Positions 1-32,000 of a stretch of 32,000 nt of DNA are shown in pieces. The notes beneath the pieces were generated by a model, which ran no database searches, was not told where the DNA came from, and worked only from the letters and a program-made list of their open reading frames with translations. Positions within the stretch are counted from its first letter, which is position 1; each line of letters begins with the position of its first letter. The stretch spans positions 140,729 to 172,728 of the forward strand of contig NC_009931.1 in assembly GCF_000018105.1 (NCBI RefSeq). The letters are read 5' to 3'. A program made the translations under genes and the position numbers. This DNA comes from Acaryochloris marina MBIC11017. Lineage in GTDB: Bacteria > Cyanobacteriota > Cyanobacteriia > Thermosynechococcales > Thermosynechococcaceae.

Positions 1-797
1 TCGTAGTCATGAATACGGCTACATACAACCATCTCGGTACGACCATGAGCTTGAAGGAATTGATTTAAAGCATGTACACAGTCATTCCGATGCTTGGCCT
101 CAACTTCATCCAGGCCATCCAGTAATAGGATTAATTGTTCTTTTACGATCCAAGACTTCCCCAATGACTTAGAAACAGTATATTTATCAAAAAGTTCCTC
201 TACTAACCACTCCTCAATGGATTTTCGTTGTCTAGACCAAGACGAGAGATTGAGCACCACTGGCAAAGGCTGATTTAGATCCGCTTCTGTTCGAGAAATT
301 AGACTTTCCGCTAATTTCAGTAGGGATATTGTCTTGCCCGCACCTGGCTCTCCCAGAATCAGTAGTGTCCGTCCAGCACCGATATCCTCAAATATATGTG
401 TGGCTGATGTGCCTTCTGGAAAAGCTTGCTTAGATTCAGGAGGGAATTCCTCGACACCTTCTAGTGGAGTATAAACATAGTTGTTTCTCTCTTCCAACCC
501 TAATTCAATCAACACTTGGCTATGCAGCGACTTCGCTAAGACTCCATCAATCCAGAATTGTTGAACTTTACTGAGTAGAACCTTGCGCCATCTATGCTCA
601 TCCCGGCTTAAAGGTTTTGCTGTGTCCAAAGGAGCTTGAGGAACCTTAACAGTACTAAATACATTGACAACCTCAGCATTTTGAATCTGAGTTACCTCCA
701 AGTCTCTCCCAGCAACGCCACCAATCTGGACGTCTTTGAGAACTCCACCAGAGAAATTTATACTCTGCTTTGATGGTTATTTAGACTGTTCACTCAT
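1..797 (-). CDS. NACHT-type STAND NTPase, N-terminal ~265 codons (gene continues beyond window start). It carries an in-frame TAA at codon 7, so it may be a pseudogene or use another start.
   Basis: The minus frame is open from 776 to 1. Walker A GEPGAGKT lies at 330-353 and Walker B LLLDGLDE at 105-128. ATG at 797-795 gives MSEQSK, then TAA at 779-777, then PSKQSINFSGGVLKDVQIGGVAGRDLEVTQIQ in the same frame. Confidence 0.75.
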
Positions 798-810
798 AGC
801 AGGGCTAGCC

Positions 811-1245
811 CTATAGCAGGAAGCCTGATGCAACTCCTAGCCAGGGAGTGACTTTTTCCACGATTGGTTTGATCTTTTTCCAAAGATTGGACCCTGCTGC
901 TACAGTCTCACCTGCTTCTTTGAGAACAGTAGTAGCCTTTTTAAGGCTTTTGGCTGCGTAGTCTTTGTCAGGTTCCTCAGCTTGAACTTCTTCCTTAGCT
1001 GATTCCAGGTGTCGAAGTGCTTTGCTGGCTTGTTCTTTTGGTAGTTCTGTACTCTTTAATAAAGCTTCCAGTTGGGTGATGAGGTCAACGACATCAGCTT
1101 GCGTTAGTTGAACTTCCGTTCCATCTGTCCCAATCTGTTGGGTCTGGGTCACCGTCTGATCGCCTCCAGCTATTCCACCTATCTGGACGTTGGAGTTTTG
1201 ACCACCGCTGATACTGATAGATTGGGAAGGCTTTTCTTCTGACAT
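811..1245 (-). CDS. Small protein (144 aa) with an N-terminal G/Q/N-rich beta-type motif, a helical middle and a hydrophobic C-terminal tail
   Basis: Complete ORF. Its stop is 13 nt upstream of the NACHT ATG. Its N-terminus (MSEEKPSQSISISGGQNSNVQIGGIAGGDQTVTQTQ) parallels the NACHT N-terminus. The C-terminus is VTPWLGVASGFLL. Confidence 0.65.
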   Translation of the reverse strand: MSEEKPSQSISISGGQNSNVQIGGIAGGDQTVTQTQQIGTDGTEVQLTQADVVDLITQLEALLKSTELPKEQASKALRHLESAKEEVQAEEPDKDYAAKSLKKATTVLKEAGETVAAGSNLWKKIKPIVEKVTPWLGVASGFLL

Positions 1246-1400
1246 AGCTTTAGTAGCAATGTAATTTAGTACTTTGCTAAGTATCAGTCCAGCTACTGGA
1301 TATTATGCTTTTCTTTAATAAAATTAGAGCTTTAATAATTAGAGAGTCAAAGTTCTTCACTCTTCATCTGAAAAAAAGCTCAAATTTTTTTCTGTGAACC

Positions 1401-4400
1401 TCACCGACGAGGAGATCGCCGTTGATGCTGTTGCTGCTCCTGGGTAATCTCATTCGCCAACTGCCCCAGATCCTCAAATTTGGCTTGCACCTCTGGGTTG
1501 TCAGACATCCGTAAGATCTGGCCCACCTTGACTTCCAGAATCACCTGACCCGTGTGCTTATCCGTGATGCTGGTATAGCCTCTGCCTGACCTGAGCCGCC
1601 AGTTGTCCCCTTCAGAAACGTAGTCGCCCCCTTGAGCCTCTTCTTGGCCGTAAGCGTGAGTAATCACTCTCACCGCAGCACAGGTTTGACTTGCGAGGCT
1701 GTTCCGTTGATTCTCAACCTCCTGATCTATTGGCTGAGTTGTTTTCTGGAATTCAGAAAGCGTCTGAGCCTGGGCCGTCACATGCAGGAGATGGCCTGCT
1801 CGATACCTCAGCAAAACTCGATTTGACTCTTTCTCCCTAATCATCGTGGTTAGTGGCCCGTGGGTCATAACCCAGGATGGGGTGAAGTAAACCCTGACTC
1901 GTCCATGCTGAGAGCCATGTTTTTGAGCCATCGCTTGGACAATAGGCACCATTGCCATACCAACCTCGGTCTTATGCTTTTGAAGCTCAAGCGCTTTCTC
2001 CATTAGGTATTCGCGCTCATAGATGTGCTTAGATCCAGCCTCAATAAACCGATACCCATCTTCAAGTTCTCCTCGACGGCTAGCCTCCATGAACACCTCT
2101 AGATCCATCCGCTCTGGGGCAAGATCCCCATCTCGACGCTGAACGAACTCCACCAGCTTGCGATAACGGTATTGATAATGTTTGAGGGCAATTTCTTCAA
2201 ACGGTCTGGTCCTTGAAATCGCCAGCTCTAATTGCTTCGGACCCGCCCCCACAATCAGATCATCAACGCCTTTATGTTGGTTATCCCATTTAGAAGCGGA
2301 TACCGAACAGCCTTCTTTGACCAACAGTTCACCCGCTCTCACTAAATCCTGACGGACATTCACGATGGTTAAAGGCTTAGTTTCTTGGTCATATAGGAAA
2401 TTGAAGTGACGACCGGGAACAGCGAAGACAGCCAAACCAGGATGGAGTTGTCTTATAGGAAGTTTTTTCTTATTGTCATCATTGGCCCGGTATCCACCAT
2501 TCACACCCGGCAGACCAATCGTGACATGGCCTTGAGAGTTCACCGCTAGTGTCTTCTTGCCACCCTCCGTAATATTGATGGGAATCTGGGGATTGTCCTT
2601 GACCACTGACCAAAAATGCTTCCCTGGCCTGGGTGTGATGCCGTACTGGTCATAGATCGTTTGGGCTAACCACTCAGGGACATGAGTTAAGAAAATCTCT
2701 CGGCTGACATCCGCTGGATGCTCATACTTTTGCGGTCTGTTCCTGCGGTAATCCATGCGAGGATGATCGGGTTTGAGGCTTCCCCAAAGGGATTCCGTGG
2801 GTTCTGGGTCATCCAATGAACTAGCGAGAACCCCCGCTTTAATCCAGAACCCCCCATCAGGAACATCCCTTAGCTTGGCAAACTCCTCAGAAATCTCTTT
2901 AACGACAACCTGCCCTGCGCCCATATCCTCAATCTTCGTGGACAACAACCGTTCCAAGATTTCTTGTCCCGCGATGGTTTCACAGTTCAACTCAGCGAGA
3001 TCTGGGTGAATACCACTGCCTGCTAGCAGCTCCTGCCAATGCCCCTCAGCAATGGGGAAGGATGCCTCCATGAGTTTTTTGGGGTTTGTTTCTGGAGTCC
3101 AGAACACCTTAATGAATTTGGGCTTAGGTGTGATGTTGATCCCCTTCCCTTGTAATCGTTCAGCTAGGGTCTTCAATTCCTCCGTGATCGGTCCCTCAGC
3201 CACGGCTCCAACCTCCCGCATGTCCCTCACCGTCTGCCCCAACTCCTGCATCTCTAGGGTTTGGCCAATCATCTGCTGGACTTGCTTCACGGCCTCGTCA
3301 ACCCCCTCTAAATGTTGGGTGATGGCAGCCTCAGCCCGCCGCTGGGCGATGGCCTCAGCAAGATTCTTCATCCCTTCATACTCGTAGATAGAGGGCTGTG
3401 ACTGTAGCTGTTCTATGGAAGTCGCAAGTTCAGCTAGGGAAGCTTCTAGTCCACTATTGAGTAAGGTTTTCTCTGCATTAATGTCGTGAATCGTCCCCGC
3501 TAGTTTAGCCATGCCCGCATAGTCCGCTTGATTCACCTGAGCCACTTGCTGAGTTAAGCGATCCAGTTTGTCCAGCAGTCCCAGTTGATCCAAAGCTTGC
3601 ATGTCTTGGTGGGTTTGCCATGTCTGAGCCAACTGACCCATCCCTTGATATTGATAGGGCTGAATGGGGAGTTGCTCTAGGGCTTCCGTTAACTGAGCAA
3701 GAGATTCGTATATCTCTCTCTGGGCCTGTACCGTCTGAATCTTCTCGGCTAAGGCACCCATAGACGGATAGATAGGAGAGTTCAGGCGTTCGACCTGTTG
3801 CTGGATCTGCTCCAGAACACCGCTCTCACTCAGCGCCTGGATGTTCTGATGTTGAGTGATGGTTTTGGCTAATCCAGCCATGCCTTGGTACTGGTGACCC
3901 TGGAGCTGCTGAATTGTCTCCGCTATCGGCGCAAGGGCATTCACGAGCTGCTGTTGGGATTGCCATTCTCGGATTGAGCGAACCAGCCTTTGCATTTGGG
4001 GGTAGAGAACGGGTTGAGCCTCTGCCCGTTCCAAGGCTGCGTCGAGGTGTTCTACGGCATCTGGTTGGTCGGCCTCCACCTCAGCGATTGCATCCGTTAG
4101 CCCTCGACTCGCCTGCCATTCCTGCAGGCCCGCATCCATCGCCCGGATCTGCTCTCGGTAGGTAACCTGTTCCACTGCCTCATCAATCTGGTCAAGGACG
4201 TACTGAATCTGCGTGAGATGTTCCGTGAGGTCTTGTTGTTCTTGCCGTTGGGTGATCGATGCCGCGAGGTTACCCATGTCATAGGTCGGGGGCTGGGGTT
4301 CCTCCATGCCTTCGGATAGCTGGTTAACTGCCTGATCCAATCCACTCGCTACGATCAGCTGAGCATTTTGATACGCGGTCCAGGATCGGGCTAATCCTGC

Positions 4401-7400
4401 GAGGGCGTCTCCGAGCTGGGAGCGCTCTTGCCGTTGGTGGGCATCACTGAAGTCAAGAGACCGCTGTTCTGGAGTTGTTGTTTGATGGACTTGATCTCCT
4501 CTGCCGCCGTCTCCACTCCCGCGTTCAGTTGCAGGTAAGTCATACCGGAGAAGTTCATCTTCTGGGTCAGATCCTCCATTGCTTTCGTTAATTTGGCGAT
4601 GGATTCCGCCATCTTCTCCGACTTCTGGGCGTCCAAGGCGTCTTGGAGCTGTTCGATGAAGTGCTGGAGTTCGCCCCTGACGAGATGGGGTAACGTCCCC
4701 AACTCCTGGTTGACGCGGAGGTTCAATGTATCGATTTTCTCCTCCACTCCTTGAACGGACTGACTGAGAATTTCCATCACCGTGGCTTGGGTTTGCTGTG
4801 CGTCCAGGATAGTCTTCTGGTGCTCCAGAATCGTGTCCAATTTGGCTTCCAGATTGCTCATGATAATCCTTTAATAATTCAGTGGCATTGTCTTGAGCGA
4901 TACTTTCACTGACTCGCTCATCTAGTTTTTTGAAACTCTGGCAATAGATAACAATCTCATGGGATTGCCGTGAAATCTTGACGTAGAAAGGCTCTTTAGA
5001 GGAGGTGGGATCATTGGTGCTGCTGATGACCACCCGCTTGCGACTTTGCCCTTGGGCACGGTGGGCCGTATGCACCAGCGCATAGTCCAGGCAAACGGGA
5101 TGATCGAGGGAGATAGTGCGGTGCTGGCCCTCCTCATCTATGACATGCAGGGTGCTGCCCTCGATGGCTACTACCTTGACCTCATCTCCGTTAGACCATT
5201 TCTGCTCCTTGTTGTTATGGGTCCAGCGCAGATCATCCCCCACGGCGACATTTAGATTTTGAACCTCATAGACCTCCTTATGCTTGTACTTGCTGGGATT
5301 GAAGTGATAGAGCCGCCCCCCTGAACTGCTAACAAGCAGCTCATCTCCTAACCTACGCTCCACCCGGTAAAGCTTGTCTTTCTGAAGGGGCGTACTGCGA
5401 TAGTTCTTCTTCTGAAGCTGGATATAATCCCCCACTTGGTAGAACTGAACCAGCCGTTTTTGCTCAATCGTCAGATGGCGACTGGCCAGTTGCTGGATAT
5501 GGTGATCCTCTTCCCCCAACGTCCCCTCTGCCTTTAGGCCCTGACGGAGTAAGGACATGATCGCTAGTCTTTCCTTGTTCGTGCCCGTGACGAGTAGCGT
5601 CTCGGCCCGTTCTTCTGGGCTGAGCTGAAGATAGTAGTCAGCAAAGGTTTGCTGTCGAATATCTTCGTCTTTGATTTCTTGGATATAGCCATGCTCTTTT
5701 AAGAGGCTGACGGCATTTAGCCCCTGACCTTTGGCAATGAGAGAGACGGCCCGCTTTTGCACGGTGTTGCGCTGGCGCACAATCTGGCTGATATGGAAGG
5801 TGGTTGCCCCCGCCCGAATCAGAGACCGCATGGGGGAACCCGCTGTAATACTGGGGTTTTGCTTGGTATCTCCCACAAATAGAACACGGGCATTCGCTGC
5901 CCTGGCCCGACCCAGCAATTCCAACATTTGCTGTGACCCAATCATCCCTGCCTCGTCTACAATCCACAGTTGATGGGGGGCTAGACTCGGCTTGCTCACT
6001 AAGAGCTTGGCGACGGTATTGGTTTTGATACCCAGTTCCTTGCCTAACACCTTAGAGGCTTTAGTCGTGGGAGCATACCCTTGGATATCGAGGTTGAGAT
6101 GAGTCAGAACCTGTTTCAATTGGCCCAACGTCCGGGTTTTCCCCACCCCCGCTAACCCATGCCAGAGGATAAATTGATCTGAGTGGGCCAAGGTTTTAGC
6201 CACTGCTTCTAGTTGCCCGACATTTAAACCGCTCTCTTTGAGCAGCTCCCTAACGCTGTACTCGGACATTAAGGGGGTTTGGGTTTGCCGTCCTAAGTCC
6301 CAGCTCTGATGAATGGCTGCTTCTCGCTCCAATGCCGCTACGGTGGTGAATCGTTCCGTATTGTTCACCTGATCTCGCAGGGTCAGCAATTCCTCACAGG
6401 CTGACATGGCTTGGCTTATATCCTCGAAGCGGAACTGGCGGATATTGCCGAAAACAAACTGCTCAATCTGCTCACGGGTAAAGGTAATGGAGCGTTCACT
6501 AAGATGGTTGATGGCACTGTGCAACGCCGTCGTCACCTGATCCGGTCGATACTCAAATTGAGGACTGAGATCCGGTTGAGGCATCCGGTAGTCTAAGGTT
6601 TGGGCCGCTTGCTGCCAGACGGCTTGTAAATCTGTGAGCTTCTGGCCCGGTTCCTTGGCTTTACGGCTTTTAAGGCAAGCGGTTTGCTTGTTTGCGGTGG
6701 TTGCTTCTAAACCATCTTTTTCGAGCTGTTTAAAGATCTGCTGAGAGCGCTTGGAGAAGGTTTCAACCTGCTCACGAGTAATTCCCTCAATCTCAAACGC
6801 ATCCTTCGTGGCATAGATCTTGTATCCCAAGTTCTGAATATTCTCAGCCAGGTATTGCCGATAGATTTGCCCCAAGCATTCCTGCATATACATCAGGTCA
6901 TTCTTACGGCTGCGCCAGGTGCCGTCTGGCATCTGGGTCGTATTCATCACTAGGGCATGGGTATGCACCTGTGGATCATTGGCCCTGGAGGTGTGGTGGT
7001 TAATCAGGGCAATCACCAGATTCTTCGTATTGAGGGTATGGCGAACCCCCCCGATCATCACCCGTGTTTGTCCATATCGCTCTTGGACGATATCCAGGGT
7101 GCGCTTGACGGCTTGCAGGTGGGCATCAAATAGGCGATAGTCACAGCCAATATGCAGGACCATTGAGGCACTTTTAGGCATGGAAAAAGTGAAGTCATCC
7201 CCCACCCGTTCCTTGTGCTTTTCGTTCTTGGGAAAACCCCTCAGCCTCTCCCCTTCCAGGTTGTAGCCATAGAAAACTTTTTTAAAGTCAGCCCGGTGGA
7301 CATTTCCCTGTAAACCGAGGGCATAAGCGCCATAGCCATACCATTGAGCGCGGACGAGCTTTCGTAGAGCGGCTGCTTTGGATTCAGCCTCACTGACCGT

Positions 7401-7529
7401 TTTCCCCTTCCCCTTCTTCTGTACCGACTTGGAAACATCAGGGCTGTAGTAATCCACCAGCCCCTCATCCTGGAGGTAATAGTCTTCTTTTTCTTTGCAG
7501 CCCGTCTGCACGGGCACAATCTTCAGCAT
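1401..7529 (-). CDS. Conjugative MOBF (TrwC/TraI-type) relaxase and RecD-like helicase, fused to a helical repeat region and a C-terminal DUF3854/Toprim-like domain (2042 aa)
   Basis: N-terminal YY pairs are present. The 3-His relaxase motif HHTSRANDPQVHTHALV lies at 6957-6998. Helicase Walker A GLAGVGKT lies at 6135-6158 and Walker B WIVDEAGM near 5945-5968. The Toprim-like motif ITEGGKKT lies at 2550-2573, followed by YDQE and KGVDDLIV. Confidence 0.9.
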   Translation of the reverse strand: MLKIVPVQTGCKEKEDYYLQDEGLVDYYSPDVSKSVQKKGKGKTVSEAESKAAALRKLVRAQWYGYGAYALGLQGNVHRADFKKVFYGYNLEGERLRGFPKNEKHKERVGDDFTFSMPKSASMVLHIGCDYRLFDAHLQAVKRTLDIVQERYGQTRVMIGGVRHTLNTKNLVIALINHHTSRANDPQVHTHALVMNTTQMPDGTWRSRKNDLMYMQECLGQIYRQYLAENIQNLGYKIYATKDAFEIEGITREQVETFSKRSQQIFKQLEKDGLEATTANKQTACLKSRKAKEPGQKLTDLQAVWQQAAQTLDYRMPQPDLSPQFEYRPDQVTTALHSAINHLSERSITFTREQIEQFVFGNIRQFRFEDISQAMSACEELLTLRDQVNNTERFTTVAALEREAAIHQSWDLGRQTQTPLMSEYSVRELLKESGLNVGQLEAVAKTLAHSDQFILWHGLAGVGKTRTLGQLKQVLTHLNLDIQGYAPTTKASKVLGKELGIKTNTVAKLLVSKPSLAPHQLWIVDEAGMIGSQQMLELLGRARAANARVLFVGDTKQNPSITAGSPMRSLIRAGATTFHISQIVRQRNTVQKRAVSLIAKGQGLNAVSLLKEHGYIQEIKDEDIRQQTFADYYLQLSPEERAETLLVTGTNKERLAIMSLLRQGLKAEGTLGEEDHHIQQLASRHLTIEQKRLVQFYQVGDYIQLQKKNYRSTPLQKDKLYRVERRLGDELLVSSSGGRLYHFNPSKYKHKEVYEVQNLNVAVGDDLRWTHNNKEQKWSNGDEVKVVAIEGSTLHVIDEEGQHRTISLDHPVCLDYALVHTAHRAQGQSRKRVVISSTNDPTSSKEPFYVKISRQSHEIVIYCQSFKKLDERVSESIAQDNATELLKDYHEQSGSQIGHDSGAPEDYPGRTANPSHGDGNSQSVRSRSGGENRYIEPPRQPGVGDVTPSRQGRTPALHRTAPRRLGRPEVGEDGGIHRQINESNGGSDPEDELLRYDLPATERGSGDGGRGDQVHQTTTPEQRSLDFSDAHQRQERSQLGDALAGLARSWTAYQNAQLIVASGLDQAVNQLSEGMEEPQPPTYDMGNLAASITQRQEQQDLTEHLTQIQYVLDQIDEAVEQVTYREQIRAMDAGLQEWQASRGLTDAIAEVEADQPDAVEHLDAALERAEAQPVLYPQMQRLVRSIREWQSQQQLVNALAPIAETIQQLQGHQYQGMAGLAKTITQHQNIQALSESGVLEQIQQQVERLNSPIYPSMGALAEKIQTVQAQREIYESLAQLTEALEQLPIQPYQYQGMGQLAQTWQTHQDMQALDQLGLLDKLDRLTQQVAQVNQADYAGMAKLAGTIHDINAEKTLLNSGLEASLAELATSIEQLQSQPSIYEYEGMKNLAEAIAQRRAEAAITQHLEGVDEAVKQVQQMIGQTLEMQELGQTVRDMREVGAVAEGPITEELKTLAERLQGKGINITPKPKFIKVFWTPETNPKKLMEASFPIAEGHWQELLAGSGIHPDLAELNCETIAGQEILERLLSTKIEDMGAGQVVVKEISEEFAKLRDVPDGGFWIKAGVLASSLDDPEPTESLWGSLKPDHPRMDYRRNRPQKYEHPADVSREIFLTHVPEWLAQTIYDQYGITPRPGKHFWSVVKDNPQIPINITEGGKKTLAVNSQGHVTIGLPGVNGGYRANDDNKKKLPIRQLHPGLAVFAVPGRHFNFLYDQETKPLTIVNVRQDLVRAGELLVKEGCSVSASKWDNQHKGVDDLIVGAGPKQLELAISRTRPFEEIALKHYQYRYRKLVEFVQRRDGDLAPERMDLEVFMEASRRGELEDGYRFIEAGSKHIYEREYLMEKALELQKHKTEVGMAMVPIVQAMAQKHGSQHGRVRVYFTPSWVMTHGPLTTMIREKESNRVLLRYRAGHLLHVTAQAQTLSEFQKTTQPIDQEVENQRNSLASQTCAAVRVITHAYGQEEAQGGDYVSEGDNWRLRSGRGYTSITDKHTGQVILEVKVGQILRMSDNPEVQAKFEDLGQLANEITQEQQQHQRRSPRR
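3150..4412 (-). repeat. About 10 degenerate 38-48 aa helical repeats (Y-x-G-M-x-x-L-A-x-x-I/W...) inside the large ORF
   Basis: Anchors recur: LAGLARSW, YDMGNLAAS, RAMDAGLQEW, YPQMQRLVRS, YQGMAGLAKT, YPSMGALAEK, YQGMGQLAQT, YAGMAKLAGT, YEGMKNLAEA, LEMQELGQT. They fall at residues ~1043, 1085, 1131, 1179, 1217, 1257, 1297, 1340, 1387 and 1427. Confidence 0.6.
4391..4861 (-). CDS. Embedded 156-codon ORF in the +1 frame of the relaxase ORF; predicted coiled-coil protein
   Basis: The ATG is preceded by AAGGA at 7 nt (TTAAAGGATTATCATG). The helical sequence is free of low complexity, with G/C/A-ending codons like the rest of the gene. Over the same bases, frame 0 reads as R/G/P/S-rich text. Confidence 0.4.
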   Translation of the reverse strand: MSNLEAKLDTILEHQKTILDAQQTQATVMEILSQSVQGVEEKIDTLNLRVNQELGTLPHLVRGELQHFIEQLQDALDAQKSEKMAESIAKLTKAMEDLTQKMNFSGMTYLQLNAGVETAAEEIKSIKQQLQNSGLLTSVMPTNGKSAPSSETPSQD

Positions 7530-7538
7530 CGGAAAAGG

Positions 7539-7844
7539 CTACAGAAAGCGAACGAAAAGCCAGGTTGCCCGGCACCAAGCATGGATCAGGCGTTGTAGCA
7601 GATTGGGATATCTCCCCCGTTGATTCTGTTCCGTGACGGTCTTTGCTCCACCTAGCCACTGGTGAATAAAGGTATGGGAGCCAGGGGACAGGGGGAGCAA
7701 ATCCAACCAGATCCACTCATGGCCATAGCGTTTGTAATTCGTGTGATGGACATGGGCATAGCCATAGGTTCTGACCCAAGGACGCAGGGCACAGCGGTAC
7801 TTCCAAGCAGCTAGGGTGCGTTTGCGAAGTTTGGCGTCCGTCAT
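7539..7844 (-). CDS. Hypothetical 101-aa protein with a degenerate HNH-like His motif, directly upstream of the relaxase
   Basis: The ATG at 7844 overlaps the TGA of the upstream micro-ORF (TGATGA coupling). The motif is YAHVHHTNYKRYGHEW...SHTFIH. The stop is 9 nt before the relaxase ATG. Confidence 0.5.
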   Translation of the reverse strand: MTDAKLRKRTLAAWKYRCALRPWVRTYGYAHVHHTNYKRYGHEWIWLDLLPLSPGSHTFIHQWLGGAKTVTEQNQRGRYPNLLQRLIHAWCRATWLFVRFL

Positions 7845-7981
7845 CACCACATGGATCTAAAAAACATCGCCGTAATGACGGTCGTTAATGTCCCCGCCCA
7901 TCCAATGAGGCGCATCAGTGGTGTGTATCGACATACCAAATAAAAAATAACTAGACCGACGAAGATGTCAAAGTGACTCAT
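7844..7981 (-). CDS. 45-aa hydrophobic micro-protein, first gene of the relaxase operon
   Basis: Hand translation gives MSHFDIFVGLVIFYLVCRYTPLMRLIGWAGTLTTVITAMFFRSMW. A strong SD (AAGGAG) sits 7 nt upstream of the ATG at 7981. It falls below the length cut-off of the ORF track. Confidence 0.4.
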   Translation of the reverse strand: MSHFDIFVGLVIFYLVCRYTPLMRLIGWAGTLTTVITAMFFRSMW

Positions 7982-8120
7982 CGGAATTCTCCTTGTGAAT
8001 AGAAGTTGAATTTTCTCGTGGGAATGTAATTACTTTCGGGCACAAAATAATACGCATTGCGCTCGAAATTGAATCAGTTTTGAAAAAGTTGAAACGAACT
8101 GAAATTTCTGCCAACTTCAT

Positions 8121-8165
8121 CATACGCGATTGCCAAATTGTTGGCGTATGGTGTGGTATTTTCGC
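8121..8165 (+). other. Candidate oriT core: an inverted repeat followed by a MOBF-like nic motif
   Basis: CATACGC (8121-8127) pairs with GCGTATG (8144-8150). The following GCGTATGGTGTGGTATTTT resembles the F nic region GCGTGGGGTGT/GGTGCTTT and the R388 GCGTATTGTCT/ATAG, as I recall them. It lies in the divergent region upstream of the relaxase operon. Confidence 0.4.
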
Positions 8166-8180
8166 CGGGGCTTGGGGCAG

Positions 8181-8283
8181 CGCCCCAAATTGCCGTCTTC
8201 CCTGGATCTGCCCCGTTTCTGCCCCAGAATGTCCCCAGGCTGCCCCATGTTTGCCCCAAGTTGTCCCAGGTTTGCCCAAAATG
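8181..8283. repeat. Iteron block 1: 7 clear plus 2-3 degenerate TG(C/T)CCC(C)A units at 10-11 bp spacing
   Basis: Unit starts fall at 8209, 8220, 8230, 8241, 8252, 8262 and 8273, giving spacings of 11, 10, 11, 11, 10 and 11. Degenerate units lie at 8181 and 8191. Confidence 0.8.
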
Positions 8284-8321
8284 AGCATATTGAAAGCTGA
8301 AAAATTGGGTTGAGAAAAAGT

Positions 8322-8374
8322 TGCCCCAGATTGTCCCTGAGTTGCCCCGGATTGTCCCCAGTCTGCCCCAAAAG
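8322..8374. repeat. Iteron block 2: 5 TG(C/T)CCC units at 10-11 bp spacing
   Basis: Unit starts fall at 8322, 8333, 8343, 8354 and 8364. A 49-bp AT-rich core separates this block from block 1. Confidence 0.8.
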
Positions 8375-8551
8375 ATCCCATTTCAAGGATATGGAATGTT
8401 ACGGGAATTGTGATGATGGTTGATGGTTTTTGACAAAAGCCACTAGAATGCCCCTAGAACTTTGAACACCACCGAAAAGATTTTTAACAAAAGCGACGCC
8501 ACTTCGCGAGAATGCGGTCGCAAATTGGGTTGAAGTTTACTAACTAAATCA

Positions 8552-9721
8552 ATGATTGATGCAACGATCACGTTCGACTTTGGCGGATCGGGGTGCCGTG
8601 CTATTGCACAAGTACCGGGTCAGCCAGAGCAACTGTATTTGCTATCACCGGAGATGGCGCAGATCGAACGAGGCCGAATTGAAGATACCTTTGCAATGCT
8701 CCATGAATTTGGAGAACCGAACCTAACCACCTCTATTTGGTTGGAGTTCGCGGGCAGTGCTTATGTGCTGGGTGACTTTGCTAAGCAGTTTGCCGTGAGT
8801 GGGCTGCAACTGAGCAAGCAAAAGTTCGAGCTGGGGATTACCAAGGCCCTGGCCCTGATTGCCTGGATTGCCCAGGACAACGGGCTGGAAAAGGGGGCTT
8901 CCATCGCCTTGGGGGTCGTTCTCCCCTGGCGCGAATATAAGGATCGACGAGCCTTTGAAGATCAGCTTTGTCTTCAGGTACAGAACTATATCTTTCGCGG
9001 CCAGTCCGTGGGGTATCAGCTGGATCTGTTCACCTGCTACCCGGAGGGCTGGGGGGTTCTGAACAATATGATGTTCTCGGAAGGACTCAATAACGCCGCT
9101 GTATGGATGTGGGGGTTCCGCGACACCACCGTACTTTGGGCCGCGAACCGTCAGCGCGAGGGCAGTACGGAGCCGTGGGGGTTCCGCCGTTTTATCGAGC
9201 GGTTCCAAGAAAGGGCACGGTTGCCCATCTGTGATGCTCAAGAAGTTGAGATTGATGAGCTGTACTTAGCTAGAGTTTTGGGGAGTGTCACCAGCTTAGA
9301 ACCTGAACAACTGAGGTCACATCTATCTCCCCTCGTGAGTGGTCTGTCAGTTCTCTACCAGGAAGATGCCCTGACCCAACTGTGTGAGCAGTATGAGCGC
9401 ATCTATCAGCTGTACTTCCAAGATGCGATCTCAGTCTTTGAGCGCAATACCCCCCAACACATTGAGCGGATCATCCCCTGTGGGGGGACGGCCTGGTTGT
9501 ACCGTTCTCTCCTGAATGAGTACTTGAAGCAGAAGCCAGGGGTGCAGCAAAGCTGGGCGACTCAGCAGGAGCGGGCCGTGATGGACACCTTTGGTAAGAA
9601 GGTGGTCAAAGCTGAGGGGCTGCAGTATCGCCTGGATGATCCAATGGGCATCTTTGGCCTCGTCCGTGCCCAAGTCAAACATCGCCAACCATCAGCAGGA
9701 GGGTTAAAAGTTGCCAGATAA
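8552..9721 (+). CDS. parM: Actin-like segregation ATPase (ParM/StbA-like)
   Basis: Actin-fold motifs are present: DFGGSGCR (phosphate 1), GFRDTTV (phosphate 2) and IIPCGGTAWLY (adenosine). The gene sits downstream of the iteron arrays and upstream of a small RHH gene. Confidence 0.7.
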   Translation: MIDATITFDFGGSGCRAIAQVPGQPEQLYLLSPEMAQIERGRIEDTFAMLHEFGEPNLTTSIWLEFAGSAYVLGDFAKQFAVSGLQLSKQKFELGITKALALIAWIAQDNGLEKGASIALGVVLPWREYKDRRAFEDQLCLQVQNYIFRGQSVGYQLDLFTCYPEGWGVLNNMMFSEGLNNAAVWMWGFRDTTVLWAANRQREGSTEPWGFRRFIERFQERARLPICDAQEVEIDELYLARVLGSVTSLEPEQLRSHLSPLVSGLSVLYQEDALTQLCEQYERIYQLYFQDAISVFERNTPQHIERIIPCGGTAWLYRSLLNEYLKQKPGVQQSWATQQERAVMDTFGKKVVKAEGLQYRLDDPMGIFGLVRAQVKHRQPSAGGLKVAR

Positions 9722-10109
9722 CCGATTTGATAGACGGCTGCGTGTCCGTGCGGATAAAGGCAGTATTGAGCAGGCCATTGTGGAGGAAATTGAAGATCCC
9801 TGTACGCCCCCTGGAAGGGTGGGTGAAACGATTCTGCGAATGGGCCAAGCCTTCTTTGGTCATCGTGCGGCCCGTCGAATTCATCGCTCCGAACTAGAGG
9901 TAAAAAGTGCGGCGAGGGACTCAATTCGGCTGCTGCGAGAGCAGATTACCTATATTGCCCTCGACAGTGGCTTGAAAGATGAGCTGCCGCTGTTATTGGG
10001 CTTTCCCCAGTTTTCGATGAATGGTGTTTCCACCGAGCAAGGGGTAGCCCCCGTTGAGGAGTCTACCTCTGACATCCCTGATTTAAGTGAAGCATTTAAG
10101 GATAACTAG
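9711..10109 (+). CDS. parR: Small RHH-like DNA-binding protein, ParR-like adaptor candidate
   Basis: A TTG start overlaps the parM stop, and GGAGGG lies 8 nt upstream. The N-terminus RRLRVRADKGSIEQAIVEEIE fits a strand-helix RHH pattern, and the tail is acidic. Confidence 0.45.
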   Translation: MPDNRFDRRLRVRADKGSIEQAIVEEIEDPCTPPGRVGETILRMGQAFFGHRAARRIHRSELEVKSAARDSIRLLREQITYIALDSGLKDELPLLLGFPQFSMNGVSTEQGVAPVEESTSDIPDLSEAFKDN

Positions 10110-10111
10110 TC

Positions 10112-10738
10112 ATGCCCCAAACGAAGAATCAACTGATTGAGCAGGTTGCCAAGCCCAATGAGGTCAACGACGAGCAAGCGAACCAACTGATTGAGCTGCT
10201 GCAGATGCAGGAAGGTAAAGGAAAGAAATACCCAGATGAGCAAGTTCAGCTCTTTGAGCGGGCCTGCCAGTTGACCCGCAAAGGGCAACCCGTACCGGAT
10301 GCGGCTCAGATGGCATTGAATGAGGCTCAGCAAGAACCGCAGCCCCCAGCTCCCCAAGAACAAGCGGATGCACCCCCTAAACAGTCCACCTTGGATGGAG
10401 GGGTTCAAGACCTGGTTGAAATTGCTGAAACAGCGGGTGAAAGTACCGCCGAGCGATTAAGCCAACGCCCGGAGATGTTGTCGGATCAAACGATTCATGA
10501 ATTTGATAAGGCATTCTTTGTCTCGTTGGGGTATCACCTCCAACGTAAGCTCTCCGCAAGGGATCAGAGTCCCACTCCGATAGATGTGAAAGTGGAGCCT
10601 GCGGGACTAGGAATTTTGAAGGGGGTTCAGGAACGCTTGCAGGCGAAAGAAGAAGCTGAGCGCAAGGTGTTAGTCGCAGCAACACAGACGACGGATCAAC
10701 CTACTGAACCTGCCGAGGTTGTTAGTGAGCAGCAATAG
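10112..10738 (+). CDS. Hypothetical protein (208 aa), Q/E/P-rich
   Basis: An ATG with AAGGA upstream starts 2 nt after the previous stop, in the same operon. Confidence 0.55.
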   Translation: MPQTKNQLIEQVAKPNEVNDEQANQLIELLQMQEGKGKKYPDEQVQLFERACQLTRKGQPVPDAAQMALNEAQQEPQPPAPQEQADAPPKQSTLDGGVQDLVEIAETAGESTAERLSQRPEMLSDQTIHEFDKAFFVSLGYHLQRKLSARDQSPTPIDVKVEPAGLGILKGVQERLQAKEEAERKVLVAATQTTDQPTEPAEVVSEQQ

Positions 10739-10760
10739 CCTAAAGCAATCCCCCCAGCTC

Positions 10761-11288
10761 ATGTCCAGTGATGAAATGGAAGTGGTGAGCCGCGAGGTAT
10801 ATGACGTTGCCTCCGCTGATGCTCAACGGCTGATTGAAGCAATCCATAAGCACCGGGACATCAATCATCAGTCCGTCTTGGAGGCTTACAATCTGGTGTT
10901 TACCAGGGAGCTGAATCGGTTGCTGCAATCTCAGAAGGTTTTGGGTGCGGTAGCGATTGATAAAGTCTCGCCTGATCGGGTTAGACTCCCCGTAAATGGT
11001 GCACCGAATGAGGCTGATCTGATCCAGCTTGCCCAACGGCAATTGTTCTTAGTCCTGGTGGCCGTCGCCGCTCAGCATGAGAAGGTTCAAGAGATAAAGG
11101 AACGTCGGTGTGAACATGGCATCACGTTACTGAGAAATCTCACGGATTTACTTCGGGAACTATTCGGTTCTCTGCTGGGTTTGGTGTTGCTGCTGGCAAT
11201 GTTTTATGGGTTGGGGGTTGCGACTGGGGTAAACCTGCCGGGGGAGGTTATTTGCCGGGTGAGGATTGCTCAGTGTGCTGGGGAATAA
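10761..11288 (+). CDS. Hypothetical protein with a C-terminal TM segment
   Basis: This is the first ATG of the ORF; the track start at 10719 is TTG. The TM segment is LFGSLLGLVLLLAMFYGLGVATGV. Confidence 0.45.
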   Translation: MSSDEMEVVSREVYDVASADAQRLIEAIHKHRDINHQSVLEAYNLVFTRELNRLLQSQKVLGAVAIDKVSPDRVRLPVNGAPNEADLIQLAQRQLFLVLVAVAAQHEKVQEIKERRCEHGITLLRNLTDLLRELFGSLLGLVLLLAMFYGLGVATGVNLPGEVICRVRIAQCAGE

Positions 11289-11325
11289 TTCTCGAGACTC
11301 AATATGTGGATTTTGGAGGATTACT

Positions 11326-11508
11326 ATGCCAACTTTAAGAGCTGAGATAGCAGACATTATTACCCAGAATTCTGTGGAGAGAGCAGCGTTAGAAATACTA
11401 GCGTTGCTGGAGGAAAAAGGATTATCGCTCGTCGAAAATGGTTGGCTGGATGATGACACGATCTCTCAGCTTAATCACATTAGCGAAGAGAAGAATGATG
11501 AAAAGTAA
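11326..11508 (+). CDS. Hypothetical 60-aa acidic protein
   Basis: An internal ATG is preceded by GGAGG (TTTTGGAGGATTACTATG). Confidence 0.4.
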   Translation: MPTLRAEIADIITQNSVERAALEILALLEEKGLSLVENGWLDDDTISQLNHISEEKNDEK

Positions 11509-11860
11509 GTTTGCTCTGTTAATGGCGACAGCAATAGGCATTTTGGTTGTCCAGCCAGCAATGGCGGCTAACTTAAGCTCAAGCGAGATTGATCAAATGC
11601 TTCAAAATATCGCCATACCAATAGCGATGATCGCATCTTCTATTCTTGCGATCCATATATTCTCCTCCGGGCAACTCTCATATGTACAAATGAGGAAACA
11701 ACCAGGCAAAATCCGGGAGTTAATTGGGATTACCTGTATGTCATTCGCGCTTTGCTCACTCCCTTCTCTAGTCGTTGGGGAGTTTGGGAGCGGGAATGTA
11801 ACGCTGCTTTTGATCAATGGTGCGTTGATTGCTTTTGGTTTGATGATTCGTTCTCAGTAA
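11495..11860 (+). CDS. Secreted or membrane protein (121 aa) with a signal peptide and 2-3 TM helices; VirB2/TrbC-pilin-like topology, unproven
   Basis: MMKSKFALLMATAIGILVVQPAMA/AN fits an AxA cleavage site. Hydrophobic helices are separated by the basic loop MRKQPGKIRE. Confidence 0.5.
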   Translation: MMKSKFALLMATAIGILVVQPAMAANLSSSEIDQMLQNIAIPIAMIASSILAIHIFSSGQLSYVQMRKQPGKIRELIGITCMSFALCSLPSLVVGEFGSGNVTLLLINGALIAFGLMIRSQ

Positions 11861-11969
11861 AGGTAGAGAACGCATGAGGATATCGTTTGAAGGGCTACAA
11901 CCTGTTAGATACCTTCTGCGATCGCAACTCTGATACCAATCCACGGAGCTTAGACCATAGGAGAAAATC

Positions 11970-12569
11970 ATGGATTGTGCTGCTACGCGGACCCCCGAGG
12001 AAAGAGAATTCTTGCGTCTAAAAGGTCGAGATATGGCCTTTGGCTACATCCAGATGGCCCGCAGGTGTCCTCGCCCGGAGGAGATTGCTAATATGGCGCT
12101 TACCGATTGGGGCCAGGGCAATATCTTCAATGGTGTCGTGGATCAACTGGGCCTCATCTGGGAGGACGTTGACGGCAAGATTGTCTATCGTAAGAATCCC
12201 CAGCGAGAGCTGGAAAAAGAGCAAGCCCTTGACCGCTATCGATGCGCGTCAAAAGAGCCTCCTTTCAAACAGTATCCAGATTTGCAGGAGATGTCGCTTG
12301 ATGCACTACTGAGTGAATTGGAGAGCTGGCACAAAATCGGTGGATTTGATGAGCGGTATGACGAAGAGCGAGTAGAAGCCTTGGTCTGGATGTTGTGTTA
12401 TCGCATTGCCTCGGTCATGGCAGAAGATCATTGTATTTTGCTTGAGATGGCCGCATACGCGATTGGCTATGAGCATAAGACCCACCCCACGGCCATCCCT
12501 GAATGGAAGGATTGGGGCATGGCGATGTGTGATCGGGTTCTGGGGTCAATCTATACGAAACCCGATTGA
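11970..12569 (+). CDS. Hypothetical protein (199 aa)
   Basis: Complete ORF with backbone-like composition; last gene of the plus-strand operon. Confidence 0.55.
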   Translation: MDCAATRTPEEREFLRLKGRDMAFGYIQMARRCPRPEEIANMALTDWGQGNIFNGVVDQLGLIWEDVDGKIVYRKNPQRELEKEQALDRYRCASKEPPFKQYPDLQEMSLDALLSELESWHKIGGFDERYDEERVEALVWMLCYRIASVMAEDHCILLEMAAYAIGYEHKTHPTAIPEWKDWGMAMCDRVLGSIYTKPD

Positions 12570-12663
12570 GTTCCCAGACGTTCACATTCCAGGCGGTTTC
12601 TGTGTTGCCTAGCTGCGATGACCGAAGGTCGGTCTTCGACCATCGCGCATCCAATACCAACTC

Positions 12664-12844
12664 CCCAGACTTCCCACCAAACAGCAGTAAAAACGACCCC
12701 CCGCCACTTCTAGTCCAAGAGGTCGTTGAATCCTTTCTTTAATTATAATGAGGATCCCAAATGACGACGAACCCCTTTATCGGCTACTTCGAGCAAGTTT
12801 GGATTGACCACCAGACCAACTACGGCCAGCACGCTGATCCATGC
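12664..12844 (+). repeat. Copy A of a diverged 181-bp direct repeat
   Basis: It aligns base for base, at roughly 85 percent by eye, with 16617-16797. The aligned part includes a hairpin, an SD and the first 28 codons of a small ORF. Confidence 0.8.
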
Positions 12845-12868
12845 TTAGCGGTCTTGTGTATCACCTAG
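12761..12868 (+). pseudogene. Truncated paralogue (35 codons) of the 16714-16941 small ORF
   Basis: MTTNPFIGYFEQVWIDHQTNYGQHADPC matches MTTNPFSDYYEQAWIDHQTDYGQHPDPC. It then diverges and stops. Confidence 0.6.
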
Positions 12869-12884
12869 TCAGCCATAACTTACT

Positions 12885-13247
12885 TTAGAACTCAATTTCT
12901 TCCACCAAAAATGCACAAGACCTTGAGTGATCAATAAAGTTATTCTCATCCTCAATAAGCTTCGGTCCAAGTTCAGCCATCTCAGTCGAACCCATGGCTT
13001 CCATGAGATCATTCTCTGATTCAAACCACACCTCAGCAACACCATCAAACTCTTCTGCCATGCTTCTTGACTGTCTCATGCTTTCATTTAAAGGACTGGA
13101 GAGAGTATGCGACTGCACATATTTTTGAGTTCTCATCACAGCAGCATTCTTCATAAAGAATGGACCATGGCTATTCTGCCAATAATCCTGAAAAGCTTCT
13201 CTGGTGATATCAGCGCGACGATGAAGGCACATTATCAATTTGATCAT
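12885..13247 (-). CDS. EthD-domain protein
   Basis: MIKLIMCLHRRADITREAFQDYWQNSHGPF...FDGVAEVWFESENDL matches the EthD pattern. Confidence 0.65.
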   Translation of the reverse strand: MIKLIMCLHRRADITREAFQDYWQNSHGPFFMKNAAVMRTQKYVQSHTLSSPLNESMRQSRSMAEEFDGVAEVWFESENDLMEAMGSTEMAELGPKLIEDENNFIDHSRSCAFLVEEIEF

Positions 13248-13404
13248 GACACTCGAACTCTGATCGTTTTGGATTAAAAATGGCTAAAGACTAAGATTAC
13301 CAGGCGGGCGGACCAACGCGAGTGGCCTCTGAAGAACCAAAAGTCTCAACGAAGTGAACGACGAGGAAACACTGAAAACGTAGCCTGCTCCGTGCATTGA
13401 CTTG

Positions 13405-13977
13405 TTATGCGGCCTTTGTGGGCCACCGTGCAACCTCGTAGACGATTTCAGTTGGATTGAAATCATTCTCCAAGTAACCGCAATAGTGATCAATGATCAT
13501 TCCGAATTCAAGCTTACAGCTGACAATCGCGAGGAAATGCCCAGCGATGGGCCAGAGTTGAGGAACTGAGCGTTGGGCGGACGCGAAATCGACAACAAAG
13601 AGCGGGCATGTCGGAACCCAATATCCCTTACCGCCCTGTTGAATAGCGTTAGGCGGAGTGATCATCAAATGACAATCAGTGTTTGGATCAACGTTATGTA
13701 TTTGTTGAATGAGGTTCATCGCCTTATCGGGCCAAGCAACCTCGGTGTAGTGGTACTCGTTCGGACGCGTTTGAGATCCGGACCCGATGCCATCAGCAGT
13801 GGCGGGCAGAAAAGTGGAAATGATGTCGTGTGATTCAGGTGTGTAGACGCAGGGTGCGGAACTGAGCGCTTGCGACAGCGGTGGTGCGAGTGATTCGAGG
13901 AACGTGTTTCGATTGCGGCGTTGTTTGTTGGCCGACGCCTTGAGGAAGATCAATCGTTTGCGTTCATCGGAATCCAT
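13405..13977 (-). CDS. Hypothetical protein (190 aa)
   Basis: Complete ORF with no recognisable motif. Its GC looks higher than its flanks. Confidence 0.5.
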   Translation of the reverse strand: MDSDERKRLIFLKASANKQRRNRNTFLESLAPPLSQALSSAPCVYTPESHDIISTFLPATADGIGSGSQTRPNEYHYTEVAWPDKAMNLIQQIHNVDPNTDCHLMITPPNAIQQGGKGYWVPTCPLFVVDFASAQRSVPQLWPIAGHFLAIVSCKLEFGMIIDHYCGYLENDFNPTEIVYEVARWPTKAA

Positions 13978-14258
13978 CTTTCGCGTCGGGTTTGCTGCGT
14001 AACTATTGATTATATAAATATTGTCTGGTAACTCCAGCTTGAGGGCTATTATCTTCCAACTACTTTTTAACTCCGAGATAATGACATTATCAAGTCAGCA
14101 TCGGATAATTCCAACTCCAAGGGTGTTGTCCAGTAGTTCACCGTACTCACAAGGCCAAGTTTAAGAAGTTTAAGTCCTAATCTTCTTTCCTTTACCTTTT
14201 CGATTCAGATCACCAAATGAGGCCAATATCGCGAGGCTATAAAAATCAGTCACTAGAT

Positions 14259-14651
14259 GGGGTATTGTGGAACAATCCCCAAAAGTGACGATTCTGAAGA
14301 AGATCCGCCCAGAAAACATACAGCAAACCTTTTTGAGCAAGGGACATTAAGTTCAGCAGAACCGTTGCAAATACTAAGCTTAAAGTCTCTTCATATTAAT
14401 CAACCGTCTACTATATCAAGAGTTAGGAGACAGCTAAAATCACCCCAAAAACACTGTCTATTAAATCGTTAAATCCTACTTAGGAGGCAGTAGTGTCTAT
14501 TAATCGATTTAGGAGACATCATTAGAGGCGAAATCTGCACGAGCGTGGGTTTTCATACTGAGGGTTTTATACCTCGATAAGTTTTAAGACCGGATCAACA
14601 ACCCAATTCATTGCAGAATCGTCACTTTTGGGGGTTGTTCCACAATACCCC
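14259..14651. mobile_element. MITE-like element (393 bp) with 38-bp terminal inverted repeats
   Basis: GGGGTATTGTGGAACAATCCCCAAAAGTGACGATTCTG (14259-14296) matches the reverse complement of 14614-14651 at 37 of 38 positions. The interior is non-coding, with three TTAGGAGRCA repeats. Confidence 0.55.
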
Positions 14652-14809
14652 TTAGTGGGGTCTTTCAGAATCACTGCTTTTGGGGGTTGTTCCACTGATA
14701 CCTCTTCTAGGTTCGGAAAGTCTTGCCAACAATAGTGACAAAACCAACAGATTTGCCCATGACTAATGTGAGGGAGGAGTTCATGGGAGCAAATGGGACA
14801 GTCAAACAT
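14567..14809 (-). CDS. Small Cys-rich (zinc-ribbon-like) protein whose C-terminus is read from repeat sequence
   Basis: MFDCPICSHELLPHISHGQICWFCHYCW. The 3' third of the ORF lies inside the repeat copies at 14614-14702. Confidence 0.4.
   Translation of the reverse strand: MFDCPICSHELLPHISHGQICWFCHYCWQDFPNLEEVSVEQPPKAVILKDPTKGYCGTTPKSDDSAMNWVVDPVLKLIEV
14666..14702 (-). repeat. Third, degenerate copy of the MITE terminal repeat
   Basis: CAGAATCACTGCTTTTGGGGGTTGTTCCACTGATACC lies immediately after the right TIR, in the same orientation. Confidence 0.6.
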
Positions 14810-15057
14810 GGGGAAACCTCTGGCGTAGATTGACTCACCCAGAATCATAGGTAAGTGCCCTTCGTTACGAACGATAGTTGATAAAGTTGAGAATCCTATG
14901 AAGATTATTGAAAACAAACGATGTTGACTGGGCTAAAGGTTGCAGAGATAGGCATTGTTAAAGTTTTAGGATGCCAGCATAACACTTTTGCATGGACCAA
15001 AATCCCTGAAGTCCTTAAGCAGCAGTAGTGGTAGCCCTAGTCTCTTCAGTAGAAGTG

Positions 15058-15360
15058 TTACCCTGAAATCTTTCTAGAACTTGGACCATGCCGTTCTTTG
15101 TTTGGATCAGCACATTCAGAATCAATCTGAGCAGATGGTTTGACCGCTGCTGTCGGCACTGGATCATATCCGCCAGGGTGAAAGGGGTGGCAACGACAAA
15201 TTCGTTTCAACGCCAACCAGCTTCCCTTGAGGACTCCCCAAGTTGATATTGCTTCAATGGCGTAGGCCGAACAAGTCGGCTGAAAACGGCAAGACGGCAG
15301 AAATAAAGGCGAAATGAATCGCCGATAAAACTGAATTAATCCAATTAATAGCGTTTTCAT
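15058..15360 (-). CDS. yidD: Membrane protein insertion efficiency factor YidD
   Basis: [30 protein letters not shown]...[17 protein letters not shown] is the canonical YidD signature. A ~30-aa C-terminal extension follows. Confidence 0.85.
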
Positions 15361-15731
15361 ACAACTAACTCAAACAGGGATAGACCATAAGCCTATCTCT
15401 ATTTAACAATAGACATTATCGGAAATAAAATGAGTGAGAATAACTTCAAATGTCTATGTCGTAAGTCTTTGAGGTCGATTTTTCTCCAAAAATAAAACGC
15501 TTTCCCAGTAAGGTTTTCAGCTATTTCCGATAAGGTCTAATGAAAATATTGAATACGAAGTGGGTCTATGATCCATATTCTACCAACCTGGGGTCGGTTC
15601 AAATCAGGGTAACGCTTTCGCTTAAGGGGAAAAGGCTGCATCTGCTCCTGTACAAGGGCTTTAGGGGTTTTGATTATATAAAAGTGTTACCCTGACATCC
15701 TAGAACTTGAACCATGTCCGACAGTTAATTA

Positions 15732-15802
15732 TTACGTAAATACTTTTTGGATTACGCATAATAGCAATATTGTTACGTAACTAAGGAAAATGTTATGCGT
15801 AA
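15732..15802. promoter_or_regulatory. Four phased TTACG(T/C)-type palindromic sites, a putative operator of the RHH gene
   Basis: TTACGTAA lies at 15732 and 15773. TTACGCATAA at 15752 has its inverted copy TTATGCGTAA at 15793, overlapping the ATG. Spacings are 20, 21 and 20 bp. Confidence 0.5.
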
Positions 15803-16313
15803 AACTATCAGCATTCCAGAGTCCCTAGCGTCTGAGTTGGAGCAATTCAAGGATCGGCTGAATGCCTCTGAAATCTGCACATTGGCCCTACGAAGGGAGG
15901 TTAAACGGCTTAAGGCTTTGGATAGCTTAGAAGCTGGTGCTGATGTTGAGCGCTTCCAATTGGAGCGACAACGGGACGGAGACCACTGGGAAGCTAAAGG
16001 CAAGATTGCTGGTATTCAAACGGCTGTAAGGCTTGGTTATAGGCCATTAAGCGAGGTATGCGCTTCAGTCGAGCTATGTACTCGGGAAGGATTACCTGTT
16101 ATCGATCAAATTGCCCAAATTCCCGGAGTGATAGAGCTGATCGAGGATTGCATGAAAGATGATGAATGCTTATCTGTATTCACTGACGATTATGCTCACG
16201 GGTATGGTCTCGGAGCGCTTGAAGCCTGGGATACTTTACATACTCAGGCTGGGAAAGGGGCGGCGACAGGCGAGACAAATTCGGAGATAAACAGTGAAAC
16301 CCCTAACAGATGA
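15795..16313 (+). CDS. RHH (CopG-like) N-terminal domain protein (172 aa)
   Basis: The N-terminus MRKTISIPESLASELEQF fits an RHH strand-helix. Operator-like palindromes lie upstream. Confidence 0.55.
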   Translation: MRKTISIPESLASELEQFKDRLNASEICTLALRREVKRLKALDSLEAGADVERFQLERQRDGDHWEAKGKIAGIQTAVRLGYRPLSEVCASVELCTREGLPVIDQIAQIPGVIELIEDCMKDDECLSVFTDDYAHGYGLGALEAWDTLHTQAGKGAATGETNSEINSETPNR

Positions 16314-16339
16314 TCAGATCAAAGAACAAACACAGGAAT

Positions 16340-16560
16340 CTTGTGGTCACTGACCCCCGACTAAAGTACGTGGGCTTGCCTGGTCTCAGCCAGGAGCTAA
16401 GGAGTGACTAGACCATGAGCTACAGACAGTTTCGTACTTCCGGGTATTTCCCTAGCTCGGATAATCTACAAGCCTTCTGAGAGAAGGCGTGGGGTAAAGC
16501 CCAGAAATGCTGACTGTAGTGGTCTTAGGGACATACAACTCGAAAGAGGATTATCTCAAA
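16340..16560 (+). ncRNA. Candidate structured RNA, possibly omega-RNA-like, upstream of an IscB-like stub
   Basis: The segment has no ORF. Local hairpins are CCTGG/CCAGG (16379-16394), GCCTTCT/AGAAGGC (16472-16488) and CTC-GAAA-GAG (about 16549-16558). Long-range complements are AAGTACG/CGTACTT and CTACAG/CTGTAG. Confidence 0.3.
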
Positions 16561-16643
16561 TGATGTTAAGAGTACCTGTCATATCAGCAGAAGGGGAAGC
16601 ACTTATGCCCACCAAGCCCAGACTTCCCACCCAGCTACAGTAA
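16560..16643 (+). pseudogene. 27-codon stub resembling the N-terminus (PLMP region) of IscB/RRXRR-type HNH proteins
   Basis: MMLRVPVISAEGEALMPT compares with the remembered IscB N-terminus VYVISKSGKPLMPT. The similarity ends at the repeat-B boundary (16617). Confidence 0.35.
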
Positions 16644-16797
16644 AAACGACCTCCAACTTCTTTCTATCCCAGAGGTCGTTGAATCCTTTCATTAATTATA
16701 ACGAGGATCCCAAATGACGACGAACCCCTTTTCCGACTACTACGAGCAAGCTTGGATTGACCACCAGACCGACTACGGCCAGCACCCAGACCCATGC
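16617..16797 (+). repeat. Copy B of the diverged 181-bp direct repeat
   Basis: See copy A. It has a 9-bp-stem hairpin, AACGACCTC (16645-16653) with GAGGTCGTT (16672-16680). Confidence 0.8.
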
Positions 16798-16941
16798 ATA
16801 GGACTGCCATCAGACCAGATCCAAGACCGGGTTGCGTCCTTGTTGTCAGAGTTCAATCCGCTGATATCACCTGAGTCTGAGACTGCTCTGAGTATCTGGG
16901 TGGGTATTATCCAGCGATTTTACCGGGATATCTCGGTCTAG
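16714..16941 (+). CDS. Hypothetical 75-aa protein, the intact paralogue of 12761-12868
   Basis: GAGGA lies 6 nt upstream of the ATG. The N-terminus is conserved in copy A. Confidence 0.5.
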   Translation: MTTNPFSDYYEQAWIDHQTDYGQHPDPCIGLPSDQIQDRVASLLSEFNPLISPESETALSIWVGIIQRFYRDISV

Positions 16942-17072
16942 ATGCGATGGTCGTTGACTGCGTTTTGGATAAGGAAAAATATTTAAGGTGATCCTTGGAG
17001 CGAACAGAACGATTTTCCATTGTGGCCCCATGAGTCGACCCAATTAACCACTCGATAGCAAGATTAGATCCC

Positions 17073-17303
17073 ATGTCAGAACCAACTTATAGCGAAGAAA
17101 TAGAAGAACCCACTGCTGATCAAACGGTGTTTCGTCCCTATCCATATTGCCTCTGGTGTCGGTACTTAGCTGCACATTATGATTTTTGTGCGGTTGTGCC
17201 TTTTGGCTGGACTAACGGCCTAATCGAGCGGTGCCCAGAATTTGACTCCGAATATGGGGATGCTGAGACTTTGGCGGTTTTTGATGACATCATTCCGTTT
17301 TGA
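17073..17303 (+). CDS. Hypothetical 76-aa acidic Cys-containing protein
   Basis: Complete ORF; no motif recognised. Confidence 0.35.
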   Translation: MSEPTYSEEIEEPTADQTVFRPYPYCLWCRYLAAHYDFCAVVPFGWTNGLIERCPEFDSEYGDAETLAVFDDIIPF

Positions 17304-17514
17304 ATTTGTGGCGGTTGTGATCCCTCCACCCACATTCCCCACAATCCCAGTGACTCCTCGGTGGTGTTGTCTCCCGGATCGGTCTCTGGCAGTTGGGGCA
17401 TCGTCCCGTGAAAATCGGATGCCAGTCCAACAGTTCCAGCTTCTGTTCGTTCGTCAGATGATTTGAGGGTGACGTGATGGGGGTGCCGTTGTAGAAGACT
17501 TGGGTGGGTTCCAT
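17290..17514 (-). CDS. Small zinc-ribbon protein (74 aa from the internal ATG)
   Basis: CPNCQRP...WDCGECGW. The ATG at 17514 lies 5 nt after the upstream stop. Confidence 0.4.
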   Translation of the reverse strand: MEPTQVFYNGTPITSPSNHLTNEQKLELLDWHPIFTGRCPNCQRPIRETTPPRSHWDCGECGWRDHNRHKFKTE

Positions 17515-17519
17515 TGGAT

Positions 17520-17699
17520 TTAGCTGTTTCGTTGATGGTCGCAAGCATCCCAAACTTCAGCCATTACTCGCACGGCTGCTTCTAGGGGTAAACGCTCCAA
17601 TTTGCTCCTGTGATGAAACTTCAGACTGATTGCTAGCTGCATCTTTAAGGCAGCAATTTCTGGAGAAATATCTGATGCCTGGCTGTTGAGATTCGTCAT
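17520..17699 (-). CDS. Hypothetical 59-aa protein
   Basis: ATG at 17699. It is in tandem with the zinc-ribbon ORF. Confidence 0.35.
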   Translation of the reverse strand: MTNLNSQASDISPEIAALKMQLAISLKFHHRSKLERLPLEAAVRVMAEVWDACDHQRNS

Positions 17700-17909
17700 A
17701 TAAACCACTAATGCGTCTAGAGGCTATTATTCCCCTCTCTGATGATTTCCACATCTTGCCCCACTGTTTTGGGTATGCCCAGCCCCCCAACTATCCCCAG
17801 ATTTGATTGATAGGTTTTGGGTTGAGGCTCGTTTGAAGTCTCTAATGCAGAATGTAGACTCCCTGGAGATGCTGTGCTGTAGGGGGTTTTATTTTGTCCC
17901 TGGCAAGAG

Positions 17910-18734
17910 CTAGGCGGTTCTTTCCATTGTCGTTTGGTCAGTGTTCTTCTGTAATTTCTTCATGATTTTGTTGAGAATCAGTCGAATCCCTTCACGGCTC
18001 AATCCAATCTGTTCACCGATTTCCCTCATCGACTTGGGCTGATCATCCTCCAGTCCAAACCTCTGACTGAGTACAAACTGCTCCCGTTTATCCAGATGAG
18101 CCATTACCTGAGAGAGTTGTTCGTCAAGTTGAAGTGATTCCAGGTAAAGAGTGGGTTGGTCTTCTCCAGCCATTAGATCAAGGAGAGTATCTTTTTGTTG
18201 GTGACCAACGGGTTGATCGAGGGACGATACTTTTTGAAATAGATGCAGTGTGCGACTAATGGTTTTCGGTTTGAGGTTGGTGGCCTTTGCTAATTCAGAC
18301 AGGGATGGTTCTCTGCCCAGCTGTTGATTGAGTTCTCTGAAGTGCTTTTTGATCTTGCTGATCATCTCCCATTGATACTGAGGAAGGTAGATGGGGCGTG
18401 ATTTAGCTCGAAGAGCAGCTGTAACCCCTTGCCGAATCCACCAATAGGCATAAGTGCTGAAACGACAACCTTGAGCGAGGTCGAATTTGTCTACTGCGTT
18501 ACTCAACCCAATACTGCCTTCTTGAATGAGGTCTTGCAGGGGTAATCCTCGATTCTGATGTTTCTTGGCAATGGAGACAACTAGACGCAGATTGCATTCA
18601 ATCAACCGTTGCTTGGCTCGGAGATTTCCTGCATTGACCTGTCTAGCGAGTAGTATTTCTTCTTCGTGGGAAAGGATGGGATATCGGGCTATTTCTTTGA
18701 GGTAGAAATGGAGACTGTCATGCTCAAGAGCCAT
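17910..18734 (-). CDS. Sigma-70 family RNA polymerase sigma factor with regions 2, 3 and 4
   Basis: The motifs are DLIQEGSIGLSNAVDKFD (region 2.2), FSTYAYWWIRQ (2.3/2.4) and SMREIGEQIGLSREGIRLI (4.2 HTH). I prefer the ATG at 18734 over the TTG at 18749. Confidence 0.85.
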   Translation of the reverse strand: MALEHDSLHFYLKEIARYPILSHEEEILLARQVNAGNLRAKQRLIECNLRLVVSIAKKHQNRGLPLQDLIQEGSIGLSNAVDKFDLAQGCRFSTYAYWWIRQGVTAALRAKSRPIYLPQYQWEMISKIKKHFRELNQQLGREPSLSELAKATNLKPKTISRTLHLFQKVSSLDQPVGHQQKDTLLDLMAGEDQPTLYLESLQLDEQLSQVMAHLDKREQFVLSQRFGLEDDQPKSMREIGEQIGLSREGIRLILNKIMKKLQKNTDQTTMERTA

Positions 18735-18821
18735 CACTGAACCTCGCAAACATCATTGGTAGAGAATTACCCCGAATTGCTTGGAATGGGAAGGATAATT
18801 GATGTTTCTTAAGGTTATGAG

Positions 18822-18863
18822 GGATATAAAAAGCTGGCAGGTTAAACGGATTACCCGCCAGCT
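18822..18863 (-). terminator. Intrinsic-terminator-like hairpin in the leader upstream of the sigma gene
   Basis: On the minus strand: AGCUGGCgGG, a 12-nt loop, CCuGCCAGCU, then UUUUAUAU. It lies about 90 nt upstream of the sigma ATG. Confidence 0.45.
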
Positions 18864-19033
18864 TGATTGATAGGACTCGAGTGATTGAATAAGATGATTT
18901 CAGTCTATCAGCCTTAACCTTTTCCTTGTAGTCTTTAATCTCTGAATGCAGGAATTTTCGTTGCTGGGTTTTAGGTATGATTACTATAGAGAGAATGACC
19001 ATTGTTATGGTTGTCTAGCTTACTCTTGCAGAT

Positions 19034-19060
19034 CCCAGCCCAAGATTTGGCTGGGTTTTT
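19034..19060 (+). terminator. Plus-oriented hairpin plus T-tract with no upstream plus-strand gene
   Basis: CCCAGCC, an 8-nt loop, GGCTGGG, then TTTTT. Confidence 0.3.
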
Positions 19061-19062
19061 CA

Positions 19063-19106
19063 TGGCGAACAAAAACTCCCCAGCATTAGACCAAACAGGG
19101 GAGTTT
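19063..19106 (-). terminator. Rho-independent terminator of the cyAbrB-like gene
   Basis: On the minus strand: AAACUCCCC, a 16-nt loop, GGGGAGUUU, then UUGUU. It lies 23 nt after the stop at 19129. Confidence 0.6.
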
Positions 19107-19128
19107 GTTGCATCAGTATTTCAATGGA

Positions 19129-19506
19129 CTAAGCGACCTTGGTCAAATGAATGTGTTTGCGACCGACAGCAATTTCAAATTCATCCCCAGGTTCAAGTTC
19201 TAATGCTTGGGTATAAGCACGACCTACCAAAATATTGCCATTGGTCTGCACACTGACTTTATAACTTGGCTTGCGTCCACCATTGCCATTTCCGTTCGGA
19301 GATTGGCTACCTAAATCAATTCCTTCTGCATCCAAGAGGGCATTGAGGAAGGCGATAGTTTTAATTCGTTCAGAGCCATCTTTGTCAGTCGAAATGTATC
19401 CGCAAGCTTTCGCTTTTTCCTCACGAGTGTAATCACTCAGTTGCTTTACCTTTGCTATTAAGTCTTTTCCTGTTAAGGGTTTAGCTTGCTTCTTCTTTCT
19501 CGGCAT
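19129..19506 (-). CDS. AbrB-family regulator with a C-terminal AbrB/SpoVT domain (cyAbrB-type architecture)
   Basis: The C-terminus is SYKVSVQTNGNILVGRAYTQALELEPGDEFEIAVGRKHIHL. The N-terminus is basic. Confidence 0.7.
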   Translation of the reverse strand: MPRKKKQAKPLTGKDLIAKVKQLSDYTREEKAKACGYISTDKDGSERIKTIAFLNALLDAEGIDLGSQSPNGNGNGGRKPSYKVSVQTNGNILVGRAYTQALELEPGDEFEIAVGRKHIHLTKVA

Positions 19507-19680
19507 GATTTAAAAAATCTCTCTAGCAGTATCACTTTGACCCCTAAATGATTGCATAGAGCTATTAGTTTATGGTTAGCGGATAACCGATCCAATCAGT
19601 CAGGATGATATTGGATATCGAACTTTCACTTAAGAAGTCTCAATTAAAAATGAATGAGAGAATCTGTTAGTAACCCAGCT

Positions 19681-19923
19681 TTAAACTTTAGATAATTCCT
19701 TGGTTTTAGCTGTAGACACAGAATTTTGCCCTTGGGTAGCATCCTGTTTATAAAAGTCTAAGTCTATGGCTGAGCCAATGACTTGACCGTTTGCAGTTAA
19801 TTCATACCACTGACTTGTGAACAGATGCTGAGCAATCGTTGCATGAGACATCCCACACCTAGATATTCCTTCTGGTTTGTCTTTTAGGGGAATACCTCTG
19901 ATGGGATCTTGAGTGCTGGGCAT
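19681..19923 (-). CDS. Hypothetical 80-aa protein
   Basis: Complete ORF; no motif recognised. Confidence 0.35.
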   Translation of the reverse strand: MPSTQDPIRGIPLKDKPEGISRCGMSHATIAQHLFTSQWYELTANGQVIGSAIDLDFYKQDATQGQNSVSTAKTKELSKV

Positions 19924-20123
19924 TTGAAATATCTCCCCAGTTCAATCATCTGGACACATGCTAGAAACCTTACTCAGGTAACTTTAGATTACCCATCAGC
20001 ACGTCCATTGCTAACTCCATGTCGCTTTTGCCCAGAATACTGTCGATGGCTTTACCCTTGATGTCGTCTGCAATGTTCAGAATGCCTTTGAGTGTATGGT
20101 CAATTATGTGTCGCCGACTTTAT

Positions 20124-20489
20124 TTAATCCTCTGTCTCTTGGGGAAATATCAATTCGTTTCCGTCGGGATCTTGTAGTTTTATTGAAGGATATCCCCAAT
20201 AAATTTCCTCGTAAGTTATGTGCATACTTTCGATCATTTCTTTAAACCGGCTTGTTTCAGATTCGGTAAGTGAAATAAATACCCTACCTTGCCCTTTTCG
20301 ATCAAGGTTGCTAGCCAAAATTAGCTCAAAATCACCCCGCGATACTTGTGCCACTAATACCTCTCCGGCCTCGTCATACTTCCAGCTTTGCGTAAAACCA
20401 AGCAAGTCGCGGTAGTAACTAAGGGATTTCTGAACACTGGCAACGGAAAATACTGGTCGTGTGTACCATTTATCTTTTTCTATTGGCAT
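20124..20489 (-). CDS. VOC (glyoxalase/bleomycin-resistance) family protein
   Basis: SLSYYRDLLGFTQSW...ELILA...IKLQDPDGNELIF fits the typical VOC pattern. Confidence 0.7.
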   Translation of the reverse strand: MPIEKDKWYTRPVFSVASVQKSLSYYRDLLGFTQSWKYDEAGEVLVAQVSRGDFELILASNLDRKGQGRVFISLTESETSRFKEMIESMHITYEEIYWGYPSIKLQDPDGNELIFPQETED

Positions 20490-20620
20490 GATGCTCTCAG
20501 CCTACTAGACACATAACTATCGTTGGAAGCGTATTAGATCCCTAGTTTGCAATAAATTTGTCAAAAATTACTAAAATTTGCCAGAAAATAGATGATTATT
20601 CAGAATAGAATAGAGACCTA

Positions 20621-20755
20621 TTATGCTTCCTCTGCTTGATCAATGACCGTATTGAGGGCATCAACAATTGGGCCATCGTCTGAGTAGCTTTCTAGCTCTG
20701 CTACTCAGACCATTGCATCGTCATTTTCAAAGCTACCTGGCCCCCATGTGCCCAT
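20621..20755 (-). pseudogene. DUF4259-like remnant with an in-frame TGA
   Basis: MGTWGPGSFENDDAMV-TGA-VAELESYSDDGPIVDALNTVIDQAEEA. The TGA sits where family members carry Trp, by my recollection of the family, and the ORF is also short. Confidence 0.45.
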
Positions 20756-20889
20756 AGCTCAAAGTCCTGATGAACTCAAAAAAATAATCTACTTTGAGGA
20801 CAGAGGATAAACCAATGAATGAAAGAAGAATAAGTTTGCTAAGACTCAATTCGTTAAGCTAAGGCTAGTAGAGTTAACGAGGTTACGGC

Positions 20890-21225
20890 ATGAGGAAACG
20901 AATCACCGCAGCGCTACTGACTACAGGCTTATCTCTACTGATATCAGGGGTAGCTTGGGCAGAATCAGAAGACCGCCGGAAAGCTGAGGCTGAATCTGCT
21001 CCTGTAGTGACGCATCTTGTTTTGCGTAATCACACAATCACGATGACTGCTGCGCCAGAAGGCCATCTTTATACAGTGGGTAATGCTGTTTCTGGAGAAA
21101 TTCTCCATGTGGCTCTCACAGAGGTGGAGATGGAATCGCAATATCCCAGACTAATGAGGTTGTTACAGCCCGCTGTCGCGGATGAAGATACAACCCTGAT
21201 GATGCTAGCTCCAGTTGAAAGATAA
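20890..21225 (+). CDS. Secreted hypothetical protein (111 aa)
   Basis: The signal peptide is MRKRITAALLTTGLSLLISGVAWA/E. Confidence 0.5.
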   Translation: MRKRITAALLTTGLSLLISGVAWAESEDRRKAEAESAPVVTHLVLRNHTITMTAAPEGHLYTVGNAVSGEILHVALTEVEMESQYPRLMRLLQPAVADEDTTLMMLAPVER

Positions 21226-21262
21226 GTCTCATTTAAACTTGAAGATTCCTAGCCATCGGCCT

Positions 21263-21772
21263 CTACTGCTCAAGGCTGACAATTCGACCATCAGGGAAAA
21301 TGGTCTCGTTTAAGATGGCATCTTCCAAATTCTTGAGATTGACCTTAGCCCCGGATAGATCAGCTCCCGTTAAGTCAGCATTCTTAAAATCAGTTTCTCT
21401 TAAATCTGCGTCCCTCAGATTTGCTCCTTGTAGGATGGCATCTGTCAGGACAGCTCGACAGAGTATCGAACTTCGCAAATCCGCCCCTGTCAAATTTGCT
21501 GTGGTGAGTAAGGCATTAGTGAGATTAGCTTCTTTCAAATTTGCTCCAGATAAATTGGCTGAAATCAGCCCTGCTGCTTGCAAGTTTGCCTGTTGGAATG
21601 ATGTACCGATAAATGTTGCCCCATGCAGGATGGCATTGGTGAGATTCGCTTTGGCAAAAGAGGCATGGGCTAGGTTCTGCAGGCCGAGATTACAGGCTTC
21701 CAAGTCTATCCCCATAAAAGAACGTTGACCTTGAGCGTACCTTTTGGGGATGTCTGTTTTATCTTCAGCCAT
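21263..21772 (-). CDS. Pentapeptide-repeat protein
   Basis: A(N/D)LxG-type pentapeptides run throughout. The ATG at 21772 gives MAEDK. Confidence 0.8.
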   Translation of the reverse strand: MAEDKTDIPKRYAQGQRSFMGIDLEACNLGLQNLAHASFAKANLTNAILHGATFIGTSFQQANLQAAGLISANLSGANLKEANLTNALLTTANLTGADLRSSILCRAVLTDAILQGANLRDADLRETDFKNADLTGADLSGAKVNLKNLEDAILNETIFPDGRIVSLEQ

Positions 21773-22099
21773 AGTTTGACGACGTTTAAGCGTCGATATA
21801 CACAACTAGAGCTTCTACTATATCTTTACTAGCAATCTCTCATATCCTGCACCAAGATATGCGTGAAAAACTGCCGAAGAAATAAACAGAGGTCGCAAGC
21901 TTTTCTCTAAGAAATAATATTGATGATCACAAAAAAGACAAGGGTAAACCAGAGAAGGCCAACGAGGACATAGATGGTGTTTCTCATAACGAAACCTCCT
22001 AAGTAGCAATCGCTAAATATGGGCTAAGCACACATCAATAAGCCACTGAAGCAACTGAGACGATTCTGCTTCGAACTTTCCCTGAAAACCTTGATTCCA

Positions 22100-22513
22100 T
22101 CATAGCTTTTGGGGCTGGATAACTTGAAGGTCAATCTCGCGGATCCAGACGTTACTGAATTCTTCAAACCCAGCCCCAGGTGTCATGTCAGGGATGATGC
22201 TACCTGCTCTTTGGGCAGTAAACGCCTTTCGCCACAACTCCCAATCTTTTTGGGAGGGGGAATGAATGTCATTACAATACACTGACCAGCTTTCTTGCTG
22301 AACCTTGGAACGCTGGATATGAAGTCCTGTTACTTGTACTTGAATCAGGTTTTCATCGATCAAGTCTTGGATGAATGCAGGATGTTGACTCGGTGGTTCA
22401 TCCTGACCCGTTACAGGAAATTCATATGAAAGATTAATGATTTCATTGGGATGTTTGATGGCGATACTAAGCAACTCCGACTGTTGTGGTTTCAGTGATG
22501 GGATGCAATTCAT
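22100..22513 (-). CDS. Hypothetical protein (137 aa)
   Basis: Complete ORF; no motif recognised. Confidence 0.45.
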   Translation of the reverse strand: MNCIPSLKPQQSELLSIAIKHPNEIINLSYEFPVTGQDEPPSQHPAFIQDLIDENLIQVQVTGLHIQRSKVQQESWSVYCNDIHSPSQKDWELWRKAFTAQRAGSIIPDMTPGAGFEEFSNVWIREIDLQVIQPQKL

Positions 22514-22811
22514 GGCTTCAGTTCAGGGGTATTGATGCCTAGGATAAATGATGTGGAGAGAATTCTGTATCTACCTAGAAGCTGAGATATCTCAATGATT
22601 GTTTTAGTAATTTGTTGAAACTAGATTTGCGAACGCATCTCTGATACCACCACACTCAAACTTCCCTCACGCCCCCGCCCGAACAACCACCGAGGGATCT
22701 GCGGGCCTAGCGAACAGCCAGAGGTAGATACTAGAGGTTCCGAGGACAAGACCGAGGAGCAGGCTGTGGTTGTTTTGAGTTGAGTGATACGGGTTGCGAT
22801 CGGTGCTTTAG

Positions 22812-23474
22812 TTAGCTCAAGCTTTGGTGGACACTCATACTTTGCAAAATGCTGGCAATAGAATGAACATCGGTCAGCAAAACGCCCTGCACCTTAGTAT
22901 TCAAGATTGATTGATCAACTTGGCTTCCAACAAAACATAAAACTGGTTTTACCCAAGTAACTGCCCTACTTTTTTGGAGTTGTCCTGCTTGTCCTTTCAC
23001 CGCCTTGAGGATGCTTTTGCCTTTTGGGAAAGGGTAAATTTTTCTGCCGTATTGCTTGGATAATTCATGTCCTTTGAGAACGATGGTTCCTTTGCCTGAT
23101 TTAGTGTCAATACAGAAATGTTTCCCCGATGGCGAGATGGCGAGATGATCGATATTGCCCCATCTTGGGACAGGAATATCATGCTCGATGGTCCAGTTAT
23201 AGGCTCGAAGCTGATTCAGGGTTGCACCAACCGTCTCCTCTGCTCTGGCTCCTTGGGCTGCTTGATTGGCTCGCCTCCAGTAGTAGTTGCCAGCCAGTAT
23301 GCTAAGCCCACCAACGATGATCGAGAGTGCCCAAGCCTGTGAGTCAGACTTGAGAAGTGAACTGAGGATTGAGTGCCCTTGCACAACCACGAAGAGAGCT
23401 AACCCGAAAGATATGAAAGCTTTAAGCCTTCTTAGTCGAGCCATTCTTCTGGTTGATTGCCCTGGCTTAGTCAT
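22812..23474 (-). CDS. Membrane-anchored NERD (nuclease-related) domain protein
   Basis: Two N-terminal TM helices precede GARAEETVGATL...WGNIDHLAISPSGKHFCIDTKSGKG, a NERD-like core. Confidence 0.65.
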   Translation of the reverse strand: MTKPGQSTRRMARLRRLKAFISFGLALFVVVQGHSILSSLLKSDSQAWALSIIVGGLSILAGNYYWRRANQAAQGARAEETVGATLNQLRAYNWTIEHDIPVPRWGNIDHLAISPSGKHFCIDTKSGKGTIVLKGHELSKQYGRKIYPFPKGKSILKAVKGQAGQLQKSRAVTWVKPVLCFVGSQVDQSILNTKVQGVLLTDVHSIASILQSMSVHQSLS

Positions 23475-23494
23475 TAGACTTTGTTACTAGGGTG

Positions 23495-23701
23495 TTACTT
23501 CAACTGCAACCACAACTCAATACCATTGCGGGCCAGGATAAGCAGGCTGGCCGCGATGACAGTAGACACAAGAGCGGTCACCAATCCATTGAAAAGATTG
23601 TCAAGGCGGTTGTTAGTACGTTGAATGTCGGAGTCAATCTTATCGAGGCGTTCAAGAACTTGACGCTGAAAGTCTTCTGGCTGTGGAGTCGTTGATGTCA
23701 T
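23495..23701 (-). CDS. 68-aa protein with a helical N-terminus and one C-terminal TM
   Basis: An ATGA overlap joins it to the upstream HTH gene. The TM segment is LVTALVSTVIAASLLILA. Confidence 0.5.
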   Translation of the reverse strand: MTSTTPQPEDFQRQVLERLDKIDSDIQRTNNRLDNLFNGLVTALVSTVIAASLLILARNGIELWLQLK

Positions 23702-23934
23702 GATTGCTTTTTACCGTGAAACTTTTTATGACTAGCAGCCGCTGCTGCTATCGCATCATCAAGAGAGCATTGATAAGTCTTTAAGAACTGGGGGATCTCA
23801 CTAATAGGGAGTCGTGGCTCGTGTCTGCCACTTTCCCAGTTACGAACAGTCGAAAGCGCCACATTTAGTTCAACAGCGATTTCTTCAGGTCTTTTATTTA
23901 GTCTTTCTCTAAGCTGTTTCATGTCCATAGTCAA
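23698..23934 (-). CDS. XRE-family HTH regulator (78 aa)
   Basis: PEEIAVELNVALSTVRNWESGRHEP. A TTG start has GAGGT 6 nt upstream; alternative ATGs lie at 23928 and 23922. Confidence 0.65.
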   Translation of the reverse strand: MTMDMKQLRERLNKRPEEIAVELNVALSTVRNWESGRHEPRLPISEIPQFLKTYQCSLDDAIAAAAASHKKFHGKKQS

Positions 23935-23957
23935 TAGACTACCTCGACATCATAACA

Positions 23958-24007
23958 CTGTTAACTAAATTAATTAACTAAATTAGTTAACAAGTGTAGT
24001 TAACTAG
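23958..24007. promoter_or_regulatory. GTTAAC/TTAACTAAATT repeat cluster, a putative operator in the divergent promoter region
   Basis: TTAACTAAATT occurs at 23961 and 23974. GTTAAC palindromes occur at 23960, 23986 and 23999. Confidence 0.45.
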
Positions 24008-24268
24008 ACTAATATGTTTATATACCAAAGGGAAAGGAAAGCGCCCCGAAAGGCTTCCACCTCAACTAAATAAGTGAGTTCTACGAAGTGCTAGGTCACC
24101 CTGCTGAATACCGCAGACACGAAACCGGGGTAACGCTGGATTACGGTCTGAATGCCCTCGGTGGATGAATTAAAAGTTCAAAAACTATTCCCAAGTCAAA
24201 GCGGAAGAGAAACGGGTTGCAATCGACTCTCTTCCGCTGGCTTATTACAAACCAAGGAGATTCTAACA

Positions 24269-24898
24269 ATGAAACAAGGACTTACGCTCGTTGAAATGGC
24301 TCAAGCTGTTCAAGACCAGGCTGAGGCCAAGCGCGATTTTGTTGCTGATACACGCACCCTTGAGATGAACCCTGATGGTTCGATTACAGTCGAGTCTGAA
24401 GAAGTCGAAGAAACATTTACCACCACTGAACACACCCACGGCCAGATATCCCAACGCCTCAGCATTCCCCTCAAATACTATCGACGGATGCAATCGTCAG
24501 CCCCCCAACTTCTGGCAGAAAACGTTAATCACTGGTTTAACACTAACCCTGAGCGGCGCATGATCCGCACCCTTGACGGTTCTGCTCGTGCTTTCCTTTC
24601 TGACCGCTATCGCAGAGTGGACAACTTTGAGATAGCTGAAACGGTCTTGCCCGTCCTGGCTGAATTTGGTCCGGGCTTGAAAATTATGAGCGTTGGTCTA
24701 ACCGATTCTCGTCTTTATATCAAGGCTGTAAATGAGCGAGTTCAGCTTGATGTCAGAAAAGGTGACGCTGTTCAAGCTGGGGTGGTCATCTCCAACTCTG
24801 AGATTGGCCTCGGTTCTATCCGAATTGAACCCCTTGTATACAGGCTCGTGTGTCTCAATGGGATGATTTCTCAAGACTACAGTTTTAGGGGTAATTGA
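24269..24898 (+). CDS. DUF932-family protein, apparently C-terminally short
   Basis: TEHTHGQISQRLSIPLKYYRRM...RAFLSDRYRRVDNFE...VISNSEIGLGSIRIEPLVYRLVCLNGM. AAGGAG lies upstream of the ATG at 24269. The ORF ends soon after the CxNG motif. Confidence 0.6.
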   Translation: MKQGLTLVEMAQAVQDQAEAKRDFVADTRTLEMNPDGSITVESEEVEETFTTTEHTHGQISQRLSIPLKYYRRMQSSAPQLLAENVNHWFNTNPERRMIRTLDGSARAFLSDRYRRVDNFEIAETVLPVLAEFGPGLKIMSVGLTDSRLYIKAVNERVQLDVRKGDAVQAGVVISNSEIGLGSIRIEPLVYRLVCLNGMISQDYSFRGN

Positions 24899-24903
24899 AG
24901 GGT

Positions 24904-26734
24904 CGACACTGTTGGCGAAATATTCCGCAATGATCTAAGTCGGCTGAAAATAGCTTCTAACACTTGATGCAGTAAGCCTTTTGTGGATTGAGGTATGGTA
25001 CTGCTAAAACTCAAACTCAATCACGCTCACTCTGGAGGCTCATTGTTATGTCTATGCGCCCGACAGACTTGTTGGACATCCCCAGTGAAACCATTGAAGT
25101 AGCTAGGGCTGCCTTTCCTGATGGCAATCTGTATATGCAACTACGTGATGAACTTGGCATTATCTATCACGATCACGATTTTGCTGATCTGTTTCCGAAG
25201 AAAGGACAACCAGCTCTATCCCCCTGGCAGCTTGTGCTAGTTTGCATCATGCAATTTCTTGAGAATCTTTCAGACCGTCAAGCGGCTGATGCCGTTCGAG
25301 CCCGGATAGATTGGAAATATGCCCTGAGCCTACCGCTGAGAGACTCTGGATTTAATTATTCTGTTTTGAGTGAATTTCGCAAGCGTCTGATCGCGGGTGA
25401 CAAGGAACAACAGCTATTTGATAGCTTCCTTGAGCACCTTCAAGCAAAAGGGTTCCTTAAAGAACACCATCAACAACGAACGGATGCGACCCATATCCTA
25501 GCGTCGATCCGAACCCTCAATCGGTTGGAGTTATTTGGTGAAACCTTTCGGGCTGCTCTCAATAGTTTGGTTGTCGCAGATCCACAGTGGTTAAGCGAAC
25601 ACATGCACGATGACTGGTTTGATCGCTATGGTCGACGAATAGAGAATTATCGCTTGCCCAAACCCGATAGCGAACGCAAAGCTTTGGGCAGTACTATCGG
25701 TCAAGATGGTTTGACACTGCTTGACGCCATATATGCCCCTAGTTCACCACCGTGGTTAAAGCATCTACCTGCAGTGGAAACTCTGCGACAAGTCTGGCTC
25801 CAGCGATTCTACCCGCCCAATGCAGACGGCACAGTCGAATGGCGAAAAGTGAAGGATATGCCCCCTTCTGATTCATCCATTCATTCTCCTTACGATGTCG
25901 AAGCCCGCTATAGCAATAAAAGAAGTATGGATTGGGTGGGCTATAAAGTTCATTTAACAGAAGTGTGTGATCCTGAAAGTCCACGTCTCATCACTCATGT
26001 GCACACCACCAGTGCAACGGTTCCAGATGATCAAGTTGTTGAACCCATTCACCTGGCTCTGGCTAAAAAACAGTTGTTGCCTAAAGAGCATTTGTTAGAT
26101 GGGGGTTACCTCTCGGCAGAGCATTTGGTGAATAGCAAAGCAGAATATGACATGGATGTTATTGGTCCAGTGCGTCAAAATCATAGTTGGCAAGCAAAGG
26201 CAGGAAACGGATTTGATTCGAGCTTCTTCCTCATCAGTTGGGACCAACAGAAGGTTGTCTGTCCTCAAGGCCACTTCAGTACGAAATGGTTGCCTGGAAA
26301 GGATATTCACGGAAAGGATGTCATTCAAGCAAGGTTCCAGGGGACCACTTGCCGAAGTTGTCCAGTGCGATCTCAATGTACGAAATCAAAGACCCAGCCA
26401 AGAGAGTTGACGTTCCGTCCCCGTGAGTTACATCAAGCCCTTAATGAACGACGTCAGGTACAACGAACTACTGAGTTCAAGGAAAAATATAGCCTGCGGG
26501 CTGGTGTTGAGAGTACCCATTCACAGGGAATACGGCGATTTGGCATGCGCCAATCAAGGTATATCGGGTTAGCGAAGAGCCATCTACAGAATGTTTTCTG
26601 TGCCATTGCTCTCAATTTTGTCCGCTTAGACGCTTGGTTTAATGATGTTCCACTAGCAAAAACTCGTGTATCTCTTTTCAAGAGGATACTTCAGCCATTA
26701 CCAGCGTGACTTCTTGGAATTCGCCAACAGTGTC
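24904..26734 (+). mobile_element. IS1182-family insertion sequence (~1.83 kb)
   Basis: Perfect 15-bp terminal inverted repeats are GACACTGTTGGCGAA (24905-24919) and TTCGCCAACAGTGTC (26720-26734). AGGGT flanks both ends (24899-24903 and 26735-26739). It carries a single transposase ORF. Confidence 0.8.
25048..26709 (+). CDS. IS1182-family (IS5/IS1182-type DDE) transposase
   Basis: The N-terminal region is DUF772-like (PWQLVLVCIMQFLENLSDRQ). A Cys cluster reads CPQGH...CRSCPVRSQCT. The C-terminus is RAGVESTHSQGIRRFGMRQSRYIGLAKSHLQ. GGAGG lies 9 nt upstream of the ATG at 25048. Confidence 0.8.
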   Translation: MSMRPTDLLDIPSETIEVARAAFPDGNLYMQLRDELGIIYHDHDFADLFPKKGQPALSPWQLVLVCIMQFLENLSDRQAADAVRARIDWKYALSLPLRDSGFNYSVLSEFRKRLIAGDKEQQLFDSFLEHLQAKGFLKEHHQQRTDATHILASIRTLNRLELFGETFRAALNSLVVADPQWLSEHMHDDWFDRYGRRIENYRLPKPDSERKALGSTIGQDGLTLLDAIYAPSSPPWLKHLPAVETLRQVWLQRFYPPNADGTVEWRKVKDMPPSDSSIHSPYDVEARYSNKRSMDWVGYKVHLTEVCDPESPRLITHVHTTSATVPDDQVVEPIHLALAKKQLLPKEHLLDGGYLSAEHLVNSKAEYDMDVIGPVRQNHSWQAKAGNGFDSSFFLISWDQQKVVCPQGHFSTKWLPGKDIHGKDVIQARFQGTTCRSCPVRSQCTKSKTQPRELTFRPRELHQALNERRQVQRTTEFKEKYSLRAGVESTHSQGIRRFGMRQSRYIGLAKSHLQNVFCAIALNFVRLDAWFNDVPLAKTRVSLFKRILQPLPA

Positions 26735-26908
26735 AGGGTTGCTGACACCAGCTGCAATCAAGGCTGAATCCCTTACCTAGTAAAGCTTATAGCCATTAAG
26801 AACTGTAAACTCCATTGACTTCCATCACCCTTAATTCATAATCTACGCTTATAGTACAAAAACTTGCCTTACGCTCTAATGAATTCACTTTCATAGGAGC
26901 GTAATTGC

Positions 26909-29038
26909 ATGAAACGGAAATGGCATCCAGAAGAGCTGCTTGAGCATTGGTCTATCCAACCTGACGAGGAGCATCTATTGGCCAGACGTCAAGGAGCAAA
27001 CCGCTTAGGATTTGTCCTGCTGCTTAAATTTTTCCAATATGAAGGACGCTTCCCTGAACAGAAGTATGAGATTCCTCGTATGGCACTGACCTTCGTCGCA
27101 GAACAGTTAGAACTACTGCCCGAGCTGTTCCAGAGCTATGACTGGCATGGGAGGAATAGCTATTATCACAGAGCCCAGATTCGCCAATTTTCCGGATTTC
27201 GACAAGCCACTGTGGCAGACCAAAACCAACTTCGCACTTGGTTAGTCGATACCTTCCTCAGTCAAGAGCAGGACTATCATCATCTGAAATTAAAAGTCTA
27301 TGCTCAACTGCGTTCACTTCAGATTGAACCACCTGCCCCTGCTAGGATTGAGCGTTTAATCCGGTCCGCTCAACGCCTGTTTGAACGCAAGTTTTTTTCC
27401 TCAACTCTTCAGCACCTGTCCAAGCAAACTCAGACTGAGCTCGATGAATTGATCCAAGAACCCAAGGTGACCCCAGGTAAAGAGATCCCAGATCCTCCCC
27501 TAAGTGCGTTGAAAAAAGACCCAGGACCAGTCGGTCTCAATAGCCTGCTTTCAGAAGTCATCAAACTCCAACGACTCCGCCAAGTGGCTTTGCCTGATAC
27601 CCTGTTTTCTCATCTAAGCCCACGAGTTCTGGAGTGTTATCGGCTCCGAGTGGAGACAGAAACCTTATCAGAGTTGAGGCATCACCCCAAAACCATCCGA
27701 CTCACCTTACTCGCGAGTTTCTGCTGGCAGCGGTGCCAAGAGATCATCGACAACATCATGGATTTATTGATTCAGATCGTTCATCGCATTGATACACGCA
27801 GCAAGAATAAAGTGACGTCAGAGGTGATCGCTAAAGTCAAAAAAACCGACTCTCATACCCAACTGTTTTATCAGGTGGCCACCGCAGCCCTAGCCACACC
27901 AGATGGCTTGGTCAGAGACGTTATCTACCCCGTTGCCAGTGAGCAAACCCTGGAAACATTTGTTGATTCCTATAATGATGGCGGTCAGACTTACCGACAA
28001 CTTCTACACTCGAGGATCCGTTCTTCCTACGGTCATCATTATCGGCAAATGCTTCCTGCGGTACTGGAAGTGATTGACTTTCGGTGCAATAACAAGCAAT
28101 ACCAGCCCATCCTGCAGGCTGTGGATTTACTCAAAGCCTATGTGGACACCCCCCGAAAACCTTATGCCTCAGAAGATGACGTCCCCATTGAAGGGGTCGT
28201 CAGTGCAGACTGGCAAGAGACGGTGTTAGGTCAGGATGAGGACCAGCCAGACAAAGTAGATCGCATCGCCTATGAGATGTGTGTCCTCAGGGCCTTGCGA
28301 GAGAAACTACGGTGTAAGGAAATTTGGGTCGCCGGTGCCAATCGCTATCGCAATCCCGATCTGGATTTACCCCAAGACTTTGACGAGCGGCGAGAGGAAT
28401 ATTACCAGGATCTACAACAGCCCCTAGAGGTGGAAACCTTCATCGCTCAAATCCAGGCTGATATGGAAAATGCTTTGACCCTTTTGAATCAGGGGATGCC
28501 TCACAATTCTAAAGTTGAGATCTTGAGTAAGCGAGGGGGACGCGTTAAGGTATCTCCTCTGGAGGCACAACCTGAACCCATGAACATCCAGAAGCTCAAG
28601 GAAGAGATCAACAACCGGTGGTCTCTAACGCATTTGTTGGATGTGCTCAAAGAAGCGGACTTTCGGATTGATTTCACCCAACATTTCAAGAGTGCGGCCA
28701 GTCGTGAAATATTGAAACCTCAGTCCCTGCGCAAGCGCTTACTGTTGTGCATTTACGGACTGGGCACTAATTTAGGGATTAAGCGCATCGCTCATTCAGA
28801 AGCCGATGCAGGATACTTTGAATTGCATTATGTCCGACGCAAATTTTTAAGCAAAATGGCCCTCAGCTGTGCCATTACGGATGTGGCCAATGCGATTTTC
28901 CAGATTCGCCTTTCTCATGTCTGGGGGGAAGCCACCACTGCCTGTGCGTCTGATTCTCGGCACTTTGAATCTTGGGACCAGAATTTGATGACGGAATGGC
29001 ATGTTCGTTATGGCGGCCGGGGGGTGATGATCTACTGG
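26909..29038 (+). CDS. tnpA: Tn3-family transposase, exon 1 (710 codons)
   Basis: The N-terminus is DUF4158-like (RLGFVLLLKFFQYEGRFP). The frame reaches ...WHVRYGGRGVMIYW and is then interrupted by GTGCG at 29039. Confidence 0.85.
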
Positions 29039-29667
29039 GTGCGATTCGTTGGCTAGAAACTAGACCTGAATAGGGTTTGAGGGGATTAGCCGCAAGCGTA
29101 AAGAAGGGGAAAATATCCCAACTGTACCTTGACAACTTAATAGCCATATAGGTGAGAGTCAGTATCCTAGACCGCTCTAGTCCTATCCCGCAGGTGCAGC
29201 GGTGACAGCATTTCCCCCAGGTTCGCGACTAGCCATCAACGCCTGAAGCGGGGAAAAAAGGAGGTAACAGGGAGCCTAGCTCTGAACCCCTTCGAGCAAG
29301 AACTTATGAGTAGCGAAAGCGAAGATGTGGTTAACCCACCGTAATCATTAACCAGCGAAATTAGGTTGATAACGCTGGGAGTCCCAAAAGGGCAAGGATA
29401 TACGGAGCTGGCGTGTCCAGTAGCGACCAGTTAGCACTTCCAATAAACCCGGTGGAGCGCATCACTCTAACAGTTCAATCAATGGCTATTAGGAACGAAG
29501 TAACCCCCGCCTATCTCTCTTGGAGGTCGATTGGCTAAGAGTAGGTGCTAACCAGAAGTTAGGCGGTGGGAAGGATTGGGTCAAAAGCAAAAGCCCCACT
29601 GTAATGGTGAGGATAAGCAGACAGACTCACGGTGACTTGGAATGAATAGGAACAAGTAGCAATAAAT

Positions 29668-31398
29668 ATGTCTAAAGCACGGGTCAAACCGATGATGGAA
29701 TGGAGCGCAATCCCCTGGCCAAAACTAGAGCGGAAAGTGTTTAAGTTGCAAAAGCGCATATTCAGAGCCAGACAACGTGGCGATGTCAAAGTAGTACATA
29801 GACTCCAGAAAACTCTGATGAGGTCCTGGTCAGCCAAATGCCTTTCAGTTAGACGGGTCACACAAGACAACCAGGGAAAAAAGACGGCAGGTGTGGATGG
29901 AGTTAAATCTCTGTCCCCAGAAGCTCGTCTGCCCCTAGTGGGTCAACTTAAACTCGGCTCAAAGGCCCCTCCCACCAGACGGGTGTGGATTCCTAAACCA
30001 GGAAAAGACGAACAACGTCCTTTGGGTATACCGACCCTGTATGAAAGGGCAAGAATGACACTAGTCAAACTAGCCCTGGAACCTGAATGGGAAGCGGTTT
30101 TCGAACCAAACTCCTATGGTTCAAGACCAGGCCGTTCATGTCATGACGCGATAGAACAAATTTTTGCAGCCATTAAACAGAAAGCAAAATATGTGTTGGA
30201 CGCTGATATAGCCCAATGTTTTGACCGAATAAACCACGAAGCACTGCTCAAAAAGCTGAAGACCTTTCCCACTCTACGCCGACAAATAAAAACTTGGCTA
30301 AAAGCTGGGGTAATTGATGGTCATCAGTTCTTACAGACATCTGAAGGAGCACCTCAAGGGGGGACTATCTCTCCTTTGTTGGCAAATGTAGCCCTCCATG
30401 GCCTAGAGTATCGAATCAAGCAAGCCTTTCCTATCAGAAAGATTGCCGACGGGAATAAGCGAAAAAGAATTGCTACTCCTGATGTCATTCGATACTGTGA
30501 TGACTTCGTGATTCTTCACGAGGATTTATCCGTAGTTCAAAGATGTCAGAGCTTAGTTCATGAGTGGCTAAAAGACATGGGGTTGGAACTAAAACCTAGC
30601 AAAACGCATATATCCCATACTCTCAAAAGGTATGAAGCTGAAAACCCTGGATTTGATTTTCTAGGATTCTCAGTTAGACAATTCCCGGTCGGTCAACATC
30701 AATCGGGGAGATTATGCGGGACATTGCTGGGATTTAAGACCATCATTACCCCCAGTCGAAAGAAGCAAAAAGTACATTACAATCGGCTCGTTAGTATCAT
30801 CAACGCCCATAAGGCAGCGCCGCAAGCGGCATTAATCCGCCACCTCAATCCCGTGATTAGAGGATGGACGAGATATTATTCGACCATGGCTAGTAAAGAG
30901 ACCTTCTCCCGTCTAGACCATTTACTGTATCAAAAGCTTCAAACATGGGCTAACCACCGCCATCCTGGCAAATCCAGGAAATGGGTGGTGAATAAATATT
31001 GGCAAACTGTCGGGGGAGATAAATGGGTCTTCGCGACTAGAGTAACTAAATCTAGAACCGAAAAATTACTCAAACATCGACAGACTCCAATTATCCGCCA
31101 TGTCAAAGTCAAGGGGGATGCAAGTCCCTACAATGGCAATCTAGTTTACTGGAGTTCAAGGACTGGGAAGCATCCAGAAGCTCCGAAGAGAGTATCTATG
31201 CTCTTGAAGAAGCAGAAGGGGAAATGCGCTCAGTGCGGCATGTTCTTCCGAGAAGAAGATTTACTTGAAGTGGATCACATTCTCCCTACATCAATGGGAG
31301 GATTGGACGTATACAAGAATCTTCAACTACTACACAGACATTGTCATTATGTTAAAACGGCCAAGGAGAAGTCCTCTCAGGCCAAATGGTATGTATGA
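29668..31398 (+). CDS. Group II intron-encoded protein: reverse transcriptase, maturase (X) and HNH endonuclease
   Basis: The RT motif is YCDDFVIL, the X motif is RGWTRYY, and the En domain is CAQCG...VDHILP...HRHCH. Confidence 0.9.
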   Translation: MSKARVKPMMEWSAIPWPKLERKVFKLQKRIFRARQRGDVKVVHRLQKTLMRSWSAKCLSVRRVTQDNQGKKTAGVDGVKSLSPEARLPLVGQLKLGSKAPPTRRVWIPKPGKDEQRPLGIPTLYERARMTLVKLALEPEWEAVFEPNSYGSRPGRSCHDAIEQIFAAIKQKAKYVLDADIAQCFDRINHEALLKKLKTFPTLRRQIKTWLKAGVIDGHQFLQTSEGAPQGGTISPLLANVALHGLEYRIKQAFPIRKIADGNKRKRIATPDVIRYCDDFVILHEDLSVVQRCQSLVHEWLKDMGLELKPSKTHISHTLKRYEAENPGFDFLGFSVRQFPVGQHQSGRLCGTLLGFKTIITPSRKKQKVHYNRLVSIINAHKAAPQAALIRHLNPVIRGWTRYYSTMASKETFSRLDHLLYQKLQTWANHRHPGKSRKWVVNKYWQTVGGDKWVFATRVTKSRTEKLLKHRQTPIIRHVKVKGDASPYNGNLVYWSSRTGKHPEAPKRVSMLLKKQKGKCAQCGMFFREEDLLEVDHILPTSMGGLDVYKNLQLLHRHCHYVKTAKEKSSQAKWYV

Positions 31399-31417
31399 CA
31401 AGCACCAAGCCACTGAG

Positions 31418-31451
31418 GAGCCGTGTAAATCGAAAGATTTACGCACGGTTT
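31418..31451 (+). ncRNA. Group II intron domain V (part of the intron RNA)
   Basis: GAGCCGTGTAAATC-GAAA-GATTTACGCACGGTTT shows the AGC triad, a GAAA tetraloop and a 2-nt bulge. Confidence 0.85.
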
Positions 31452-31492
31452 TGAAGCCAAGTCGGAGGAGTGATCCTCCGGCTTAGGTTAAC

Positions 31493-32000
31493 CATGTCGA
31501 GAAAAAATCCGTATGTATCTACTCGCAACTGAAGAAGTGTTCTTCTTCGGAGGTGGCCTTTATGGTGAAGGGCGTACTTCGCCACTGCACGCAAATGTCA
31601 GTGAATAAAAGCTATGTGGATACCCATGGCCAAAGCGAGGTGGGGTTTGCCTTTTGCTATTTATTGAATTTTCAGCTGATGCCTCGCTTCAAGGGCATCA
31701 ACAAGCAGAAGCTCTACCTGCCGATGTCCGGGCAGAAGAAGAAGTATTTCCATCTCAAGGCGATTTTAAAGCGCCCCATTCGTTGGGATCTGGTTCGGGA
31801 GCAATATGAGCCAATGATCCAGTTCACCACCGCGATGAAGCAAGGCACCGCCGAACCTGAAGCCATTCTGAGTCGGTTCACTCGCAACAACATCAAGCAC
31901 CCCACCTATCTTGCTTTGGCTGAATTAGGGCGAGCTATCAAGACCATTTTCCTGTGCCAGTATTTGCATGATGAAGCCTTACGGCAAGAGATCAATGAAG
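31493..32000 (+). CDS. tnpA: Tn3-family transposase, exon 2 (runs off window end)
   Basis: HVEKKSVCIYSQLKKCSSSEVAFMVKGVLRHCT...YVDTHGQSEVGFAFCYLL...LYLP...TAEPEAILSRFTRNN...LAELGRAIKTIFLCQYL matches the Tn3 DDE domain. It continues the IYW of exon 1 in frame. Confidence 0.85.

Follow-up and report, generated by a model that had tools for sequence, protein, structure and literature searches.

Two adjacent minus-strand genes at one end of the window (the whole 32,000-nt stretch of an Acaryochloris marina MBIC11017 plasmid analysed here) may form a two-gene NLR-type conflict module. It would signal through a BASS-like, putatively cross-β motif with a polarity opposite to that of HET-S, Bell, and Bab. 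We give this reading an even chance of being correct. It draws on a motif shared by the two proteins, on matched motifs in related gene pairs, and on the domain order of the smaller protein. The downstream gene, which encodes a NACHT NTPase, is a nonsense allele in this strain.

The gene pair and the small protein

The small gene (811..1245, (−)) is an ORF of 144 aa that encodes a module of motif, linker, four-helix domain, and tail. Its translation begins MSEEKPSQSISISGGQNSNVQIGGIAGGDQTVTQTQ and ends VTPWLGVASGFLL, and the stop codon is TAG (811..813, (−)). A spacer of 13 nt (798..810, (−)) separates this stop from the original ATG of the NACHT gene (795..797, (−)). Only the 5′ part of the NACHT gene (1..797, (−)) lies in the window, as it is cut by the window edge at position 1. 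The ORFs and the positions of the TAG and ATG codons agree with the two tandem genes, 13 nt apart, of the initial annotation. Scanning of 600–1600 for promoters and terminators gave no minus-strand site. The small protein is identical to P0001 from A. marina and has 78 close homologues of about 144 aa, found in cyanobacteria only. In a library of 1.84 billion proteins, the family comprises 432 clusters at 50% identity.

The motif of the small protein spans residues 7–37 (SQSISISGGQNSNVQIGGIAGGDQTVTQTQQ; 1135..1227, (−)) and is followed by a variable linker (residues 38–47, IGTDGTEVQL; 1105..1134, (−)), a conserved helical domain (residues 48–133; 847..1104, (−)), and a hydrophobic C-terminal tail (residues 134–144, PWLGVASGFLL; 814..846, (−)). 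The inverted layout proposed earlier, with the motif at the N-terminus ahead of the helices and the tail, is borne out. For four Acaryochloris paralogues, the dN/dS of the gene is about 0.1, with the motif at 0.05–0.16. The linker ranges from 0.17 to 3.2, compared with about 0.1 in the flanking parts; its dN is about 0.4 in five of the six pairs and 0.17 in the closest pair. Linker columns are also poorly conserved in the family alignment (A1). Judged by dN/dS, the motif and the helical part are under purifying selection and the linker is relaxed.

The AF2 model of the small protein (mcc83d18516b0) has four predicted helices (49–65, 70–88, 94–114, and 116–136), with a pLDDT of about 80 over the helical part. 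The helical domain is not covered by Pfam or NCBIfam, and searching PDB sequences with the small protein gave no matches. Fold comparison of the four-helix domain with the PDB gave no significant match (best E 0.45; MLKL at rank 20, probability 0.10). Homology to HeLo, MLKL, or Bell was considered and rejected, as the PDB searches returned generic four-helix bundles only. The tail is strongly conserved in the 225 family members aligned (W135 94%, L136 80%, G137 88%, and A139 83%), and the W-L-G-V-A sequence lies 9–13 residues from the C-terminus in nearly all of them, standalone or fused. At 11 residues, the tail is too short to cross a bilayer as a helix.

The shared motif

The N-termini of the small protein and the NACHT protein share 23 identities over 39 residues (E 2e-8, BLASTP with compositional adjustment), and the similarity reaches back to the start codon (MSEE.KPSQS / MSEQSKQPSKQS). 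Downstream NACHT ORFs of other genomes are likewise matched at their N-termini by the HMM of the small-protein family (E 1e-5 to 1e-9). In the small protein, the motif consists of three short alternating-hydrophobic stretches with two G-G pairs between them, and its columns are conserved in the 225 family members. The family-wide consensus on the NACHT side is QxLNISDSVLExVQIGGIAGRDLNLTQIQG. Two loci (L018 and L048) carry the motif twice in tandem on the partner side.

Glutamine, asparagine, glycine, valine, and isoleucine together make up 59% of the partner-side motif and 56% of the NACHT-side motif, but 23% of the helical part; lysine, proline, and leucine make up 6%, 11%, and 28%, respectively. 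This fits the bias published for BASS, in which the first group is enriched and the second depleted. The resemblance to bacterial amyloid signalling motifs proposed in the initial annotation holds for composition and for a BASS1-like core; the motif strings themselves fall outside the published BASS1–10 sets, which contain neither QIGGI nor GIAGRDL. A rough BASS1 HMM covers the 10-residue AGRDQxV core only (E 0.0035–0.7), and a BASS2 HMM gave no match to the motif. No Pfam family covers residues 1–45 of either protein (scanned to E ≤ 1 for the small protein and the window NACHT fragment and to E ≤ 0.01 for the full NACHT protein). In monomer AF2 models, the motif is disordered in both proteins, with a pLDDT of about 41 and no secondary structure in the small protein and 28–48 on the NACHT side (paralogue P0234). 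The motif is probably cross-β.

Within the cyanobacterial loci compared (about 0.4 Mb), module proteins and the N-termini of their partners were the only places where the motif occurred. A motif-only profile run against 5.8 billion proteins retrieved six motif-bearing ORFs of 51–55 aa and is uninformative on occurrence outside STAND proteins. One of these short ORFs lies on the contig of locus L009, where the NACHT gene is fragmented.

A nonsense codon ahead of the NACHT motif

The intact NACHT allele encodes 694 aa. Pfam NACHT (PF05729) matches the window fragment with E 2e-9 and the full protein of locus L024 with E 9e-11 (38–42 bits, cut-off 26.7). The Walker A motif (P-loop), read from the sequence as GEPGAGKT, lies at 330..353 (−), and its columns are invariant in an alignment of 45 sequences (A6).

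Downstream of the small gene, the NACHT frame reads ...KQSINFSGGVLKDVQIGGVAGRDLEVTQIQ..., and the motif occupies 681..770 (−), residues 10–39 of the intact protein (KQSINFSGGVLKDVQIGGVAGRDLEVTQIQ). In the window, this frame runs ATG-S-E-Q-S-K-TAA and then PSKQSINFSGG. The in-frame TAA (codon 7; 777..779, (−)) is a C-to-T change of CAA (Gln), and it is the only difference in 181 nt when the window is aligned with loci L023, L024, and L025. The CAA codon and an intact 694-aa gene occur in the sister plasmid AP026077.1 (A. marina MBIC10699) and in one Logan assembly. The TAA allele is seen again in independent assemblies. In the window frame, neither ATG nor GTG nor TTG occurs from the TAA to the motif; the first possible restart is a TTG at codon 33 (699..701, (−)). 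The NACHT motif of the window thus lies 3′ of the stop and mostly 5′ of the next start. The NACHT protein of the MBIC11017 plasmid is annotated as 662 aa, starting from TTG; the gene call of L025 likewise starts 96 nt past the ATG, and P0232 begins MEVTQIQNAE.

With TAA at codon 7, the motif begins the NACHT protein in the intact allele only. The earlier statement that both proteins begin with the motif accordingly stands for the small protein and the intact allele, but not for the NACHT gene of the window, where the stop precedes the motif. As read from the sequence, the receptor of the window would be either decapitated or a pseudogene. Since the codon-7 stop leaves at best a motif-less NACHT protein initiated at the TTG, MBIC11017 probably has an uncoupled or inactive pair. 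In Acaryochloris, three of the five NACHT copies are broken and the small gene is intact. This pattern would also fit a NACHT-independent function of the small protein. A natural control is at hand, as one strain has the nonsense allele and its sister strain the intact one.

Conservation and co-variation of the pair

Related loci were collected by an alignment-based genome scan, as a single-protein query gave none. Of 48 cyanobacterial loci, about 44 have a STAND NTPase gene with a corresponding N-terminal motif after the 144-aa module gene. A motif-bearing STAND gene was detected directly downstream in 32 of the 48 by HMM and in 11 more by eye, these having divergent motifs. The pair is kept across many cyanobacterial genera, and the STAND partners include nSTAND1-WD40 proteins. 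Counted between stop-delimited reading frames, the spacing in other loci ranges from an overlap of up to about 25 nt to a gap of up to about 17 nt, which suggests that the two genes are co-translated or belong to one operon.

The paired motifs co-vary. Using alignment-free Smith–Waterman scoring of raw 45-aa segments, the 43 cognate pairs score 75.1, compared with 61.3 ± 1.7 for non-cognate pairs (z 8.2, p ≤ 2e-5). Main-clade motifs hardly vary, and their cognate preference is weak (p 0.06, HMM-aligned pairs), so specificity is seen between lineages only. Lineage-specific matched motifs (small protein / NTPase) are found in L048 (GQVGQAGGDLTQ / GQVGQAGRNLTQ), L045 (NQFAQAGRDQ / NQVSQAARDS), and L056 (GQIAQAVGN / GQIGQAVRD). 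The initial annotation had named three findings that would speak against it, namely, a motif common in unrelated proteins, paired motifs that do not co-vary, and a small protein never adjacent to STAND NTPases elsewhere; none of these was encountered in the loci compared.

Receptor architecture and module fusions

The NACHT partners have four to eight hydrophobic segments by hydropathy. In the AF2 model of P0234, six long hydrophobic helices, arranged as three hairpins, lie between the nucleotide-binding module and the C-terminal unit, and a conserved end of about 45 residues follows them. Pfam identifies no repeat family (WD40, TPR, or LRR) in the NACHT protein; divergent partners, such as that of L022, do have nSTAND1 and WD40. 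Foldseek matches the P0234 model to the animal NLRs NLRP14, NOD2, NLRP3, and NLRC4 (E 1e-5 to 1e-4), and a sequence search of the PDB with the NACHT profile gave no matches. The best reading of the model is a membrane-embedded STAND NTPase that would lack a WD40/TPR sensor. The L022 module protein has no hydrophobic tail and is the only one whose STAND partner was identified as soluble and WD40-type.

The module is also found fused behind TIR_2/TIR, CHAT, pentapeptide repeat, Roc-COR, AbiTii, and TRADD-like_N domains. In the TIR and CHAT fusions, the motif is internal and precedes the helical domain, which always forms the end of the protein. We infer an effector role for the small protein; the fusions behind TIR and CHAT mean that it may instead be an adaptor or membrane anchor. 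On the receptor side, 52 of 120 NACHT relatives carry the motif and most others carry different short G/N/Q/V/I motifs, one type of which is similar to a cyanobacterial member of the published BASS1 set. In one NACHT relative, a CHAT domain is fused directly at the N-terminus, in the position of the motif.

Proposed mechanism and alternatives

In the mechanism that we propose, a membrane-associated cue would switch the NACHT protein on, and its oligomerisation would gather the N-terminal motifs. Once gathered, the motifs could fold into a cross-β (amyloid-like) structure that templates or recruits the same motif on the partner. The partner would assemble at the membrane, where the four-helix domain may release or insert the C-terminal tail. 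In other genomes, the same step would gather the fused TIR or CHAT domains; such domains are typically activated by oligomerisation. The predicted outcome is growth arrest or cell death (abortive defence). The logic would be that of NWD2/HET-S, BASS/Bell, and Agp/Bab with the polarity of the partner reversed. A more general claim, which we put somewhat below an even chance, is that widespread cyanobacterial membrane-embedded NLRs signal via a new amyloid-type motif family to an undescribed four-helix, C-terminally tailed module that acts alone or carries TIR, CHAT, or pentapeptide-repeat domains. The hydrophobic hairpins would be inserted in the NACHT module ahead of a winged-helix-like end, and the system would have arrived at the HET-S/Bell design independently, with inverted polarity.

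The strongest alternative retains homotypic recruitment and dispenses with amyloid. The motif would be a short β-strand docking element, equivalent to an effector-associated domain (EAD), that forms a stoichiometric hetero-oligomer and only recruits the module proteins, with any fused TIR or CHAT domain, to the membrane receptor; there would be no self-propagating cross-β structure. The arrangement follows the EAD principle, in which one copy sits on the NTPase and others on effectors of adjacent genes, with adjacent copies more alike (Kaur et al. 2020). The near invariance of the motif in the main clade is what a fixed interface would be expected to show, and there is no full-length match to the BASS families. 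Described EADs are, however, small α or α+β domains rather than 30-residue G/Q/N-rich segments for which no structure is predicted, and Pfam, with whatever EAD models it holds, gave no hit over the motif. The composition, the pseudo-repeats on the partner side, and the BASS1-like motifs of the sister NACHTs point instead to the ASM class. We regard docking of this kind as possible but unlikely.

An appreciably less probable explanation makes the small protein a regulator (cap, decoy, or chaperone) and the six-helix region of the membrane NACHT the executing part. The small protein would bind the N-terminal motif or, via its GxxxG-like tail, the membrane helices and so restrain or tune assembly. 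The hydrophobic region of a NACHT protein without recognisable sensor repeats could indeed be an effector. The small gene is upstream of the NACHT gene and tightly coupled to it, and toxin–antitoxin pairs often have such an order too. The repeated inactivation of NACHT in Acaryochloris, with the small gene persisting, would also suit a regulator. The module is, however, fused to bona fide effector domains (TIR and CHAT) and the motif also pairs with soluble STAND-WD40 proteins, and both would be difficult to square with an inhibitor devoted to a membrane NACHT. The CHAT domain that takes the position of the motif in the all-in-one relative further marks this position as the output end. A trivial origin, in which the shared N-terminus is a functionless leftover of partial 5′-end duplication or local gene conversion and the small ORF is no real gene, is very improbable: it would account for similarity running back to the start codon and for the nonsense allele found here, but a duplication remnant or pseudo-ORF was rejected given the 432 clusters with conserved length and end, the dN/dS of about 0.1, and a pair that is kept across many cyanobacterial genera with motifs that co-vary between lineages.

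Comparison with known systems

Among the systems closest to the motif-coupled two-gene module that we favour are the BASS1–10 pairs of Bell-domain proteins and NLRs (Dyrka et al. 2020, bioRxiv 10.1101/2020.01.06.895854). In both, the genes are adjacent and often overlap, and a Q/N/G/V/I-rich motif of about 25–30 residues is carried N-terminally by a NACHT/STAND protein and also by a small helical protein encoded alongside it. Both are found in cyanobacteria, have pseudo-repeats on the partner side, join the motif type to TIR and CHAT as well, and have all-in-one relatives. Unlike in BASS/Bell, the motif here stands before the helical domain and not at the protein end, and the hydrophobic segment is C-terminal, whereas that of Bell is N-terminal. 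The helical domain lacks a Pfam or NCBIfam match and a significant HeLo/MLKL-type fold match, the motif strings are not those of BASS1–10 (the AGRDQxV core alone resembles BASS1), and the main NLR partner has membrane helices rather than WD40 or TPR repeats. The published ASM work consulted here places motifs at effector C-termini and its screens took motifs from there; its NLR survey counts NACHT and NB-ARC proteins with WD or TPR repeats. As the motif position and the non-WD/TPR receptor differ from these screens, the present family of 432 clusters would have been missed. That such a family exists suggests that bacteria use motif-coupled NLR signalling more broadly than the catalogued BASS families indicate, and a membrane NACHT lacking repeat sensors would also have implications for signal sensing by NLRs.

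Part of the family is already catalogued. Positions 148–262 (of 267) of PDC-M14B, part of the PADLOC candidate system PDC-M14, which 'guilt by embedding' brought to light (Payne et al. 2024, bioRxiv 10.1101/2024.01.29.577857), align with residues 4–132 of the small protein (E 2e-11). By this alignment the candidate system shares the module, although PDC-M14B, at about 267 aa, has an extra N-terminal part. PDC-M14A has no match among the NACHT/STAND partners or neighbours, and we found no description of a motif or architecture for PDC-M14. The layout called undescribed in the initial annotation is thus reversed in orientation relative to HET-S, Bell, and Bab as claimed, but its C-terminal part matches a protein already listed.

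The EADs of NTP-dependent conflict systems (Kaur, Burroughs, Iyer, and Aravind 2020, PMC7159879) likewise place a shared small element on a core NTPase and on variable effectors (caspase-like, TIR, and pentapeptide repeats), often in adjacent genes. They too are most similar between adjacent copies and enriched in cyanobacteria. EADs are small α or α+β domains, whereas the element here is a segment of about 30 residues without predicted structure, and Pfam, including whatever EAD models it holds, gave no match that would place it in EAD1–11.

For the Bab/Agp antiphage system of Escherichia coli, amyloid-based abortive infection has been shown experimentally, and its motif, BASS11, is linked to TIR, CHAT, and NACHT (Ibarlosa et al. 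2024, bioRxiv 10.1101/2024.11.07.622273). As in the pair described here, the shared motif is punctuated by glycines and is carried by a small helical protein (109–144 aa) and by a large sensor encoded next to it. In Bab, the hydrophobic helix is N-terminal and the motif C-terminal; the present pair is known from sequences and models.

The proposed mechanism follows the logic of NWD2/HET-S of Podospora anserina, in that the N-terminal motif of an NLR would template the motif of a helical, membrane-targeting neighbour. Some members carry two motif repeats on the partner, as HET-s and BASS1/6 do. HET-S starts with a HeLo domain whose membrane helix is N-terminal and ends in a prion domain, so the polarity is inverted here; the two show neither sequence similarity nor a significant resemblance in fold. 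Unlike NWD2/HET-S, the present system is bacterial and plasmid-borne, and its receptor is predicted to be membrane-embedded. Folding of the C-terminal prion domain of HET-S expels the N-terminal membrane helix; the reversed polarity makes the cyanobacterial pair a mechanistic test case for whether the HET-S switch works in mirror image.

The gene pair and its interrupted NACHT frame

The small protein (144 aa) is encoded at 811..1245 on the minus strand, and the reading frame of its NACHT partner, a STAND NTPase, starts 13 nt after it on the same strand and runs off the window edge at position 1. The NACHT frame matches the Pfam NACHT domain (E 2e-9), with the Walker A motif GEPGAGKT at 330..353 (−). 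Over their first 36–39 residues the two products share 23/39 identities (E 2e-8, BLASTP with compositional adjustment); no Pfam family matches this shared motif. The initial annotation described two tandem minus-strand genes, 13 nt apart, that begin with the same motif. Both genes, the spacing and both quoted peptides are correct, but the NACHT frame has a stop codon before the motif (779..777) and reads ATG-S-E-Q-S-K-TAA-P-S-K-Q-S-I-N-F-S-G-G. There is no start codon between the TAA and the motif; the first, a TTG at codon 33, is inside the motif. On plasmid AP026077.1 of Acaryochloris marina MBIC10699, which is typed as conjugative and is 99.9% identical to the window region, CAA replaces TAA and the gene is intact (694 aa). 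Since the TAA allele is seen again in independent assemblies, and the A. marina MBIC11017 plasmid NACHT is annotated from the TTG (662 aa, N-terminus MEVTQIQ), the stop is a real polymorphism. The NACHT receptor of the window's strain therefore either lacks the motif or is a pseudogene.

The NACHT gene is repeatedly inactivated on Acaryochloris plasmids in which the small gene is intact (window allele Q7*, TAA, 777..779 (−)). On plasmid CP071722 (locus L051, 1099..3649 and 10001..15569), one NACHT copy is broken into three ORFs by frameshifts and the second is interrupted by an IS21-type insertion; the copies of MBIC10699 and of another locus, L052, are intact. This repeated decay suggests a rival reading, in which the small protein would have a regulatory or capping role.

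Directly upstream of the small gene is a relaxase-type protein of 2,042 aa (TrwC, helicase, TraI_hel_assoc_N, DUF3854; 1401..7529 (−)), the middle third of which consists of degenerate ~40-residue units ('Y.GM..LA..I...Q...') in a long Q/E-rich stretch. A 156-aa ATG-initiated ORF in another frame within this repetitive part (4391..4861 (−)) looks like a coiled coil and may be no more than a product of the repeat composition. A simple scan of the 155 nt of AT-rich DNA that separate the small gene from the relaxase stop (1246..1400) gave no promoter-like or terminator-like site on the minus strand. Transcription of the relaxase gene may continue through the small gene and NACHT. On the sister plasmid, the NACHT pair lies between the relaxase gene and a T4SS coupling-protein gene. 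Other cargo (17910..18749 (−), 22812..23474 (−), 24152..31398 (+)) includes genes for a complete sigma-70 factor and a protein with a NERD nuclease domain, and a truncated Tn3-family transposase that retains about the first third of its DDE domain. It also includes a DUF932 ORF, probably truncated (profile positions 5–96 of 227 only), immediately followed by an IS-type DDE transposase gene.

Conservation and co-variation of the pairing

The small-protein family, for which Pfam and NCBIfam have no model, is cyanobacterial. Its profile matched 432 clusters (270 at E <= 1e-10) among 1.84 billion representative proteins, and in all of the best 150 listed of these 432 the match reaches within a few residues of the protein C-terminus. 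We compared 22 genome, 25 metagenome and several further loci, 48 of them non-redundant. In 32 of the 48, the family HMM matched a second ORF at profile positions ~3–38, on the same strand and with its start between 25 nt upstream and 331 nt downstream of the module ORF's end; a P-loop is present wherever the sequence is long enough. The N-terminus of the downstream partner carries a visibly related, diverged motif in 11 further loci, the partner is convergent or 2 kb off in two, and only four have no motif partner. Several loci (L003, L004, L036, L056) have two tandem motif-bearing NACHT genes.

In the main clade, both motifs are highly conserved (PSQSFSISGGQLSNVQIGGxAGRDLxVTQxQQ on the partner side, QxLNISDSVLExVQIGGIAGRDLNLTQIQG on the NACHT side), and the cognate preference is weak (identity 0.546 vs 0.537, p 0.06). 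In diverged lineages the motif changes on both sides together, as seen for the partner and NACHT/STAND sides of L048 (GQVGQAGGDLTQ and GQVGQAGRNLTQ), L045 (NQFAQAGRDQ and NQVSQAARDS), L046 (VQIG-IAGKNL and SQVG-VAGGNL), L021 (SIAQAKGNI and PIGQAEGNV) and L056 (GQIAQAVGN and GQIGQAVRD). Co-variation was assessed without alignment, by Smith-Waterman scores computed for 43 non-redundant pairs from raw segments of 45 residues. The cognate score is 75.1, against 61.3 +/- 1.7 with shuffled partners (z 8.2, p <= 2e-5). Because the compared segments are paralogous, this excess is not predicted by shared ancestry alone. The small gene thus recurs beside STAND NTPase genes, the paired motifs co-vary, and within about 0.4 Mb of cyanobacterial loci the motif is confined to module proteins and the N-termini of their partners; on all three points set beforehand as able to overturn it, the initial annotation's proposed reading as NLR motif signalling, with a putative amyloid fold, stands.

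The small protein

In the AF2 model (25-sequence alignment), residues 1–44 are unstructured (pLDDT about 41), followed by helices 49–65, 70–88, 94–114 and 116–136 and a short terminal turn (pLDDT about 80). In comparisons of four Acaryochloris paralogues, the motif (dN/dS 0.05–0.16) and the helical part (about 0.1) are under selective constraint; the ten-residue linker has a higher ratio in every pair (0.17–3.2), and its dN is about 0.4 in five of the six pairs. The tail residues P-W-L-G-V-A-x-x-F-F show strong conservation in 225 members (W 94%, G 88%, A 83%), nearly all of which have them 9–13 residues from the C-terminus. Fold and sequence searches of the PDB returned generic four-helix bundles only (best E 0.45), with MLKL at rank 20 (probability 0.10), and we do not claim homology of the helical domain to HeLo, Bell or Bab.

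The motif comprises three short alternating-hydrophobic stretches with two conserved G-G pairs between them. Its composition (Q/N/G/V/I 59%, K/P/L 6%) has the bias published for BASS and fungal motifs (bioRxiv 10.1101/2020.01.06.895854). A rival reading takes the shared motif as a docking element without amyloid. In the best-supported reading, a membrane NLR signals to module proteins via the shared, probably cross-beta motif. As output, the four-helix and tail part would target or perturb the membrane; TIR or CHAT domains, where fused, would be alternative outputs, and the pair may have a defence role.

Fusions and other motif carriers

In about one third of the best representatives, the protein is longer and the module forms its C-terminal end. 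A Pfam scan of 51 of these gave pentapeptide repeats (13), CHAT (7), TIR_2 (4) and TIR (2), with single cases of Roc-COR, AbiTii, DUF4062, TRADD-like_N and others. The CHAT (L005, L022) and TIR (L009, L042) fusions adjoin motif-bearing STAND genes, as do two CHAT-like fusions identified from sequence only (L048, L050); L018 is the exception. The partners in L018 and L048 have two tandem motif copies, as in HET-s and some BASS1/6 proteins. L044 (4587..6929) differs in that tandem units of the motif core (GQAARDLTQNQGQ AGGDLAQ GQAARDLLQNQGQ) are at the N-terminus of the STAND receptor, not on its partner.

A third kind of motif carrier is the downstream partner of L015 (2734..3612) and L021 (6398..7348), about 290–310 aa and mostly helical-looking, with a hydrophobic end in L021; neither has a P-loop or a Pfam, NCBIfam or PADLOC match. 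In the module protein P0154 (L055, 2065..2796), a diverged motif is preceded by a coiled-coil segment and, at the N-terminus, a transmembrane helix. The gene ending 3 nt before that of P0154 encodes a STAND-like protein with TPRs at its end; the contig end truncates the N-terminus of this STAND-like protein.

The NACHT partner

The intact protein consists of the motif, the NACHT domain and a hydrophobic GL-rich C-terminal half, in which Pfam finds no repeat domain. For P0234, the intact A. marina paralogue, the AF2 model (pLDDT 72.6, pTM 0.68) shows no structure in residues 1–41. The NACHT module matches animal NLRs best in the PDB (NLRP14, NOD2, NLRP3, NLRC4; E 1e-5 to 1e-4) and is followed by six long helices in three hairpins (405–606); the model ends in a small conserved unit that includes GGGYIFIHRMLLEHFA. 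The same sequence ends the intact homologue of window 1..797 in L024 (8449..10533), directly after six hydrophobic helices. It resembles the winged-helix signature of NACHT proteins, 'F-x-H-x-x-x-Q-E-F-x-A-A'. If it is a winged helix, the protein would end with it, and the membrane hairpins would be inserted in the NOD module with no separate sensor domain.

The NACHT family has 3,942 matches at E <= 1e-20. Of the top 120 (P0232–P0351), 52 carry the motif of the window (type A), and most others have different short G/N/Q/V/I-rich N-termini, giving at least three unrelated motifs, among them type B (...LSIGGSVDNSPIVVGDRNTINQG...) and type C (...IQQDVKGDRNQVIGQ..GG.VINQLTIHDR). Type C is close to a cyanobacterial sequence of the published BASS1 effector set (DGQGTWIQQSVTGDRNQVIGTMGG...), and P0333, one of the 120, has a CHAT domain fused directly at its N-terminus. 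Given this alternation of motif types, the CHAT fusion and the BASS1-like type, the N-terminal slot behaves as the signalling/effector slot does in fungal and bacterial NLRs.

Comparison with known systems

The motif strings do not occur as such in the BASS1–10 sequence sets. In a search with published BASS motifs, as the initial annotation had proposed, a rough BASS1 HMM (22 published sequences) ranked the present motifs first of 1,650 six-frame segments; only the AGRDQxV core aligned (E 0.0035–0.7), and a BASS2 HMM gave no match. The module is shared with PDC-M14B, a PADLOC defence candidate (E 2e-11; bioRxiv 10.1101/2024.01.29.577857); the A partner of that candidate, PDC-M14A, has no match among the genes examined here. 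Aravind's effector-associated domains use the same coupling principle, but those described are small alpha or alpha+beta domains (PMC7159879). Studies of amyloid signalling motifs place them at NLR N-termini and effector C-termini (bioRxiv 10.1101/2020.01.06.895854; 10.1101/2024.11.07.622273), and the helical effectors HeLo, Bell and Bab have an N-terminal hydrophobic helix. The inverted layout noted initially is borne out: here the motif is N-terminal to the helical part and the hydrophobic tail is at the C-terminus. The pair is an NLR-associated signalling motif pair, new in its inverted partner topology, its helical module and its predicted membrane-embedded NACHT.

Follow-up and report, generated by a model that had tools for sequence, protein, structure and literature searches.

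A conserved, unannotated gene in the +1 frame of a MOBF relaxase gene of Acaryochloris marina and related loci

Previous studies have described accessory genes that lie out of frame within plasmid relaxase genes. In RP4, traH is located inside traI in another frame, and TraH stabilises the TraJ-TraI relaxosome at oriT (PMC7314908, citing Pansegrau 1990). In RSF1010/R1162, the accessory mobilisation gene mobB is located inside mobA/repB, also in another frame (PMC2200642). The mobB gene lies between the relaxase and the C-terminal primase domains of its host gene, so it also overprints an interdomain linker. The out-of-frame helper inside a relaxase gene is already known from traH and mobB; the nested family described here, from a stretch of 32,000 nucleotides of Acaryochloris marina MBIC11017 DNA (NC_009931.1:140729-172728, referred to as the window), matches no known family.

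The relaxase gene and its nested reading frame

All the features described below are on the minus strand, with positions counted from the first letter of the window. The mobF ORF (1401..7529, frame 0) encodes 2042 aa, with relaxase, helicase, linker, repeat and DUF3854 parts in this order according to the ORF list, Pfam and NCBIfam. It is of the MOBF class (TrwC/TraI-type), with an N-terminal TrwC relaxase domain followed by an SF1 helicase (Pfam, NCBIfam), and its product matches the NCBIfam MobF model at 251 bits (cut-off 100). The locus of pREC2 is identical to the window (100 % match), and the gene is annotated there as mobF (WP_041661475.1). The relaxase domain (6597..7358, aa 58-311; PF08751, E = 2e-69) precedes the helicase part (4860..6227), which contains AAA_30 at aa 435-620 (PF13604, E = 2.5e-54) and has a conserved C-terminal end (...EPFYVKISRQ...DNATELLKDYH) terminating at aa 890. 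When aa 700-889 were used as a tblastn query, 1252 MobF/TraI plasmids were matched. The helicase is followed by a hydrophilic linker rich in G, R, S, P and D (4419..4862, aa 890-1037), a helical array of about 9-10 repeats of about 40-50 aa each with the consensus Y-x-G-M-x-x-L-A-x-x-I... (3135..4418, aa 1038-1465), and a DUF3854 domain in the C-terminal part (2235..2615, aa 1639-1765; PF12965, E = 2e-43).

Inside the mobF ORF, on the same strand and in the +1 frame, lies a second complete ORF of 156 codons plus TAG (4391..4861). Its ATG (4861-4859) is preceded at four codons by a +1-frame TAA (4871..4873) and at 5 nt by a Shine-Dalgarno-like AAGGA (4867..4871), all read from the sequence. Its stop (4393-4391) falls within the first repeat unit, LGDALAGLARSW (4380-4415), and the array begins where the nested ORF ends. 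The +2 frame contains 10 stops over the overlap in the window, and the third frame 6-19 across loci. Alternative-frame runs of 126-137 codons are also found at other places in these genes, so the length of the ORF is not exceptional in itself; its conservation in the same frame at many loci, however, goes beyond chance.

The two frames differ in composition. Across the overlap (aa 890-1037), frame 0 contains 15 % G, 11 % R, 9.5 % S and 8 % P and lacks K and M altogether. Its third positions are A at 0.39 and G at 0.09, compared with 0.195 and 0.318 in the rest of mobF, and T-ending codons are scarcer (0.10 vs 0.23). The nested +1 frame has a codon-usage score of 0.33, within the range of native frame-0 windows (0.30 +/- 0.08), whereas frame 0 in the overlap scores -0.11, which is under every native window; ordinary off-frames score about -0.6. 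No frame-0 ATG, GTG or TTG lies between 4900 and 4341; a TTG is present at 4340.

The locus had been singled out in an initial annotation, made by a model from the sequence alone, whose main observation of a well-formed +1-frame ORF inside the relaxase ORF held. The 156-aa ORF at 4391-4861, with a translation exactly as quoted, the TAA at 4873-4871 and the ATG at 4861 were all confirmed, as were the native-like codon endings of the +1 frame (by the codon-usage score), the R/G/P/S-rich, A-ending text of frame 0 (by composition and third-position counts) and the nested stop at the point where frame 0 turns repeat-like, which lies inside the first repeat unit. Two claims needed correction: the AAGGA motif is present at a spacing of 5 rather than 7 nt, and the claimed absence of frame-0 starts between 4862 and 4307 was slightly off owing to the TTG at 4340. 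A claimed echo of the downstream repeats in the nested protein was not supported (BLASTP E = 0.002 with 22 % gaps; profile-profile probability 1 %).

The nested protein, of about 17 kDa, is Q/E/L-rich and helical, and an AF2 model predicts two long helices and a disordered tail. A fold search with it returned nothing significant (best match PspA, E = 1.1), and no family in Pfam, NCBIfam, PHROG or PADLOC was matched at cut-off or with a convincing score.

Conservation of the nested gene and selection on both frames

Conserved counterparts of the nested gene occur at more than 50 Acaryochloris and Nostoc-type loci, and it has never been annotated. Four other Acaryochloris plasmids carry a homologue in the +1 frame of an annotated mobF, and in all four a stop and GAGGAAACCT-ATG lie upstream; six metagenomic contigs (L001, L007, L010, L014, L015 and L016) have the same layout. 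By tblastn, 17 Nostoc plasmids contain a homologue, which is in the +1 frame in 5/5 intact Nostoc genes whose frame was checked. When both types of nested protein were searched by tblastn against 72,556 plasmids, only Acaryochloris (5) or Nostoc (17) records were found at E <= 1e-3. Among genome loci, the ORF is nested in 31 of 33, within host ORFs that span about 300 to 2200 codons and are in some cases truncated by the end of a contig; the host frame is interrupted in the remaining two (L037 and L060, both MAGs). The Nostoc and Acaryochloris proteins form one family (hhalign probability 96 %, E = 2e-9), and amino-acid identity among homologues is 24-37 % despite near-saturated nucleotide divergence. 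The +1 frame is free of stops in all homologues, their length differences are whole codons, and the upstream and downstream mobF domains remain in a common frame even where indels occur. The three nested proteins looked up (those of the window, L022 and L002) all lack an entry in a collection of 15 billion proteins; therefore, no caller has predicted these three.

At every locus with enough flank, the nested gene lies inside or beside a MobF-type relaxase gene with a repeat array, and in the Nostoc-type genes inspected the array is also 3' of it. The single free-standing homologue (L011) starts at the same Met and adjoins a related relaxase gene, whose repeats are of the same type (YEGMD...LAQKI) and are joined directly to the helicase end. 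A nested ORF is absent from the MobF genes of pREC1, pREC3, pREC4 and pCC7120gamma; those of the three pREC plasmids also lack the array, as their helicase end almost directly meets the DUF3854 region. The MobF linker is thus dispensable in these relatives and in the neighbour of L011.

Substitutions follow the codon phase of the nested gene (position 3 > 1 > 2). Differences at its codon positions 1, 2 and 3 number [42, 20, 71] between the window and L001 (p = 4e-7) and [32, 20, 51] between L002 and L004, and amino-acid identity is higher in the nested frame than in frame 0 in 51/51 pairs. Frame-0 third positions are the most variable along mobF except in the overlap, where they vary least and fall to 0-0.12. 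In the window's own lineage, differences counted by frame-0 codon position are [71, 42, 20] within the overlap, compared with [83, 47, 126] for the neighbouring repeats. Together with the free-standing homologue, these patterns mark the nested frame as a genuine protein-coding gene on which purifying selection acts at the amino-acid level.

In every intact nested locus, frame 0 is open across the whole overlap, whereas synonymous shuffles predict 1-5.7 stops. The probability of an open frame 0 is 0.011 in the window and 0.0002-0.046 in 13 of 14 loci, the exception being L016, which is not individually significant (P = 0.31); these values are not independent, since the loci are related. The scarcity of T-ending codons in the overlap is consistent with a frame 0 that is kept open. 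The same frame of the stand-alone L011 contains 6 stops vs 6.8 expected. Stop avoidance is the only clear constraint on the MobF linker, which is less conserved than the nested frame.

The evidence on initiation is less direct. In most of the homologous loci shown, an equivalent +1-frame stop lies 3-5 codons upstream of the ATG, and in the loci examined only 9-15 nt separate the two. The motif AGGA(G)nAAACCnATG occurs at many junctions of both the Acaryochloris and the Nostoc type but is missing from L015, L059 and L056, and the sequence at this point is CAGGTACAAACCC in many Nostoc loci. A stop, an AGGA-type motif and an ATG together recur at most junctions. Conservation of the motif can not be assigned to initiation alone, because the same bases encode conserved MobF residues (..G-E/Q-T/N-Y/H..). 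Shine-Dalgarno sequences are dispensable for many cyanobacterial genes. That the nested gene has its own translation start and yields a separate protein is therefore an inference, made without peptides, ribosome profiling or transcript ends.

Weighing the possible explanations

We consider it very likely (probability about 0.85) that this is a genuine, separately initiated nested gene, the first option of the initial annotation and the one supported by the comparative data, and that the MobF frame continues across the overlap, where it encodes a hydrophilic linker. The data demonstrate the ORF and its conservation, the selection acting on its frame, and the avoidance of stops by the host frame. 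Independent initiation, full-length read-through and the function of the nested gene are inferences made without expression evidence.

Two compensating frameshifts, by mutation or sequencing error, would make the helical +1 peptide truly a part of MobF and the frame-0 text an artefact between indels. The non-native look of the frame-0 linker speaks for this, as do the chimeras yielded by indel-ridden contigs: P0005 passes from the nested start into frame 0 (L008, '2x' coverage), and P0011 from the helicase into the C-terminal half of the nested protein (L009, with mobF in many pieces); one indel also occurs near the 3' end in L001. However, the identical two-frame layout recurs in the complete plasmids that were examined, which come from two genera and were sequenced independently in different projects, as well as in the 31/33 genome loci; in no clean locus is the helical segment in frame with MobF. 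The +1-frame stop ahead of the ATG in most loci shown, the whole-codon length differences and a frame 0 open far more often than shuffles allow also oppose this option, which had been raised in the initial annotation and is now all but excluded. The ORF might instead be a product of chance, or the conservation might reflect a non-coding element in the DNA or RNA (for example a structure or a binding site) and not a protein; the chance runs of 126-137 codons elsewhere in these genes and the lack of a known protein family speak for this view. This too can be practically ruled out: protein similarity outlasts near-saturated nucleotide divergence (24-37 % identity; inter-genus profile E = 2e-9), substitutions are periodic in the nested codon phase, a free-standing copy exists, and the third frame has its 6-19 stops.

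Programmed recoding, with a +1 shift near 4865 and/or a -1 shift near 4400, would give MobF isoforms or a fusion of nested protein, repeats and DUF3854 instead of a free small protein. An internal Shine-Dalgarno-like element lies near the frame junction, an arrangement that resembles prfB and dnaX frameshifting, and the nested stop falls just where the array starts. However, there is no conserved X XXY YYZ heptamer, the junction has no homopolymers, and a -1 slippery heptamer is absent from the nested frame in 12/13 loci, the one in L025 not being conserved. Just 9-15 nt lie between the +1-frame stop and the conserved SD-ATG, neither a stop nor an obvious hungry codon is present in frame 0 to drive a shift, and this frame is selected to remain open, as it is through the whole gene, the C-terminal tail of the nested protein is variable and predicted to be disordered, and the stand-alone homologue begins at the same Met. 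We regard recoding, another of the options first proposed, as very unlikely and without support. It is equally improbable that the nested gene is real and MobF is not read through, the helicase and repeat-DUF3854 parts being separate polypeptides and the openness of frame 0 incidental. In favour of this view, the amino-acid sequence in the overlap is less conserved in frame 0 than in the nested frame, and the linker is dispensable in relatives; but no intact locus has a frame-0 stop against about 1-6 expected, there is no ATG, GTG or TTG from which to restart between 4900 and 4341, the domains on both sides stay in one frame despite indels, and the unconstrained stand-alone copy has its 6 stops. 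A three-gene operon fused by stop loss, the last option of the initial annotation, is possible as an evolutionary origin and does not describe the present state. That annotation would have been refuted by homologues conserving the frame-0 linker while the +1 frame filled with stops; the opposite was found, as homologues keep the +1-frame protein and not the linker, and the +1 frame is stop-free throughout.

According to the preferred reading of a nested gene crossed by MobF, 4391-4861 would be translated in two frames: the nested gene would initiate from its own AAGGA-N5-ATG in the +1 frame of mobF, and the MobF frame would cross it as a hydrophilic linker joining the helicase to the helical repeat array. 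The nested product would be an accessory factor working with the relaxase and made from the same mRNA. Such a role is likely, though a part in transfer is inferred only by analogy with traH in RP4 traI and mobB in RSF1010 mobA and from the gene neighbourhood, that is, the constant company of repeat-bearing MobF relaxases. The nested frame seems to be the older one, given its native codon usage, purifying selection and free-standing homologue, and the MobF linker looks like the overprinted frame; this polarity is inferred without a rooted phylogeny.

A bolder reading is that the nested gene and the repeat array are one unit built into mobF at two different places, that the linker arose by read-through of a pre-existing small gene in its -1 frame with stops purged afterwards, and that the small protein is a dedicated partner of the array. 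The unit lies between the helicase and DUF3854 in Acaryochloris and after DUF3854 in Nostocales; a third arrangement has the small gene standing alone next to a relaxase in which the helicase leads straight into the repeats. We put this forward tentatively, with the balance tilting against it; if true, it would amount to the capture of a gene by read-through, the opposite of classical overprinting.

Comparison with known overlapping genes

Bacteria offer few long out-of-frame nested genes that are strongly supported by comparative data, and such genes are invisible to gene callers. The present one comes with a natural control, namely a free-standing copy with stops in the other frame, and with two independent insertion contexts. 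It represents an unannotated conserved candidate part of the MOBF transfer machinery of large Acaryochloris and Nostocales plasmids, on which a large part of the accessory genome of these organisms resides. In addition, mutations or deletions in the mobF "linker" would also strike the second gene.

Like the nested gene, traH of RP4/RK2 encodes a small protein wholly within a relaxase gene in a different frame. However, RP4/RK2 TraI is a MOBP relaxase and that of the window a MOBF relaxase with a helicase; TraH is described as acidic, and the nested protein is Q/E/L-rich and helical. The nested gene also differs from traH in its link to a repeat array and in lacking functional data, and no sequence similarity between the two was detected in the plasmid tblastn of nested proteins. 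The mobB/mobA pair of RSF1010 is likewise an accessory gene inside a multidomain relaxase fusion gene in another frame. Its MobA is a MOBQ relaxase-primase of 709 aa, compared with 2042 aa for the MobF of the window, and the plasmid tblastn searches gave no similarity to mobB either; these statements rest on the searches and not on aligning the nested proteins directly with TraH or MobB. RSF1010 also makes RepB' from an in-frame internal start, and none is evident in the mobF of the window.

Viral overprinted genes resemble the window in having two long out-of-frame ORFs on one strand, one a structured frame with native codons and the other a hydrophilic, low-complexity and probably disordered frame that avoids stops. 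In contrast to viral overprinting, it is the large host gene that carries the atypical disordered frame here, and the small nested gene that carries the structured native one, so the usual polarity of a small de novo ORF inside an old gene appears, by inference, to be reversed. The locus thereby offers a testable case of a disordered protein linker made from the alternative frame of an existing gene. Together with traH/traI and mobB/mobA, it suggests that a helper gene hidden in a relaxase linker is a recurrent solution.

The mobF locus and its nested reading frame

We consider it very likely (probability about 0.85) that mobF contains a real, selected coding gene nested in its +1 frame, across which the host frame is read through; expression is inferred, in the absence of expression data. 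The annotated mobF is one 2042-codon ORF on the minus strand (1401-7529). Its product comprises a TrwC relaxase domain (aa 58-311), an AAA_30 SF1 helicase (aa 435-620) extending to ...DNATELLKDYH at aa 890, a hydrophilic stretch that forms the frame-0 linker (aa 890-1037), a helical repeat array (aa 1038-1465; window 3135-4418) and a DUF3854 domain (aa 1639-1765). The array consists of about 9-10 degenerate repeats of 40-50 aa with the pattern Y-x-G-M-x-x-L-A-x-x-I...Q...L. No Pfam family matches it, and Tandem Repeats Finder detected no nucleotide-level repeats in 3000-5200; the array is repetitive at the protein level only. Searched by sequence against the PDB, the C-terminal part of MobF likewise gave no match.

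The nested ORF occupies 4861-4391 on the minus strand and has 156 codons. A +1-frame stop TAA (4873-4871) lies directly 5' of it, read in TAA-AGG-ATT-ATC-ATG, and an AAGGA (4871-4867) is found 5 nt ahead of the ATG. A search for internal promoters and terminators yielded no terminator and one promoter-like match, at chance level. Plasmid pREC2 of Acaryochloris marina MBIC10699 has a 100 % match to the nested ORF and a 99.9 % match to the flanking 1.6 kb.

The initial annotation, made from the sequence alone, had proposed a genuine overprinted gene, and the comparative data support this reading with three minor corrections. The ORF and the quoted protein held, since translation of 4861-4391 is identical. 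The statement that frame 0 uses non-native, A-ending codons here also held (third positions A 0.39 and G 0.09 in the overlap versus A 0.195 and G 0.318 elsewhere in the gene), as did the statement that the +1 frame has the gene's own codon usage (score 0.33 versus 0.30 +/- 0.08 for native windows); the overlap read in frame 0 gives -0.11, and ordinary off-frames give about -0.6. The spacing of the Shine-Dalgarno-like motif, said to be 7 nt, was wrong. The claim that frame 0 lacks a start codon down to 4307 held only in part, because a TTG occurs at 4340. The supposed echo of the downstream repeats in the nested protein found no support, and homology to the repeat units was rejected (weak BLASTP hit, E = 0.002; profile-profile probability 1 %). 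Since other alternative-frame runs of 126-137 codons are present in these genes, length by itself is not decisive; the case rests on three comparative findings, namely conservation of the ORF in one relative frame, selection acting in that frame, and a relaxase frame held free of stops.

Two small minus-strand ORFs flank mobF, one upstream (7539-7850, 103 aa) and one downstream (811-1245, 144 aa), and both are hypothetical proteins in pREC2 (WP_012168220 and WP_012168218). A short ORF immediately 5' of mobF is also present in the other Acaryochloris and Nostoc loci, and pREC2 carries a NACHT-domain gene downstream of mobF.

Distribution of the nested gene

By tblastn, the nested ORF was found under annotated mobF in four other Acaryochloris plasmids, each time at +1 from the CDS, with a stop and GAGGAAACCT-ATG upstream and a third frame full of stops. 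A search of 1.8 billion representative proteins returned matching small proteins called solely on short or broken contigs. Six metagenomic contigs that carry them (L001, L007, L010, L014, L015 and L016) show the layout of the window: counted from the small ORF, the helicase end ...NPLELI.E.Y is in the -1 frame, and this frame stays open throughout and then enters the repeats. In L014 (1-144), the helicase upstream of the nested gene is reduced to its last residues (..SVQLNPLELLGENHG), and stops interrupt the frame further 5'; L014 may be a truncated or rearranged copy, with the module but without relaxase-helicase.

A weak profile match pointed to Nostoc, where tblastn detected a homologue in 17 plasmids. 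This homologue has 110-134 codons and lies in the +1 frame of mobF in all five intact genes that were frame-checked. In these genes it is located after DUF3854, at about aa 1280-1333, with AGGA(G)-N6-8-ATG upstream and a long repeat array directly 3'. The Acaryochloris-type and Nostoc-type nested proteins are homologous (hhalign probability 96 %, E = 2e-9). A profile scan of one genome per species with the Nostoc-type alignment added 33 loci in Nostoc, Nodularia, Chlorogloea and Chroococcidiopsidaceae, and the host frame is open over the entire nested ORF in 31 of them (the host ORFs are about 300-2200 codons long, some of them truncated by contig ends). Scans of genome and metagenome contigs with the Acaryochloris-type alignment gave no match. 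The junction motif (T)AGGA(G)nAAACCnATG (window 4859-4873) is common to many junctions of both types, despite the differing positions of the module in mobF, suggesting that the module moved as a unit with its initiation region.

Some loci deserve separate mention. In a plasmid of Nostoc sp. UHCC 0302 (NZ_CP151102, 3021-10372), mobF is annotated as two CDS that part within the helicase domain, a 'MobF family relaxase' and a 1660-aa 'DUF3854 domain-containing protein', which probably reflects a frameshift or pseudogene. Its C-terminal array is made up of some eight to ten repeats, each about 100 aa long. Plasmid p057_J of Nostoc sp. C057 (1900-6400) carries a decayed mobF in many short CDS (relaxase, AAA and DUF3854 fragments), in which a nested-ORF homologue is still found by tblastn (E = 2e-13); the 'hypothetical protein' annotated at 5886-6323 is read in another frame than this match. 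A Nostoc-type mobF with a nested gene (48 % identity) also occurs in a MAG labelled 'uncultured Acetobacteraceae' (CAZZZY010000693), and this contig is likely a binning contaminant from a cyanobacterium.

PGAP annotation of the nested gene is absent from all intact plasmid loci examined, none of the three nested proteins looked up is present in a 15-billion-protein collection, and the searchable literature yielded no account of a gene nested in cyanobacterial relaxases.

Selection on the two frames and rival readings

The nested frame is under selection, and the relaxase frame is kept open. The window and L001 differ at 42, 20 and 71 sites in nested codon positions 1, 2 and 3 (chi-square p = 4e-7), and the homologous loci L002 and L004 at 32, 20 and 51. 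The nested frame exceeds frame 0 in amino-acid identity in 51/51 pairs. When mobF of L002 and L004 is compared in sliding windows, frame-0 third positions vary most outside the overlap (0.2-0.6), whereas within it they fall to 0.00-0.12 and first positions are the most variable. The window's own lineage shows this switch too, with frame-0 differences of 71, 42 and 20 in the overlap versus 83, 47 and 126 in the adjacent repeats.

For the relaxase frame, synonymous codons of the nested ORF were shuffled, with the protein and the codon set held, and relaxase-frame stops were counted. Every intact locus has none, versus 1-5.7 in the shuffles. An open relaxase frame has a probability of 0.011 in the window; 13 of 14 loci give 0.0002-0.046, and L016 0.31. 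T-ending codons, the sole kind able to make relaxase-frame stops, account for 10 % of the nested ORF versus 23 % in the remaining mobF. The converse shuffle of frame-0 synonymous codons left the +1 frame open with P = 0.48-1.0, values that carry no information because the hydrophobic-poor linker is unable to yield +1 stops. Stop avoidance is the sole clear constraint on the MobF linker.

A natural control for stop avoidance is provided by the homologue on L011-L013, a free-standing gene with no ORF running through it. Six stops fall in its relaxase-equivalent frame, where 6.8 would be expected, and 18 % of its codons end in T. The relaxase gene that converges on this copy runs from ...ENATDLVEPEHL directly into four YEGMD..LAQKI repeats; these, following the helicase in the relaxase on L011, are near-identical copies of the repeat type of the window's array. 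The nested ORF is also lacking from MobF of pREC1, pREC3, pREC4 and pCC7120gamma. In the first three the helicase end meets the DUF3854 region almost directly, and in pCC7120gamma a low-complexity linker of about 100 aa lies between them. Because relatives join the helicase straight to the repeats or do without the nested ORF, the MobF linker is dispensable.

Compensating frameshifts or sequencing errors could in principle generate such a pair of frames, and two chimeric proteins, P0005 and P0011, do combine them. P0005 continues from the nested start into the frame-0 linker, repeats and DUF3854; P0011 passes from the helicase end into the C-terminal half of the nested protein. However, the source of P0005 is a contig labelled '2x' coverage (L008, ENA ctg64492_2x) with mobF in two pieces, and that of P0011 (L009, JGI Ga0456421_11395) has mobF in many pieces, which indicates indels; gene callers therefore made trans-frame chimeras from indel-split mobF. 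Such chimeras could mislead homology searches. This explanation is all but ruled out, since the layout recurs in complete plasmids that were sequenced in different projects and belong to two genera, and since the openness of frame 0 is selected. L001 has one indel only, near the 3' end.

Recoding by a programmed frameshift is very improbable: there are no conserved slippery heptamers and no homopolymers, a +1-frame stop lies 3-5 codons ahead of the ATG, and frame 0 never closes. A conserved non-coding element can be practically dismissed, because the differences show codon periodicity and the proteins remain similar at profile level even though nucleotide divergence is near saturation. That the nested gene is real and MobF is not read through is likewise hardly tenable because frame 0 avoids stops and offers no start codon from 4900 to 4341.

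Nested product, possible role and precedents

A true nested gene best accounts for the data: the small protein would be made separately from the internal Shine-Dalgarno-ATG, and MobF would be translated across the same DNA in the other frame to give the hydrophilic linker. Codon usage, the structured versus low-complexity products and the free-standing copy suggest that the nested frame is older and that the MobF linker was overprinted on it. The fusion may have arisen from a stop-loss-fused operon or from cassette insertion, both of which remain only possibilities.

AlphaFold2, with 11 homologues, predicted a pair of long helices, spanning residues 2-78 and 81-132, with a disordered tail (pLDDT 73, pTM 0.35). 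Foldseek of this model against the PDB gave no match with E < 1, and searches of Pfam, NCBIfam, PHROGs and PADLOC returned only sub-threshold coiled-coil noise. In all loci with enough flank, a MobF-type gene bearing a helical repeat array either contains the small gene or adjoins it, and in the nested cases the small gene is directly 5' of the array. This association, taken with the precedents of traH and mobB, is the basis for inferring a relaxase-associated accessory role, possibly array binding; without functional data, that inference is as likely to be wrong as right.

The comparative evidence is unusually clean and includes a natural control, expression data are not yet available, and the principle has precedents in two classical plasmids whose relaxase gene conceals an accessory gene. 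In RP4, traH lies within traI in another frame, and TraH stabilises the relaxosome (PMC7314908); in RSF1010, mobB lies within mobA/repB in another frame (PMC2200642). The arrangement in the window is alike in that a small gene sits inside a relaxase gene in a different frame. Plasmid searches revealed no sequence similarity to the TraH or MobB families, and by analogy the cyanobacterial nested gene may work like traH or mobB while being a member of neither family. In contrast to both systems, the relaxase of the window is a MOBF enzyme, the nested gene is coupled to a repeat array, and the cyanobacterial module occurs at two mobF positions as well as in a free-standing form.
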